The notes below the pieces were generated by a model, which did not search any database, was not told where the DNA came from, and saw nothing but the letters and a program-made list of their open reading frames with translations. From Candidatus Latescibacterota bacterium (GTDB taxonomy: Bacteria > Latescibacterota > UBA2968 > UBA8231), in the NCBI GenBank assembly GCA_965243025.1, contig CBDETY010000003.1, positions 1,888,001 through 1,952,000 on the forward strand: a stretch of DNA of 64,000 bases. Direction: 5' to 3'. Made by a program: the position numbers and the translations under genes. The stretch's first letter is position 1; the number at the start of each line of letters is the position of its first letter. Positions 1 through 64,000 of the stretch are shown here, piece after piece.

Positions 1-403
1 GCACTTCCTTCTTTTTCAGCTTCTCGTAGGTGCCGTCAGTGGCGATGCGATCGAGGTGGTCGAGATGGCGGATGTTCTGGCGGATGGTCTGCCAGTTGGT
101 GAGCATTCCTCCGAGCCAGCGTTCGGTTACATAGTACATCCCGCAACGCTCGGATTCCCGCAGAACCACATCGACTGCCTGTTTCTTGGTGCCGACGAAC
201 AGAACCGATTTCCCGGCGCGGGCGGTATCTACAACGGCCTGGTATGCCGCGCCCAGCATCGTCACCGTCTTCTGAAGGTCGACGATGTGGATACCGTTGC
301 GCTCGGTGAAAATGAACGGCCGCATCTTGGGATTCCAGCGTTGGGTCTGGTGGCCGAAATGCGTACCTGCTTCGAGGAGATCGCGTATCCCTACGTCGGG
401 CAT
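1..403 (-). CDS. rpsB: 30S ribosomal protein S2 (5' part; runs off window)
   Basis: Manual translation of minus strand from ATG at 403: MPDVGIRDLLEAGTHFGHQTQRWNPKMRPFIFTERNGIHIVDLQKT; not in ORF track because it has no stop in the window. Confidence 0.97.
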   Translation of the reverse strand, partial: MPDVGIRDLLEAGTHFGHQTQRWNPKMRPFIFTERNGIHIVDLQKTVTMLGAAYQAVVDTARAGKSVLFVGTKKQAVDVVLRESERCGMYYVTERWLGGMLTNWQTIRQNIRHLDHLDRIATDGTYEKLKKKEV

Positions 404-443
404 GTCACACTCACTTTCGTTAGGTCGATGTCGCGGGCACCGC

Positions 444-498
444 GGTCCTCAAGCACAATGTCCTCCCTGCAGGGAGGACTGCATGCGCAACGAGGACC
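444..498 (-). promoter_or_regulatory. Structured rpsB 5' leader (possible S2 autoregulatory RNA element)
   Basis: Perfect 20-bp palindrome GTCCTCCCTGCAGGGAGGAC (460-479) nested in an outer GGTCCTC/GAGGACC stem, ~40-95 nt upstream of rpsB. Confidence 0.45.
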
Positions 499-649
499 TG
501 GTGAAGGTCTTCACGATTGCTCTGCCGGAAATGCCGAGGGCAGGGGATACGTCCAGACTCGAGGTGGGTGAATTGCCCCGACTGCTTCTTGGATGTGCAA
601 GTCGTCGAAACAACCGGCGGTTTTCCTTGCGCCCGAAGTCGGGGGAATT

Positions 650-1045
650 TCAGCGCTTGGAGAACTGGAAACGCTTTCGGGCTCCGGCCAAGCCGTACTT
701 CTTGCGCTCCTTCTCCCTTGGATCGCGGGTCAGAAAGCCCGCCTTCTTCAGGGCCGGGCGCCATGTTGGATCGTACTGGATCAGCGCACGGGCGATTCCC
801 AGGCAGGCGGCCCCCGCCTGCCCCTGCAGCCCGCCTCCATGCACACTGATCTGAATGTCGAACCGCTGGCGCGATTCGGTGAGATCCAGGGGCTGGACCA
901 TCATCATCTCCAGGGCATCCCGCCTGAGGTAATCCTCGACGCTGCGGCCATTCATCGCGATCGTCCCGGACCCGGGACGGATGCGCACGCGGGCGATGGA
1001 AGTCTTGCGGCGACCGGTAGCCTCGAAAGTTTGCTCAGTCATCAT
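650..1045 (-). CDS. rpsI: 30S ribosomal protein S9
   Basis: [10 protein letters not shown]...GGG..GQAGA...[27 protein letters not shown]. Confidence 0.98.
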
Positions 1046-1061
1046 ACCGCCCTGCCCGCAT

Positions 1062-1493
1062 TCAGAAAGTCAACTCTTCGGGCTTCTGGGCAGCGTGCCG
1101 GTGTTCCGGACCTGCGTACACCCGCAGCTTCTTCAAGGTCCGACGCCCGAGGACATTCCGCGGCAGCATTCCGCGAACCGCCATGGCAATCACACGCTCC
1201 GGGTGTTTCTCCATCATCTCGCGGTATGACGTCGTGCGGATGCCTCCGGGATAACCGGTGTGGCGGTAGTAGACCTTCCGCTCCTCCTTGCGGCCCGTGA
1301 CCGCGACCTTGTCGGCGTTGACGACGATCACGTGGTCACCCATGTCGAGGTGCGGGGAGAAGCCCGGTTTGTGTTTGCCCCGGAGGACGTGGGCGATCCG
1401 CGATGCAAGCCGGCCCAGTGTCTGGCCGGTCGCATCGACGACGAACCACTTGCGATCGATGTCCTTCGCCGTGGGCGAGTATGTCTTTTTCAC
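1062..1493 (-). CDS. rplM: 50S ribosomal protein L13
   Basis: [18 protein letters not shown]...[22 protein letters not shown]...YRHTGYPGG; GTG start at 1493 preferred. Confidence 0.98.
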
Positions 1494-1537
1494 ACCTTTT
1501 TCCGCAACGGTGAGTCTTCGGAGATAGACCAACCAAC

Positions 1538-2170
1538 TTAATGGGGACCCTGCTGACTGTCAATATGGCGCCAGCGCCGCCAAGCCCGGATCAGGACGAC
1601 GGCCAACACGGTGGCGATTACCGCGAAAACAATCCGATTGTAGTCCCCGAGCAGTTCGGCAGCGCGCTCCCAGTTGGTGCCGACGAGCATCCCGGCGTAG
1701 ATGAGCAGGCCGTTCCAGACCGCCATGCTCACCAGTCCCAGCCCGACCACCGGTTTCCAGCCCATCCCGCCCATGCCCGCCGCAAGGGCGATTACCGAAC
1801 GGATGCCGCTGAGAAAGCGGTTGGCGAGCACCAGCCAGACGCCGTAGCGCTCCAGCCAGCGCGTCGCCCGCTCGAGACTCTGCGCCGAGCCGATGCGAAG
1901 CCGGGACTGCAGAATGCGGGCCCCGTGCCTGGCGCCGAGGGCGAACATCACCGAGAAGCCCAACGTGCCTCCGATGCAGGTGCTGACGTACACGGGAATC
2001 CACTCCAGCACCCCGAGGCCGACCAGATATGCGCTGAAGACGACCACGACATCACCGGGGACCGGGGGAATCAGGTTTTCCAGGAAAGCGCTGACCGCCA
2101 GGAGCAGATAAGCCCAGAGCGGATTCCATCTCCCCAATTCGGCAACCGTGCTGTTGATGAAATCGACCAA
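1538..2170 (-). CDS. DedA family membrane protein
   Basis: [12 protein letters not shown]...[10 protein letters not shown] motifs, hydrophobic helices. Confidence 0.9.
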
Positions 2171-2179
2171 CGAGCGGCG

Positions 2180-3397
2180 CTACTTTTCGACCTGGGCAAC
2201 GGCTTGCGCCGCCATGCCCTCGGAGCGCCCGGTGAACCCGAGCCCCTCTGTCGTCGTCGCCTTGACCGATACCGACTCCACCGGAATCCGCAGCGCTCCT
2301 GCCAGCCTTCCCCGGATGGTGTCCATGTGGGGGGCAAGTTTCGGTTCCTGCGCCATGACCACCGCATCGACGTTTACCACCCGGAATCCCTGCCCATCGA
2401 GCAGGTCGCGCACCTGGGCGAGCAGCAAAAGGCTGGAGATCCCCCGGTAGGCCTCGTCGTCGTCAGGGAAATGCCGGCCGATGTCGCCGAGTGCCGCCGC
2501 ACCCAGCAAGGCATCGATGACGGCGTGACTGAGAACATCGGCGTCGGAGTGTCCATCGAGGCCTGCCGGGTGGGGAATGGTCACCCCCCCGAGAACCAGC
2601 GGCTTCCCAGGCACGAGGCGATGGACGTCGTATCCCTGCCCCACCCGCGTACCGGCGACGGCCTGAGCGGGTTCCGGACTGTCCGCGGTTTTTTGGCGAC
2701 GGCTCATGTCCATGTTCCATTCCACCTTCTCGAAATCTTCGGGAGTGGTGAGCTTGACGTTCAGGGAATCGCCGGCAACGATTCGCACCTTCACTCCCAT
2801 GCGCTCCAGCAACGTCGCCTCGTCGGTTGCCGGGTGGGTACCTGCCGCCTCCCTGTCGAACGCCTGGAGCAGGGCATTCCTGCGAAAACCCTGAGGTGTC
2901 TGCGCGTTCCACAAGGATCGCCGGTCCGGGGTTCCGACGATCACCCCGCCTCTCACCTCCTTCACCGTCTCCGTTGCCGGAAGCGCGGGGATGGCTGCCC
3001 CGGACTTTTCGGTCTCCTCGATTACACGGTCGATCAGCTCCCGGGTCACCAGTGGACGCACGGCGTCGTGGATCAGGACGATCTCGTCCTCCTCCGTCGT
3101 GCCTCTCAAGGCGGAGCGTACGGAATCGCTGCGCTCCCGGCCGCCCTCGACGGCCGGCCGCAGCTTCACGAAATCGCCGGCAAATGCTTCGTAACGGGCC
3201 AGGTCCGCCGGATTCAGGGCGACGATGATGCCCCCTACCGATGGGGTCTCCTCGAAGCAGCGCAGCGTATGCCACAGTACCGGCCTGCCCAGAATCGGCC
3301 GGAACTGCTTGGGCACGGCACCCGGCACTCGCGTCCCGCGACCGGCCGCGGGAATCACCGCGACGACCTTGCTTGCTGTTTTACCGCCCTCGGACAT
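2180..3397 (-). CDS. ispDF: Bifunctional IspD/IspF (MEP pathway)
   Basis: N-term PAAGRGTR..PKQF, IHDAVRP, QTPQGF, KLTTPED; C-term RVGQGYDVHRL, GHSDADVLSHA, SVKATTTEGLG. Confidence 0.96.
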   Translation of the reverse strand: MSEGGKTASKVVAVIPAAGRGTRVPGAVPKQFRPILGRPVLWHTLRCFEETPSVGGIIVALNPADLARYEAFAGDFVKLRPAVEGGRERSDSVRSALRGTTEEDEIVLIHDAVRPLVTRELIDRVIEETEKSGAAIPALPATETVKEVRGGVIVGTPDRRSLWNAQTPQGFRRNALLQAFDREAAGTHPATDEATLLERMGVKVRIVAGDSLNVKLTTPEDFEKVEWNMDMSRRQKTADSPEPAQAVAGTRVGQGYDVHRLVPGKPLVLGGVTIPHPAGLDGHSDADVLSHAVIDALLGAAALGDIGRHFPDDDEAYRGISSLLLLAQVRDLLDGQGFRVVNVDAVVMAQEPKLAPHMDTIRGRLAGALRIPVESVSVKATTTEGLGFTGRSEGMAAQAVAQVEK

Positions 3398-3427
3398 GGC
3401 GGTGGAGGCTTCCTTCGATCCGGGATT

Positions 3428-4465
3428 TCACGAGATGAACATGGCGTCGCCGTAGCTGTAGAAGCGATATCCCGCGGCTACCGCTTCCCGATAGGCGGCC
3501 AGCACCGTATCCGTTCCAGCGAAAGCCGCCACCAGCATCAGCAGGGTCGAGCGCGGCAGGTGGAAATTGGTCAGCAGGGCATCGACGGCACGGAAGCGAT
3601 AGGGTGGAAGTATGTAGTGCTCGGTCCATCCGGACCCGCTGCGCACCAGTCCATCCTCCGAGCCCAGCGTTTCCAGAGTGCGCGCAGTGGTCGTACCGAC
3701 GGCGACGATACGGCCCCCGGACTGTTTGCGGCGACATATTTCCCGGGCTTCCGATTCCCCCAGGTCGTACCACTCCGCCTCCAGTCTGTGTTTGCGGGGA
3801 TCGGCGGTTCGGATCGGTTCGAATGTTCCCGGTCCGACGTTCAGGGTCAATGGAATCACTCCCACCCCCCTCTGTCGCAGGTTATCGAGCATGTCCCGGG
3901 TAAAATGGAGACCGGCGGTCGGCGCCGCGACCGCGCCCTCGCTGCGGGCGTAAACCGTCTGGTAACGCTCTTCGTCTTCGGCGACCGGTTTCCGCTGAAG
4001 GTAGGGGGGAAGCGGAACCTCGCCATGGGCGCGGATGATCTCCCAGTCCCGGCCGCCGCTTTCGAAACGAAGCTGGAGGCGGCCGCCGGCCCCGACAGAC
4101 AGGACGCGTAGGGCCGCCCCGGACCCGTCTCCGGTGGCGAGTTCCAGCTTTTCCGACTCCCTGAGGCGCCGCGTCGGCTTGCCCAGCGCCTGCCAGCAGC
4201 CCTCCCCGGTTCGGTGAATCAGCAGCAGTTCGACCCTCCCGCCGCCCATCCTTCGGGCCAGGAGCCGCGCCGGAAAAACCTTGGCATCGTTGATTACGAG
4301 TGCGTCCGCAGGGGTCAGCAGGCCGGGGAAGTCGGCGAAGGCAAGGTGCCTGCGCAAGCCGCCCTCGCGACGCAGAAACAGAAGCCGCGAGCCATCGCGC
4401 GCTTCGGCGGGGTACCTGGCTATCTGACTCGGGGGGAGGGCGAAGTCGAAACCGGACAGATCCAT
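3428..4465 (-). CDS. queA: S-adenosylmethionine:tRNA ribosyltransferase-isomerase
   Basis: PLPPYL, RYQTVYA, GAVAAPTAGLHF, AVGTT, TNFHLPRSTL, YRFYSYGDAM. Confidence 0.97.
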   Translation of the reverse strand: MDLSGFDFALPPSQIARYPAEARDGSRLLFLRREGGLRRHLAFADFPGLLTPADALVINDAKVFPARLLARRMGGGRVELLLIHRTGEGCWQALGKPTRRLRESEKLELATGDGSGAALRVLSVGAGGRLQLRFESGGRDWEIIRAHGEVPLPPYLQRKPVAEDEERYQTVYARSEGAVAAPTAGLHFTRDMLDNLRQRGVGVIPLTLNVGPGTFEPIRTADPRKHRLEAEWYDLGESEAREICRRKQSGGRIVAVGTTTARTLETLGSEDGLVRSGSGWTEHYILPPYRFRAVDALLTNFHLPRSTLLMLVAAFAGTDTVLAAYREAVAAGYRFYSYGDAMFIS

Positions 4466-4685
4466 CGAAACCGGGTCATGCCAACCGGGGAACTTGAGGG
4501 CGAGCCGAAACCGGATGGGGGCAGCCCGCCGGGGGCGTCCGAGGCGGGTCGGGCATAGCGGTCGGGAAGCGGTTGGTCGAACAGTTCACGGCGACCGCGG
4601 AAGGATGAGGTTGGCTTGCACGGCGTAAACGCCAAGCCTGAAAAGCCGCACCCCGAACGCTGACCTGAAGCTGATTGTCCCCACA

Positions 4686-5435
4686 TCATTTTTTTCGTGA
4701 ATGCCGGCAAATCGTCGAGAGGATCTTGAAGCCGGCCCGGACGCTTCCGGCCACCGTCCCGCTGATCTTCGACGCCCCGATGCGCCTCCGATAGCTGACG
4801 GGAACTTCGGCGATGCGCAGCCCCTGCTTTGCCGCCTTGATCTGCATCTCCACGGTCCAGCCGAAATCGCGGTCCTCCATCTCCAACTGCTCGAGTGCCC
4901 GCCGGGTTATCGCCCGGAACGGACCCAGGTCGGTGTAGGATACGCCGAACAACAGTCGTATCAGGGTGGTGGCGACGAGATTTCCGAGCCGGGACTGGAG
5001 GGGCAGGGCACCCGGCTGACGGATGCCCAGCACCCGCGAGCCGATGACGAATTCCGCCCCATCGGCCCACATGGGGTTCAACAGCCGCGCCATCTCTTGC
5101 GGATGATCGCTGTAGTCCCCGTCCAGAAAAACAACGATGTCGCACTCCCTGAGCGCGGCGATTCCCGCCAGACAGGCCTGGCCGTACCCCTTTCTTGACT
5201 CGCTGACTACCTCTGCGCCCCCTTCCCGTGCTCTGGCGGCGGTGTCGTCGGTCGAGCCGTTGTCCACGACTACGACCTGATCGACCACGGCACCTGTCTG
5301 CCTGCCGTTCCCGAGCCGCCTGGGAAGGTCGGCGAGCACCCTGCCGATCGCCTCCCGTTCGTCGCGAGCCGGAATGACGACCCCGAGGGACAGCCTGGGT
5401 GGGCAGACCTTGGAAGGATCACCGGAAGAAGGCAT
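4686..5435 (-). CDS. Glycosyltransferase family 2 (DPM1-like)
   Basis: VVIPARDE, VVVDNGSTD, FLDGDYSD, DLGPFRAI, GWTVEMQ; start uncertain (5435 or 5477). Confidence 0.88.
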   Translation of the reverse strand: MPSSGDPSKVCPPRLSLGVVIPARDEREAIGRVLADLPRRLGNGRQTGAVVDQVVVVDNGSTDDTAARAREGGAEVVSESRKGYGQACLAGIAALRECDIVVFLDGDYSDHPQEMARLLNPMWADGAEFVIGSRVLGIRQPGALPLQSRLGNLVATTLIRLLFGVSYTDLGPFRAITRRALEQLEMEDRDFGWTVEMQIKAAKQGLRIAEVPVSYRRRIGASKISGTVAGSVRAGFKILSTICRHSRKK

Positions 5436-5624
5436 AACTTGCGGTCCGGAGAATAACTCGAGCCCGAGGAAAGCCACGACCCGTGAAGCAAGGACAGGGA
5501 TCCACGACCCCGGGGGTCACGTCCTGAGCCCCGGTCCGCGCGAGGCCAACCGCCCGAAAGGGATCAGGTGGGTGTTTTCATCGACTCCCGCCGGGAATCG
5601 ATTTCGATCGGAACCGGAGATGGG

Positions 5625-6479
5625 CTACAGATTCTGCTCGAGCCAGGAGAGCAACGCGTCGACGACATCGGGATTTTCCAGCAGGTCGAGCCCATGCGCA
5701 TCCTGACCTTTGTACACGACCAGGTTCTTCGGATCGTCGGTGAAGTCGTTCAGGACGGAGGCGAAGGCGGCGTAGCTCAAAACCTGGTCCTCGGTGATCT
5801 GGCGAATGTCGTTCTCGGCGACGAGGAACATCATCGAGTGCGGGGAGAAGTCCTCAACCTCGGCACCGATAGCGAGGGGCTCGAGCGTTCCGGGATCGAA
5901 AACACCGGGAGACAGGGCGACACCTGCCTGGAGGTCGCCAGGAAAAGCCCCCATGCTGACGAAGGCGACGTTTCCACCTACCCCCGTGCCGACGATGGCG
6001 ACACGGGCGATGTCCGCCGAGGGCTCGGTTTTCAACCAGTTCAGGGCGGCGCGGACGTCGAGGTGGAAGTTGCCGAGATCGGATACAAGCAGGGCCTCCT
6101 GGGGACGGCCGTCGTCGGGATACGGTGTGTTTCCGTGGCCGCGCAGGTCGATGGCCAGGGGGGAATACCCCTCTTCCAGCAGCCGTTCGAAAAGGCCGGC
6201 GACCAACCACTCGAGCCCCCCGATGAAACTGCTGATCTCCCCGATATCGTGGACGAGGATCACCACCGGGTACGGCCTGGGGACATCGGGGTGACCGTAG
6301 CGGGCGCTGATCTCGACGCTGTCGACGGTAGTGAAGGCGACATCCTTGACCGGATAGACAATGCCAGGTCCGGTGGGGTAACCCGGCCCTTCGATGGTGA
6401 CGTTGTCCTCCTCGGGGCTGCAGCCGACGGCCAGCCAGAACACCAACGGGGAAAGCAGTTTCGGGACGTTGATTTTCAT
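5625..6479 (-). CDS. Alpha/beta-hydrolase-fold lipoprotein
   Basis: AGGAG RBS, lipobox-like LAVGC, AIDLRGHG, elbow region VAIVGTGVGG, C-term HG. Confidence 0.75.
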   Translation of the reverse strand: MKINVPKLLSPLVFWLAVGCSPEEDNVTIEGPGYPTGPGIVYPVKDVAFTTVDSVEISARYGHPDVPRPYPVVILVHDIGEISSFIGGLEWLVAGLFERLLEEGYSPLAIDLRGHGNTPYPDDGRPQEALLVSDLGNFHLDVRAALNWLKTEPSADIARVAIVGTGVGGNVAFVSMGAFPGDLQAGVALSPGVFDPGTLEPLAIGAEVEDFSPHSMMFLVAENDIRQITEDQVLSYAAFASVLNDFTDDPKNLVVYKGQDAHGLDLLENPDVVDALLSWLEQNL

Positions 6480-6607
6480 ACTGCTCCTGGGGTTTTTCCC
6501 AAATGAATTGCCCTTGCCAACAGTGTACAACGCGTGGATATGAACAGCGCGTAATTTTAAGGTAACCAGGGGAATCGAGCGGTGCCAACCAACTCCTCCA
6601 GCGATCG

Positions 6608-8341
6608 ATGATTCGCATACGGGACCTGTGCTTTTCCTTTCCCGGCGCCAGCGCCAGGGCCCTGGACAGGGTGAGCATCGACATAGGAAGCGGAGAACGC
6701 GTCGCCGTCATTGGGCCGAACGCATCCGGGAAGACTACGCTGGCGCGCTGCCTGAACGGACTCCTGGTGCCGGACTCCGGTTCGGTATCGGTAGATGGTT
6801 TCAACACCCGAGACCGGGATTCGCTTCCGTCGTTGCGCCGCCTGGTGGCGATGGTGTTTCAGAACCCGGACGATCAACTGGTCGCCACATCGGTGGAAGC
6901 GGAGATCGCCTTCGGGCTGGAAAACCTCGGCGTCCCCCTTCCGCGGATGCGGCAGCGGGTTGCCGAGGTGCTGGATCGTTTCGCACTGAAGCGCTACTCC
7001 GGCCACCCGCCCCATCTGCTGTCCGGGGGTGAGAAGCAGCGACTGGCCATCGCCGCCGGTTTCGCCCTGCGGCCTCGCTATTTCGTCCTGGATGAGCCGA
7101 CCTCGATGCTGGATTCGGACGGGAGGGCTCAGCTCCTCGACGTAATCGATGAACTGAGCTCGATACAGGAGATCACGACGATTGAGATAACCCAGGACCT
7201 GGAACAAGCCTGCCGGGCCGATCGCGTGATCGTGCTGGAACGGGGCCGCATCCTGATGGACGCAACTCCAGGTGCCGTGTTTGCCGAGGAGGATTCCTTG
7301 AGGGCGGTCGGCCTGGAGGTACCCTTTCTTTTCACGCTCGCCCGGAAAATTTCCGCAGTTGGGACGGTTCCCGTGCGTCCGTCGCTCTCCGACCTCGCCG
7401 AACGCGTGGTCGACCTCTGCGGGGTGCGGCGCCGGGGCTGTTTCGGAAGCCCCCCGAGCGGCCGCATCGACAACGGCGGCACCCGCCCTTGCCTGCAGGT
7501 CGAAGAAATCCACTTCTCCTACGAGGCAGGGCCCGGGCGCGAGACACGGGCGCTGGAAGGCGTGACCGCGAGCCTGTCCACCGGAGGGTCGGTCGGAATC
7601 ATTGGCAGAAGCGGTTCGGGAAAGAGCACCCTGGCGCAGCACCTCAACGGGCTGCTCGCCCCGGATCGCGGGCGCGTGCTGCTCGACCACGAGGATTTGT
7701 CCGACCCGGCAGTCGCCGCCGGCATTCGCAGGCGTATCGGCCTGGTGTTCCAATACCCGGAGGTTCAGCTTTTCGAAGAGACCGTCGCCGCCGACGTCGC
7801 CTTCGGTCCTGTCAGCGCGGGCTGCGACGAGGGGGAAACGCAGAGGCGGGTGCGCGCCGCCCTGAAAGCCGTGGCGTTGTCCCCCGAGCAGTACGGTTCG
7901 CGCCCCCCGACCGCCCTCAGCGGAGGCGAACGGCGGCGGGCGGCCATCGCCGGAGTGCTTGCCATGGAGACCGAGGTGCTGGTCATGGATGAACCCACCG
8001 CCGGGCTCGATCCGGCGGGGTTCGCCGGACTCCTCGATCTCCTCGCCAGGCTGCGAAAACAGGGAGTCGTCCTGGTGCTGGTAACCCACGACGTCAGACT
8101 CGTGGCCGCGGCCACCGCCTGGGTCGTCGCCCTCGACCGGGGACGGGTCGTGCTCGAAGGAAAAACGGAGGAGGTGCTGACCCATCCGGAGTTCACCCGT
8201 CTCACCGGGCTGGAGCCTCCCCCGGCGGTGCGCTTCGCCCAGAAGCTCTCGGGGGCCGGACTTCCGGTTGCGCCGGGGATCACGCGCCAGCAGCAGGTTC
8301 TCGATTTCGTGGATGTCCTGACCGGAGAAACCGATGAGTGA
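6608..8341 (+). CDS. Fused ECF transporter ATPase (EcfA1-EcfA2 / CbiO duplicate)
   Basis: Two ABC domains: GPNASGKT, VFQNPDDQ, LSGGEKQR, LDEPT; GRSGSGKST, VFQYPEVQLF, LSGGERRR, MDEPT. Confidence 0.92.
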   Translation: MIRIRDLCFSFPGASARALDRVSIDIGSGERVAVIGPNASGKTTLARCLNGLLVPDSGSVSVDGFNTRDRDSLPSLRRLVAMVFQNPDDQLVATSVEAEIAFGLENLGVPLPRMRQRVAEVLDRFALKRYSGHPPHLLSGGEKQRLAIAAGFALRPRYFVLDEPTSMLDSDGRAQLLDVIDELSSIQEITTIEITQDLEQACRADRVIVLERGRILMDATPGAVFAEEDSLRAVGLEVPFLFTLARKISAVGTVPVRPSLSDLAERVVDLCGVRRRGCFGSPPSGRIDNGGTRPCLQVEEIHFSYEAGPGRETRALEGVTASLSTGGSVGIIGRSGSGKSTLAQHLNGLLAPDRGRVLLDHEDLSDPAVAAGIRRRIGLVFQYPEVQLFEETVAADVAFGPVSAGCDEGETQRRVRAALKAVALSPEQYGSRPPTALSGGERRRAAIAGVLAMETEVLVMDEPTAGLDPAGFAGLLDLLARLRKQGVVLVLVTHDVRLVAAATAWVVALDRGRVVLEGKTEEVLTHPEFTRLTGLEPPPAVRFAQKLSGAGLPVAPGITRQQQVLDFVDVLTGETDE

Positions 8342-9635
8342 ATCAGTCGTCATTCGCAACGGCCGGGTTATCGACCCCGGGAACAGTTGCGAAGCCGTTG
8401 GCGATGTCTGGATAGAAAACGGCCTGGTGCGCGCCGTTGCCGCCGGACTTCAGATCCCGGAGGGAACTCCCTGGCTCGATGCGAGCGGCATGCTCGTCAC
8501 CCCGGGCTGGATCGACTCGCACGTCCATTTCCGGGAACCGGGCTTCGAGGCCAAGGAGACGATCGCCAGCGGCAGCGCCGCCGCGGCCGCCGGGGGATTC
8601 ACCGCGGTCGCCACCATGCCCAACACCGAGCCGCCTCCCGATTCCCGGGCAACTCTCGCCGACCTGCGGGCCCGGGGCGCCGGCGCCTGCGTGCGCATCT
8701 ACCCGATCGCCTGCATCACCGCGGGCCGCGCGGGGAAGCGCCTCGCTCCACTGGAGGATCTCGCCGCCGCCGGAGCCGTGGCTTTTTCCGACGACGGCGA
8801 CCCGGTGGCGAAGGCAGGTCTGATGGGAGCCGCCCTCACAATCTCGGGGCGGACCGGAGTTCCCCTTTTTCCCCACGAGGAGGTCAGGGAGCTGACAGCC
8901 GGGGGCTGCATGCACGAGGGAGCGGTATCTCGCCGTCTCGGAGTCCGGGGAATGCCCGCGGCAGGGGAAGAGGAGATGATCGCCCGCGACATCGAGCTCG
9001 TGGAACGGTGCGGAGGGCACCTGCACATAGCCCACATCAGCACCTCCGGCTCGGTCTCCCTGATTCGCGAAGCCAGGCAGAAGAGCCTCGCGGTTACCTG
9101 CGAAGTGCTGCCGCACCATTTCGCACTGACGGACGAGGCGGTCGCCGAGCAGGGTTCGGCTGCCAAGATGAGCCCTCCGCTGCGCGGGAAAACGGACGTC
9201 GAGGCGGTGCTGGCCGGACTCCGGGACGGCACTATCGACACGATCGCCACGGATCACGCTCCCCACACGGCCGCGGAGAAACGGCTCCCGCTGACCGAGT
9301 CGCCGTTCGGCATCGTCGGCCTGGAAACCGCGGTCGGCCTGACCTTCACCTACCTCGTCGAGACCGGGGTCCTCGCTCCCGCACAGGCGGTCGCCAGGTG
9401 GACGTCCGAGCCTGCGCGCATACTCAGGCTGCCGGGGGGACGGCTCGATGTCGGTGCACCCGGGGACGTGACGATCATCGATCCGGCCAGGCGCTGGACG
9501 GTAAGGCCGGATCGCTTCAGGTCGAAGTCGAAAAACACGCCATTCGCGGGCTTCAGGCTCACCGGAAAGGCTGTGGCCACCATAGTTGGAGGCCGCGTCG
9601 TTTACGACGGGATGTCAGAGCGAGAAGAAGGGTGA
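8334..9635 (+). CDS. pyrC: Dihydroorotase (type I)
   Basis: PGWIDSHVHFREPG, MPNTEP, FSDDG, HIAHIST, IATDHAPH, SKSKNTPF. Confidence 0.93.
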   Translation: MSESVVIRNGRVIDPGNSCEAVGDVWIENGLVRAVAAGLQIPEGTPWLDASGMLVTPGWIDSHVHFREPGFEAKETIASGSAAAAAGGFTAVATMPNTEPPPDSRATLADLRARGAGACVRIYPIACITAGRAGKRLAPLEDLAAAGAVAFSDDGDPVAKAGLMGAALTISGRTGVPLFPHEEVRELTAGGCMHEGAVSRRLGVRGMPAAGEEEMIARDIELVERCGGHLHIAHISTSGSVSLIREARQKSLAVTCEVLPHHFALTDEAVAEQGSAAKMSPPLRGKTDVEAVLAGLRDGTIDTIATDHAPHTAAEKRLPLTESPFGIVGLETAVGLTFTYLVETGVLAPAQAVARWTSEPARILRLPGGRLDVGAPGDVTIIDPARRWTVRPDRFRSKSKNTPFAGFRLTGKAVATIVGGRVVYDGMSEREEG

Positions 9636-10958
9636 GGACTGAAAGGCGTCCTCGACATGGGTGACCTCGGGTCCCTCTGAACCGGTCCCGAGCTGCACGG
9701 CGATTACGTCGAACCTCACCTCGCACCCCCGGGGAATGCCGCGGCGGCGAATGAAACACCTGGCGGCGCGGGTCACGCGTTCCTGCTTTTCGGCCGCTAC
9801 CCTGAGTTCCGGGGGGTAGAGCCGGGATTCGCTCGACTTGACCTCGACGAACACCAGGCACTTTGCCCCGCGGGCAACGATGTCGATCTCGCCCCCCGCC
9901 CCCCGGTAGTTGCGCCCGATTACGCGGTACCCGGCAGCAACCAGGTGGGCGGCGGCGAGCTGCTCGCCGCGGGCGCCGATATCGCGCAAACGCCTGCGCC
10001 GCTCCCGCACCGATACCCCGAACTGCCGTTCCTCGTCCTCCGAAAGGGGAACCGCCTTCTTTCCGGAACGCAGCCAGCCCTCGAGGTCCTCGGAACTGGT
10101 CAAGACCTCCAGTTTCTCCCGGCACCGCCGGAGGGCGGGGCTCGGGGCGGGACGCAGTTGCTCCGCAACCGGCTCGAAAGAGCGCCTGTGGAGAGGGCAG
10201 GGGCCGAATTTTTGCAGGGCCCGGCGATGGCCGGCGCTCGCATACCCCTTGTTACTGGCGAAACCGTACTGGGGATACCTTGAATCCAGGTCGACCATCA
10301 TCCGGTCGCGGTGCACCTTGGCGACTATCGCCGCCGCGGCGATGGATACCGAGCGTTCGTCGCCGCTGACGATGGCGGTCTCGGGGAACGGGCTTCCCGG
10401 CTTGAGGGCGCCGTCGACGAGAACCCGCTCGGGTGGTGGAGCAAGTTCCTCCAGGGCTTTCCTCATCGCCTTCAGGGAAGCCTGAAGGATGTTGAGCTCG
10501 TCGATCTCGGGGACACCGATGGAAACCACGGCCACGCACTCCGCCTGTTCGAGAATCTGCCGGAAAAGGGTTTCGCGCACCTCGGGCGGCAGTTTCTTCG
10601 AATCGTCTATCTCCCGGAGCTCGACACCGGGGGGAAATGCGACTGCCGCGGCCACGACAGGGCCCGCCAGGCATCCCCGGCCGACCTCGTCCACTCCTGC
10701 CACCACCTGAACGCCCGACCGCCAGAGACGGGTTTCGAATTCACGCATTCGGCGGACGCGCGCGCATTCGGATTCGCGTCTGCGCATCTGCTCGCGGGCG
10801 CGCACCGCGATCCTGCGCACCCCTGCCCGCCGGTCCCGCTCGAGGACCCGGCAGGCGCGCCGATCGATGAAAGGGTGGGAGCGAACGAGGTCGTCTACCT
10901 GGGAGACCGAGAGGCGTTCGACAACCTTGGGTGTGATACGAGTAACGGGCGCGGACAT
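9615..10958 (-). CDS. rnhB: Ribonuclease HII fused to a C-terminal YraN (UPF0102) nuclease-like domain
   Basis: GVDEVGRGCLAGPVVAAAV, DSKKL, AKVHRD, HRRSF; then GARGEQLAAAHL...GEIDIVA...LVFVEVKS...RFDVIAV in the same frame. Confidence 0.92.
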   Translation of the reverse strand: MSAPVTRITPKVVERLSVSQVDDLVRSHPFIDRRACRVLERDRRAGVRRIAVRAREQMRRRESECARVRRMREFETRLWRSGVQVVAGVDEVGRGCLAGPVVAAAVAFPPGVELREIDDSKKLPPEVRETLFRQILEQAECVAVVSIGVPEIDELNILQASLKAMRKALEELAPPPERVLVDGALKPGSPFPETAIVSGDERSVSIAAAAIVAKVHRDRMMVDLDSRYPQYGFASNKGYASAGHRRALQKFGPCPLHRRSFEPVAEQLRPAPSPALRRCREKLEVLTSSEDLEGWLRSGKKAVPLSEDEERQFGVSVRERRRRLRDIGARGEQLAAAHLVAAGYRVIGRNYRGAGGEIDIVARGAKCLVFVEVKSSESRLYPPELRVAAEKQERVTRAARCFIRRRGIPRGCEVRFDVIAVQLGTGSEGPEVTHVEDAFQSSPFFSL

Positions 10959-10982
10959 GGAGTGTTCAGGTTACAGATGCGA

Positions 10983-11010
10983 TTGACATGGCCCCCTGGT
11001 CCATTATGTT
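10983..11010 (+). promoter_or_regulatory. Putative sigma70 promoter
   Basis: TTGACA-16 nt-TATGTT upstream of the 11086 ORF. Confidence 0.4.
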
Positions 11011-11085
11011 GACGCAATCGCGTTCAAGTCCGGTGAGGGAACCCTCCCGGTTTTTCCGGGTCCATATGTTAAGGAAGGGGGTCCA

Positions 11086-11703
11086 ATGTCGGTGAATGAC
11101 ATGGCAAAGATTGCAGCCGCGGCCCTGATGGCCGCGGGGTTGATCCTGAGGCCGCTGCCGGTCCCGGCGCAGACCGAAATTGAAATCCAGCCCCTGACCG
11201 AGACGAACACCCGGCTCTACCTGAACGACGGCACAGTCGTGATGGGCCGCATGATCGAGCACAGCAAGGACCTCGTCATCCTTCAGGTGAACGAGCAGGT
11301 CTTCACCTTCGAACTCGAAGAGATCGACCGCATCGTAACTCTCGATTCCCTCGGAGCCGGGGCCCGGACAGTCTCCGTCATCGAGTTCCCCTACATCAGC
11401 TTTTTAGGGGGAACGGTCGCCTTCGGCCTGCTGTCCTGGCTGCAGTTCGACACCGCTTCGGACCGCGAGCGCGACGCGGACCTCAACGAGGCCAGCGGCG
11501 TCTTCGCGCGCGCCCGCGAGTTGCGCGACAAGGCCGAGCGCGCGCGTCTGCTGGGGTGGTCTTCGGCGGCATTGGCCGCCGGCAGCACCATCGTTGCCCT
11601 GGTTCCGCGGAGGGAGAAGCGGCGGATGTTCCCCGAACTCGCGCTGCGGTTTCCTGCATCCGGCTCACCCGGAGTGTTCCTGGCCTATAACAGACGCTTC
11701 TGA
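11086..11703 (+). CDS. Hypothetical exported/membrane protein
   Basis: Signal peptide, LNDGTVVMG small beta domain, two hydrophobic segments, ends YNRRF; RBS AAGGGGG. Confidence 0.7.
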   Translation: MSVNDMAKIAAAALMAAGLILRPLPVPAQTEIEIQPLTETNTRLYLNDGTVVMGRMIEHSKDLVILQVNEQVFTFELEEIDRIVTLDSLGAGARTVSVIEFPYISFLGGTVAFGLLSWLQFDTASDRERDADLNEASGVFARARELRDKAERARLLGWSSAALAAGSTIVALVPRREKRRMFPELALRFPASGSPGVFLAYNRRF

Positions 11704-11837
11704 TCGGCGGGGCACTAGTCCCTTCCCGCGATTCCGCGTGAATCGGCCGCCGCCGACCCCGGTCCAGAGAACCTCTGCAACCCGGGGGGACCGGTCGCCC
11801 TCCTCCAGCCCGACCGGTAAACCGAATGGATGCCGGG

Positions 11838-12305
11838 CTATGGCTTGGTTTCGCTGCCGGCACTCTCCGACCCGATGAAGTCGACGAGGCCGCGCAAGGC
11901 CAGCAGATAGCTGTCGCTCCCGAAACCTGCAATCTGCCCGACGCAGACCGGCGCCACTACCGATTTGCGGCGGAACGGTTCCCGGGCATGCACATTCGAA
12001 AGGTGAACTTCCACCGCCGGGAGCCCCACCGCCGCCAGTGCGTCCCTCACGGCCAGGCTGTAGTGAGTAAGTGCCCCGGGGTTGATAACCACACCCCGGG
12101 CCCAGCCGGCGGCATCGTGCAAGACGTCGATAATTGCGCCTTCGTGATTCGATTGTTCGATCCTGAGCTCGACACCGAGCTGCCCCGCAACTTCTCTCAG
12201 GCCGGCGTCGATATTGGCAAGCGTCCCGGAGCCGTACACCCCGGGCTCGCGCCTTCCCAGCAGGTTGAGATTGGGACCGTGAACGACCAGAACTCGTAAC
12301 GCCAC
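11838..12305 (-). CDS. aroQ: Type II 3-dehydroquinate dehydratase
   Basis: [47 protein letters not shown]; GTG start at 12305 inside the longer called ORF. Confidence 0.96.
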
Positions 12306-12319
12306 TGATTCCTTCCCTT

Positions 12320-13057
12320 CTATTGGCCCGGCTCCTGCAGATGGCGACCAGCCCGTTCCAGCAACAGCGCCGACAGAACAACCCCTGCCGTATCCGAGCG
12401 CAGGGTCCGTTCTCCCCAGGAGAACGGCTGTGCCCCCGCTGCTGTCGCCGCCGCCTCCTCGGTCTTCGAAAATCCCCCTTCCGGGCCGATCATCAGGCCG
12501 ACGGAGGCTCCGTCTGCACTCAAGGAGGCCAGTTCCGGTTGCCCCGCCCCCCGCGGGGCAGAGGCGATCACCACGGTGTCGCACTCGCGCAGCAAGGAAA
12601 CCAGAATGTCCTCGAAGACACCGGGCTCGCTTACTGAAGGCACCCGGGAGCGACCGCACTGCTTGGCCGCCTCCCGCGCAAGGCGCCGCCAGCGCTGCAA
12701 CCGGCTGCCGGCCGCGACCCCCCTCTCCGCCAGCATCGGCCGGATCGATGCAACACCGACCTCCGTCGCTTTTTCGACCACATGGTCGAAACGTTGGCTG
12801 CCCTTCATGACCGCCGCGGCGAGATGCAGCCGTACCGGACTTTCGCCGCGCTCGGGTTCCCTCTCCATAATAACGCCGTGCACCGAGGTACGCTCGACTC
12901 TCTCGATGCGCACGCAATAGAATCCCCCCTGCCCGTCGACGACGTCGACCCGATCCCCGGCAGAGTACCTGCGCACGGCGACGTGGTGGGCTTCGTCTTC
13001 CCGCAGGGTCAGCCGATTTCCCGCGATATCATCGGGATGGACGAGAAAGGAAGGCAT
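12320..13057 (-). CDS. rsmE: 16S rRNA m3U1498 methyltransferase
   Basis: [30 protein letters not shown]. Confidence 0.94.
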
Positions 13058-13078
13058 CGTTCCCCCGTGCGGACCGGC

Positions 13079-13972
13079 TCACGACGGGCAGGCGGAAATA
13101 CCGAGCCAGCCGTCCCTGAACCAGCGGCGGCCGACGCCGAGGCCGGCCCCTCCCAGAAGGGATTCGAAATCGTCCTTTTCCGAGGTCAGAAGTCCTGAAA
13201 ACAGGATCCGCCCGTCGGCGGCGATCAAGCTTCGCATGGCAGGCAGGATCGGAACCTGGAACCGGCTCTCGAGGTTTGCGGCGATCACGTCGAAAGGGTC
13301 CTCTCCGGCCGCCTCGACGCTGCCCTGGACGACGCGCACCCGGCCGCGGCCGCCATCGCGGTCCGCCTCGAGATTTGCAGCGACGTTTTCCCTGGCGCAG
13401 GCGACGGCGTCGGAGTCGACATCGACGGCAACCACTTCCCTCGCCCCGAGTCTGACTGCGGCTATCGCCAGAATGCCGGTGCCGGTGCCGACGTCGAGAA
13501 AGCGCCGTCCGCGAAGTTCAGTCGCCGCCAGCGCTTCAAGACACAGCCGGGTCGATGCGTGGGTGCCGGTTCCGAAGGCCATCGCCGGCTCGATTGCGAT
13601 GTCGATGTCTCCCGGGGAGGTCTCGACCCGGATCCAGGGAGGGTGGACCACCAAGTGGGGAGTCGGCCAGACCTCCTTGTAGAAACGCCGCCATTCCGCA
13701 TTCCAGTCGCGGTCGGCGATGGCGCCTGAATCGATGCCCAGCGGGGAGATTGCGCTCCCCTCGAGCGCTTCGCAAAGTGTCGTTCGGGGAGGCCGATCTT
13801 CAGGGGATTGGCCGATTCCGAACCAGGCGACGATCGCGGCCCTGTCACCGGTCTCCTCGACCACCTCGACCCCGGTGCTGCCGCAGTCGAAACAGATCCC
13901 GACCGCGGCATCCAGATCCTCCGCGCGCAGGGTGAGGGAGACCCTCTGCCAACTCCCCGCTGACGGGCTCAC
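13079..13972 (-). CDS. prmA: Ribosomal protein L11 methyltransferase
   Basis: DWNAEWR, IEPAMAFGTGTHASTRLCL, LDVGTGTGILAI; GTG start overlaps mrp stop. Confidence 0.94.
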   Translation of the reverse strand: MSPSAGSWQRVSLTLRAEDLDAAVGICFDCGSTGVEVVEETGDRAAIVAWFGIGQSPEDRPPRTTLCEALEGSAISPLGIDSGAIADRDWNAEWRRFYKEVWPTPHLVVHPPWIRVETSPGDIDIAIEPAMAFGTGTHASTRLCLEALAATELRGRRFLDVGTGTGILAIAAVRLGAREVVAVDVDSDAVACARENVAANLEADRDGGRGRVRVVQGSVEAAGEDPFDVIAANLESRFQVPILPAMRSLIAADGRILFSGLLTSEKDDFESLLGGAGLGVGRRWFRDGWLGISACPS

Positions 13973-14799
13973 GTAGCCGGCAAGTCCTCCAGCGACGCCA
14001 ACACCCGGGCCGCGAGGGAATCGAAAATCCCTTTCTCCGGGCAACCCTCGCCATCGCCGCCTGCCGCAACCGGGCGGCCGCGGTCCCCCCCCGACCGGAT
14101 ACTCTCCGATATCGGGATCTCCCCGAGAAAGGGAATATCGAGGTCCTCGGCGAGAACCCGTCCCCCGCCTTCCCCGAAAAGGCGGTGGCGTTTGCTGCAC
14201 GACGGACAGTCGTAGTAGCTCATGTTCTCGATGAGCCCCAACACCTCGACCTCGACCTTGTCGAACATGGCGATGCCGCGCTCGACGTCGTCGAGGGCGA
14301 CGTCCTGGGGGGTTGTGACAATGACGGCCCCCGACAGGGCCACCGCCTGACTGAGGGTCAGGGGGATATCTCCTGTACCGGGAGGGAGGTCGAGGAAAAG
14401 GCAGTCGAGAACCCCCCACTCCACCTGGCGGAGAAACTGCTGCACCGCCTGGGCCAGCAGCGGACCCCGCCAGACCACGGGGGTGTCCTCGTCGGCGATC
14501 AACCCCATCGACATGACGGCAAGGCCGTGGCGGAAGACCGGAAGCAGGCGGTTCCCATCCGTCAACTCGGGCTGCTCGTCGATCCCCAGCATCAGTGGGG
14601 CGCTCGGGCCGTAGATATCGGCGTCCAGAAGGCCCACCTGCGCCCCGGTGCGCGCTGCGCCCAGCGCCAGGTTGACGCTCACCGTGGACTTTCCCACCCC
14701 TCCCTTGGCGCTGGCTACGGCAACCATGTTGCGCACACCCGGAACGGTTGCATTCGCGGTTGCCGGGTGCGGCCCCGGAGCCGTCCGATCACCCACCAA
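13969..14799 (-). CDS. mrp: Mrp/ApbC/NBP35 Fe-S cluster carrier ATPase
   Basis: [46 protein letters not shown]. Confidence 0.94.
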
Positions 14800-15931
14800 A
14801 GGCGTCCCGCATGCGGTCGAAAAACCCCTTGCCTTCCCTGGCGGCCCGATCCCTGTGCAAGTGGTCGAGCTCCTCGAGAAGACGGCGTTCCCTGGCGCTC
14901 AGGTGGGTGGGGGTCCAGACCGTGATCTCGACCAGTTGGTCCCCCACGCCGCGACCTTCGACATGGGGAATCCCCTTTCCCCGCAGCCTCAGCACGTGAC
15001 CCGACTGGGTTCCTTCCGGGATGCGCATCTTGACCTTGCCGACCAGGGTCGGAACCTGCGCGTTGTCCCCGAGCGCCGCCTGGCTTATGGTGATCGGCAG
15101 GCGGTAGAGCACGTCGTTTCCCTCCCGCTGGAAGTCCGGATGCGGCTGCTCTTCGATAAAGACCTGGAGGTCGCCCGCCGGACCGCCGCGGCGTCCCGCG
15201 TCCCCCTCGCCCCGCAAAGGGATGTAGTTGCCGGTGCTGACCCCGGCGGGAATCTTGACGGTCAGAGTCGCCCGGTCCCTGACGGTCCCTTCGCCGCGGC
15301 ACTCGCGGCAGGGATCGCCAACGACCCTCCCTTCCCCATCGCAGGTCGGGCACGCGCCTACGGTAACCGACTGTCCGAAGAAGGAACGGGAGACCTGCTT
15401 GACCTGGCCCATCCCGCCGCAGGTTTCGCAGCTGCGAGGCGAGGATCCGGGGGCCGCTCCCGAACCGGCGCACTCGCCGCACCGCCCCTGGCGGTTGAGG
15501 TGGATTTTCTTCTCGACCCCGGTTGCGACCTCCTCCAGTGTGAGCTCGACGACGACCCTGAGATCCCGCCCCTTCGGCGGTCCGGAGGGGCCCCGCTGGC
15601 GCCGCGTGCTGCCGAAGATGCCGCCGAAAAGTTCGCCGAACAGGTCCTCGAAATCGGAAGCGTGGGTGAAATCCGACCACTGGAACCCGCCCGTGCCGAA
15701 GTTGCCCTCGATCCCGGCGTGGCCGTAGCGGTCGTAGGCGGATTTTTTCTCCGGGTCGCTCAGAACCTCGTAGGCCTCGGAGGCCTCCTTGAATTTCGCC
15801 TCCGCTTCACTGTCTCCCTGGTTGCGGTCGGGGTGATACTTGAGTGCCTGCTTGCGGTAAGCGCTCTTTATGTCCGCTTCCGAAGCCTCTCGCTGAACCC
15901 CGAGCACTTCGTAATAGTCCCGTTTCGCCAT
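14789..15931 (-). CDS. dnaJ: Chaperone DnaJ
   Basis: J domain with HPD, G/F region, four CxxCxGxG repeats. Confidence 0.98.
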
Positions 15932-15955
15932 CAGGCCCCGCCCCGGGAACGCCTG

Positions 15956-16720
15956 TCAACCGTCGCTGGCTTCACTTTCCTCCTTTTCGGCAGGAGCCCT
16001 GCCGACGACTACCCGCGCCGGCCGCAACACCTTCTCCCTCAGCCGGTACCCCTTCTCCATCTCTTCGAGGATCGTTCCGGGCTCGCAGTCGGCGCTTTCC
16101 ACCTCCAGCATCGCTTCGTGGAGGTTGGGATCGAAGGGATTCCCCACCGCCTCGATCTCCTCGAGCCCGTAGCCGTTCAGGATCGTCTGGAACTGGGACA
16201 GGATGAGCTCCACACCCTGTTTCAGGGACCGGGCTTCGGCGGCCTCCTGGGCGAGGGCCCGCCTCATGTTGTCCATCAGGGGAGCGATCTGGAGCAGGAG
16301 GTCGCGCAGGGTTTCCTCGCGCGACTCCGCCCGCATGCGGACGGCGCGCTTGCGAAAGTTGTCCAGCTCCGCGGCGGCCCTCAGGTAACGATCGTAGTTA
16401 TCGGCGGCCTCGGCGCGCGCTTTTTCCAGCTGCACGAACGGGTCGTCGTCCTGCGGGACCTGTCCTTCCTCCGGAGGTGCCTCCCCTTCGCTGCCACTGT
16501 CCCTCGGTCCGGTCGGATCCCGGGAAGCTGCAGCCTCTCCGGAGCCGGCTTCAGCTCCGGGGGCGACCTCGTCCCCGGAATCGTCCCGGGCCTGCGACAG
16601 GTCCGGGGTATCGGCGGGCGGCTGGCCCCCCCCGTCGGCCCGACTGCCGTTCGCCCGGGTCTCCTGTTCGCTGCCGTCGTTCTCGGAAGGCGAGGTCTCC
16701 TCGCTGGTGAATCCTGTCAT
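15956..16720 (-). CDS. grpE: Nucleotide exchange factor GrpE
   Basis: YLRAAAELDNFRKR, FDPNLHEAM, KGYRLREKVLRPARV. Confidence 0.96.
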   Translation of the reverse strand: MTGFTSEETSPSENDGSEQETRANGSRADGGGQPPADTPDLSQARDDSGDEVAPGAEAGSGEAAASRDPTGPRDSGSEGEAPPEEGQVPQDDDPFVQLEKARAEAADNYDRYLRAAAELDNFRKRAVRMRAESREETLRDLLLQIAPLMDNMRRALAQEAAEARSLKQGVELILSQFQTILNGYGLEEIEAVGNPFDPNLHEAMLEVESADCEPGTILEEMEKGYRLREKVLRPARVVVGRAPAEKEESEASDG

Positions 16721-16819
16721 GCCCCCCTGTTCTCCACTCTGCCTTGTGATGGGGTGGTCGGCGATCAGCCCGGCCGCTTCACGGCGGGCAATGCGTAGAT
16801 GGAAGCCACTGCCTGAACG

Positions 16820-17845
16820 TCAACTGACGAAGTCGGCGGCGCGGGATGCGGTGTAGTTCAGCATGGCGAGGAGACGTTTATAGGGCATCCGCGTCGGCCC
16901 GATTATTCCCAGAACGCCAACGGCGTCGCGGGCGGCGTAGCTGGCCGTTACCACGCTGCACTGGCGCATCTCCACGGGCTCGTTCTCCTCCCCTATCGTC
17001 ACCACCACACCCTCGCGCCCGGCCAGCAGGTCGGCGAGCACCTCCTTGCGCTCGAGCAGGTCCACCAGCCCGGCGACTTCGGACGAATCGCTGAACTCCG
17101 GCTGTTCGAAAATGTGGCGGGCCCCGGCTACAAACAGGCCGTGTCCGCGGGGAGCCAGCAGGGATTCGATCTCGTCCAGCACGACCCGCAGCAGCTGCGG
17201 GTGCGGGATCCTCATGCCACCCAGCCGCTCTCTCGCAGTCGACTTGATCTCACTCATGGTGAGGCCGGCCAGACGCTCGTTGAGCAACTGCCTGACGGCA
17301 TTCATATCGGCCTCCGAGACCTCGGAGTCGACCTCGATAACCAGGCTCTGAACCGGACCGAGGCCCAGTGTCGCGACCAGCAGGAGCTGCTGCGAGGTCA
17401 GGCGCACCAGTTCCAGCTTCCGGAAAACCGCCTGCTCGAACCGCGGCGCAAGGGCCAGCCCGAGTTGATTGGAAACGTCTCCCAGGATGGCGGCGAGCTG
17501 AGCGTGAATCTCGTCGGCGCGAACCTGCTGGAACACCTCCTCCAGACTGCTCCGCAGCGACTCCAGCTCCTCTGCGGACAGGTCCAGTGTCTGCGTTTCC
17601 CCCTCGTCGACAAAGAAGCGGTAGCCCTCGTCCGTGGGCAGCCTTCCGGCGGAGGTATGGGGCTGCTGAACCAACCCCTTGCGCTCCAGGCTCGAAAGCG
17701 TCTTGCGCATGGTCGCCGGACTGAACTCGAAGCCCTCTCGCCCCAGAATCGTGCGGGACCCGACCGGGGTACGCAGATCGACGTAGGCCCTGACGAGGGC
17801 CTCGAGGACGAGACGCTCCCGCGTGGTCAGAGATTCGGAAAGCAA
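16820..17845 (-). CDS. hrcA: Heat-inducible transcription repressor HrcA
   Basis: PVGSRT, SPATMR, QPHTSAGRLPTDEGYRFFVD, GIIGPTRMPY. Confidence 0.96.
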   Translation of the reverse strand: MLSESLTTRERLVLEALVRAYVDLRTPVGSRTILGREGFEFSPATMRKTLSSLERKGLVQQPHTSAGRLPTDEGYRFFVDEGETQTLDLSAEELESLRSSLEEVFQQVRADEIHAQLAAILGDVSNQLGLALAPRFEQAVFRKLELVRLTSQQLLLVATLGLGPVQSLVIEVDSEVSEADMNAVRQLLNERLAGLTMSEIKSTARERLGGMRIPHPQLLRVVLDEIESLLAPRGHGLFVAGARHIFEQPEFSDSSEVAGLVDLLERKEVLADLLAGREGVVVTIGEENEPVEMRQCSVVTASYAARDAVGVLGIIGPTRMPYKRLLAMLNYTASRAADFVS

Positions 17846-17964
17846 GTCCGACGACCTCCGGTTCTGTCTGCAATGGGACGAACGGCGGAATTACCGGGGC
17901 GGCCCCGGCGGGCTGCCTGCCACCTAAATGCGAGTATTAACAGCCTCTTCCGGGTCAGCGCGAG

Positions 17965-17992
17965 AAGGTACAGTCGCCGCAGGGCATGTCAA
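17965..17992 (-). promoter_or_regulatory. Putative sigma70 promoter of the hrcA operon
   Basis: Minus strand TTGACA-16 nt-TACCTT about 120 nt upstream of hrcA. Confidence 0.45.
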
Positions 17993-18229
17993 GAGTCGGG
18001 GAGGGCCGAAACCGGGCACTTCCACGCCGCTTCCCGGGCCCCCGGAATGTCTGCAGCCGCCCTCTGAAAACCGGATCGCGCATCGACCGCCGCCATTCCG
18101 TTCCGGGAGCGGACCCCGGTTGGAAGCCGCCCGCAACTGGCATAGTTTCCCTTCCATGCACCGCATGGTTCGTCAGCGGTTTCCCAATCACTGCGAGGGG
18201 GGCCGGCAAGGGCTCCCCCGCCATCGCCG

Positions 18230-18859
18230 ATGAGACGTACTCCCTCACTGTTTCCCATCCTTCTGGCCCTCCTTCCTGTCCCCCCGGTTCAATCGGGAGC
18301 GGAAACGGCTGCGGAGATGCAGGAGGCCGAAGCGGACGCCGGCATGATCGAGCTGTCCGGGTTCTCCATCGACAGGTTCGAGTTCCCCAATCTGGAAGGA
18401 ACGCTCCCGATGGTCGGCGTCAGCTGGGACGAGGCCCAGGAACTCTGCCGGTCGCGGGACAAGCGCCTCTGTTCCGAGCGGGAGTGGGAGATCGCCTGCA
18501 GAGGGCCGGAAAACTTCCGTTACGGGTACGGCAACGAATACGAACCCCGCCGCTGCAACGTCCCCTTTATTCACGAGGGGCGCTGGATCCGCAGCGGGCC
18601 TGCCGCCAGCGGCCTCCACCCCCAATGCGCCACGACTCCCGGGGTGCACGACATGATCGGAAATGTCTGGGAGTGGACCGACGGCTGGTACGACCCGGAC
18701 AGGCGCTGGAGGGTGGTGCGCGGGGGTTCGTGGTTCAACAGTCTCAATTTCGCCCGGGTTGGCGGCCGCTACGGCCTGCGCCTGACCCCCGACTACCGCC
18801 TCGACCTGATCGGCTTCCGCTGCTGCCGGTCAGCCCCGGCCTCTTCGGAGGGCAGGTAG
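18230..18859 (+). CDS. FGE-sulfatase (SUMF1/EgtB/PvdO) domain exported protein
   Basis: Signal peptide; RLCSEREWE, HDMIGNVWEW, RGGSW, GFRC. Confidence 0.9.
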   Translation: MRRTPSLFPILLALLPVPPVQSGAETAAEMQEAEADAGMIELSGFSIDRFEFPNLEGTLPMVGVSWDEAQELCRSRDKRLCSEREWEIACRGPENFRYGYGNEYEPRRCNVPFIHEGRWIRSGPAASGLHPQCATTPGVHDMIGNVWEWTDGWYDPDRRWRVVRGGSWFNSLNFARVGGRYGLRLTPDYRLDLIGFRCCRSAPASSEGR

Positions 18860-18861
18860 CG

Positions 18862-18884
18862 GAAAGGGCCCTCGGCCCCTTTTC
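18862..18884 (+). terminator. Putative intrinsic terminator between convergent genes
   Basis: GGGCC-CTC-GGCCC stem flanked by AAA and TTTT just after the stop. Confidence 0.35.
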
Positions 18885-18975
18885 GGGACGCGGTCGGGTT
18901 TCCCGGTCCAAAGGTGGCATCCGCGCCAGGGAAACAGCAGTGCATTCGGGGGACGCGTTCCCCGCACCTCATTCC

Positions 18976-20091
18976 TCAAGTAAGGCTGTCGTAGATCGCC
19001 TCCAGCGCCTGGGTCTGGCGGCTGGCGTTGTAGTTGGTCTCGACGTGGGCGCGACCTGACCGCCCCATCGCCGGCCACCTCGACGGATCCACGAGCAGGG
19101 CGGCCAGCCTGTCGGCAAGGCCCTCGACATCCCCTTCCCCCGCGAGCAGGCCGCTGGCTTCATCGACGACGTACTCGGGGATATCGGCGTGCCGGGTCGC
19201 CACCACCGGCATTCCCGCCGCCTGCCCCTCGAGCAGGATCACCGGGGCTCCTCCCTCCCCGTCCCCGTCCGACGCGGTCCTGCTCGGCTGGAGCAGGATG
19301 TGGCAGCGGCCCAGCTCTTCGAGGACCCTGGAGTACGGGAGAACCCCGAGCCGCTCCGTGAACTCCCCGATTCCCGTCTCTGCAAGAGCCCCCTCCACCG
19401 CGGGCCGCTCCGGACCGTCCCCGATCAGCACCAGCCGCACATCCGCCCCGGTGCGCTCGCGGGCGCGTGCGACCGCCCTTATCCCGTCGGGAATCCCCTT
19501 CTTTTCGCGAAAAGAGGCGCAGATCAGGACCCGTGTCCGCTCCCCGGCTGCCGGCCGATCGAAGGGAATGCGGGCGAGGTCCACCCCGAGACGGTGGACG
19601 GCGATCTTCCTTTCCGGGCACCCGATGCGGCCCAGCTGCGCCGCCATTGAGCTCCCCTCCGCAAGAAACAGCTCCCCCTCGCTGAAAAGACGGCGATAGA
19701 GGGCCCGCCATTTCGGATTGCCGGCGGCTCGGGTGGCGTCCGCTCCATAAAAGGACGTCACCATCGGCAGGGCAGAGCAGCGCCTTGCCCGCAGGCAGCG
19801 CCCCCCCTGGAAACCGTGGTGGGCGTGGATGAGGTCGGCCCGGTAAGCCCGCAGCACCTCCGGGTAGAAGGGGTACTGCCCGGTAATCCGGCGAACCACG
19901 CGGTTGGCCGCCCCTTTCCAACCCACGAGTGACTCGGCGGTGAAAAGCGCGGAAACAGGGTACTGGTCGAGGTTCCTGGCTTCCTGGGTCAGGGCGACGG
20001 CCCTGTACGACTTCAGCGAGGCGAGCTGGCTGTGGATCCAGGAGCCGGTCTCGGGAAGAAAGGGGGTGGCGCAGTGGGCTACGGTTTTCAT
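18976..20091 (-). CDS. Glycosyltransferase family 4 (WcaL/AmsK-like)
   Basis: IHAHHG, FREKKG, PSRTASDGDGEGGAPVILLEGQAAG, TRHADIPE. Confidence 0.9.
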   Translation of the reverse strand: MKTVAHCATPFLPETGSWIHSQLASLKSYRAVALTQEARNLDQYPVSALFTAESLVGWKGAANRVVRRITGQYPFYPEVLRAYRADLIHAHHGFQGGRCLRARRCSALPMVTSFYGADATRAAGNPKWRALYRRLFSEGELFLAEGSSMAAQLGRIGCPERKIAVHRLGVDLARIPFDRPAAGERTRVLICASFREKKGIPDGIRAVARARERTGADVRLVLIGDGPERPAVEGALAETGIGEFTERLGVLPYSRVLEELGRCHILLQPSRTASDGDGEGGAPVILLEGQAAGMPVVATRHADIPEYVVDEASGLLAGEGDVEGLADRLAALLVDPSRWPAMGRSGRAHVETNYNASRQTQALEAIYDSLT

Positions 20092-20261
20092 GGGGGGAAG
20101 TTGCAAGGCGGGGCTGCCGCAATACTGCCGACTGATCTCCTGCCCGGCAAGGCGCGCGCGCGTGAGCAGCCCGCTTCCAGGGACCCGTTGATCGCCGCGA
20201 CAGGGGGATCCTACATTCCCGCCCCGTCCCTGAACAAACCCGAAACTCGAGAAGTGCAGGC

Positions 20262-20948
20262 ATGTCGGAACGGCTCAAGGAACTCGCAGGAAGGAAAGCG
20301 GTCGAACAGGTCCGCGACGGAATGGTCGTCGGCCTCGGCTCCGGATCGACCGCGGAGTACGCCATCCGCGCCCTCGGCGAACGCTGCGCGGCCGAGGGAA
20401 TGGACATCCGCTGCGTGCCGACATCCGAGGCGTCCGGGCGGCTGGGGAGGGAGGTGGGCCTGGAGGTCTCGAGCCTCGAGGAAGAGCCGGCGATCGATCT
20501 GACGATCGACGGCGCCGACGAGGTCGACCCCGACCTCAACCTCGTCAAGGGCCTCGGCGGCGCCCTTCTCCGCGAAAAGATCGTAGCCGCGGCGAGCGCC
20601 AGGGAAATAATCATCGTCGACCCGTCGAAGCTGGTTGACCGGCTCGGCACCAGGAGCCCCCTTCCGGTCGAGGTCCTTCCCTTCGCCCGGGCGCTCGCCC
20701 GCGACAGGCTGATCGAATCCGCCAGCTCGGCGGTGATGCGCACCACCCCTGAGGGCCGCGAATACCTGACAGACAACGGCAATTTCATCCTCGACTGCAG
20801 CTTCGCTGACGGAATCCCGGATGCCGGCGCTCTGGAGGAGAAGATCAACCGGATCCCGGGAGTGGTGGAAAACGGCCTCTTCATCGGCCTCGCCGACCTC
20901 GTCATCATCGGGCAGGAGAACGGAACCTGCCGCGAACTCAAGGCCTGA
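20262..20948 (+). CDS. rpiA: Ribose-5-phosphate isomerase A
   Basis: GLGSGST, DGADEVD, KGLGGALLREKIVA, TDNGN, GVVENGLF. Confidence 0.97.
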   Translation: MSERLKELAGRKAVEQVRDGMVVGLGSGSTAEYAIRALGERCAAEGMDIRCVPTSEASGRLGREVGLEVSSLEEEPAIDLTIDGADEVDPDLNLVKGLGGALLREKIVAAASAREIIIVDPSKLVDRLGTRSPLPVEVLPFARALARDRLIESASSAVMRTTPEGREYLTDNGNFILDCSFADGIPDAGALEEKINRIPGVVENGLFIGLADLVIIGQENGTCRELKA

Positions 20949-21003
20949 TTTCTTCCGGGAAAATCCCAGCATCACAATCGGTTCAGACGGGCAACCGGGG
21001 CTG

Positions 21004-21429
21004 CTAACGCCGCACCCCCACCCCGTGGAGATAGACGAGCTCGCCGCCGTACAGGCTGGCCGTGAACAGGACGCCGCAGCCGGCAAGGGCGGCGGTGACC
21101 AGGAAACGCAGGGCCCAGCCCCCGGTCCGCCCCCGCAGCTGCAGCGGCAGCCGGCCGAGGAGGATGGCGAGAAACAGGATGAATGCCGCCGATCCCCAGT
21201 CCTCGTGGCGCTGCACCAGCCCGCTGACCGCGCCGGCGTCCCGGTACGGCAGGGCGGCCTGGTTCCCGGTGATCACCGCCGCGGCCGCGGCCGCGGTGCC
21301 GAGCAGGAGCATTGCGTACCCCGCCGTGTGCCAGGCGGGCCGCCGCAGGATGATCGCGGCCAGGTCGATCAGGACCCCGACCGGAATGAGGGCGATCGCA
21401 AAATGGACTATCCAGGGGTGCCAGCTCAT
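21004..21429 (-). CDS. DUF2231-like membrane protein
   Basis: HPWIVHFAIAL, conserved H, GGELVYLHGVG. Confidence 0.8.
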   Translation of the reverse strand: MSWHPWIVHFAIALIPVGVLIDLAAIILRRPAWHTAGYAMLLLGTAAAAAAVITGNQAALPYRDAGAVSGLVQRHEDWGSAAFILFLAILLGRLPLQLRGRTGGWALRFLVTAALAGCGVLFTASLYGGELVYLHGVGVRR

Positions 21430-21545
21430 GGCGAGGTACGTTATCCGGGCCCCGGGGGAGGGGCAAGCCGGTCCGGCCGGTTGACTTCGGCGCTGGCGGC
21501 TGAGTATGCTCCGGGAAAAATGCCACTCGAAACCCGGAGCGCCCC

Positions 21546-22853
21546 ATGGCCAGCGATCTGAAGCAGCACATCGACCAGACCGCGATCTGCGATACCCACG
21601 AACACCTGAAAAAGGAGGGGGACTGGGTCGACCAGGGGCCGGCCGACGTTCTCGTCGACCTCTTTACAAACTACGTCCCGGCGGACCTGCACACTGCCGG
21701 AGCCTCGCACGAGGCGCTGCAGCGGCTGACCGATCCGGGGGATCCGGACCTCGGCGCGCGCTTCGACGGCATCCGCGACGCCTGGGAGGCGATCCGCTTC
21801 ACCGGGTACGGGGAGGCGGTGCGGATCCTCGGGGAGGATCTCTACGGCCTCCGGGACTGGTCCGCCGCCGAGTTCGAGCAGGCGCAGACCAGGCTGATGG
21901 AGTGGCGCCGGCCCGGGGGGCGCTACCGGCTGTTGACGGAGACAGCCAACCTCGACCACACCCAGACCGACGACGCCTGCTGGCCCTGCCTTGCGGACGC
22001 GTCAGGGCCGGAGTTCTTCTTCTACGACATCAGCTGGGCGGCCTTCTGCCGCGGTGACGTCGACCCCGAAGCCGTGGAGCGGGAAACCGGCGTCGCCGTC
22101 AACGATACCGCTTCCCTGCGCCTTGCCATGGAAGCGATCTTCGACAAGTACGCCGCCTGCGCCATCGCCGTGAAGGCGCAGCACGCGTACAACCGCACCC
22201 TCGCCTGGCGGGAGCGGAGCGACGGCGAGGCCTCCCGGGTCCTCGAGCGCGCGCTGCGCGGGGAACCGCTGGAGCCGGAAACGCGCAACGTCCTCGGGGA
22301 CTGGTCCTGGGCGCGGGGCTGCGAGCTCGCCGCCGAACACAACCTCCCCTTCAAGCTCCACACCGGGTACTACGCCGGCAACGACCGCATGCCGGTCGAT
22401 TTCATCAAGGGGGGCAACCTCTGCGCCCTGCTGGCCAGGTACCCGGAATGCCGCTTCGTCCTCATGCACATCGCCTATCCGTACTCCGACGAGCTCGTCG
22501 CCCTGACCAAGCACTACCGCAACGTCTACGCCGATCTCTGCTGGGCCTGGTCGATCGACCCTTACACCTCAGGGGACTTCGTGCGCCGCTTCCTCCACGC
22601 CGCCCCGGTCAACAAGCTGTTCGCCTTCGGCGGCGACACCGGCAATCCCACCAGCGCAACCGCCTACGCCATCCAGACGCGCCGCTGGCTGACGCGCACC
22701 CTGGAGGCCGAGGTCGCCGAGGGGCTGATGTCGGAAGCCGAGGCGATGGAGGTCGCCACCCGCCTGCTGCGCCGCAACCAGCTGGACTGCTTCGACCTGG
22801 AAGGGACCCGCGCGGCCTGCCGGGGAGCGGTTGAAGCCGCGGCCGCGGGGTGA
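21546..22853 (+). CDS. Amidohydrolase_2 family protein (uronate isomerase-like TIM barrel)
   Basis: DTHEH, KLHTG, FVLMHIAYP, FGGD motifs. Confidence 0.85.
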   Translation: MASDLKQHIDQTAICDTHEHLKKEGDWVDQGPADVLVDLFTNYVPADLHTAGASHEALQRLTDPGDPDLGARFDGIRDAWEAIRFTGYGEAVRILGEDLYGLRDWSAAEFEQAQTRLMEWRRPGGRYRLLTETANLDHTQTDDACWPCLADASGPEFFFYDISWAAFCRGDVDPEAVERETGVAVNDTASLRLAMEAIFDKYAACAIAVKAQHAYNRTLAWRERSDGEASRVLERALRGEPLEPETRNVLGDWSWARGCELAAEHNLPFKLHTGYYAGNDRMPVDFIKGGNLCALLARYPECRFVLMHIAYPYSDELVALTKHYRNVYADLCWAWSIDPYTSGDFVRRFLHAAPVNKLFAFGGDTGNPTSATAYAIQTRRWLTRTLEAEVAEGLMSEAEAMEVATRLLRRNQLDCFDLEGTRAACRGAVEAAAAG

Positions 22854-23094
22854 GTCCGGGCCCGCCCGTCTGTCCCGGGCGGGCCGGAAGTGCTTCCGCG
22901 CGACACCCGAACGGGACTCCGTTTGTTTCGTTGAATTGTCCCCCCGATACCTATCTTTGCCTTGACTTGCGGCGGCGGATTACGCCCGAGGGTTTCCCTT
23001 TCCCCGGAATCCAAAGGGCCCGTCGGTCGCGGCCCTGAGACGAATCGAGCCACAAGCGTCCGGATTCACCCGAGAAAGGCATGGCAGTAGCGAC

Positions 23095-24765
23095 ATGACC
23101 GACATGAGACAGCACAGCAGCACCATCGTCGACGGCCCCCACCGGGCCGGAGCGCGGGCGATGTACAAGGCGGTCGGATACGGCGACGAGGCGTTGTCGA
23201 AGCCGCTGATCGGAATCGCCAACACCTGGACCGAGATCGGCCCCTGCAACTACCACCTGCGCCGGCTGGCCGAGTTCGTGAAGCAGGGGGTGCGGGAGGC
23301 GGGAGGAACGCCGCTGGAGTTCAACACCGTGACCGTTTCGGACGGCATCACCATGGGCACGGAGGGGATGAAGACCTCCCTCGTCAGCCGCGAGGTGATC
23401 GCCGACTCCATGGAGCTGGTCGCGCGCGGCCATATGCTCGACGGACTGGTCGCCATGACCGGGTGCGACAAGACGACCCCGGGGGCGGTGATGGCCCTGG
23501 GGCGGCTGCAGATCCCTTCCCTGGTCTTCTACGGCGGCAGCATCATGCCGGGCAAGTTCGAGGGCCGCGACGTAACCATCCAGGACGTGTTCGAGGCGAT
23601 GGGGGCGCACGCCAAGGGGCGCCTCGACGACGCCGGTCTCAAGGGTATCGAGGACGCCGCCTGCCCCGGCGCCGGCTCCTGCGGCGGACAGTTCACCGCC
23701 AACACCATGGCCACCGCGGTCGAGATGCTCGGCATCGCCGCCATGGGCAGCGGATCGGTGCCGGCCACCGACCCCGCGAAGCAGGAGGTCGCCGTGGAGA
23801 TCGGGGGCCTCGCCGTCGACCTCGTGCGCCGCGGGGTGCGCCCGAGGGACATCGTTACCCGGGCGGCGCTGGAAAACGCCATCGCCTCCATCGCCACCAC
23901 GGGGGGATCGACCAACGGGGTGCTGCACATGCTGGCGATCGCCCGCGAGTTCGGCATCGACCTCGAGCTCGACGACTTCCAGGGCATCAGCAGCGTCACC
24001 CCGCTGATGGTCAGCCTGAAGCCTGGGGGCCTGTTCGTCGCCCCGGACCTCCACCGGGCCGGGGGCATCGCCCTGGTCGCCCGGCGGCTGCAGCAGGCCG
24101 GAGTGCTGCGCGAGCAGTGCCGGACGGTCACCGGGCGCACCATCGGCGAGGAGGCGGAGGCAGCCCGCGAGACCCCGGGGCAGGAGGTGGTCCGCCCGGT
24201 CGACAAGCCGATCAAGGCGAGCGGCGGTCTCGTGATCCTGCGCGGCAACCTCGCCCCCGAAGGCTGCGTCGTTAAGCTCGCCGGGTACGAGCGCACCCGG
24301 CACGTGGGGCCGGCCCGGGTGTTCGAGCGCGAGGAGGAGGTCCTGCCGGCGATCGAGAACGGCACCGTCTCCGAGGGGGACGTGGTCGTCATCCGCTACG
24401 AGGGGCCGGTCGGGGGGCCGGGAATGCGCGAAATGCTGCACGTGACCGGCGCCATCATGGGAGCCGGCCTCGGCGACTCGGTGGCGCTGATCACGGACGG
24501 GCGTTTCTCCGGGGCGACCCGCGGCCTCATGCTCGGCCACGTCTCTCCCGAGGCGGCCCGCGGGGGCCCGCTGGCCGCGGTCAGGGACGGAGACGAGATC
24601 ACCATCGACACCGAGGCCAAGCGCCTCGACGCCGCCCTCGACGACGCCGGGATCGCCGCCCGCCTGCGGGACTGGAAGGCGCCGGAGCCGCGCTACCGGA
24701 CCGGCGTCATGGCCAAGTACGCCAAGCTGGTCTCGTCCGCCTCCGAAGGGGCGGTCACGGGCTAG
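23095..24765 (+). CDS. ilvD: Dihydroxy-acid dehydratase
   Basis: [51 protein letters not shown]. Confidence 0.97.
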
Positions 24766-24806
24766 CCAGCCGGGAAGACCGGCGGCGGCCTGCAGAAGCG
24801 TCTGCG

Positions 24807-25955
24807 ATGGGGACGGGCAGCATCCTCTGCCGGGGCTGCGAAGCCGATTTCGGGTTCGCAGCCCCCTTCCACCGCTGCCCCGGGTGCGGGGGGCCGCTCT
24901 CCTTTTCCCTGGACCGCTCCTTCCCGCTCGCCGGGATCGCCGCGCGACCGCCCGGCATGTGGCGCTACCGCGAGGCCCTTCCGGCTTTCGAGGAGGCGGT
25001 CTCACTCGGGGAGCAGCCGACCCCCCTGGTTGCGGCCGCCCCCCGGGAGTTCGGGAGGGAGGGGGTGCTGTTCAAGTGCGAGTACGCCCTTCCCACAGGG
25101 TCCTACAAGGACCGCGGCGCCGCCACCCTGGTCAGCTACCTGAAATCGACGGGCGTGACCGAAGCCGTAGAGGACTCGTCGGGGAACGCCGGGGCCTCGA
25201 TGGCGGCGTACTGCGCCCGCGCCGGTATCGGCCTGAAGGTATTCTGCCCGCAGTCCGCCTCGGCGGGAAAGCTGACGCAGATCCTGCTTTACGGGGCCGG
25301 GCTGGTGCGCGTGCCCGGGCCGCGGCCCCGGGCTACCGAGGCGCTCCTCGAGCACGTGGAGGCCGCCGGCAGCGCCTACGCCTCCCACCTCTGGCACCCC
25401 CTTTTCCTCGAGGGCATCCGCACCATGGCGTACGAGACCGCCGAACAGCTCGGCTGGTCGGCGCCCGACTACGTCCTCTGCCCGGTCGGTGCCGGAAGCA
25501 TCCTGCTTGGGCTGTTCGACGGTTTTTCCGACCTGCTCGCCGCCGGCGTCGTCAAGCGGCTGCCGCGGCTGGTCGCGGTGCAGGCGGCCAACGTCGCCGC
25601 GGTCTGCGCGGCCGTGCGCAGCGGCGCCGGGCATGTGGAGCCGGTGCTTGCCCCGCAGCCCACCCTGGCGGAGGGAATCGCCCTGCCGGCTCCGGTCCGG
25701 GACCGCGAGGTACTGCACGCGATCCGCGCCTCCGGGGGGACGGCCGTCGCCGTAGGGGAGGAGGAGATCGCAGCCGGAGCGGAGGCCCTCGGCAGGGCCG
25801 GTTTCTGCGTCGAACCGACCTCCGCGGTCGTCCGGCAAGGGCTGCGGAAGCTTATCGAAAGCGATTCCCCTCCTCCCCCCGGCGCCACCGTCGTCGCGGT
25901 GCTGTCGGGGCACGGCCTCAAGGCCTCCCCCGCCCTGGCGGAAATCCTCGGCTGA
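24807..25955 (+). CDS. Threonine synthase-like PLP enzyme
   Basis: N-term CxxC..CxxC, PTGSYKDRG, DSSGNAGAS, EPTSA, SGHGLK. Confidence 0.88.
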   Translation: MGTGSILCRGCEADFGFAAPFHRCPGCGGPLSFSLDRSFPLAGIAARPPGMWRYREALPAFEEAVSLGEQPTPLVAAAPREFGREGVLFKCEYALPTGSYKDRGAATLVSYLKSTGVTEAVEDSSGNAGASMAAYCARAGIGLKVFCPQSASAGKLTQILLYGAGLVRVPGPRPRATEALLEHVEAAGSAYASHLWHPLFLEGIRTMAYETAEQLGWSAPDYVLCPVGAGSILLGLFDGFSDLLAAGVVKRLPRLVAVQAANVAAVCAAVRSGAGHVEPVLAPQPTLAEGIALPAPVRDREVLHAIRASGGTAVAVGEEEIAAGAEALGRAGFCVEPTSAVVRQGLRKLIESDSPPPPGATVVAVLSGHGLKASPALAEILG

Positions 25956-25970
25956 ACGGCGGAAGACCCG

Positions 25971-27467
25971 TCAGCTCCGGGCTTTCAGCTCTTTCAGCCG
26001 CTGCGCCTCTTCCGAGTTCCTGTAGTAATCGTCGAGGGGGAAACAGCCGCTGACCATGCCGTTGCGCGGGGCGGTGGTGCAATCGCTGAAGGTGCGGCAG
26101 ATCCGCTTGCGGGCCAGCTCTCCCCCGCCGTAGAGCAGATCGTGCGGCAGGTCGGGGTACGACAACACCATGCGGCCCAGGCCAACGAAATCGACCGCCC
26201 CCGAACGCACCGCGGCCTGGGCGACGTGGGGCAGGAACTCCTGCAGGTAGCTGTACCCCGATCCGACGAACACCCGGTCCGGGAACGAGCTCTTCAGCCG
26301 GGCGGCCCCGGCGATCTGCCTCGCCACCCCGGCGAGCGGGTCCTCGGGCGGCTGGTACCCGTCGGACGGCGGAAACAGCGCCGGGCGCTGGATGTGGGGG
26401 TTGTAGTAGGGGCTTCCGCAGGTGAGGTTGACGAGGTCGACCCCCCACTCCCCGAGGGCGGCGATGAAGCGGCGGGGCTCGTCGAGGTCGATTTCCAGCG
26501 GATCGTCCGGGTCGATCCCGAACCCGTACTGGTAGGGCAGAAGCGCTTCGAAGGACTCGGGAACGCCGGTTCCGGGTTTGCCTCCCTCCCCGTCCGGACC
26601 GGGTCGGAACGGCACGAAGTCATAGGAACTGAGGCGCACTCCCACTTGTAGTTGCGGCGCCTCGCTCCGGATTCCCTCGACGATCTCGCGGCAGAAGCGG
26701 GTGCGGTTCTCGAAAGAGCCGCCGAACCTGCCGGGGCGGGTGCGGGCGCTCAGCAGCTCGTGGCCGAGATAGCCGTGGCAGTGCTTGACGTCGACGAAGT
26801 GAAACCCGGCGTCGCGGGCGATGCAGGCCGCCTCGACGTAGAGCTCGATCAGCTGTTGCAGGTAGTCGTCGGTGACCGGCGGGTGGCCGGGGTCGAGGCC
26901 GAACCTGCGGTCGAGAATCGGGTGCCTGTAGGCGATGCAGGGCTCCATCCGGTCCTTGCGGAAGGGCCGGCAGAAGCGGCCGGAATGGGTCAGCTGGAGG
27001 CCGGCCACGAGGTCGTCGGCCGAGCCGAAGCGTTCCCCGTGGGCGGCGGTCAGGATCTCCCTGAGCTCCCGCACTCCGTCCCGGGTCGAGGCGCAGGCCA
27101 TCAGCTGGTTGGGGTTTGCCCTCCCCTCCGGACAGACGGCGAACGCCTCGCCCCCCCAGATCAGCTTGGCCCCGCTGCGCCCGAAGTTTCGCCAGCGCCG
27201 GCGCACGTTGTCGGTGGGCATGCCGTCAGCGGACCCGTCCCACCCCTCCATCGGCTGGATGGCGAAGCGGTTGCCCGCCCGCCTGTCGCCGATGGCGCAC
27301 GGCTGTGCCAAGGGCGATTCGGGCGCCTGCAGCGGAGTTTCGTCGCAGGGGAGCGAGGCCCCGATGGCTTCGAGGTGAGCGCGGAAGTCGGCGGCCTGCT
27401 TGAAGGCGGACACCCGCGGATGGCGGTCCCGGCGGCGCGGGGGCCTTCCCGAACCGGCCTCAGCCAC
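25971..27467 (-). CDS. NADH:flavin oxidoreductase (old yellow enzyme family)
   Basis: [50 protein letters not shown]; start overlaps lgt stop. Confidence 0.9.
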
Positions 27468-28242
27468 CGGGCCTTCCGGAATCCCCGGACATCCGACCGG
27501 ACCTGGGCAGGTAGATGACCCCGGCGATTCCCACGGCCACCAGGGCCAGGCTGATCAGCTGGGCCCCGGTCAGGCCCCATGCCACGACCGGGTTCAGGCG
27601 GATGAACTCCACTGCGAAGCGGGCGCAGCCGCTGAGAACCAGGTAGAGGGAAAACGAAGTCCCGGGAACCGCAAGGCGCCTCCGGGTCGACCAGAGGATG
27701 CCGAAGATCGCCAGTCCCATCAGGGTTTCGTACACCGGGGCGGGGTGGACTTTTTCGAGGGTAGGGACGACTCCCTTCGGGTACGCCATGCCCCAGGGGA
27801 GGTCGGTCGGCACGCCGTAGTCCCCGTCGCCCGCCAGCTGGCAGCCGATTCTGCCTATGGCGTAGCCGATCGCCAGGCCGATGCCGACGGCGTCGGCCAC
27901 CTCGGGCAGGGGCGCGCCGCGGCGGCGCACCAGCCAGACGACCGCGGCCGTCGCCAGGAACAACCCGCCGTGCCAGGTCAGGCCGCTTCCGGAGAACACG
28001 GCGCCGAGGGATTCGCTCCAGGTGACTCCCGGGGGAAGCTCGAAGAGGATGAAGTAGAGCTTGGCCCCGGCGAGGCCGGCGAGGATCCCCGCAGTGAGGA
28101 TGGAGGAGGCCAGCTCGGGGTCCAATCCCTTGCGGCGCAGTTCCTTCTGGATGAAGAAATGGCCGGCGAGGAACCCGAGCACGACCATGGGGCCGAAGGT
28201 GGGCAGCCTGAAGCCGCCGATTTCCAGCCAGTAGGGGTACAT
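27460..28242 (-). CDS. lgt: Prolipoprotein diacylglyceryl transferase family protein
   Basis: [41 protein letters not shown]. Confidence 0.9.
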
Positions 28243-31200
28243 CAGTTCGTTGCCTCGGCGGACCCGGCTTCCCCGCCGTCCCCGGCGAGGCGGGCGATTT
28301 CGCGCCGCACCTGCCCCGTGACCTCCCTGTAGACCTCGTAGTTTCCCAGGCGCTCGCGCCGCGCGGCGTACGGCGCCATCTCGACCGGAGGGCCGAAGTT
28401 CAGGCTCACCCGGTTGCGCCGGGGAAAGCGGCCGTTTTTCGGCAGCGCCTCCCGGGTCCCGGCGACGTGCACGGGAACGATCGGCAGGTCGAGCTCGATC
28501 GCCAGCAGACCCACCCCTGTCCTGAACGGTTGCAGAGCCCCGCTCGAGGACCTGGTTCCCTCGGGAAATACCAGCAGCGGCCGCCGCACCCCGATGAGGC
28601 GGCGCAGTGCCAGCAGGCTTTCGAGAAACTCCTCCTGCCGGTCGAAGGGCACGGCGTCGAGCATGGTTCGCAGGAACCAGCTAAGCGAAGGGGACCTCGA
28701 GAGGTAGTCCCTGGCCGCGGCGAGACTGATCCGGTCGATTCGGGGCCTTATCGCCAGCAGGATGGACGGGGCGTCGAGATGGCTCGTGTGGTTGGCGGCG
28801 ATCACGTAGGGGCGGTCCGGGGGAAGGTGCTCCAGTCCCCTTGCCTTCAGCGAGAAATAGAGACGGTACAAACCCCCGCCGGCGGTCCAGAACGTTTTCC
28901 GCAGTATGCCGGAACCCCCATCGGCCCGCAGCTGATGCCCCCTGTTCCCGTCCTGTCCCCGCAGGGCACGTGTCCAGTACCCGCCCCCGTCCCCGGGAGA
29001 GGGGATCCTCTTTTCAGAGGCGACGAACAGGGGCTCCAGTTTGTCCACGAGACTGCGCAGCGTCGGGCTGCGAAGGATCTCCCGGGAAAGCGGACGGCCG
29101 AGAGTTTCCCCGACGATCCCGGCGAACTCCACCGACATCAGCGAGTCGAGCAGGCTGTCGAGGGGGGCGTCGCCGTGGGCGAGAACTTCGGCCGGCGTCA
29201 GTCCCGTTATCCTGCTCAACAGGTCGTAGACCGACCTCTCCCAGGGGGCCAGGCTCTCGTCGATCTCGACCTCGGCCCCCTGCAGCTCGTGCTGCAGGTC
29301 GGCCAGCACCCGGGGCCGGTCGACCTCGCCGGCGCAGTTGCGCGGAAGGGGCCCGCTGCGCACGTGCAGGCGCTGAATGCGCTGGTAGGTCGGAAGGTTG
29401 CGCGAAATCCCGTACGCCGCCTCCCTCGCGCGGGCGGCCGCCGCATCCCCGGCTCCCTCGGCCAGCACGGCCACGCCGTGAGCCTCCTCGCTCAGAGTTC
29501 GCGGCGATCTCACCCCGACGACGCTCAGCTCCGCCACCTCCGGCAGACCCCGGTACAGCCCTTCCACTTCATCGGGGTAGACGTTTTTGCCGGCGCCGGT
29601 GACGATCAGGTCCTTGCAGCGGCCGGTGATGAACAGGTACCCCTCGTCGTCGACCCAGCCGATGTCCCCGCTGTGGAGCCAGCCGTTTCTCAGGACCGCG
29701 GCGGTCAGTCCGGGGCTGTCGAGGTACCCCGGCATGACGTTGGGTCCACGCACGAGGATCTCGCCGCAGCCGCGGGGGTCAGGCTCGTCAATGCGCAGAT
29801 CGACGCCGGGCAGAGGGATTCCGACCGACCCCGGCCTGGCCTTTCCCGGAGGGTTGACGGTGACGATCGGGGAAGTCTCCGTGAGGCCGTACCCCTCGTA
29901 CACGGTAACCCCCATGCGGCGGTAGCTCTCGAAGATCCCCGGTGCCAGGGGGGCGCCGCCGCTGACGACGAGCTTGAGCCTGGAGATCGGGGCGGCGCTG
30001 TCGCGGTCGAGGGCGTGGCGCTCCTCCTCCCCGTGCCTGCCGAGGCGCTCGATGCGGTCTGCGAGGATCTTCAGCAGCCGGGGCACCGCCAACAGCGCAT
30101 TCGTGCCGGTCTCCCGCATGGTCTCGAGGATCACCCGGCTGTTCAGGGTCTCGAGGTAGGTGACGGTCGCCCCGCTCAGGAGCGACATCAGCAGCGAGCC
30201 GGTGAACTCCAGGCCGTGGTGCAGGGGAAGCAGCGAGAGGACGCGGTCCCCCCGGTCGAGGCGCTGAACCTCGGCGATGGCGAGCAGGTTCGAGAGGAAA
30301 TTCCCATGCGTGAGGACAACTCCCCTGGGCTCGACCGCGGTGCCGGCGGTGAAGATGATCGACGCCTCCATCCCGGGACTGACGCCAGGCGGTTGGAGGT
30401 GCTCACGAGGAGGGGGCTCGGCTGCGGCTTCGCCTCCCGGCAGCGGGAACATCCGGCCGTCGAGATCGAAGAAGGCAAGCGGCCGCCCGGAGGTCCCGGC
30501 GGCAGCTCTTTCGGAGCCGAGAGTCTCGAAGCTGGCGCGCGAGGCGACCAGTCCACGGGCCCTGGTGAACGCCGCCAGCTTCCACACCTCCCCCGGGGGG
30601 GTCTGGGGGTCGACGGGAACCACCGCCAGTCCGGCGACCGAGGCCCCCATGTAGGCGATCACCCACTCGGGGCTGTTTCCCCCGTACAGCAGCACCCGGT
30701 CCCCGGCCTCGAGCCCGCAGCGCTGCCACAGGTCCGCCCGGGCTTCGGCGCGCGCCAACAGCTCTCCGTAGGACACTCTCACCCAGGAATCGCCCCGCTT
30801 CATCTGCAGCGCCGTGATCTCCCCGTAGCGGGCGCAGGACCAGCGCAGCAGATCGGGGATCGTCTGCAGCTCCTCCTCCTGCTGCCAGCGCTCCTCTTCC
30901 GAGCCTACCTCCGCGGGGGGCTCGCGGAAGATCTCCTCCTCCCCGGCGTCCCCCAGGACGTGCCGCCTGAGCCCGGGCAGATGGACGTCGCCGATGTAGC
31001 GATCCCAGTCGATGCGCTCGACGTCCATGTTGAAAACCTGCCGTTCGCCTGCCGGGAGACTGGCGTGGAGGGCGCGGGCGCGGTCGGTGGAAAAGCTGCA
31101 CTCCAGGTGGGTGTACGGATGGTAGATGTCGGCGTAGTACAGCACCCTCTGCAGCCGGATCTTCATCGTCGACAGGAGCCGGCGTTTCTGCGGAGATGCC

Positions 31201-32546
31201 CAGTTCCATCCGGATGGCAGGCGCTTCAGGAGCCAGGAGTGGAGCGTCAGCGGCAGCGAGTACTTGAGCCGGAACTTCAGCCGGAAGGAGCGGATGCCCG
31301 GGTAGGTCCACTTCGCCAGGTCCGGGGCGCGGCCGTCGCGCCCGAGGAGCGGGTTGGCGCCGAAGTAGGCCACCAGGCTTTCGTAGAGCTGGGAAATCCG
31401 CACCGGGTTGCGGCTCGCCGTTGCCGCGTGGTAGACCTGCACCTCTCCGGGGGAGGCCCGGGTCGCGGCGGCCAGGGTTGTGTTGACGACGACGTCGACC
31501 GGGACGATGTCGAGGGCGAGATCCGGCCGCGCCGGGAAATCGGGCAGCATTCCCTTCCCGTACGCCGCCACCAGGGGATCCATCACCTTGAGACCGGTGA
31601 TCCACCCCGGCTCGGGATCCTCGAGAGAGCTCTCGATGATGCTCGGCCGCACGATGACGAGCGCCTGGCCGTCGCGGTTCCCGACCAGCAGCTGCTCCCC
31701 CATCGCCTTGGTGAAGGTGTAGACGTCGTTCCAGCCGTTCTTCCTGGCCCGCCGCATCCCCTCGTCGACGAGGCGGCGCTCGATCCAGTTCCTGGTGCGG
31801 TCCTCGGTGAGCTTCCCGAGCCGGCTCTTCGACAGCGGCCTGCTGCGGTGCTGCCGCAGGATGGCGCGCTCGAACTCGCGCCGGCGCGCCTCTCCCCGGC
31901 CCTCCTCGTACACCCCCCTGCAGAACGCCTCGCAGTCGGCGATTTCGCGCTCGGGATCGAACCGCGCCGACGCCGCACCCGGATTCGCCAGCTGGCGGAT
32001 GTTCCGGTCAGGGGGCAGGAGCTGCTCAGGTATTTCCCCGGTGAGGCGCCCGTTGACGTACGCCGTGGAGACGTGGACGAAGTCGACCCGCTTGCGGCAG
32101 CCCGAGGCGAACTTCATGAGGGCGACCGGGCCGTGGGTGTTGAGGCGGATCGAGTCGTCGAGGGGCTCGTCGAAGACCACGGTCGCGGCGCTGTTGATGA
32201 CGGTGTCGATCTCATCGCGCAGGCGGTCGAGCATCGCCGGTTCGACCCCGAAGTCCGGCTTGTCCGTGTCCCAGGGGACGGCGACCACCCTGGCGGCGCG
32301 GCGCGCGAAGCCGTCAGGATCGCGGTCGCGGTGGCGGCGGAAGACCGAGTCCTCCGCCAGCATCCGCTCCACCCGCTCTTCGGCGGATAGAACCTGGCGG
32401 TTGGGGCCGCGTCCCGGCCGGGCGAAGGCGTAGATCCGCTCCACCCCCGGCAGGTCGCGAAGGATCTTCGCGATCAGGGCCTGGCCGAGGAAACCGGTGC
32501 CCCCTGTGATCAGCAGACTGCGGCCGGTGAAATATTCGCGGATCAT
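28242..32546 (-). CDS. ElbD-like multidomain enzyme: fatty acyl reductase + AMP-binding + ACP + PlsC-type acyltransferase
   Basis: ITGGTGFLG, HVSTAYV, YTFTK, IVRPSII (FAR); GYGLTET, HSGDIG, GRCKDLI (adenylation); LDSLM (ACP); NHTSHLD, FPEGTRS (acyltransferase). Confidence 0.9.
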   Translation of the reverse strand: MIREYFTGRSLLITGGTGFLGQALIAKILRDLPGVERIYAFARPGRGPNRQVLSAEERVERMLAEDSVFRRHRDRDPDGFARRAARVVAVPWDTDKPDFGVEPAMLDRLRDEIDTVINSAATVVFDEPLDDSIRLNTHGPVALMKFASGCRKRVDFVHVSTAYVNGRLTGEIPEQLLPPDRNIRQLANPGAASARFDPEREIADCEAFCRGVYEEGRGEARRREFERAILRQHRSRPLSKSRLGKLTEDRTRNWIERRLVDEGMRRARKNGWNDVYTFTKAMGEQLLVGNRDGQALVIVRPSIIESSLEDPEPGWITGLKVMDPLVAAYGKGMLPDFPARPDLALDIVPVDVVVNTTLAAATRASPGEVQVYHAATASRNPVRISQLYESLVAYFGANPLLGRDGRAPDLAKWTYPGIRSFRLKFRLKYSLPLTLHSWLLKRLPSGWNWASPQKRRLLSTMKIRLQRVLYYADIYHPYTHLECSFSTDRARALHASLPAGERQVFNMDVERIDWDRYIGDVHLPGLRRHVLGDAGEEEIFREPPAEVGSEEERWQQEEELQTIPDLLRWSCARYGEITALQMKRGDSWVRVSYGELLARAEARADLWQRCGLEAGDRVLLYGGNSPEWVIAYMGASVAGLAVVPVDPQTPPGEVWKLAAFTRARGLVASRASFETLGSERAAAGTSGRPLAFFDLDGRMFPLPGGEAAAEPPPREHLQPPGVSPGMEASIIFTAGTAVEPRGVVLTHGNFLSNLLAIAEVQRLDRGDRVLSLLPLHHGLEFTGSLLMSLLSGATVTYLETLNSRVILETMRETGTNALLAVPRLLKILADRIERLGRHGEEERHALDRDSAAPISRLKLVVSGGAPLAPGIFESYRRMGVTVYEGYGLTETSPIVTVNPPGKARPGSVGIPLPGVDLRIDEPDPRGCGEILVRGPNVMPGYLDSPGLTAAVLRNGWLHSGDIGWVDDEGYLFITGRCKDLIVTGAGKNVYPDEVEGLYRGLPEVAELSVVGVRSPRTLSEEAHGVAVLAEGAGDAAAARAREAAYGISRNLPTYQRIQRLHVRSGPLPRNCAGEVDRPRVLADLQHELQGAEVEIDESLAPWERSVYDLLSRITGLTPAEVLAHGDAPLDSLLDSLMSVEFAGIVGETLGRPLSREILRSPTLRSLVDKLEPLFVASEKRIPSPGDGGGYWTRALRGQDGNRGHQLRADGGSGILRKTFWTAGGGLYRLYFSLKARGLEHLPPDRPYVIAANHTSHLDAPSILLAIRPRIDRISLAAARDYLSRSPSLSWFLRTMLDAVPFDRQEEFLESLLALRRLIGVRRPLLVFPEGTRSSSGALQPFRTGVGLLAIELDLPIVPVHVAGTREALPKNGRFPRRNRVSLNFGPPVEMAPYAARRERLGNYEVYREVTGQVRREIARLAGDGGEAGSAEATN

Positions 32547-32677
32547 CTCGTGACCTGTTACGCTATCTCGCGGCGTTGCCAGTGTTCGCCGAACAGACGC
32601 GGAGGCCTTGCGAGGCGGGCGCCTCGGCCGGGAAATCCTGGTGATTCATTTACGGGGGGAGACAATTGCGGGAACGA

Positions 32678-32917
32678 TTACTGGTTGGTGGAGTCGGGAA
32701 AGTCGGCGGGAAAACGGCCTGATGCCGCCGGGTCCTGTTCGCTTTCTTCCGGTCCGGCCTGTTCCCCTTCCGGGCCTTGCGGCGGCTCGAGCCCCTGTCC
32801 GGTAATGTACGGGTGCCTGAGCTGCTTCCTCAGCGCCTCCAGGCGCGGCTCGTCGAGCCGTGCCGGGCCCCCGCCGCCGTTGCCGGTCCTGTCTTCGCGA
32901 CGTTTCGCCACTTGCAT
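32678..32917 (-). CDS. Possible small hypothetical protein upstream of the ElbD-like gene
   Basis: MQVAKRRED...RLEALRKQLRHPYITG...; 79 codons in the intergenic gap, no recognised family. Confidence 0.3.
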   Translation of the reverse strand: MQVAKRREDRTGNGGGGPARLDEPRLEALRKQLRHPYITGQGLEPPQGPEGEQAGPEESEQDPAASGRFPADFPDSTNQ

Positions 32918-33013
32918 TCCTTGTCCGGGAAAACTCATTGAAGATACGCCGCCCCGTGGTGTCAGCAATTTGAGCGGAGGCAGCACCGCCGCCGGGGTAG
33001 AGCAGCAGAGGGG

Positions 33014-33937
33014 ATGAAAAAGGATCCGACAGGAGGGGAACGCTGGACCGTCATCGCCAATCCGGCAGCGGCCCGTGGCCGCGCCACCCGCCTGGCGGCG
33101 GCGGCTTCGCAATTCCTCGAGGAGCGGGGAATCCAGACCGAGCTGCTGGTTTCGGAGAGCCGGGGCCACGCCTGCGAGCTCGCCGGCAAAGCGATCGCCG
33201 AAGGGGCCTGCCGCATCGTCGTGTGCGGAGGCGACGGAACCCTCAACGAGATCCTGCCCGCGGTCGCCGGCTCGGGGGCCGCGGTCGGGCTGCTGCCCTG
33301 CGGTACCGCCAACGACTTCGCGCGCGCCCTGGGGATACCGAGGCGGCCTCGCCAGGCGCTGCGCAACCTGGTCGAGGGGCGCGAGGTCCGCGTCGACCTC
33401 GGGGCCTGCGGCGACCGCTACTTCTGCACCGTCGCCGCCTGCGGATTCGACGCCGAAGTCAGCGAGATGATGCGCGAGGGACGACGCTTGCCGGGAACCG
33501 CGGGTTATCTCTGGGCGGGGCTCCGCCACCTGTTCCGCTTCGAGCCCGCCAAGGTTTCGGCGACCGGGGATTTCGGCCGCCTGGAGGCCGAGGTGCTGCT
33601 CGTCGCCGCCGCGGTTACGCGGAGCTACGGCGGCGGCATGCGAATCGCGCCGCACGCCGATCCGGCGGACGGGAAGTTCGACGTCGTCATCGTCGGGTCG
33701 GTCGCCAGGAGAACGGTGGCGGCGATGCTCCCCCGCCTTTTCCGGGGGGGGCACACCCGGCATCCCGCGGTGCGCATCGAGCGCTCCTCCTTCCTCGAGA
33801 TCGAGACCGGGGGCGGGTCCCGGCCGCTCTACGCCGACGGCGAACCCCTGGGGAGTACGCCGGTTACCCTGCGCACCGCCGCCGGCTCGCTTCGCGCCAT
33901 CGTTCCGGAGGGCCCAACCGAGAGGAGGTGTCCGTGA
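33014..33937 (+). CDS. Diacylglycerol/lipid kinase family (YegS/DagK/BmrU)
   Basis: IANPAA, GGDGTLNE, LPCGTANDFA, YGGGM, DGKFDV, YADGE. Confidence 0.92.
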   Translation: MKKDPTGGERWTVIANPAAARGRATRLAAAASQFLEERGIQTELLVSESRGHACELAGKAIAEGACRIVVCGGDGTLNEILPAVAGSGAAVGLLPCGTANDFARALGIPRRPRQALRNLVEGREVRVDLGACGDRYFCTVAACGFDAEVSEMMREGRRLPGTAGYLWAGLRHLFRFEPAKVSATGDFGRLEAEVLLVAAAVTRSYGGGMRIAPHADPADGKFDVVIVGSVARRTVAAMLPRLFRGGHTRHPAVRIERSSFLEIETGGGSRPLYADGEPLGSTPVTLRTAAGSLRAIVPEGPTERRCP

Positions 33938-34085
33938 CCGCACCGACGCCGCCGAAAAGGAGCGGGACCGGCATGCATGCACCGGCGACCATTCTTGCCC
34001 GCAGCCGCCATTGTCGCCAAATTAGAAGTCCCCCCACTGCAGCGCCGGGCACCGAGCCCACCCCCCTTGAAAGCTGTTGCGCCCA

Positions 34086-35057
34086 ATGGCATCCCGGGCA
34101 CAGAAAATCCGCCTAGCCGTCTTCGTGCTTGCCGCCGGGGGCGTGCTCCTGCTGTTCCTGTTCTACGTAGCGGGAAAAAGCCTCCTCACGCCGCGCCAGA
34201 CCTATTTCGTCGAGTTCCCCGACTCGATCGGGGGGCTGCGCGGCGGGGACAAGGTCAAGTACCTCGGAATCGATGCCGGGCGGGTCGAGAACACCTCGAT
34301 CTCCCCTGACGACCACTCGGTCATCGTCGTCGAGATCTCCATCGAGGGAGACAGGGTCCCCAACGTCATCCGCGAAGACACGCGGGCGCGTCTGCACAGC
34401 GCCGGCCTCACCGGGTTGAAGCACGTCGAGCTCGTGGCCGGATCCCCGGATTCGCCGGTCCTGCCCCCGGGCTCGCGCATCCCCTCGAGCCCGACCTTCC
34501 TGTCTGAAATGGGAGACCGCGCCCAGGAGCTGACCGACAAGATGGAGCTTCTGCTCGAGAACCTGACGGAGATGACCGACCGGGAAAACAGCGCTCAGCT
34601 CAACAGCATGCTCGCCTCGGGCAGCGAGTTCACCGCCAGCGCCAACGATCTGATGAACGACAACCGCCGGCAGATCGATGAAAGCTTTCGCAACCTCGCG
34701 GCAATGACCAGTTCCCTCGCCGGGGCGGCGGCCTCCCTGCACGCGACCATGGATTCGGTGAACGCCCTGCTCACCGACGGCGAGCTGCGCGGCACCCTCT
34801 CCGACCTGCGCAGCACCAGCCGCCACCTGCAGCTTCAGATGGAGGGCCCGGTTCCGCAGCTGCTCGCCAACCTCTCGCGCATGGCCGGCAACATCGACAC
34901 CACCTTCATGCGCCTCGACCGCACCGTGATGCAGGGCCGCCGGAACTTCCTCGACTCGATGCAGGACCTCCAGGAAACGATGCTCAACGTCCGCCAGATG
35001 ACCGAGCTGATCAAGGAGAACCCCTCCATTCTCATCCGCGGCCGCGCCGACCGCTAG
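34086..35057 (+). CDS. MCE/MlaD family protein with helical C-terminal extension
   Basis: N-term TM, SIGGLRGGDKVKYLGIDAGRV, GLTG, C-term ENPSILIRG. Confidence 0.92.
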   Translation: MASRAQKIRLAVFVLAAGGVLLLFLFYVAGKSLLTPRQTYFVEFPDSIGGLRGGDKVKYLGIDAGRVENTSISPDDHSVIVVEISIEGDRVPNVIREDTRARLHSAGLTGLKHVELVAGSPDSPVLPPGSRIPSSPTFLSEMGDRAQELTDKMELLLENLTEMTDRENSAQLNSMLASGSEFTASANDLMNDNRRQIDESFRNLAAMTSSLAGAAASLHATMDSVNALLTDGELRGTLSDLRSTSRHLQLQMEGPVPQLLANLSRMAGNIDTTFMRLDRTVMQGRRNFLDSMQDLQETMLNVRQMTELIKENPSILIRGRADR

Positions 35058-35061
35058 CTCC

Positions 35062-35859
35062 GTGCCGATGCCTTCATCCATCCCTGTCAGCGCGCGGTTC
35101 CTGCGAGGAGCAGCGATCCCCTTCCTCGCCGCCTGCGCTTCCTGCACGAGCCTGATCGGGGGCAAGGCGGAGATCCGCGAGAACCGCAAGTTCATCATCG
35201 AGTCCGGGCAGCTGGAGCTTAACCTGCCGAACTCGGAGCGCCCCTACGCCCTGCACGTGGAGGTCGGCAAGTTCGACGTCTCCAGGCTGTACGACCGCAA
35301 CCGGATCATCCTCAGAAAGTCCGCCGAGGAGGTCCGCGACATGGACTACCACTCCTGGGCGGTGCGGCCGAGCGAGATGATCACCGACGCGGTCGAGGGC
35401 TACCTGAAAGAAGCCCGCCTGTTCACCGACATCCGCCAGGACTTCGTCGACGTCATCCCCGAATACAGGATCACCGGCACCGTCAAGTCGCTGGAACGGC
35501 TCGACAGCGGCGACCAGTGGTACGCCAACTTCAGGCTGTCGGTGCAGCTTGTCGACGGCAGGAACGAGGTCGTCAAGAGGTGGGACTTCGACGACGAGGC
35601 GGAGCGCGTGTACCACCGGGATTTCGTGCACACCGTGTCGGCCTTCAACGAGCTGCTCAGGCGCTTCATGTACCGGGTGGTCCGCGACATGGACCACATG
35701 TTCCTCATCCGCAAGCTGCAGCGCGAGAACCGGCCGTACCAGCACATTCTCGACGTTCCGAACGGCCGCGCTGCGGCGCCCGCCGACACCGCGGTCAGCG
35801 ACACCACCCGGGAGGCCCCGAATCCCGACTACGACATCATCCCCGGAAAGGGGCTGTAG
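35062..35859 (+). CDS. ABC-type transport auxiliary lipoprotein (PqiC-like)
   Basis: Lipobox LAAC/ASC, YDRNRII...WAVRPSEMI; position right after the MCE gene. Confidence 0.78.
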   Translation: MPMPSSIPVSARFLRGAAIPFLAACASCTSLIGGKAEIRENRKFIIESGQLELNLPNSERPYALHVEVGKFDVSRLYDRNRIILRKSAEEVRDMDYHSWAVRPSEMITDAVEGYLKEARLFTDIRQDFVDVIPEYRITGTVKSLERLDSGDQWYANFRLSVQLVDGRNEVVKRWDFDDEAERVYHRDFVHTVSAFNELLRRFMYRVVRDMDHMFLIRKLQRENRPYQHILDVPNGRAAAPADTAVSDTTREAPNPDYDIIPGKGL

Positions 35860-35860
35860 C

Positions 35861-37402
35861 ATGCGCCGGTGGCGTTCCGCCCCCTCGGGCGTCGGCCTCC
35901 TCTTCCTCGCGGTCCTGGCGGTCGGCGTCGCGACCGCCGACGAGAGCACCTGGTCGGCGCCTCCCGCACGCGTGCAGCTGGCCGAGGATCCGCAGCTGAT
36001 CCCCAAGGGGAAGGGGATGCTGTTCGTGCCGATGATGAGCGTCCCCCACGGCAACGAGCCCAGCTACCAGATCTACAGGAAAGGGGGTGAACACATCGGG
36101 TCCGCCAGTCCCGGAAGCGGCGTGCTCCTGCCCCCCGGAAGCTACCGGGTGCGCATCGGTTCCGGGGCGATCTCGCAGATGATCAGGAAGACGGTGGAAA
36201 TATTGGAGGGGAGCAGCACCCTGCTCAAACCGGACTGGTCCGCCCTGGTTATCGACGTCATCGACCAGACCCGCACCCCGGTCAGCGAATCGTACGAACT
36301 CTACCAGGAGCAGACCCAGGAGAACTTCGGCCAGGGACTCGGAATCGAGGAAGAGCGCGGGGAAAAGGTACGCACCTGGATCCTCAAGCCCGGCGTCTAC
36401 CACGTGGTCAAGGTCGGCGAGTCGTTCTCGACCATCCGCAAGTTCAGCGTCCGTCTCGAACCGGGGAAGCTGGTGCAGCGCGACCTCGTTTATGACGACG
36501 ACGCCGGCAACTACATCGGCTTCTACGCGCGCCCGGTGCTGCCGTACGGGACCGCCCGCATCGCCAGGAACGTCACCTCGCAGACCGAGCTCAGCGGTTC
36601 GACCCTGTTCCACACCTCCCAGAACACCGCAGGCGAGGACATGGCGAGCACCTCGCTGTCGCTGCAGGTCTTCAACCGGACCCGCTACAGCACCGACCGG
36701 CACTTCGCAAACCTGCGCCTGATCTTCGAGGAGGGGGCCACCCAGGAGGGGGACAATGGCTTCCACAAGTCCATCGACAAGCTCGAGCTGCGGGGCACCT
36801 ACATCTACCGCGTGTCGACCGCCTTCGGGCCCTACCTGCGGGGGGTGCTAAACACCAAGCTGTTCTCCGACGACGTGTCGTTCGATCGTCCCCTCGAGGG
36901 GGACTTCATCAAGTACGGCGCAGCGGGCGACACCCTGAGCATAATCCCCAACCCGGCCGAGGTGACCCTGTCCCCCGCGTTCTTCCCCCTTCGTCTTCGC
37001 CAGGGTATCGGGATCAACTCCCAGCTCGTGCGCTCGTTCGCCCTCAACGCCGACGTCCGCCTCGGCTTCGGAGCGCGGCAGACCTACGTCTCCGACTCGT
37101 TCGAGCTCGCCTCGACCGAGCGCTCCGCGACCGAACTCCAGAACGCCTTCAGCACCGGTTTCGAGGCGGTGTTCATCACCGACGCGCGCCTGGCCAAATC
37201 GATCAACTTCGACTCGGAATTCGACATCCTCATCCCGGGCAGGAACAGGGACGACTGGGTGTTCAGCTGGCAGAACCGCCTGCGCATCTTTCTCACAAGC
37301 TTCATCAACCTCGACCTGGTGGCCGATCTCGAGCGCGAGGAGACACTGAAGCGGCTGCAGGGACGGGAGCAGATCCTGCTGCGGTTCTCCCGTTTCATCT
37401 GA
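35861..37402 (+). CDS. Hypothetical secreted protein, probable outer-membrane beta-barrel with N-terminal beta-sandwich domains
   Basis: Signal peptide from ATG 35861; LPPGSYRV/LKPGVYHV repeats; alternating amphipathic strands; ends LRFSRFI. Confidence 0.7.
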   Translation: MRRWRSAPSGVGLLFLAVLAVGVATADESTWSAPPARVQLAEDPQLIPKGKGMLFVPMMSVPHGNEPSYQIYRKGGEHIGSASPGSGVLLPPGSYRVRIGSGAISQMIRKTVEILEGSSTLLKPDWSALVIDVIDQTRTPVSESYELYQEQTQENFGQGLGIEEERGEKVRTWILKPGVYHVVKVGESFSTIRKFSVRLEPGKLVQRDLVYDDDAGNYIGFYARPVLPYGTARIARNVTSQTELSGSTLFHTSQNTAGEDMASTSLSLQVFNRTRYSTDRHFANLRLIFEEGATQEGDNGFHKSIDKLELRGTYIYRVSTAFGPYLRGVLNTKLFSDDVSFDRPLEGDFIKYGAAGDTLSIIPNPAEVTLSPAFFPLRLRQGIGINSQLVRSFALNADVRLGFGARQTYVSDSFELASTERSATELQNAFSTGFEAVFITDARLAKSINFDSEFDILIPGRNRDDWVFSWQNRLRIFLTSFINLDLVADLEREETLKRLQGREQILLRFSRFI

Positions 37403-37412
37403 CCTCTCGACC

Positions 37413-38507
37413 ATGAGCGAGGTCGCAAACGTCGACGAGGGGATCCGCCTCACCGGCCCCCTGACCCTGGAGACCCTGCCCGGCCTCGAAGGCCGCTGCC
37501 GGCGGCTGATCGACGGCCATCCGCGCACCCGCCTGTCGGCCGACGTCGCCGCCGTGAGCGAGATCGACACCGCCGGCGTCGTCTTCCTGCGCGGCCTCCC
37601 GGGCGCCGCCGGGGCCGCCGGCAAGGAGCTGGTGGTCGGTCCCCTGCCCGACGATCTGCAACCGTTCTTCGACTTCGTGCGGCCTCCGCAGGCCGCCGCC
37701 AGCGAAGCGCCAGCCCGTCCTGAACTCCGCCAGCGCTGCGGAGACGCCGCCGAGGAGTTCGTCGACCGCGCCGCGGATTTCCTCTATCTCGGCTCCGACC
37801 TCACCTGGTCGGCGGCCGCGGCGATCTTCCGGAGGTTCGGCATCCGCCGCGGCGCCTTCGTCGACCAGGCGGTCGCGGTCGGCTCCCGGGGCCTGCCCAT
37901 CGTCGCCCTCATCCTGTTCCTCATCGGAGGCGTATCGACGCTTCAGGCCGCCGCACAGCTGCGGCAGTTCGGGGCCAACATCTTCGTCGCCGACCTGCTC
38001 GCCATCGGCATCAGCCGCGAGCTCGGGCCGCTGATGACGGCGATCATCGTCGCCGGGCGCAGCGGCTCGGCGATCGCCGCCGAGATCGCCACCATGAAGT
38101 TCACCGAGGAGATCGACGCCCTGCGCACCATGGCTCTCGACCCGCTGCGCATGGTCGCCGTTCCCAAGATGTGGGCGATGCTGGCCACGGTTCCCCTGCT
38201 GACGGTGATGGCGGTCTTCTTCGGCCTTCTCGGGGGCACCCTCACCGGGGTCCTCTCCCTCGACATCGCCGCGGCTACCTTCGTCGCCCGCATCGCCGAC
38301 GCCCTGCAGCTCAAGGACATCCTCACCGGCCTGGTCAAGAGCGTCTCCTTCGCCTGGATCATCACCGTGATCGGCGTCCACCGCGGCCTCACCTCCAGCG
38401 GGGGAACTACCGGGGTCGGCGTCTCCACGACCTCGTCGGTGGTCAGCTCGATCTTCGGCATCATCGTCCTCGACCTCGCCTGGGGTCTGATCTTCTACAT
38501 GGGGTGA
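37413..38507 (+). CDS. MlaE-family ABC permease with N-terminal STAS domain
   Basis: IDTAG (STAS); RELGPLMTAIIVAGRSGSAIAAEIATMK..EEIDAL; GVGVSTTSSVV. Confidence 0.94.
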   Translation: MSEVANVDEGIRLTGPLTLETLPGLEGRCRRLIDGHPRTRLSADVAAVSEIDTAGVVFLRGLPGAAGAAGKELVVGPLPDDLQPFFDFVRPPQAAASEAPARPELRQRCGDAAEEFVDRAADFLYLGSDLTWSAAAAIFRRFGIRRGAFVDQAVAVGSRGLPIVALILFLIGGVSTLQAAAQLRQFGANIFVADLLAIGISRELGPLMTAIIVAGRSGSAIAAEIATMKFTEEIDALRTMALDPLRMVAVPKMWAMLATVPLLTVMAVFFGLLGGTLTGVLSLDIAAATFVARIADALQLKDILTGLVKSVSFAWIITVIGVHRGLTSSGGTTGVGVSTTSSVVSSIFGIIVLDLAWGLIFYMG

Positions 38508-38512
38508 CGGCG

Positions 38513-39262
38513 ATGGCGGCGGATTCTGCGGCGGTCCCGGCGATCGACATAACGCGGCTGCGCGTGGCCTACGGCGACTTCCTCGTGCTGCGCGACATCA
38601 GCCTGCGCGTCGAGCAGGGAGACGTCGCCGTCATCGTCGGCGGCAGCGGCTGCGGCAAGAGCACCCTGCTCAAGGCAGCCATCGGCCTGGTGGAACCGAG
38701 CTCGGGGGAGGTGCGCCTGCTGGGATCGGAGCTGCGCTCCCTGGAGGAATCCCGGCAGGATGCGCTCAAGAAGCGGATCGGGGTGATGTTCCAGTACGGG
38801 GCCCTGCTCAACTCGCTGACGATCGGCGAGAACGTCGCCCTGCCCCTGGAGATGCACACCGACCTCGACCCGGGCCTGGTGCGCGAGGTGGTTTCGACGC
38901 GGCTGCATCTGGTCGGCATCGGGCAGGCGGTCGACCGCTACCCGAACGAGCTTTCCGGCGGCATGCGCAAGCGCGCCGCCCTGGCCCGCGCCATGGCCCT
39001 GGAACCGGACATCCTGTTCTGCGACGAGCCGGGGGCCGGGCTCGATCCGGTGACCGCGGCCGAGGTCGACCGCCTGCTGCTGACCGTCAACCGCAGCCTC
39101 GGCGTAACCCTCGTCGTCGTCACCCACGAGCTGCTCAGCATCGACAGACTCGGGGGCCGCCTGCTGATGCTCGCCGGTGGGGAGGTGCTGTTCTCGGGCC
39201 CCTCGGAGGAAGCGCGCCGCTCCGGGAAGCCGGAGCTCGCGGAGTTCTTCCGCCCGCAGTGA
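38513..39262 (+). CDS. MlaF-family ABC ATPase
   Basis: GGSGCGKST, FQYGALLNS, ELSGGMRKRAALARA, DEPGAGLDP, VTHE. Confidence 0.94.
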   Translation: MAADSAAVPAIDITRLRVAYGDFLVLRDISLRVEQGDVAVIVGGSGCGKSTLLKAAIGLVEPSSGEVRLLGSELRSLEESRQDALKKRIGVMFQYGALLNSLTIGENVALPLEMHTDLDPGLVREVVSTRLHLVGIGQAVDRYPNELSGGMRKRAALARAMALEPDILFCDEPGAGLDPVTAAEVDRLLLTVNRSLGVTLVVVTHELLSIDRLGGRLLMLAGGEVLFSGPSEEARRSGKPELAEFFRPQ

Positions 39263-39305
39263 CGCCCCCCGCCCCAGGTGAATCCCCCTTCCCGCCGGGA
39301 CCGAC

Positions 39306-40001
39306 TTGAAACCGATTCCCCCCTTCCTCGCCCGCCTCCCCGACCGCTTCCGCAGGAACGGGTTGGTGCGCGGTTTCCGCGCCTCGTACCTGGCGCGGAT
39401 CTGCCGCCCCGCCACCGTCTTCGACGTCGGCGTCGGACGCGGCACCGACGAGCTGTACCGCGCCTTCCCCGAAGCGAGGGTGCTGTTGATCGAGCCGCTG
39501 GCCGAGTACCGCCAGGCCCTCGAGCGGATCTCCGGGAAGTACGACTGCCGGATCATCGACAAGGCGGTCGGCAGCCGCTGCGGACAGGCGGAAATCGCCG
39601 TCGACACGGGCGATCCGCACAAGTCCTCTTTCGGGCGCCGCACCGGCCCGGGGTCGCCGGGGGGTTCGCTGGCGGCCCGCACCGTCGAGATGACGACGCT
39701 GGACCGGATCCTGCGGGAACACCCGGACCTCGAGCCCCCCTTCCTCCTCAAGATCGACACCGAGGGACACGAGCTCGAAGTGGTCGAAGGGGCTCAGGAG
39801 CTGCTGCGACGGACCGAGGTCGTCATCGCCGAGGTCTCGGTCGCCGAACGCTTCGAGGAGGGGTACCGGTTCGAGGAGTTCGTCGCCGCCATGGGGGCCC
39901 GCGGCTTCCGGGTGTTCGACTTCCTCAGGGTCCGCTACGAAAAGAAGGCGCCGGGGACGAGGTTTGCCGACATCGTTTTCAAAAAGGCGGATGCGGGATG
40001 A
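39306..40001 (+). CDS. FkbM family methyltransferase
   Basis: VFDVGVGRG, IEP, TTLD, LLKIDTEGHELEV. Confidence 0.88.
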   Translation: MKPIPPFLARLPDRFRRNGLVRGFRASYLARICRPATVFDVGVGRGTDELYRAFPEARVLLIEPLAEYRQALERISGKYDCRIIDKAVGSRCGQAEIAVDTGDPHKSSFGRRTGPGSPGGSLAARTVEMTTLDRILREHPDLEPPFLLKIDTEGHELEVVEGAQELLRRTEVVIAEVSVAERFEEGYRFEEFVAAMGARGFRVFDFLRVRYEKKAPGTRFADIVFKKADAG

Positions 40002-40519
40002 AGATCGTCCTTATGGCGGCGGTCTCTCCGGACCGCGTCATCGGCAGGGGAGGCGCCATACCCTGGCATTACCCGGCCGATATGCGCTACGTCAGACAGA
40101 CGACCACCGGCCACCCCTGCGTGATGGGGCGGAAGACCTGGGAATCCCTCCCCCGCCGGCCGCTTCCCGGGCGGCCGAACCTCGTCCTCACCGGACAGGC
40201 CGACTACGAGGTCGCTGCCGGAGTGATCGTCTGCGCCAGCTTCGAAGAAGCGCGGCGGCGCTGCGAGGGGATGGGGGCCGGGCGCATGTTCGTTCTGGGA
40301 GGAGAGGGCGTCTTCCGCGAGGCGATGTCGGCGGCGGACGAGATGCTGATCACCCATGTTCCCGACCGCGTCGCTGGGGACGTGCATTTTCCGTTATGGG
40401 ACGAGCGGGAATGGCTCCTGGAAGAGAGCCGGGAAGAGGAAGGGCTGCGCTTCGCGAGGTACGTCCGCCGGCGCGGCGGCAATCGAACCGAAAGGAAAGA
40501 GACGGAGAGCGATGTTTGA
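39998..40519 (+). CDS. folA: Dihydrofolate reductase
   Basis: VIGRGGAIPWHYPADM, VMGRKTWESL, PLPGRPN, VLGG, GDVHFP; ATG at 39998. Confidence 0.94.
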   Translation: MKIVLMAAVSPDRVIGRGGAIPWHYPADMRYVRQTTTGHPCVMGRKTWESLPRRPLPGRPNLVLTGQADYEVAAGVIVCASFEEARRRCEGMGAGRMFVLGGEGVFREAMSAADEMLITHVPDRVAGDVHFPLWDEREWLLEESREEEGLRFARYVRRRGGNRTERKETESDV

Positions 40520-41711
40520 ACACCTCGATCAGGCCCCGGCCGACCCGATCCTGGGTCTGACCGCGGCCTTCAGGGAAGACCCGGCCCCCGGCAAGATAAA
40601 CCTCGGGGTCGGCGTGTACTGCGACGACCGGGGGGAGACCCCGGTATTCGCCGCGGTAAAGGAGGCGGAAACCCGTCTGCTGGCCGCCCAGTCGACGAAG
40701 AACTACCTGCCGATCGACGGCACCGCGGACTTCGGCCGCGAGGTGCGGAAACTGCTGTTCGGGCCGGAACTGGCCGATCGGTACGGCGCCGCCGCGGTGA
40801 CGGTGCAGGCTCCCGGCGGCACCGGGGCCCTGCGCCTGGCCGGCGATTTCCTCAAGCGCCTGTTCCCCGGCGCCGGCGTCTGGCTCAGCGAGCCGACGTG
40901 GGCAAACCACTCCCAGGTGTTCGCCGCCGCGGGCCTGGGGACCGCCACCTGCCCCTACTTCGACTCCGACGCCAACGGCCTCGACTTCGATGCCTTCTGC
41001 GCTTCACTGGAATCGGTGCCGGCGGGGGACGCGGTTCTGCTGCACGGCTGCTGCCACAACCCGACCGGGGTCGACCCGACTCCGGAGCAGTGGCGGCGGA
41101 TCGGGGGAATCCTCGCCTCCCGCGGCGCCGTCCCGCTGGTCGATTTCGCCTACCAGGGGCTGGGCGCCGGGATCGAGGAGGACGCCGCCGGGCTGCGCGA
41201 GCTGACCGCCTGTTGCGGCGAGCTCCTGGTCGCCAACTCCTTCTCGAAGAACTTCGGCCTCTACCGGGAGCGGGTCGGCTCGCTGACCGCGGTGTGCCGC
41301 TCCCCGGAGCAGGGCGCGGCCGTGCTCAGCCATCTCAAGACCTGCGCCCGCAGCAACTTCTCCAACCCCCCGGCCCACGGATCGGCCATCGTTACCGAGG
41401 TCCTGCAGGACGAGCGGCTGCGGTCGGACTGGGACCGCGAGCTCGGGGAGATGCGCGACCGCATCAACGGGGTTCGCCGACTGTTCGTGGAGACCCTCGA
41501 GGACCGGGGTGTGGACCGGGACTTCAGCTTCATCGAGCGGCAGCGGGGGATGTTCTCCTTTTCCGGACTGGACCCCGGACAGGTAGCCCGCCTGCGGGAA
41601 AGGCACTCGATCTACATCGTCGACTCCGGGCGCATCAACGTCGCCGGAATCACGTCGGGGAACATCGACAGGCTGTGCCGGGCGATCGCCGAGGTGATCG
41701 CCGAAAACTGA
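40512..41711 (+). CDS. aspC: Aspartate/aromatic amino acid aminotransferase
   Basis: APADPILGL, NLGVGVY, GGTGAL, HGCCHNPTG, DFAYQG, SFSKNFGLY, GRINVAG. Confidence 0.93.
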   Translation: MFEHLDQAPADPILGLTAAFREDPAPGKINLGVGVYCDDRGETPVFAAVKEAETRLLAAQSTKNYLPIDGTADFGREVRKLLFGPELADRYGAAAVTVQAPGGTGALRLAGDFLKRLFPGAGVWLSEPTWANHSQVFAAAGLGTATCPYFDSDANGLDFDAFCASLESVPAGDAVLLHGCCHNPTGVDPTPEQWRRIGGILASRGAVPLVDFAYQGLGAGIEEDAAGLRELTACCGELLVANSFSKNFGLYRERVGSLTAVCRSPEQGAAVLSHLKTCARSNFSNPPAHGSAIVTEVLQDERLRSDWDRELGEMRDRINGVRRLFVETLEDRGVDRDFSFIERQRGMFSFSGLDPGQVARLRERHSIYIVDSGRINVAGITSGNIDRLCRAIAEVIAEN

Positions 41712-41810
41712 GTCTCTTGCAGGAGGGGTATGCGGGCGGCTTCAACCGGCGGCGGCAGGGTCGCTAAACGACTGCCGACGCGGAACAGGCGCATGGGAAC
41801 GATAACTTCC

Positions 41811-42380
41811 ATGAACAGGGACCTGAAGGGAGTTCTTGCACCGCTGATCCTGCTGGCACTCGGGTGTGCCGACGGAGGCGGGAGCCCGGTCCGCCCTCCC
41901 GGCGCCACGTTGCCCGGTACCTGGATCGACTCCCGGGATTCGGGGAACCATATCGTCTTCCGCACCGACGGTACCTTTCGCAGGGTTGCCGGCGGCGATA
42001 CAGCGGACGGCTCGTGGCAGGCTGCGAACGGAATATTGACGCTGCGCTGCGAAGGGACGTACAAGCCGGTGATAACTGGAGACTCCCTCCACTTCGAGGC
42101 AGTGCAGCGAGGGTGTTCGCGGATGGCCGATTGCGTCTTCACCGGAGTGGGACAGGAACTGGAGGGCACCGACTGGCTGGACGAGTTCGGCCTCGTGCTG
42201 CGGTTCGACTCAGAGGGCTACTACCTCTGGGGCGATGCCCTGGAAGAGGGCACCTGGGTCCGCGAGGGCCGGAACATCCGGGTCATCTCGGTCGACAGAC
42301 CCACTTACCTGATCGACGGAGACCTGCTCATGATACGGCGCCATGACGAATCCGAAGGCACGACGTTCCGGCGAGGTTGA
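41811..42380 (+). CDS. Hypothetical lipoprotein with two lipocalin-like beta repeats
   Basis: Lipobox LALGC; repeated GT-W...FxxxG...GxW pattern. Confidence 0.65.
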   Translation: MNRDLKGVLAPLILLALGCADGGGSPVRPPGATLPGTWIDSRDSGNHIVFRTDGTFRRVAGGDTADGSWQAANGILTLRCEGTYKPVITGDSLHFEAVQRGCSRMADCVFTGVGQELEGTDWLDEFGLVLRFDSEGYYLWGDALEEGTWVREGRNIRVISVDRPTYLIDGDLLMIRRHDESEGTTFRRG

Positions 42381-42457
42381 GCCACGCAGCCCGTCGATGA
42401 GTTGCTCAGCGAGCGCCAGGGCCGGTCCGCAGCCCGGATGGGCTCGTCAACGGGCTG

Positions 42458-43657
42458 TCAGGAAACCGGCTCGGTCGACAGCTCGCGCAGGCGGCCGACG
42501 ATCCCGGGGAGCAGCTCGAGACAGCGCGCCACCTCGGCCTCGGTGTTGCCCCATCCCAGGCTGAAGCGCACCGAAGAGGAGGCGAGGCGCGGCTCCAGCC
42601 CCATGGCGAGCAGGACGTGCGAGGGCTCGGGCGCTCCGGAGGTGCATGCCGAGCCGCTGGCAACCGCGATTCCCTCGAGGTCGAGGCCGAGGATTACCGC
42701 CTCCGCCTCGACGCCGCGGAAGGCGGCGTTGCAGGTCCCGGGCAGGCGGCCGGGGTCCCCGCCGGCAGCGGATGCCCCGGCGCTCCTGCCGTTGATCTCG
42801 ACCGCATCCAGGCTCGCGAGAATGCCGGCTTCAAGCTGGTCGCGCAGCCTGCCGACCCGCCGGGCCGGGGTTTCGCCGGGCCCCTGCAGTTCCTCAAGGG
42901 CGAGGGCAGCGGCCGCCCCCAAACCGACGATCCCGGGGACGTTTTCCGTTCCGGCGCGGAGGCCCCCCTCGTGGCCGCCGCCGTGGGCGAGCGGGTGCAG
43001 CGGGGTCCCCGGGCGCACGTAGAGCGCACCCACCCCCTTGGGGCCGTTGATCTTGTGGGCCGAGACCGAAACCAGGTCCGCTCCGAGGTCGGTTGCCCGC
43101 CACGGCAGCTTGCCGAACGACTGCACCGCGTCGCAGTGGAAGAGGCTGCCCCGCTCCCTGGCAGCTGCGGCGATTTCGGCGACCGGCTGCAGGCGCCCGG
43201 TCTCGTTGTTGGCGTGCATGACCGAGACCAGCAGGGTCGCCTCGTCAATCAGCTCACCGACCGCCTCCGGAAGCACGGTGCCCTCGGCGTCGACCGGGGC
43301 GTAGGCGACCTCGACGCCGAGCTCCTGCAGGTGCTCGCAGGCGTGCCATACCGCGTGGTGCTCGATGGAGGAAGTGACGATGCGGCGGCGCCGGCTCCCC
43401 GAAGCGGCTGCCGAGACCACCCCCTTTATCGCCCAGTTGTCCGACTCGGTGCCCCCGCTCGTGAAGCAGACCTCGCCGGGGGCGCAGCCGAGGGCGGCGG
43501 CAACCTGCTCGCGGGCCCTGTCGACGTCCGACCTCGCCCGGCGCCCGGCCGCGTGCAGGCTCGAGGGATTCCCCGCCAGCCCGCCGAGGTGGGGCATCAT
43601 CGCTTCGAGCACCTCCGGCCGCACCGGGGTGGTGGCGTTGTGGTCGAAGTAGATCAC
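42458..43657 (-). CDS. iscS: Cysteine desulfurase (group I IscS/NifS)
   Basis: YFDHNATTP, GNPSSLH, SGGTESDN, HANNETG, SAHKINGPKG, GSACTSG. Confidence 0.94.
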   Translation of the reverse strand: MIYFDHNATTPVRPEVLEAMMPHLGGLAGNPSSLHAAGRRARSDVDRAREQVAAALGCAPGEVCFTSGGTESDNWAIKGVVSAAASGSRRRRIVTSSIEHHAVWHACEHLQELGVEVAYAPVDAEGTVLPEAVGELIDEATLLVSVMHANNETGRLQPVAEIAAAARERGSLFHCDAVQSFGKLPWRATDLGADLVSVSAHKINGPKGVGALYVRPGTPLHPLAHGGGHEGGLRAGTENVPGIVGLGAAAALALEELQGPGETPARRVGRLRDQLEAGILASLDAVEINGRSAGASAAGGDPGRLPGTCNAAFRGVEAEAVILGLDLEGIAVASGSACTSGAPEPSHVLLAMGLEPRLASSSVRFSLGWGNTEAEVARCLELLPGIVGRLRELSTEPVS

Positions 43658-43658
43658 G

Positions 43659-44879
43659 TCAGTTGGGTTGAACCTCGAAGGAGACGGCGCGCACCAGAAC
43701 CGGGGCCGCGTAATGGATCTCCGGCAGGCTCTCGAAGGTCTCCCCTTTTATGGTGAATATCTCGGAGCGGCCGCTTTCGATCTCTCCGGCGCGCAGCACC
43801 TCTACCGGGGGCGAACCTTCGAGCTGGTTGCGCAGGAAATCCGCGAGCATGACATCGACCTGGTCGATGCCCTGGAAGCGGTTGAGCTGGCCGTTTTTCA
43901 CGAGCTCGGCGATCTCCTCGAAGAGGTCTTCGCGGCGCTCACTCTCCAGGTCCTCGGCAACCGCGAAATAGAGGGTGTACACCTCGTTCCCCCCGAGGTC
44001 GATCCATTCCTCTTCGCCGGGACCGTACTGCAGGCGGGCACCGTACACGCGGTCCCCGGAGAAGATCCCCTGCCGCTCTCCGCTCGAGAGCTGCAGGAAA
44101 GCCCAGACAGCGCAGGTCCTGCTGACCCGGAACCGCAACTGCAACTGGTCGCCGCCGCGCAAGACCGCACCCTCGCTCAATTCCACCAGCTGCGGGAACT
44201 CTCCCTCGACACGCCGCACCAGCAGGTGGAGATCGACGTCGGCGGCGAAGTCGGATACCTCTGCCTCGCCGTCGCTTCCCCGCAGCGCCGCCAGGGCGCC
44301 CCCGCGGCGGTCCAGCTCTCCTTCCGACACCCGGCCCCCGACGCTGCGCAGAACGGTGCCGTCGGTGCGGTCGACGAGCACCAGGCGCAGGTACGCCCAG
44401 GGGGGTTCGTAGCGCACCTGTCCCCCGAGCAGCCTCGGGGCATCCAGCTCCTCCCAGTTGCGGGGCAGGAGAGATTCCATCGACCAGCGCAAGGCGGGCT
44501 CCCCCCTCAGCTCTTCGAGGAGTCCCACGTCCGGGGCGACCGGCATGTCGAGGGACAGGGCCGCCGACACCAGGGCCTCGTCGAGGGTCTCGGTGCGCAG
44601 GGTGCGCTTGCCGTCGGCGTCGCGAAAGCCGACCAGGGCCACCCGCGAGTCCGCCGGCAGCGCGGCCGCCATCCCCGACACCATGTTCCCCAGAACCTCC
44701 CCCACCTCTTCCACTCGGGGTTTCCCTGCGAAGAAGCCGCACCCGCACCAGCCCAGGACCGCGACCCCGGCCAGGGCCGCGCCGGCCGCGGCCCCGGGCA
44801 ATCCGAATCGCCGGGACCTGGGAGCGAGGTACGTGCGGGGGGGCTTTTTGGCAGAACCGAAAATCATGATTTCCAGCAA
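43659..44879 (-). CDS. Hypothetical lipoprotein-like protein (possible DUF4384-like C-terminal domain)
   Basis: Hydrophobic segment ending in CGC, host-like codon usage, LRGGDQLQLRF motif; start uncertain. Confidence 0.55.
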   Translation of the reverse strand: MLEIMIFGSAKKPPRTYLAPRSRRFGLPGAAAGAALAGVAVLGWCGCGFFAGKPRVEEVGEVLGNMVSGMAAALPADSRVALVGFRDADGKRTLRTETLDEALVSAALSLDMPVAPDVGLLEELRGEPALRWSMESLLPRNWEELDAPRLLGGQVRYEPPWAYLRLVLVDRTDGTVLRSVGGRVSEGELDRRGGALAALRGSDGEAEVSDFAADVDLHLLVRRVEGEFPQLVELSEGAVLRGGDQLQLRFRVSRTCAVWAFLQLSSGERQGIFSGDRVYGARLQYGPGEEEWIDLGGNEVYTLYFAVAEDLESERREDLFEEIAELVKNGQLNRFQGIDQVDVMLADFLRNQLEGSPPVEVLRAGEIESGRSEIFTIKGETFESLPEIHYAAPVLVRAVSFEVQPN

Positions 44880-45142
44880 GTTGCCGCAGTGCCTGAGAGC
44901 ATCGGGGCCCGGGCAAGGATCGAGTCAGAGGGAACCCATTCGGGAAGATCGAACACCCGTTGGTCGCTGCCGTGAATATAACATTCCGGCCGCTCCGGCA
45001 GCGGGCCAGGGTCCGGTCCCCGGGTTCCGGCGGCGAAACCGCAGCTCACGCAACAGAGCGAGTCCCGATCGACCAGGTCTTGCCTCCGGGGACACCCGGG
45101 GCCTGCGAGGAAACCGGGTGAGGTCCGGATGGAAAGGCGGAA

Positions 45143-46858
45143 CTACCGCTCGAGTTTCCGCAGGACCGGCAGGAAGTACTCTCCGGCCACCCTTTCCCAG
45201 CTCATCCGCGAGGCGATCTCGTACCCCCTGCGCAGGTTTTCCGCGAGCCTGCCCTCCGCCCCCTGAAGCAGGTCGGCGAGCTGCCGGGCGGCCTGGCGGC
45301 TGCGAACCGCCTCTGCCCGGCGCCGGGCCTCTGCTCCGATCTCCAGGGCGTCGGCGAGGGAGGGTTTCCGGTCCAGGCGGGTGTAGTCGGCGCGGATGTA
45401 CCCCCTTCCGGCCCCGCCATCGCCGGCGCTGGCCCGCAGAAACCCCAGGCAGCCGCAGACATCGCTGACGACGCTTGTGCTCCCGAAGCCGATCGGCTCG
45501 ATCTGGGCTATCCCGAACGGCTCGTAGATCGACTGCCCGAACTCGGCGTCGCTTCCGTGCCGAAGGTCGGAGAAACCGATGCCCGGCATGCCCCCGCCCC
45601 AGGCGTCCGGAGCGATACCGAACTGGTTGACGAACACCACCTTGACGGCGCGCGAGCGGGCGTTGAAACGGCGCACCTGGCGGTCGAAATCCTCTTCGCC
45701 GCCGGCGAGGTCGGGAAACCCCTCGCGGTGAACGAGGGGCCATCCGTACCCCGCGGCCATGCGCCTCACGGCCTCCGGCTCCCGGCGGCCGGCCGCGGTC
45801 GCCAGCACGACCAGCACGGCGCTGCGGCCGCGCCGGACCAGAAGGTCGTCGAGGGCCCGGCAGACCAGCAGGTCCCGCCACAGCCCCTTGCTCTGCACCA
45901 GTCTCGAAACGTGGGTGAGGACGTAGTCGGGCCGGAAACCGAGAAGCCGCTCCGCGAACCGGGCGAGCGCCGCCCGCGCCGACTTCCGGTCCCCGGGGGA
46001 GATCTCCTCGGCCTCGACGCCGTTGTACACCAGCGCGGGCGGGCCGGAGCGGAACTCGCCGCCGAGGAAAGCGAGCTCACGCATCACCAGATCCCCCACC
46101 GCCAGGACCCTGTCGCAGCGCCAGGCGCGGCGCACCAGGGCGTGCTTGAAGTAGCCGTCCTGGCTGCCGAAGACCTCCTCGAGTCCGGCACCGGTTTCCG
46201 AGGCCGCGGCGAGGGCGTTGTAGAACATCACGTCCTGCCCGGGTGACCCCTCGATAATCCGGCGCACCGTCGCCACCTCGTGGGCGTGGAAAAGAGTGGT
46301 GAAGCGGGGGTCGGCGGAAAGAATCGACTTGAATGCAGTGGGCAGGCCCATGAATTCGTGCGCCACCACACTACACGGGGTCGGCGCCCGAACCAGGCGG
46401 GAAACCGCGTCGAACGCCGGGCCGGCAAGGCGCACGTACTGCTCGTATTCCGGATCGGCCTCGTAGCGGTCCGAGGTCAGCCCGAAGCGCCTGAAGAGCT
46501 CGTGCTTGAATCCCCCCAACCTCTCTGGCGGGGTGGTCACGTCGACCAGAACCACCTCAACCGCAACCCCGGGAGCGAGCGGCCGCCGCCCGTACACCAG
46601 GCGCACCCCGTGCTCCCTCTCGACCTCCTCCAGGGCCCTTGCGGCCGCCGGGTCCCCGACCCCGGAGATGCGGTCGTAGAGCAGCACTCCCCGCGGCCCG
46701 AGCGGTTGCGCCGACGATGGATCGAACAGCGGTCCCACCAGGATGGAGCGCTCCACCGACTCGCGGTACGCCCGGCTTGTCAGCAGGCCCTGCAGGACAG
46801 CCCCGATGCCGCCGACTTTCTCGACCGCCTCGTGGGTTACGTGGGCGATGACCGTCAC
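45143..46858 (-). CDS. GT-B glycosyltransferase, glycogen synthase GT3-like
   Basis: HEAVEKVGGI, AHEFMG, HAHEVAT, SIYEPFG resembling GT3 WEVxNKVGGI/SYYEPWG. Confidence 0.75.
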   Translation of the reverse strand: MTVIAHVTHEAVEKVGGIGAVLQGLLTSRAYRESVERSILVGPLFDPSSAQPLGPRGVLLYDRISGVGDPAAARALEEVEREHGVRLVYGRRPLAPGVAVEVVLVDVTTPPERLGGFKHELFRRFGLTSDRYEADPEYEQYVRLAGPAFDAVSRLVRAPTPCSVVAHEFMGLPTAFKSILSADPRFTTLFHAHEVATVRRIIEGSPGQDVMFYNALAAASETGAGLEEVFGSQDGYFKHALVRRAWRCDRVLAVGDLVMRELAFLGGEFRSGPPALVYNGVEAEEISPGDRKSARAALARFAERLLGFRPDYVLTHVSRLVQSKGLWRDLLVCRALDDLLVRRGRSAVLVVLATAAGRREPEAVRRMAAGYGWPLVHREGFPDLAGGEEDFDRQVRRFNARSRAVKVVFVNQFGIAPDAWGGGMPGIGFSDLRHGSDAEFGQSIYEPFGIAQIEPIGFGSTSVVSDVCGCLGFLRASAGDGGAGRGYIRADYTRLDRKPSLADALEIGAEARRRAEAVRSRQAARQLADLLQGAEGRLAENLRRGYEIASRMSWERVAGEYFLPVLRKLER

Positions 46859-46868
46859 AGGGGACCCC

Positions 46869-48995
46869 TCACTTGAGGACCATCATCTTGCCCGCCCGAC
46901 CAAAATCCCCCGCCTGCAGGCGAAATAAATACAACCCGCTGGCAACCAGCCCTCCCCCCTGATCCCGCCCGTCCCAGTAAGCGGCGCGGGAGGTGCCCAG
47001 GTATGAGCCGGCAGGTTGGCGCCCCAGGTCCAGCGTCCGGATCAGCGCCCCCCGAACATCGTAGATGCGGATGCGCACCCGGGCCGGGCGGTGCAATCGA
47101 TAGGGGATCCAGGTTTCCGGCTTGAAGGGATTGGGATAGTTGGCCAGCAAGGCCGTCCGTTCCGGCTGCGTGGTGGAAGGCCGGACCGCCGTCGATTCGT
47201 CCGGGGGAGAGACGCGGGTCTGAAGGATTGCCCATGGTCCCAGAAAAGGGATTTCAAAAACAGTCAGCCCGTTTCCGGTAGAAAAATTCACCTTCACCGG
47301 ACCGGCCAGGGGAGCGAACAGGGTAGCTGATTCGACGCGGTTTGAAAAAGCTTCACTGACGGAGACCGTGAAATCCGAGTAATGAATAATTCCGTTCTCA
47401 GCCCGGGAATAGCTGCTGTTGACCAGGTGAAAGACCTTCTCCGTTCCGCTTTTTTCGCGTGGAATCACTGATACATTGCCGTTACCCACCGACACCTCGA
47501 TGGACCTTGGAATCAGCGACCACAGACCGTCCAGAAGAGCGAGGTGAACCGTCTTGTCCGCATACCTGTTGAACAGGTTCTTCTCTTCCCGGTTCAAATA
47601 CTGGAAATCGTCGGTAATGACGATGGCTTCGAGTCCGGCCAGTTGAGCCTCGTCAACAGGCCGTTCGTACAAATCGTCCCCCACAAAGATGAGCTCGAAG
47701 GGAATGTTGTTTTCGACCAGTGCAACTACAGCATTTTCGCTGACAGCCTTTCCATAACGGCTGCCAAGGTGGCTGTAGAGCAACCCGACTTCCGCCATCG
47801 TTTCGTAGCCCTCGAACAGCTCCCTGTTGTCGCGGACAAAGTCATACATATACAGGAATTCCGCCGGATCCGGATCATAGAACCCTGGATTGGTCCATTG
47901 CCGGATCGGAACCAGGAAGATGGTGCCGTTTGCATAGGCCTGTGCGATCCAGGTTCGGGCCAGAGCTTCGGCGCCGCCATCCTGAATATCGAGCCACTGG
48001 CGGGGGCCTGCGGTTATCATCGACGGCTTTCCAACGGCATCACCGATCTTGTATCCGAGCACGGTTTCATGCCTGAATTGGAGCGAGGAGATCCAGTAAT
48101 TCACTCCCTCGGCAACAAAACCGTCGATTTCGGGAATGTAGGTCGTGTGCCGGACCTGGGATGGGTCACTCGAGGACAGGAACGGCATGCTTTTACCGGC
48201 GTGCGCGTCTGCATGGTCAGCGATAACCTTGTGAGCCTCGTTGATTGCACGGTAATGGTAAACGAGGAAGTCGCCGAAAAGCGGAATCGCCGCAGCGGGA
48301 CCTTTCCAGGCCTGGTTTTTATAGGAATCGAGGGTCCAGTTCCTGTCCAGGAGGAATTGCCGGTAGCTGAAGGTATCGATATCCTGAATACCCATATCAC
48401 TCAGCTCGGCCATGGAGTACCCGGCTTTCATGAACTCGCGGAAGCCGAGGGTGCAATGCCGACAGAAGCAGGCGCCCTGATTGATGTTGTCGGCCGAGTT
48501 GCGCTGCAGGTCCACTGAAATGAAATCCGCCCCTGCGTCGACGGCGACCTCCGCCCGCAGGTTCATTCCATCGCGGACCCTGGGGGAATTGGAGCAGAAA
48601 CGCTGGTTTCCGTTCCATGGGAAAACCTGAACCGTCCCGTCCAACAGAACGACGGCGTGATCGTCGACCTCCTCCCCGAAACTTTCGATGTATTCGTTCA
48701 TCTCCCAGGTCTGGTAATCAAAGGGCAGGCGGGCCATTACTCTCAATCCATCTCCCTGGGCTGCAGCCACCTCTGCCTTGAAGGTCCTGATCTGGTCGAC
48801 TTCCCCGCTATCGAAGGGAACCGGAATCACCGGAACCTGTGAGTAAGCCTGCCCGTCCGGACCATAAAGTTTTTCCGTTTCACCCCAGGACTTGGTCCAG
48901 ACGTCCGAATAGTTGAGCAACTGGGCGTTGACAAGGCTCCCCGTTGAAGCCACGAAGAACAGTACCCGCAGATCCAGCCATCTTCCATTCTTCAA
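46869..48995 (-). CDS. Secreted GH42-like glycoside hydrolase-fold protein with C-terminal FlgD-Ig/T9SS-type sorting domain
   Basis: TTG start with AAGGA RBS and signal peptide; CFCRHCTLGF motif; EVGLLYS...NIPFELI middle domain; NYPNPFKPETWIPY...YWDGRD...VASGLY...KMMVLK. Confidence 0.7.
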   Translation of the reverse strand: MKNGRWLDLRVLFFVASTGSLVNAQLLNYSDVWTKSWGETEKLYGPDGQAYSQVPVIPVPFDSGEVDQIRTFKAEVAAAQGDGLRVMARLPFDYQTWEMNEYIESFGEEVDDHAVVLLDGTVQVFPWNGNQRFCSNSPRVRDGMNLRAEVAVDAGADFISVDLQRNSADNINQGACFCRHCTLGFREFMKAGYSMAELSDMGIQDIDTFSYRQFLLDRNWTLDSYKNQAWKGPAAAIPLFGDFLVYHYRAINEAHKVIADHADAHAGKSMPFLSSSDPSQVRHTTYIPEIDGFVAEGVNYWISSLQFRHETVLGYKIGDAVGKPSMITAGPRQWLDIQDGGAEALARTWIAQAYANGTIFLVPIRQWTNPGFYDPDPAEFLYMYDFVRDNRELFEGYETMAEVGLLYSHLGSRYGKAVSENAVVALVENNIPFELIFVGDDLYERPVDEAQLAGLEAIVITDDFQYLNREEKNLFNRYADKTVHLALLDGLWSLIPRSIEVSVGNGNVSVIPREKSGTEKVFHLVNSSYSRAENGIIHYSDFTVSVSEAFSNRVESATLFAPLAGPVKVNFSTGNGLTVFEIPFLGPWAILQTRVSPPDESTAVRPSTTQPERTALLANYPNPFKPETWIPYRLHRPARVRIRIYDVRGALIRTLDLGRQPAGSYLGTSRAAYWDGRDQGGGLVASGLYLFRLQAGDFGRAGKMMVLK

Positions 48996-49250
48996 ACTCA
49001 ATCCTTCAGGCTGTTGTGTTATTCGTAAAATGAGCCTTACCAGTAAACGTTGAGCAATCGAAACCATATCTTTCAACCCGCTCACCATTCCCGCGACAAG
49101 GCCACTCCGTGTCGGAATGGGTGGCTGCCCCCGGGCGGAGGTGAGCCTGGCCGGCGGGAGTTTGCCGTGAGATCGAACCATCTTCCGGGCGCTTTCCCGC
49201 AAAAGACGGCCGGCGCCCTCCGCAATCCGCCCCATTGTTGAAAATCATTC

Positions 49251-51383
49251 ATGGGAAAGCAGATAGCCTCCCCCCACCGCGAGCACCTCGAATCGCGGTC
49301 CGAGCCGGTCCAGTCCGGGCACCACCTCACCTGGCGTGGATTCTGGGTCGGGAGCTTTCTCAGCTTTTTCCTGGCGATCGGGGCGCCCTACGGCAACATG
49401 ATCCTGAAGGGCGACTACCTCGCCCTCGACATCAGCACCCCGGGCGCCATTTTTCTCTTCCTCCTGCTGATCGGGCTGCTCAACTTCCTCTTCAAGCTCG
49501 CTGCCCGCGGCAGGGGCACCGCCCTGGTTTTCGCCCTGGGTGCCGTCGCGGCCTGGTTCCTCGTCTACTGGCCCCCGACCGGCCTCGACCCGCTTTCCCC
49601 CGGGCTGATCTTCTCGACCTTCCTGCTGGTCTGCGCCCTGGCGAACCTGCCGGTGACCTGGGCCGGCCGCAGCCTCGCCCTCAACCGGGGAGAGCTGATC
49701 ATGGTCTACGCCATGCTGGCGATGGTCTCGGCCGTCTGCACCATGGGCCTGATCGAGCAGCTCCTGCCCACCCTGACCGCCATCTTCTATTACGCCTCCC
49801 CCGAGAACCAGTGGCGGGAGAAGCTCTTCCCCGTCTTCCCCGAGCGGAACGTCCTCGTCGACGACGGGGCGGGCAACGCCGCTTTCTTCGAGGGTGTCTC
49901 CAGACCCGGGCAGGAGATTCCCTACGGCGCCTGGGCCGAGCCGCTGGCCTGGTGGGCGGTGTTCCTGCTCGCCCTCTACGTCTGCACCATCTCGATGGCG
50001 GTGATCCTGCGGCGCCAGTGGATGGAGCGGGAGCGGCTGGCCTATCCCATCGCCCAGGCAGGCCTGGCCATGATCCGCGGCGAGGAGGCCGGCAGCCTGG
50101 TCAACAGCTTCTTCAGGCAGCCCATGGTGCTGATCGGCATGGCCGTCCCTTTCATCGCAGGCGGCATAAGGGGCCTGTCCCACTACTTCCCCTCGATTTC
50201 CCTGCCGGCGCTGTCGGTTCCCCTGCCGTTCACGAGCGGCAACGTCAACTACGCCCTCGTCGGGTTCTCCTACCTGATCGACACGAGGATATCGGCCGGC
50301 GTCTGGGTGTTCTTCCTGCTGGCCAGGCTCGAGAAGGCCGCCCTCAGGCTCTGGGGCATCAAGTCGGACCAGGTGCATTTCCACGGGGTGAGCGACTCCC
50401 CCCTGGTCGGGTACCAGGGCCTCGGCGCCCTGCTCGTGCTCGTGCTGGCGGGGCTGTGGACCGGCCGCGAGCACCTGAAAGCGGTCTGGAACAAGGCCCT
50501 GGGCCGGGCGACTGACGTCGACGACAGCGACGAGATCCTCCCCTACCGCGGCGCCGTGGCCGGGACCCTCGGCGGGGCCGCGGTCATGACCGCCTGGCTG
50601 GCGATCATGGGGACGCCGTTGTGGGTCTCGTTTGTCTTCGTCGTCACCGCCCTGCTGATCTTCACCGGGGTTTCGCGGATAATAGCCGAGGCCGGGCTCG
50701 CGACCCTGCGGGCCCCGGTCAACGCCCCGGACTTCGTCGTCATGGGGCTGGGGTCGGCCCTGGTCGGCCCCACCGGAGTGTTAAACCTCTCCCTCGCCTA
50801 CATCTGGGGCTCGGAGGTGCGCGCCTTCGCCATGGCGACCTGCACCAACGCCCTCAAGCTGATCGAGGAGATGGATTCCTCCGCCCGCCGGCTGGTCTCG
50901 CGCGCCCTCCTCCTCGCCCTGCTGATCGGGGCCTTGGGCTCCTTCTGGATGACCTTCCACATGGCCTACCGCCACGGCGGCGTCAATCTCGACGGGTGGT
51001 TCTTCAAGGCCGGACCGGGAGTGGCCTACGACCACGCGGCGAGGAACCTCGAGCCGGCGGGAATCTACTGGCCCGGAATGGGCTTCCTCCTGGGCGGGGG
51101 CGGCGCCATGGCCCTGCTGATGCTGGCCCGGCAGCGCCTCTCCTGGTGGCCGCTGCATCCGGTCGGCTTTCCGGTGGCGGCGACCAACCTGATGAATGGG
51201 GTGGTCACCAGCGTCTTCCTCGCCTGGACGGCCAAGGTTCTCGTCCTCAGGTTCGGTGGCGCCTCGGGGTACCGCCGCAGCCGGGGTCTGTTTCTCGGGA
51301 TGATCGCCGGCCAGATGCTCGCCATCGGCCTCTGGCTCGTCGTCGGCTACTTCACCGGCGCGGTGGGAAACCGGGTCTTTTGA
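49251..51383 (+). CDS. Polytopic membrane protein (DUF6785/DUF6784-like, putative transporter)
   Basis: Many TM helices; LRRQWMERERLAYPI, RIIAEAG, WWPLHPVG, LRFGG motifs. Confidence 0.75.
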   Translation: MGKQIASPHREHLESRSEPVQSGHHLTWRGFWVGSFLSFFLAIGAPYGNMILKGDYLALDISTPGAIFLFLLLIGLLNFLFKLAARGRGTALVFALGAVAAWFLVYWPPTGLDPLSPGLIFSTFLLVCALANLPVTWAGRSLALNRGELIMVYAMLAMVSAVCTMGLIEQLLPTLTAIFYYASPENQWREKLFPVFPERNVLVDDGAGNAAFFEGVSRPGQEIPYGAWAEPLAWWAVFLLALYVCTISMAVILRRQWMERERLAYPIAQAGLAMIRGEEAGSLVNSFFRQPMVLIGMAVPFIAGGIRGLSHYFPSISLPALSVPLPFTSGNVNYALVGFSYLIDTRISAGVWVFFLLARLEKAALRLWGIKSDQVHFHGVSDSPLVGYQGLGALLVLVLAGLWTGREHLKAVWNKALGRATDVDDSDEILPYRGAVAGTLGGAAVMTAWLAIMGTPLWVSFVFVVTALLIFTGVSRIIAEAGLATLRAPVNAPDFVVMGLGSALVGPTGVLNLSLAYIWGSEVRAFAMATCTNALKLIEEMDSSARRLVSRALLLALLIGALGSFWMTFHMAYRHGGVNLDGWFFKAGPGVAYDHAARNLEPAGIYWPGMGFLLGGGGAMALLMLARQRLSWWPLHPVGFPVAATNLMNGVVTSVFLAWTAKVLVLRFGGASGYRRSRGLFLGMIAGQMLAIGLWLVVGYFTGAVGNRVF

Positions 51384-51409
51384 CGGAACCGGGGGACCTG
51401 CCCCGGGCC

Positions 51410-53106
51410 TCACCGGGGAAACGCCAGCGTCGGCCGCCTGACTAAGCGCCTCATCCCCAGTTCCAGGCGAATGCGCATGCCGGGAGGCAGGCCGATCTCG
51501 ACTGTCGACCCGTTGACCGCGATCCCCTGCCGGTCACCGTCGGCCGCGGCTTCGGTGAACTCGTGCTCCCGCATTCCTCCGGCCTGGACCAGCACCCGTC
51601 GATGCTCCCCCCCGAGGTTCACCAGGGTCACATCGGTCCTGTCCGCAGTCATTCCCGACACGAGCGCGGCCACGCCGGGAGGCAGGCCCGGACGCCGGCG
51701 CTGCGCGTCGAAGTGGCGCAGCCGCGAAACCAGCAGGCCCCCGTTGTAGTGAGGCAGCGGCGCCCCGAGGGTGAGCTGCACCAGGCCCTCGCAGGTGACG
51801 GGGTTGCGGCGCTGGAAATAGGCGTCCGAGTACTGCGCCGGATCCTCCTCGTCCTGCTCCATGAACTCCAGGCGCGCCCGCACCTGGGAGAGGTTGTGCT
51901 CGAGAATCCGCTCGGGATACCCGTCGAAATCCCCGTGCAGCCAGGCCAGCCACCCCCAGTCGTGCCCCCCCTGGTCCTTGGTGTGGTGCCAGGAGTCGAG
52001 GGCGAACGGGTCGCCGCTCCTCCTGCGGGTCCGCTCGAACCGCTGCGTATCCCCCGGGCTCATCGACATGCACCAGAGATGGGCGATGTCGGACGGATAC
52101 ATCGGCATGAACTCGAACCAGCCGTCCCGCTGCAGGGCGGTGCCGTCCTCGTTCCGGATCGGGTACTGCATCCAGGCCCCCGGCTCGAAGGAGACTCTGC
52201 CAGGGTCGTCGTACTTGTGGGGCACGTAGAGCTGGTCGTCCCGCTCGATGCCGCGCGCGATCAGTTGGTCGATCTGCGACCTCGGGAAATCCATGTACCC
52301 GAGGTCTCCCGTGAGCAGGGCGGCGTTCTGGGCCGCCACCCCGACAGCCTGCCCGACGCTGTGCCACCCGTGGGGCCAGGCCCAGCCGTAGCTCGCCCCG
52401 TACCACTTGCCGTCGATGTGCTCGCCGACCTCTCCGGACAGGCCGACGTTGTCGGGGACAATGCCGCCGTTGGCCGCGGCGCGCTCGATCCATGCCCCGG
52501 TGTACTCCAGGACCCACTCGCGGTACTTCTCCTCACCCGTCAGCAGGAAGGCGTTGGCGGCAAGGCCGGTCGCCAGAAGGTTTACGACCGCATCCCCCCG
52601 GCCCTGGCGGTCCCGCATCGCCCGGCCGAGCCGCTCCGGAAGCGCCGGATCCCCGCTCACCGCCTCGTGGCTGGTGCATCCCGGCACGTCGTAGAAGGGC
52701 AGGTTGTACCCCTGCCAGGGCCAGTAGGGGCTGTCCTCGAAGGTCGAGAAGGCCGGTCCCATGCTGCCGTTCCGGGCGCAGCGGATGATTCGCTTTTCCC
52801 GGTCGTAGTTGGGGGCCTCCGGATCCTCGCCGAGGAACAGCCCGGCGAAGCGGCGGGCGCGCTCGAGGTTGGCGGCGTTGCCCGGGTCGGCGGCGCAGAG
52901 CATGTAGAACAGGTGGTTCCCCTCCCCCTGGTGGAACCAGTCGTACCCCGGCTGGTACTCCTTGACCACCATGGGGTAGCCGTAACCGCTGCCGTGGCGG
53001 CTCATGGTCCCGGTGACGGCCTCGAACCCCCGCCGGCCGTCGGTCAGGAAGCGGTCGCTGCCGCCGAGCAGGTAGAAGAGCGGCCAGTTGTGGAAGCTCT
53101 CGTAGC
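51410..53106 (-). pseudogene. 5'-truncated conserved hypothetical gene (alpha-helical barrel-like), interrupted by an IS end
   Basis: Host-like codons end abruptly at YESFHNWPLFYLLGG, directly abutting the inverted repeat at 53107; the called TTG start lies inside the IS. Confidence 0.7.
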
Positions 53107-53171
53107 GGGAATTATACAGATAACTGCGCAAGGGAATTTAAGTGATCTCATCCGCGAATTTAAAGAAAATC

Positions 53172-53180
53172 TGGTATAAT
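53172..53180 (+). promoter_or_regulatory. Extended -10 promoter facing into the element
   Basis: TGGTATAAT in an A/T-rich context. Confidence 0.6.
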
Positions 53181-53301
53181 TTAGTAGAGAAATTGCAGAG
53201 AAACGGACATCCTTCGTCCCACTGTTTAGCTGTGGGATGGGGGATGTCGACTGGCTGGCAATTCCACATGATTGCCTGCTGACCCGGAAACCTGCCAGAA
53301 T

Positions 53302-53668
53302 GGCACCCTGAATCGGAAGCCCACTCTGATCGAGGAAGGGATGCGCGAGCCCCCTGGGCCTGCAAAGCCGTCGTCGCCGTGGTGAGGAGGAGATCATTTC
53401 GTTTGGTCGACAAGATGGCAGGGCAAGCTGGATCTCTTGCCTGATCTGAGTCGGCGACTCGCAGCGGCATATCATGGCGTTCTCAAAGTCAGGCAGTCTG
53501 CATCCTGCGATCTATCCGGACTCGCAGGTACCTCCCCCTGAAGTCGGCACCGTGGATCGAAAGGCCGCTTTCTGATGGAGGAGAGGATGCGCGATTGCCC
53601 CCTGGGTCTACAAAGCCGTCGTCGCCGAGGTGAGGAAGAAGTCATCCCGTTTGGTCGACAAGATGGCA
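53302..53668 (+). repeat. Imperfect direct repeat, two ~120-bp copies (53302-53420, 53546-53668)
   Basis: Shared blocks GGATGCGCGA, GCCCCCTGGG, CAAAGCCGTCGTCGCCG, GGTGAGGA, CGTTTGGTCGACAAGATGGCA. Confidence 0.9.
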
Positions 53669-53847
53669 AGCAGGGTGACTGAGGATTCCTCGGGTGCAGC
53701 CTGAGCTCCAGGCGTAACAGGGGAGGCAGCCGGCAGGGATGTCGCCTTGCCGACCATTCGGCATGATTCGCCGCTTCCCTCCACCAGATGAGCATCGATT
53801 CAGTTCCGCCGGCGATGCGGAAGACGGCAGGCACCGGCAGCGGGATG

Positions 53848-54864
53848 TCATCTTCCTGGCCATCCGAACAGTTTCGCCCTTTCCTTCGACCGGTGATGAG
53901 TGTAGGGAACCGGAGGAACCTCCGTCGCCAGCAGATCCCGGTAGGTCAGCCGTTTCCTCATCATCCGCGCCGTCAGATACCTTATCCGCTCCTCGGGGTC
54001 CAGGTTGCGGATGTTGTGCTTGCCTGTGATCTCCTTGAGGTATCGGGGCAGATACTTGGGAGACACGTGGTGGTGGGTCCCGTATATCGTTCGCTTCGCC
54101 TTGGCCCAGAACGATTCCATGCCGTTCGTATGGACCTCCCCTCTGACGTATTCCTCCTTGTGGTTGACGGTGTCGTGTCTTCCCGGCCATTCGAAACCAT
54201 CGCCAAAGGTCGGGGCATTGTCGCTGAAAAGGGCGCCCTCCGGGCGTACGTTTTCCTCGGCGAAGGGGAACACGGTCTCGCGTGTCTCATCAGGGACCAC
54301 CTTGGAGGCCACGTCGCCGGTTTCCCGGCAGCGCACTCCGCTCACGGGGGTACTGCCAAACCTCCATTTCCAGTGAAACTTCTTGTCGGCGTGCCTGTTT
54401 TTATCGTCTCCGGCGAACCAGGCTTGATCTATCTCGGCCATGCTGCTGCGTAGCGGTTCGGGATCCGGCCAGGCTTCCCGGAGGCGGTGCAGCATGAACA
54501 AGGCCGACGAATACGCAAGGTCGAGGTCGCTCGCAAGCTGCCTGGCGCTGATTCCCTTCGGTCTGGATTCGTACAGGTGGACGCCGATGGCCCATTTTCG
54601 CAAGGGGATCTTGGAGTGGGACATTCCCCCTTCCGTGCGCACGCTGAAGCGCTTTCGACAGCCGCCGCACCAGTAGGGCATGGGCTTGCGGCCGGGGCAT
54701 TCCGATACCCTGTCGGAGCGGCCGCAGCGCGGGCAGTATATGAATTCGGGAAGGCCGTCTACGGTCTTCCCCCATCTTTTCTCTTCGAACCATTTTTCTG
54801 CGGTTGCGTCATCTGGAAACATGCTGAACAAATCAATTAACGAGATGCTTTTACCATTACTCAT
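53848..54864 (-). CDS. IS1595 family (ISXO2-like) DDE transposase
   Basis: FPDDATAEKWFEEKRW, CPRCG...CGGCRKRFSVRT zinc ribbon, EID, FSD, HTNGMESFW, HHVSPKYL.RY. Confidence 0.95.
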   Translation of the reverse strand: MSNGKSISLIDLFSMFPDDATAEKWFEEKRWGKTVDGLPEFIYCPRCGRSDRVSECPGRKPMPYWCGGCRKRFSVRTEGGMSHSKIPLRKWAIGVHLYESRPKGISARQLASDLDLAYSSALFMLHRLREAWPDPEPLRSSMAEIDQAWFAGDDKNRHADKKFHWKWRFGSTPVSGVRCRETGDVASKVVPDETRETVFPFAEENVRPEGALFSDNAPTFGDGFEWPGRHDTVNHKEEYVRGEVHTNGMESFWAKAKRTIYGTHHHVSPKYLPRYLKEITGKHNIRNLDPEERIRYLTARMMRKRLTYRDLLATEVPPVPYTHHRSKERAKLFGWPGR

Positions 54865-55622
54865 CCTTACTGACCTTCGGGCCGTGGAATACCGAACTGG
54901 AGACCTGCGGCCCTTACCAAAAACGATGTGATTCACGCTCCCATGGCTGTCCTTTCGGTTTCAGTGGGATGTGACTCTGCCGGCGTGGCACCGACAGAAG
55001 GGACTGGGGAAGCGGCAGCGGATGCTGCCTTTCCCCGCGATCTATATGCCCTACAGTGTACCTGGATGGACTTAAAAAGCAAATCGCATTCGAGAGATTC
55101 CGATAAAATCTCGTAATGGCGGCGGGAAACTTTGGTTTTATTGGAGCGGGCAGAGGGCGGCAAGGACTGGGGGAGCCGAGATGTCCGCGGGAGGTGCAGG
55201 AATGCCCGATTTCAAGGGAGTTGGAGCCGGGGTGCAGCGATCCTCCGACGCAATCGGCGAAACGGAGTCGCGCTGCGATTCCAAGGCAGAAAAGACCCGG
55301 TCTCTGGATAATCGAGAGGACGCAGAGGGAGGGCTTTCGGAGGCCCCGGCTACCTCGGGGTTCCGGGCGATTCGGGAACGGTCGAGGTGCCGGCTACGCG
55401 GAACTGCGAGGGGAAGGAAGCCCGAACCTGGCGAACCGGCAGGCCATGAGTGCCCTGGCATGGTTTTTGCAGGACTTCGCTTTGAAAGGGGAGTATTCTC
55501 CGAAGGAGAGTACTAACGGGAGGCAACGGCCAACGGGGGTACTTGTCCCTCCACCGATGAGGAAACGCCGAACGTCCTTGCGGGTTGCTCTGTTTTCTCG
55601 TCTGTTGTCCTTCCGGATGCCC

Positions 55623-55730
55623 TTATGGACTTTGGTCGTTTTTCTGATCGGAGTGGGCAAACATACGCCATATGAGCGTAGCGGTGGCCACCACTATGGC
55701 GAGGGCGGCTATCCAGATTTCAGCAGTCAT
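55623..55730 (-). CDS. Small single-TM protein (35 aa; possibly frameshifted longer gene)
   Basis: Manual translation MTAEIWIAALAIVVATATLIWRMFAHSDQKNDQSP, starting 25 nt after the NYN stop. Confidence 0.5.
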   Translation of the reverse strand: MTAEIWIAALAIVVATATLIWRMFAHSDQKNDQSP

Positions 55731-55754
55731 GCCGGTAGTAGCGGATTCTGAAAC

Positions 55755-56555
55755 TCAGCTCGTCCCCCACAGCTCGGGCCGGAACTCCACGGCCTTGACC
55801 GCCTTTACCTGACCGTCCTCTTCGGCTTTGGCCAGTTCGAACTCGATCATGGTGCCGCGCGTCTTGAACTGGGCGAACTGGGCGTTGGTTACGGGCCCGC
55901 CCTTGGCGGTCTGCAGGTCGGAGATGTGCAGGAAGACATCCTCGCGCACGCTGTCAAACTCCGTGCCGGTCCGCACCGTGAGGAAACCGAACCCCTTTTC
56001 CTCGTTGACCATGTGCAGGATCCCCCTGGCGCGCCGGTCGGAGCCGCGGTCGTCTGGAAGGATCCCTGGCACCAGGTAGCCGGAGAAGTGGTTATCCACT
56101 TCTTGGCGCAGCTCTCTGCTGGTGTTCATGAACGACAGCAGATCGACCCGCTTGCCCCTGTTCTGCAATGCCCGCACCAGGCGCACGAAGTCGCCGTCGC
56201 CGCTGCCGAGCAGCACGTAGTCGAGGTTGGCCGACTGCAGCAGGGCGTCAACGGCCAGCTCGAGGTCGGCGTTGGCCTTGGTGATGACCTGGCCCTCCGA
56301 ATCACGGTACTGCTTCACCTCCTTGAGCACGAGGTGGTACCCTTCCCGCCGCAACCGGGTGCGGTAATCCTCTCTTCGCTGCTGGTACTCGGCGTCCGCG
56401 CTTTCGCGCTCGCTGTTGATCGCCATGTAGGCGTTTGCCCGCAGGACCATCCCCCCTTGGCCCTTGACCAGTTCCCTGACTTGGCGGGACCGGAGGGCGT
56501 AGCCACCGCAGCGGCTCAGGTTGTCCATGTCGAGAAAAATACCGGCTTTCAGCAT
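55755..56555 (-). CDS. NYN (LabA/DUF88, PIN-like) domain protein with C-terminal cold-shock domain
   Basis: IFLDMDN, KANADLELAVD, LGSGDGDFVRLV, TSRELR; then EEKGFGFL...DVFLHISD (RNP1/RNP2); AGGA RBS. Confidence 0.92.
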   Translation of the reverse strand: MLKAGIFLDMDNLSRCGGYALRSRQVRELVKGQGGMVLRANAYMAINSERESADAEYQQRREDYRTRLRREGYHLVLKEVKQYRDSEGQVITKANADLELAVDALLQSANLDYVLLGSGDGDFVRLVRALQNRGKRVDLLSFMNTSRELRQEVDNHFSGYLVPGILPDDRGSDRRARGILHMVNEEKGFGFLTVRTGTEFDSVREDVFLHISDLQTAKGGPVTNAQFAQFKTRGTMIEFELAKAEEDGQVKAVKAVEFRPELWGTS

Positions 56556-56675
56556 TGCTACTTTCCTATTACGATTTCGAAATGGATTATGTGAATTACC
56601 ACCCTCAGTCGCTCCACTGCAACCGTCCTTCCAGCCCTCCGAGCAGAACAACGGATTACCTAACCACGGACACAG

Positions 56676-56712
56676 AAAAGCCGCATCCCGCTGCTCTGGG
56701 ACACGGCCTTTT
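56676..56712 (-). terminator. Intrinsic terminator (possibly bidirectional)
   Basis: Minus strand AAAAGGCCGTGTCCC-AGAGCAGC-GGGATGCGGCTTTT. Confidence 0.7.
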
Positions 56713-56850
56713 GGCTCCTCGATAACTGTCGTGATCTCAGGAAATGGTCAGTTATTTTCTGTCAAAGTCTACGACGGTTGCCTGTGTTCTGTAATTGGGG
56801 TGTGATGTTCGTCCAATTCGAGAAACTATCAACGGTGGTCTCGTCCAGTT

Positions 56851-56931
56851 TTAGTCTTCTTCTCGAAGCATCTCAGCGATGCCTTCAAGCACAGAAGCGG
56901 CTATTTTCTTGGCGAGTTTCTCCCAATTCAT
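56851..56931 (-). CDS. 26-aa amphipathic helical peptide
   Basis: Manual translation MNWEKLAKKIAASVLEGIAEMLREED; AGGAG 8 nt upstream of ATG. Confidence 0.6.
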   Translation of the reverse strand: MNWEKLAKKIAASVLEGIAEMLREED

Positions 56932-57021
56932 TGGGCACTCTCCTATTATGGAATGTTGTCCCTGCGAAGGTCTTTCCTTCAATGGGTGTCATGGGGTAGT
57001 CGTATCTCCTTGTCTGGTGAA

Positions 57022-57160
57022 GCATGTTATCCCCTGCGAAGGTCGATCCTTCTGCGGGGAAAGGAGCAGGATAACATGCGGTAGCCATATTGATATGTCA
57101 ACCCCAAAACCTCAGGGTATGTCCTGTAATCCAGAAATGGTTACAGGCATGCCTTGGGGT
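57022..57160 (+). ncRNA. Candidate structured small RNA (two long hairpins)
   Basis: GCATGTTATCC/GGATAACATGC stem (57022-57079) and a ~23-bp stem with three G-U pairs closed by CCA-GAAA-TGG (57109-57160). Confidence 0.45.
57073..57101 (-). promoter_or_regulatory. Putative sigma70 promoter for the small-peptide transcript
   Basis: Minus strand TTGACA-17 nt-CATGTT. Confidence 0.45.
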
Positions 57161-57349
57161 GCATATTTGAGCAGGTTGGTTAGGATCGTATATAATTCCC
57201 TAAAAGAATCCATCCGGGAGATACCCGGCGAATGGCGAGGACCAAGGGAAAGATGGTAGACCCGCAGGGTGCGCGTCGTGTGCGCGCACCCTGAGCGAAG
57301 TCGTTTTCGGTCAACGAGGCGGGGAAAAGAGTGCCTTTGATGAGGATGA

Positions 57350-57526
57350 AAGCAGCCATCGGATTCCTCATCGGGCTGGCATGCGAGTCGGGGGTCCCGG
57401 CCGAGGTGGCGGAGGACCTGCCTCGCCCATGTGCCGCGGAGCCAAGTCGTTCAGGCGTATCAGCGATCCGACCTGATGGCGCGCCGCAAGCAAGTGCTAC
57501 AGGCATGGAACGACTACATTCTGTAG
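57350..57526 (+). pseudogene. C-terminal remnant of a P4-like (IntA) tyrosine integrase
   Basis: ESGVPAEVAE / frameshift / CLAHVPRSQVVQAYQRSDLMARRKQVLQAWNDYIL*, matching the LAH...AY.RSDL...R..LMQ.W.DY consensus. Confidence 0.8.
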
Positions 57527-57556
57527 CGGCTTCGCGTTAGTCTCAACCCGTCAACG

Positions 57557-58600
57557 GTGGGCAAACACAATGAAGAGGAAGCTGATTCAGTGGAGAGTAG
57601 TACGGGCTATCGCCTCTGGTTGAAGCTTCGGGTGGGTAAGACGCTGGGAACGGAAGAAGCTGCCCTGACGGCATCGGTGGCCGGCAGGAAAGTCGTGATC
57701 GAGTCCGAGTCGCAACCGCTCAAAGAGGCGTCATGGTTGTTGATCGGATGTCGCGGATTCGAGGCCGAAGACGACGCACGGGATTTCGGCGAGAAGCTCC
57801 GGCGAGCCGCCCATATGGCCGGGTTGTGCGCCCGAGTGGGTGTCGACGCGGGCGAAGACCGCACGGTCTCATGGTTCAATCCGGAGGTCTTGCGAGAATC
57901 CGGTGCCCTGGATCCCGATACACGACTCGGACCCGACATCCATGGCCTCCTGGTCCTGCCGGACGACGGGAAGACGGTGTTCCTTCGCATCGGGCAGCCG
58001 ACGGTGTCGGTACGCTCGAATGCCGGTGATTTCGTGCGGGCTCTTCAGGACGCGTTGCCGGAGAGCGATGAGCCCGCGGGCGATTCCCCCTCGATTCGGC
58101 GGGCGGTGAGAGTGCTGAATATGGCCGAGGTGAATACCGACCCAATCGTGAAGATCGTGATAGCGGTTTCCACCGTCGAAGGGTTGGCGACCGATCCGCC
58201 GTGGACGGACGCACAGAAGGGACTGATCGAGAGTGCCGCCGCTTGGCTTGAGCGCACGCATGGCGACGGCGAAGAGGTCCGCTAGGTCGCCAAGGCGATT
58301 CTCGGAATACGACCCGAGAGCATCCGTCAGCGGATACAGGAGATGCTTAATTCAAATGACCTGTCGGACTTGTTGCGGGATTGGGACGCCCTGTACGAGA
58401 AGCGGAGCCGCTTGTTCCACGGTGGAAGGGGTGGAAGGAAGGACGGCGGCGAGCAGCGGGGCGAACACTTGGAGGAATCCGAGCTTCACGCCTTGGGTCA
58501 AGAGGCATTGAGGCTCTGTGGTAGGATTGTCCTATCCATGGCAAAGCGAGAACGGATTCCGGTTCCCGGACGAGCTAGCGTGCATTTCGGTGTCGAATGA
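57557..58600 (+). pseudogene. HEPN (ApeA-like) domain protein with an in-frame TAG at 58283-58285
   Basis: ORFs 57557-58285 and 58343-58600 share a frame; readthrough gives ...AVSTVEGLA...LYEKRSRLFHG (Rx4H). Confidence 0.8.
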
Positions 58601-58808
58601 GTTTGATCAGGCGGCCGGTCGACGAGGCCGACGCCGTGCTTGAGTAGGTTGCCGGGATTCCAATCCGATCACGGGTCGAACCGGGTAGGCCGTGAGTGCC
58701 CCAGAAATCGATGGTTCCTCAAGGCGATGGTCTACTGTGTTTTCCGAAATTCCCTAGATTCTTTCGGGAGCTGGGAATCGTCGAACGCACCCAGATGAAA
58801 CTCCGGGA

Positions 58809-61800
58809 TCAGTTTTCAGGACCGGCAACAGATTTAGGGTTTTCCGCCACCATCCGCCACGATTTACCAGGGAGGATCCATTTCCCGGCGGTCTGAGTCG
58901 GATTCCGGATGGGAAGCACTTGGTAGCCGTCGTCATCCGTCTTCTCCACTACATAGAGGTACCACGAATCCGTCCCCTGCTTTTCCGCCGTTTCAAACGC
59001 CTTGCCTATCTGAGCGCGCGTCAGCTCCACGACCTCCTCTTCATCCCAGGGACGGCCCCTCCCCTTCACCTCGATCAGCCGAACTGCCTTGGTCCTCGGG
59101 TCAGTACTGCGGATATCCCAGCCGGTTTGACGGGGATCTCCAAGTTTCGGCTCTCGGCCTGCTTCTCTCTCGTATTGCGCCGCAACCATTCGGTACTCTT
59201 CGTCCCCGAGAGCCGTAGGCCGGTCTTCGTTGGAGATTCCGGTGCCGGCTGCATCGTCCTCTTCAGGGTTCGGCGCGATCTCCCCTTTCAGCGAACCCCT
59301 CAACTGTTCCGCCAGGGCGTTCTGTCGGGCAAGAGCTCTGTCAATGGTGTAAGAGCCGCCGGTTGAACCGGACTCCGGGCGCTCAAGCTCACCGGGTTGC
59401 CCTGTCTCGTCGTCGACCGCCTTCCCATCGCCGGACAGATTAGACTTTCCAAGCCCAGAGGCGCCGGAAGTGCGCGTCTGGTCCGTAGGAGCAACCGCGG
59501 CGTGCCTTTCGTCCCCGGTCGGTGCAGCGGTACTCGGGGGTTGAGTCGGCTCGTCCCCAGGATCGGTTACTTCCTCATGATCCCAATCCAGCCGGAAGGC
59601 TGGCGGCAATTCGAATTGGGGAACATGGGAACGCCGGAACTTTTCTGCGGCAAAACGAAAATCCTGATCGACGTCAATTGCCGTCAGCATGCCAGTGAGA
59701 TCGGCGGCAAGATCTGCACGCTGTCTGAACGAAAATTCTCGTAGGAGTTCCTTGGCCGCGTCGGACGCGAACTGAAGCGGGCGGCCAGCGACGGTCAGAG
59801 CGCTCTCGTGCAGGCGGGCGTTCACCGGCACATCCTCGATGTCACCGTCAAGCAACCGAACCTGGAGAGTAAGCTCGCGAACGCAGATCAGCCTGGGGAG
59901 TTTTTCTGTCTCGATTCCGACTCCGTCGCCTTCCTCTTGCTCATTCCCCCGAACCCGTTGGAGAAGCTGGCAGGTAAGGTCGAACCTGGAAACCCAATCA
60001 TCGGAGAGTGGGGTCTCTTCTCCGCAACGCCACTTCAAGATGACCGAAGACGACAGGAGCGGAAGGCCAATCGCTTCCGCAGTGCCAAGTTGCTGCGGCC
60101 GGGAACGGCCAAGGTGTCCGCCCGTGACAATTCGCACTTGGTGTTTGCTTGGGAGAAATCTCCGATCTTCGATGTCGTCAAAATAGGTGTTGTCGGCCTC
60201 GGTCAAGAAAACCCAATCCCGTTCAGCAAAGACCGTTGCCTCCTTGGTGGCTTCCTCCCATCGTTCAGATAGCCCCGTTTCTCCTGAACAGTCTTCAAGG
60301 CAGTAGGCATATGCGGTCGGGAGCACGTAGCGCACCTCGTTCGCCAACCCTTCGGGCGATAAGCGGGCACGCTTCCATACCTCCCGGATATAATCCATGG
60401 CTTGGCTGCCGGTTGTGGTCTCCGGGAACTCAAAGGGTAAGTCGGGATGTTCCAACTCCGTCCGCAGCACATCTTCGATCTGATCCAGCGGTACGACCCA
60501 ACCTCCCAGCCCGCCTCGGAGACTACCCCCGACCCGCCGGACGATCCGATCAAGCGGGAAACGCCGGTTCTCACTGGACGGCACTGTGAGTTCTTGGAGA
60601 GTTTGATCGAATAAGCCCCTGTCCGTGTTCGACGTTACCTGTTCGCGGCACTCGGCAAGGAGCTGCGCCAGCTCTTCGGCATCGAGTCGGGAGCCGAGAG
60701 CCGAGAGTCTGCGGAGCGATGTAGCTTCCGGAATGACCGTACCGAATTCCACCCCTTCCTGTTCCAATTCGGACACGAGTTCGGATGAAAGTTGCGCAAC
60801 CGGCGCATCTTCCCGTGCTGGGTCGGGCCGTGGAAGTACGTCCTGCGGACGCCGGAGTTCGCCATCTTCACAGGGCACCCATGCCAGTTTGGATAGCTTG
60901 ATCACCCAGACGCTCGGGGTTCCATGGCTGATGTAGGAATGGTAATAGAAATACCAGCACTGCCGCCGCCCCGTGGCATGGAGGACTTGGGAACCATCCT
61001 CGATCCAGGCAGCCAGAGCCCCTCGGAGTTCTCTGGGTGAATCCGGACTCGGAAGACTTGGCTCGATGTCGAAGTCCAGAAGGCGGTAGCCGCTGTCATT
61101 CGATTCACGGATCGTGCCAAGGTCGAGGCCAAGGAATTCCGCCACACGCTGACGATTCCCTCGGAAAGCAAACTCCCGCAAGGTCCGCACTTCGATCTCT
61201 CCCTTTGCGCCAGCTTTCTCGAAGAAAGCCCGCCATTCCCTTGAGTTTGCATGCTTTGGATCCTGGTCCAAGTAATCCGCCGAGATCGACGGGTTCGCCG
61301 GAAACAGGAGGGCGCGATCCCCACCGTGTTCAACATACGGAGTTGCCAGAAGTGCCTCGCCAACCGGAAGGCTCGCTGATCCGCTCTCGGAATCCACAAG
61401 CACGTGAGTCAACAGGTCGGGGCGATTTCGATGTTTCGACCAGTGCCCAAGTGATACGAGCACCGACCAGTCCGGATTCGCAGATTGCATTAGATCGTTC
61501 ACGGCAGCCTCGACGATCTCCTGAAGACTGATGCCGCGGGCGTGCCTCTCGATCCAATCCCACGCTTGCGAAAGGAGCGTCGGCTCTGGCTCGTTGCGTC
61601 TCCGTTGGCGAAGGGTGGCAACCCATTCGTCCTCCAGGCGATTCTCGTTCGGGACGAACGGCTCCACGAATTCGCGGGTTTCGGATCCGCCCGGCTCCCT
61701 TTTGGAAGGAATCCTCTCGTTGAGGAATACGACCTTGGTCACCGGGTGCCATTTGCCGGCGAGGGAACGAATGCAATAAAGATCGACATCCCCCCAGACA

Positions 61801-63371
61801 TCATTAGAAAGCAGATCGGCGACAGCAGCCCATAGGCGAAAAAGCAGGCGCCGCCGACTCTCGTGCTCTCCGGGGAACTGTTTCCACCAATCTTCCAGAC
61901 CACCCTGCCACGCTTGCTCCAATTCTTGCGGCGACATCTCGCCGAGAAGACCAATCCGGCGTAGAAGAATGAGCGCTTTGTGTCCAACCACCTCGTTTAT
62001 AAGCACGGACCCTTTCAGAAGAACCGCCGGTCGCAATTCCGGATATTCCCTGAACGCCCTCGCCAAGGCGTCGGGCGGAACGACGGTTTCGCCCGGTTTC
62101 GCGAACGCCAGTGTGCCGTTCTCCTCACTCCAAACGGGAAACACCGCAGCGTCTTCAAGGCGATTCCGCAACCCCGACAGCCAGGGCTCCTCGGAAAGCA
62201 GTGCTTCAAGTCCTCCAGCCTCGGACGATGGCAACGCGAGGGCCCAAAAAGCCGCCTTGGCCCTGTCGGGCTCCCCAAGCGTATTGGCGGACCATTGGAG
62301 AAAGCTCGTCAATATGTCCGCGATACCGCGCTGCCAGGGATTGTCCTCGATCTCCCGGAGGCCAGTTCGGGAGATATTCAACAGCCAGTCGGCATTGATG
62401 TGAAGACCAAAGGGCAGAGTAACCTCAGTGGGCAAGGTTGCCCAGACCCGTCCCTTGGGGGGTGGTTTGGGAGTGCCGTCGTTATCCAAGGGCAGCACCC
62501 CCAACACCCGGCGATCACGGGCGGCTTCAGCGTAAACCTGCTCGCGCTCTTCCTCGGAAGGCTGGATTTTGCGGTGTTCGAGAAAACACGCAACCGATTC
62601 TCTGGAAGGTCGGAATGGCGCCGAAAATAGCCGCCAGAGCCGATTTTCGTGGTGCGTAACCGCAGTTGCCACCAAGCTCCCCCCGGCCTCTTCGCTGATG
62701 CTCAATTCCCACACCTGACCGTTCACTTCGAGGCGCTCCAGCCCGGACATCGCCAAGATTGCGAGTAGGGTGCGGTCTCCCTCGGGGAGAAAGTGCGCCA
62801 AGTCCGCTTGGAGGTCCCGTCCTCCTTCCGTTTGCCCGTGCATCTCGAACCGGGTGGTGAATCCAGGTTCGGGTGCCGGGATGGTGTCATCCCAGACTGG
62901 GGTTACCGCCCCCAACAAATCGCGTTGTACGTCTCCATACTCCTGGCCCTCCACCTGAGTGGTCTCATAGCGGAATGTCCAACCGCTCCCGGAGATCCAG
63001 GCATTTTGAAACCTCCCGAAGACACTCTTGAAGCCGATACCCATGAAGCCTACGGACGAGGGGCCTTTGGTCGACCGGAAGACTTTTGAGAGTCCCCTGA
63101 CGTCTTCCTCGTCGAGAGGTTGACCTCCATCGTGCTGGAAGGTCAAAGCGTCGCCGTTTTCTGCAACCCGGACTGCGATTGAATGTGCCCCTGCATCGAG
63201 TGCATTCTGGACCAGTTCAAACAGGTATACCCATGGATTCTCGAAGGCTAACTCGAAAACACGCAGTATGGCGCGGCCATCGGGTGAGCCGTAAAACCTC
63301 TGGTTCTCCTCGGCCAATCTCGAGACGAATGATTTTCGTTCATCGTTATCTATGGCGTTCATCCGATTCAT
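58809..63371 (-). CDS. Sacsin/NO VEIN-like protein: N-terminal GHKL ATPase, C-terminal DUF3883 PD-(D/E)xK nuclease-like domain
   Basis: ELVQNALDAGA, HDG, GFMGIGFKSVF, ATLPT..LPFGLHINADW; C-term GWDIRS...LIEVKG...ELTRAQ...WYLYVV. Confidence 0.88.
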   Translation of the reverse strand: MNRMNAIDNDERKSFVSRLAEENQRFYGSPDGRAILRVFELAFENPWVYLFELVQNALDAGAHSIAVRVAENGDALTFQHDGGQPLDEEDVRGLSKVFRSTKGPSSVGFMGIGFKSVFGRFQNAWISGSGWTFRYETTQVEGQEYGDVQRDLLGAVTPVWDDTIPAPEPGFTTRFEMHGQTEGGRDLQADLAHFLPEGDRTLLAILAMSGLERLEVNGQVWELSISEEAGGSLVATAVTHHENRLWRLFSAPFRPSRESVACFLEHRKIQPSEEEREQVYAEAARDRRVLGVLPLDNDGTPKPPPKGRVWATLPTEVTLPFGLHINADWLLNISRTGLREIEDNPWQRGIADILTSFLQWSANTLGEPDRAKAAFWALALPSSEAGGLEALLSEEPWLSGLRNRLEDAAVFPVWSEENGTLAFAKPGETVVPPDALARAFREYPELRPAVLLKGSVLINEVVGHKALILLRRIGLLGEMSPQELEQAWQGGLEDWWKQFPGEHESRRRLLFRLWAAVADLLSNDVWGDVDLYCIRSLAGKWHPVTKVVFLNERIPSKREPGGSETREFVEPFVPNENRLEDEWVATLRQRRRNEPEPTLLSQAWDWIERHARGISLQEIVEAAVNDLMQSANPDWSVLVSLGHWSKHRNRPDLLTHVLVDSESGSASLPVGEALLATPYVEHGGDRALLFPANPSISADYLDQDPKHANSREWRAFFEKAGAKGEIEVRTLREFAFRGNRQRVAEFLGLDLGTIRESNDSGYRLLDFDIEPSLPSPDSPRELRGALAAWIEDGSQVLHATGRRQCWYFYYHSYISHGTPSVWVIKLSKLAWVPCEDGELRRPQDVLPRPDPAREDAPVAQLSSELVSELEQEGVEFGTVIPEATSLRRLSALGSRLDAEELAQLLAECREQVTSNTDRGLFDQTLQELTVPSSENRRFPLDRIVRRVGGSLRGGLGGWVVPLDQIEDVLRTELEHPDLPFEFPETTTGSQAMDYIREVWKRARLSPEGLANEVRYVLPTAYAYCLEDCSGETGLSERWEEATKEATVFAERDWVFLTEADNTYFDDIEDRRFLPSKHQVRIVTGGHLGRSRPQQLGTAEAIGLPLLSSSVILKWRCGEETPLSDDWVSRFDLTCQLLQRVRGNEQEEGDGVGIETEKLPRLICVRELTLQVRLLDGDIEDVPVNARLHESALTVAGRPLQFASDAAKELLREFSFRQRADLAADLTGMLTAIDVDQDFRFAAEKFRRSHVPQFELPPAFRLDWDHEEVTDPGDEPTQPPSTAAPTGDERHAAVAPTDQTRTSGASGLGKSNLSGDGKAVDDETGQPGELERPESGSTGGSYTIDRALARQNALAEQLRGSLKGEIAPNPEEDDAAGTGISNEDRPTALGDEEYRMVAAQYEREAGREPKLGDPRQTGWDIRSTDPRTKAVRLIEVKGRGRPWDEEEVVELTRAQIGKAFETAEKQGTDSWYLYVVEKTDDDGYQVLPIRNPTQTAGKWILPGKSWRMVAENPKSVAGPEN

Positions 63372-63874
63372 CGCGACCGTCCAGGCAACCTGATATGCCC
63401 TCGGTTCCTTGAACCCATCCACCAACGGGGAGCACCACCGAGCCGAGGAGTCAGGAGACGACTCAGCAGGAGTACCCAATTAAGCAGGCAAGAAAATAAG
63501 GCTCCCTGCATGAGAACAAAGTGAGAATGCGTCTTCGAAAGCAGAAAGGTGGGAATGGTGGGGGAGGCCGCGGGCGGTCGCCGGCACATGGATCGGAGAG
63601 CCCCCCCGGCTCTGATTGAGGAGGGATCTCAGTCCGGGATCGGTGTTCCGGAGATTTCAGGAACGGCGGCGTCGAGGTCGCTGCTGAGGGATACGATCTG
63701 GTGACCTTTGGCTCCACGACGGCCAGGGCCTCTCCGACGAGGAGACCCCTTTCATCGCCTGGGGTTTCCAGCAGACCGTCGAGCGATGCAGAAGACAGAC
63801 AGGCTGCCATGGTAGGAATCCCCGGTTGCCTGCTGGATCTTCTTCCGATTCGGCCAGGGCGCGTCGAAGTGTCG

Positions 63875-64000
63875 CTAGTAGCTCTGTTAAAGAGTCGGCA
63901 TTGAATTTTGGACCTTCACCAACTTGGCATCGTCCCGGTTTCGATGTCGCCATACGAGGTACTCCTGCATGCGTTGGCCGACGTCTCGATGGTCCCTTGG
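63875..64000 (-). mobile_element. 3' end of an IS630-family transposase and its right end (partial)
   Basis: Minus frame from 64000: PRDHRDVGQRMQEYLVWRHRNRDDAKLVKVQNSMPTL* (stop 63887), followed closely by ...CTACTAG. Confidence 0.65.

Follow-up and report, generated by a model that had tools for sequence, protein, structure and literature searches.

An ElbD-type gene beside lgt in a divergent envelope-lipid locus of one Latescibacterota family

The window analyzed here is a 64,000-nucleotide stretch of a Latescibacterota genome. Within it, two groups of genes diverge from an intergenic spacer: an elbD-like gene, lgt, and a gene of the old yellow enzyme (OYE) family on the minus strand, and a lipid kinase gene with the genes of an MCE system on the plus strand (Table 1). 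The TGA of elbD overlaps the ATG of lgt, as originally observed, through one shared base (TGATG at 28244-28240). The second overlap that had been proposed, between lgt and the OYE gene, amounts to 8 nt at the lgt stop if GTG 27467 is the OYE start; this start is unproven, and the overlap is plausible because the next in-frame start would cut residues conserved in homologues.

Table 1. Genes, domains and intergenic region of the locus, in window positions.
Feature	Position	Strand	Evidence
OYE-family flavoprotein gene, operon gene 3	25971..27467	-	Pfam Oxidored_FMN, predicted structure
lgt, N146C/Y26F ('CQLAGDGD') subtype, 260 aa	27460..28242	-	Pfam LGT
elbD-like gene, 1434 aa, operon gene 1	28242..32546	-	Pfam domain order, intact motifs
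ElbD FAR module, residues 13-532	30951..32510	-	Pfam NAD_binding_4 (13-356) + Sterile (465-532)
ElbD adenylation (AMP-binding) domain, residues 568-942	29721..30845	-	Pfam 240.9 bits
ElbD carrier (PP-binding) domain, residues 1106-1168	29043..29231	-	Pfam 21.5 bits (cut-off 20.8), DSL motif
ElbD glycerolipid acyltransferase domain, residues 1234-1360	28467..28847	-	Pfam Acyltransferase 81.7 bits
Divergent elbD/kinase intergenic region, 467 nt, presumed promoters	32547..33013	.	Coordinates; function presumed
YegS/BmrU-family lipid (diacylglycerol-type) kinase	33014..33937	+	Pfam DAGK_cat + YegS_C; TIGR00147
MCE/MlaD-domain protein	34077..35057	+	Pfam MlaD 52.1 bits
ABC-transport auxiliary lipoprotein, LAAC lipobox	35062..35859	+	Pfam ABC_trans_aux 28.1 bits; N-terminal sequence
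Secreted 513-aa protein, predicted beta-sandwich + beta-barrel	35861..37402	+	Predicted structure, Foldseek
STAS-MlaE fusion permease	37413..38507	+	Pfam MlaE 236.3 bits + STAS_2; TIGR00056
MlaF-like ABC ATPase, start 38504 or 38513	38504..39262	+	Pfam ABC_tran

Scans of positions 25700-39500 returned no promoter-like site and no sigma-70-like consensus, and the four terminator-like sites found, where 6.2 are expected, are unusable. Parts of the stretch occur in 20 sequencing runs, several of them labelled sponge or marine metagenome. The one run labelled as RNA holds 0.18 of the sampled words, and its contigs, 93-97% alike, span both operon junctions. These contigs carry no strand or level information and may be partly DNA-derived, so they give only a weak hint at co-transcription.

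The first minus-strand gene is an intact reading frame with the domain order FAR, adenylation, carrier, acyltransferase, which upholds the assignment to the ElbD architecture. The motifs of each domain, which we take to be GxxGxxG and YxxxK for FAR, the AMP-binding core, the DSL serine, and HX4D with FPEGTR for the acyltransferase, are all intact. The translation reads TGGTGFLG and YTFTK in the FAR module; TAGTAVEPRG, GYGLTE, and GKNVYP in the adenylation domain; DSL at the carrier serine; and NHTSHLD and FPEGTR in the acyltransferase. With this FAR query, no second FAR-like match is found in the genome. A full-length homologue (residues 3-1393, 34% identity) is present in a MAG labelled delta proteobacterium.

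Myxococcus xanthus ElbD (Lorenzen et al. 2014), as described in the accessible portions of PMC9131029, PMC13012113, and PMC9426513, has FAR, acyl-CoA-synthetase-like, ACP, and AGPAT/GNPAT-like parts in the same order, and in both organisms an AGPS gene lies elsewhere in the genome. The likeness is judged by domain order, and the A-ACP-AT part is absent, leaving FAR alone, in 17 of 73 genomes of the family. In contrast to the M. xanthus elbA-E operon, elbB (HAD), elbC, and elbA/E (NAD-epimerase) are not adjacent here, and lgt and the OYE gene follow instead; the reported absence of accessory elb genes is borne out, as the scanned ORFs of the window include neither a HAD (ElbB-like) nor a NAD-epimerase (ElbA/E-like) gene. 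Matches to M. xanthus ElbD in Latescibacterota MAGs are recorded in the available parts of PMC11868695 and a preprint, where ElbD and AGPS homologues were counted and ElbD was termed "standalone". The same portion of PMC11868695 describes Pontiella as having elbD homologues with ether lipids undetected.

The plus-strand group opens with the kinase, whose TIGR00147 match of 151.1 bits exceeds the cut-off of 118.65. The STAS-MlaE permease also passes its cut-off (TIGR00056, 222.5 bits against 212.2), and the divergent lipid kinase and MCE operon first proposed from the bare sequence are thus confirmed by Pfam and NCBIfam matches. The MlaF equivalog PRK11831, which is the best NCBIfam match of the ATPase, and OM_asym_MlaD both fall below their cut-offs. 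Only one MlaD match occurs in the genome, so this MCE system is its sole one. MlaD, MlaE, an MlaF-like ATPase, an MlaB-like STAS domain, and a lipoprotein of the PqiC/ABC_trans_aux type are shared with the Mla and Pqi systems. The operon differs from these in its order (MlaD, lipoprotein, barrel, STAS-MlaE, MlaF), in the fusion of STAS to MlaE, and in the inclusion of its own 513-aa beta-barrel protein. This protein has no match in Pfam or NCBIfam and is conserved across the family loci. Its structural model (pLDDT 73) resembles the NalP, FapF, and OmpG barrels in Foldseek (E 4e-7 to 5e-6), and it is predicted to comprise an N-terminal beta-sandwich region and a C-terminal outer-membrane-type beta-barrel.

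Conservation of the minus-strand order had been named as a check, and within one family FAR/ElbD-lgt-OYE is found again in 68 of 73 genomes, a recurrence that goes beyond chance. Median gaps in the family operon, by match coordinates, are 20 nt and 18.5 nt; the exact elbD/lgt stop-start overlap is specific to this genome, and relatives have short gaps instead. The order spans 16 of 18 genera at ~50% ElbD identity, a stability that could stem from selection on a common function and not from inertia. In genus g10, ElbD is kept and neither the N146C-type lgt nor the OYE gene is present, which could reflect co-loss of a functional pair or one deletion that removed two neighbours. FAR is the part of ElbD conserved class-wide. 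The FAR/ElbD-lgt-OYE linkage is confined to one family and has a single origin.

Linkage of the kinase to the MCE genes holds in part. The neighbourhood is conserved, but the kinase is missing in 12 of 22 family loci and the MCE operon is non-adjacent in at least one genus, that of locus L011, where it lies away from the elbD locus. A YegS-type kinase is found near FAR in three families with differing layouts, and the preprint, in its available part, places DAG kinases next to elbD in other phyla.

The lgt product matches Pfam LGT (PF01790) over profile positions 1-240 of 240, scoring 157.6 bits (cut-off 24.9), and falls below the NCBIfam equivalog cut-off (TIGR00544, 90.8 bits against 118.9). 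As in E. coli Lgt (5azb/5azc), the match is full length and the equivalents of R143, R239, E243, and R246 are retained; these are R131, R208, E212, and R215 here by alignment to 5azb and are invariant in 18 orthologues. Unlike in the E. coli enzyme, the region aligned to the head domain is shorter and several essential positions are changed: Y26 to F16, H103 to H or Y, N146 to C134, and Y235 to S/G or another residue. According to the accessible parts of PMC4728403 and PMC13251419, the E. coli mutants Y26F, H103Y, and Y235S are inactive, Y26 hydrogen-bonds the sn-2 ester oxygen, and natural variants N146C/E151D and H103Y have been described. Normal Lgt activity is a prediction here because the residues found at these positions (F, H/Y, C, and S/G) stand where E. 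coli mutants fail.

Copy number bears directly on the role of this gene. A search for a second, canonical lgt found one in this genome, where it counts as the additional copy. Next to FAR/ElbD, the lgt is the sole Lgt-family match in 17 of 24 family relatives, or 18 of 24 with relative G018, whose match spans a contig break. All 5 of the near-complete single-lgt genomes checked encode LspA (PF01252). In most relatives, the gene is therefore the sole housekeeping copy, an outcome named beforehand as evidence against the original reading. The idea of a dedicated second copy was rejected on the same single-copy status, on LspA, and on the distribution of lgt types among families, and the ElbD-linked lgt is predicted from its sequence to be the family's ordinary prolipoprotein diacylglyceryl transferase. 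M. smegmatis MSMEG_5408, an N146C-type variant, is in the available text of the same two papers a minor second copy, whereas here the subtype is the only Lgt of most genomes.

The N146C-type Lgt stands apart from FAR and OYE in 63 of 80 public loci, across many phyla, and when 541 flanking ORFs from outside the family were clustered, no partner was shared by more than 12 of these 63 loci. Families alternate between the classical and the N146C-type lgt, in most cases as a single copy. A phyletic link of the N146C-type to OYE or to FAR/AGPS was considered and rejected, as f4 (g22), f2 (g30, g31), and f3 keep OYE and FAR with a classical lgt. The sister families f2 and f4 keep AGPS too.

The OYE-family ORF has 498 aa, and its homologues have about 486-491. 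Its Oxidored_FMN match (82.3 bits, cut-off 27) covers residues 53-284 and profile positions 2-230 of 342 only. The AlphaFold model (pLDDT 83) resembles TsER/YqjM-class ene-reductases (Foldseek E 1.7e-22, TM by target 0.76-0.81), with which it shares a TIM-barrel fold and the HGY of the active-site motif. It departs from these thermophilic-like enzymes in being ~140 residues longer, in a Lys at the first His position when aligned to 3krz (where the second His and Tyr stay unchanged, KHCHGY), and in a conserved Cys-rich motif at its C-terminus. Homologues are 56-72% identical across phyla, which is unusually constrained, and the gene is single-copy in 131 of 168 genomes of the phylum.

Neighbours of the OYE gene outside the family are not lipid genes, and a role as a lipid enzyme is unsupported by context. 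The neighbours in f2-f4 are a 2-hydroxyacid dehydrogenase, MreBC, AP_endonuc_2, and an aminotransferase. At 75 further metagenome loci (54 with at least 800 nt upstream), FAR, lgt, AGPS, DAGK, or MCE genes lie beside OYE in none, and the recurrent neighbours are DHDPS-like (27), MFS (22), SDR (12), and GH88-like (12).

Candidate enzymes for an ether bond are encoded elsewhere on the same contig. At 3178444-3180282 lies a 613-aa ORF that matches mammalian AGPS (4bby) with 492 bits (E 2.4e-146, residues 43-607). AGPS is carried by 70 of 75 genomes of this family, 29 of 31 in f2, and 22 of 22 in f4. In annotated f2 and f4 loci, FAR, a 645-aa GNPAT-like protein, AGPS, and an SDR are consecutive, and a distance of 2-4 kb separates FAR from AGPS in all nine genomes compared from f2, f4, and f14. 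The row in f3 comprises an A-domain, FAR, a 664-aa protein, HAD, and further genes, the last being DAGK. The 645-aa protein has an H-x-S-x-x-D motif and Atlas features resembling those of acyltransferases (score 0.92), which serve as a lead only. Its homologue in this genome (655 aa, 44% identity) has no Pfam match and no PDB sequence match; the motif is conserved, and its Atlas features, with about 100 of 256 in common, likewise resemble an acyltransferase (0.92).

The row in the sister families resembles the aerobic eukaryote-type FAR-GNPAT-AGPS pathway with its acyl/alkyl-DHAP reductase, and M. xanthus MXAN_1676-1674, and looks like a complete alkyl-ether pathway of the eukaryote type. This genome likewise has FAR, a GNPAT-like protein, and AGPS. 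The family differs from the eukaryote-type arrangement in that its genes lie far apart (at 1.92, 3.18, and 4.77 Mb of a single contig here), that FAR is often fused to A-ACP-AT, and that the GNPAT-like protein is outside Pfam.

The best reading of the locus is a divergent operon pair of envelope-lipid genes held together in one family. ElbD probably provides the fatty alcohol for an alkyl-ether pathway of the AGPS type, and the genes sharing its operon would be housekeeping envelope genes in lineage-specific synteny. From the gene content, conservation, and copy numbers observed, we infer the chemistry and co-transcription of this scheme. A fatty acid would be activated by the adenylation domain and loaded onto the carrier domain, after which the FAR module would reduce the loaded acyl group to a fatty alcohol. 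The acyltransferase domain may acylate a glycerol-3-phosphate or DHAP backbone. The ether bond would be formed by the AGPS homologue, aided by the GNPAT-like acyltransferase, to give 1-O-alkyl (plasmanyl) glycerolipids as the product. The likely task of the YegS-type kinase is to rephosphorylate (alkyl)acylglycerols. Ether-lipid metabolism would then involve ElbD and probably the kinase, and no other gene of the locus. The lgt, presumably co-transcribed, would encode the prolipoprotein diacylglyceryl transferase normal for the lineage, the OYE-like gene would encode a class-wide ene-reductase-type flavoprotein with an unrelated substrate, and the MCE operon would provide the cell's single inner-to-outer-membrane lipid transporter.

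The original prediction of a fatty-alcohol or ether capacity thus survives through ElbD, the AGPS homologue, and the GNPAT-like protein. Its variant pathway, using Lgt and OYE, is not supported: the lgt is a standard copy, the OYE gene is unlinked to lipid genes elsewhere, the Lgt subtype mostly occurs apart from FAR and OYE, and the genome has a single MCE system.

Functional coupling across the locus would place Lgt downstream of ElbD. Because the only FAR and the main Lgt would be co-transcribed, the PG pool might be partly alkyl, and Lgt would use some 1-O-alkyl-2-acyl PG to form ether-anchored lipoproteins while MCE moves ether lipids to the outer membrane. The recurrent operon order with its short gaps, the elbD/lgt overlap, the RNA-library contigs that bridge the junctions, and the lipobox lipoprotein of the MCE operon are consistent with such coupling, as is the change in the Lgt subtype at Y26, the hydrogen-bond partner of the sn-2 ester oxygen in E. 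coli. However, many phyla have the subtype at loci lacking both FAR and OYE, a classical lgt accompanies FAR and AGPS in sister families, and the linkage arose once, which together make coupling unlikely. Linkage is not needed for it either, because any Lgt might transfer ether lipids if the PG pool held them. A fuller version, in which the sole Lgt co-expressed with the only FAR yields 1-O-alkyl-2-acyl-glyceryl lipoprotein anchors and the MCE system with its barrel delivers ether lipids to the outer membrane, is distinctly unlikely; if true, sponge-associated bacteria would have an "ether envelope" module under common regulation.

Stand-alone bacterial FARs are known to produce fatty alcohols that go into wax esters, and FAR is both the conserved core of ElbD and all that remains of it in the genomes lacking A-ACP-AT. 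ElbD might accordingly yield fatty alcohols in free form, or neutral lipids of the wax type for storage or the surface, in place of membrane ether lipids, with the kinase and MCE genes as unrelated neighbours. The clustering of FAR with AGPS in sister families and the AGPS of this genome speak against this product and render it improbable. Searches of the genome for WS/DGAT (PF03007) and for a CarF/PEDS1-type desaturase (PF10520) gave no match; control genomes also gave none, so absence is not established for either, and the WS/DGAT result is a weak negative for wax synthesis.

A new ether route, in which the Lgt-like protein moves the diacylglyceryl of PG to a fatty alcohol, not to a cysteine thiol, to give alkyl-diacylglycerol and OYE acts as an AGPS analogue or reductase, could draw on the persistence of the FAR-lgt-OYE core where A-ACP-AT is missing, on the Lgt residues altered at acceptor and donor sites, and on an ether-forming step of the Myxococcus ElbD route that is unknown in the accessible part of PMC9131029, but it is highly improbable given a genuine AGPS, an lgt that is the sole Lgt in most relatives with LspA present there, and an OYE family free of lipid-gene linkage elsewhere. 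An alcohol is also much less nucleophilic than a thiolate.

What the locus adds is a FAR/ElbD gene fixed in an operon with a housekeeping lgt, beside the only MCE transporter, in one large family. It also cautions against over-reading adjacency, as the operon's three members include two ordinary single-copy genes, and the linkage arose once. Together with the sister-family clusters, it names sets of genes that can be used to test the production of monoalkyl glycerol ethers by particular sponge-associated bacteria. Relatives in public records carry the label Latescibacterota or Gemmatimonadetes, and sponge metagenomes contain the DNA.

The locus is real and conserved, and it is mostly accounted for by known protein families. 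Its ElbD/FAR (fatty-acyl reductase) gene would feed an alkyl-ether pathway of the AGPS (alkyl-DHAP synthase) type; the other components would be a known variant type of Lgt with a housekeeping role, a conserved flavoprotein whose context is unrelated, a lipid kinase, and a single MCE transporter. The locus lies in chromosomal, high-GC DNA (about 0.68–0.70), on a 6.8 Mb contig of a three-contig genome. On the minus strand, the stop codon of elbD shares one base with the start codon of lgt (TGATG), and there is an 8-nt overlap between the end of lgt and the old yellow enzyme (OYE) reading frame, provided that this frame starts with the GTG at 27467. A spacer of 467 nt separates elbD from the plus-strand side, where the ABC_trans_aux lipoprotein of the MCE operon carries a LAAC lipobox. 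The ElbD translation displays the motifs expected for active domains. Since the reading frames, domains and motifs are as described, the gene content given in the original prediction is confirmed, including the TGATG junction and the divergent kinase and MCE operon. Its remark that accessory elb genes are not recognizable also holds, as neither an elb-type HAD nor an NAD-epimerase gene was found among the scanned reading frames of the window. Contigs from one run recorded as metatranscriptomic, of a strain 93–97% similar, cover 27361–27798 and 27929–28667; they bridge the lgt/OYE and elbD/lgt junctions and cannot prove a single transcript, as the library may contain DNA.

Features of the locus and related loci. 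Positions are those of the window unless prefixed by G000:C3 (contig of the window's own genome) or an L number (fetched locus); f2, f3 and f4 are sister families.
Feature	Position	Strand	Description
elbD-like ORF	28242–32546	−	1434 aa; NAD_binding_4 + Sterile (FAR), AMP-binding, PP-binding, Acyltransferase domains (Pfam)
lgt	27460–28242	−	260 aa; Pfam LGT, 157.6 bits
OYE-family ORF	25971–27467	−	498 aa; Oxidored_FMN
YegS/BmrU-type lipid kinase	across the spacer from elbD	+	
MCE operon	beyond kinase	+	five genes, tight; MlaD-domain protein, ABC_trans_aux lipoprotein, 513-aa protein, STAS-MlaE fusion, MlaF-like ATPase
513-aa secreted protein	35861–37402	+	
Second lgt	G000:C3:3625157–3625888 (L043:9613–10425)		classical
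Homologue of 645-aa protein	L139:1462–3429 (G000:C3:4771897–4773801)		
Sister-family gene rows	L036:9013–16266, L039:4506–10734, L031:2431–12617		f2 and f4: FAR, 645-aa protein, AGPS, SDR; f3: A-domain, FAR, 664-aa protein, HAD, ADH, LarN, DAGK
413-aa ORF	39278–40519		DHFR domain at residues 243–387
FkbM-type methyltransferase ORF	39306–40001		
IS1595-type transposase	53848–54936		
NYN-domain gene	55755–56651		
NOV_C-domain ORF	58809–63479		1556 aa

A FAR/ElbD match is present in 39 of 40 relatives. Window proteins were mapped by tblastn onto 22 loci of f1, the family of the window's genome, and 13 loci of other families. In f1, lgt lies directly 3′ of FAR/ElbD in 20 of the 22 loci and OYE comes next in 20 of 22. 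A wider phylum sample of 168 genomes includes 76 of f1 (the window's genome among them), 73 of which have a FAR/ElbD match. The predicted elbD-lgt-OYE linkage is borne out in f1, where the order is contiguous in 68 of these 73 genomes (three joined over a contig break), with median operon gaps of 20 and 18.5 nt. Of the five exceptions, two are contig ends and one is a fragment; a fourth genome has FAR beside OYE and lgt at another site, and the fifth, from genus g10, carries ElbD alone. Outside f1, none of the genomes compared has FAR, lgt and OYE as neighbors, and one single-contig f2 genome has them spread over 0.03, 0.36 and 4.09 Mb. The linkage arose once, within f1 only. ElbD itself is full-length in 49 of the 73 genomes, reduced to FAR only in 17, and of other or truncated form in 7; therefore, the conserved core is FAR-lgt-OYE, not ElbD as such. 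The MCE operon is divergent in 17 of the 22 f1 loci (one clear absence; four loci end at contig ends), and the kinase was found by tblastn in 10.

Intermediate ElbD forms occur in three f1 loci (L021 and L022 of genomes G022 and G008, and L020 of G005); one form is shorter (about 1220–1240 aa), with an adenylation region only 33–37% identical, and another stops after the adenylation domain (residues 1–1087). Genus g10 (L016 of G024; G011) has retained the MCE operon and a full-length ElbD but has neither the N146C-type lgt nor OYE; a classical lgt lies at another site.

Among the best 80 public loci from the lgt alignment, 17 have the FAR-lgt-OYE order; these are labeled Candidatus Latescibacterota (7), Gemmatimonadetes or Gemmatimonadaceae (6), or with other names (4). 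Runs labeled sponge or marine metagenome contain the stretch. Published counts give ElbD homologues in 50 and Agps homologues in 67 of 92 Latescibacterota MAGs (PMC11868695). A 2026 preprint terms Latescibacterota elbD matches “standalone” and notes that elbD of other clades has DAG kinases next to it. No report of an elbD-lgt-OYE operon was found in the literature searched, which includes the text of that preprint; the text makes no mention of lgt, diacylglyceryl or old yellow.

The ether bond has a candidate source elsewhere in the genome, a 613-aa protein matching mammalian alkyl-DHAP synthase (492 bits, E 2.4e-146). AGPS is found in 70/75 f1, 29/31 f2 and 22/22 f4 genomes, and lies 2–4 kb from FAR in the f2, f4 and f14 genomes compared. 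Because ElbD contains the only FAR-like match in the window's genome, it would probably supply AGPS with fatty alcohol. Three annotated sister-family loci (f2, f4 and f3) put FAR in a row with a protein of 645–664 aa, and a YegS-type kinase lies a few kb past the f2 row. The 645-aa protein has no match by sequence in Pfam or PDB; its homologue in the window's genome is 44% identical. Besides a conserved H-x-S-x-x-D motif, the C-terminal third of the 645-aa protein contains other blocks that resemble acyltransferases, and acyltransferase-like Atlas (language-model) features provide a lead only. From this motif and these features, the 645–664-aa protein may be a divergent DHAP acyltransferase of the GNPAT type. 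The sister-family rows agree with the FAR/GNPAT/AGPS pathway of animals and Myxococcus, as described in PMC13012113 and PMC9131029. CarF/PEDS1 and wax synthase gave no match in the genome, in searches run without a working control.

The window's genome has two Lgt-family genes. The second, a classical copy that adjoins cobW, ZnuA and ABC-3 zinc-uptake genes, outscores the ElbD-linked gene at 227 bits. The canonical copy sought in the original prediction thus exists here, but the FAR-adjacent gene is the sole Lgt-family match in 17 of 24 f1 relatives (18 counting one gene split over two contigs), one- and two-contig genomes included. An additional classical lgt occurs in roughly 13 of 76 f1 genomes, and LspA is present in all five single-Lgt genomes checked. 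The linked subtype has an invariant motif of 14 residues and, by alignment, keeps the equivalents of E. coli Lgt R143, R239, E243 and R246; Phe and Cys stand in place of Y26 and N146, the H103 position holds His or Tyr, and Y235 is variable. The E. coli mutants Y26F, H103Y and Y235S are inactive (PMC4728403). Natural variants with H103Y/W/F and N146C/E151D are known (PMC13251419), for example in M. smegmatis, where the homologue is minor, whereas the N146C-type gene linked here is the only Lgt in most f1 relatives.

Relatives of the subtype are encoded in at least 483 stretches of a species-level genome collection. Neither FAR nor OYE adjoins it in 63 of the best 80 loci, 44 of which have at least 1.5 kb on each side, and of five further genomes tested, three have it as their only or clearly best Lgt match. 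Families of the phylum have one Lgt type or the other, mostly as a single copy; FAR and OYE persist in those with classical lgt, as does AGPS in f2 and f4. A pathway-specific Lgt paralogue is therefore rejected: given its sole-copy status in most relatives, the presence of LspA and its unlinked occurrence elsewhere, we conclude that the linked gene is the lineage's working Lgt, an activity that we infer.

The OYE-like protein is modeled as a complete OYE-type barrel (pLDDT 83; Foldseek E 1.7e-22 to TsER) with insertions; its substrate-binding pair has Lys in place of the first His. Its C-terminus holds a conserved Cys-rich motif with Cys457, Cys463 and Cys475 invariant, possibly a metal or Fe-S site. 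Of the 168 phylum genomes, 131 have one copy of the gene (58–72% identity across the class); its subfamily of about 490 aa is 56–72% identical across phyla (loci L145–L219), and its matches in the database number more than 8000 proteins. In other families, it neighbors 2-hydroxyacid dehydrogenase, MreBC, xylose-isomerase-like barrels and aminotransferase genes. Only four or five of 80 metagenome loci, all f1-like, have lgt or FAR beside it. None of the remaining 75 loci, 54 of which extend at least 800 nt upstream, contains a FAR, lgt, AGPS, GNPAT-like, kinase or MCE gene; recurrent neighbors there are DHDPS-like (27), MFS transporter (22), SDR (12) and GH88-like (12) genes. Outside f1 the context points away from lipids, and a role of OYE in a lipid pathway finds no support there.

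The genome has a single MlaD-domain gene, which lies in the MCE operon; therefore, the operon is the cell's general MCE system and not dedicated to the elbD locus. The 513-aa secreted protein belongs to no family and is 48–91% identical within f1. Its model has an N-terminal beta-sandwich region and a long-stranded barrel (pLDDT 73, pTM 0.47). By Foldseek (E 4e-7 to 5e-6), the barrel is similar to outer-membrane barrels such as NalP, FapF and OmpG. Combined with the lipoprotein and the STAS-MlaE fusion, the modeled barrel suggests a self-contained trans-envelope MCE system. Ether-linked anchors on the lipoproteins of these bacteria, also proposed, are improbable.

The remaining genes of the window are housekeeping: ribosomal proteins, ispDF, queA, dnaJ-grpE-hrcA, ilvD, a PLP enzyme, folA and aminotransferases. 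The 413-aa frame with the DHFR domain overlaps the better-supported FkbM-type methyltransferase frame, and folA probably starts much later than 39278. At 46000–49300 and 53800–64000, GC falls to 0.58–0.63, below that of the remaining window. The DNA there, which carries the transposase, NYN-domain and NOV_C-domain genes, is possibly acquired.
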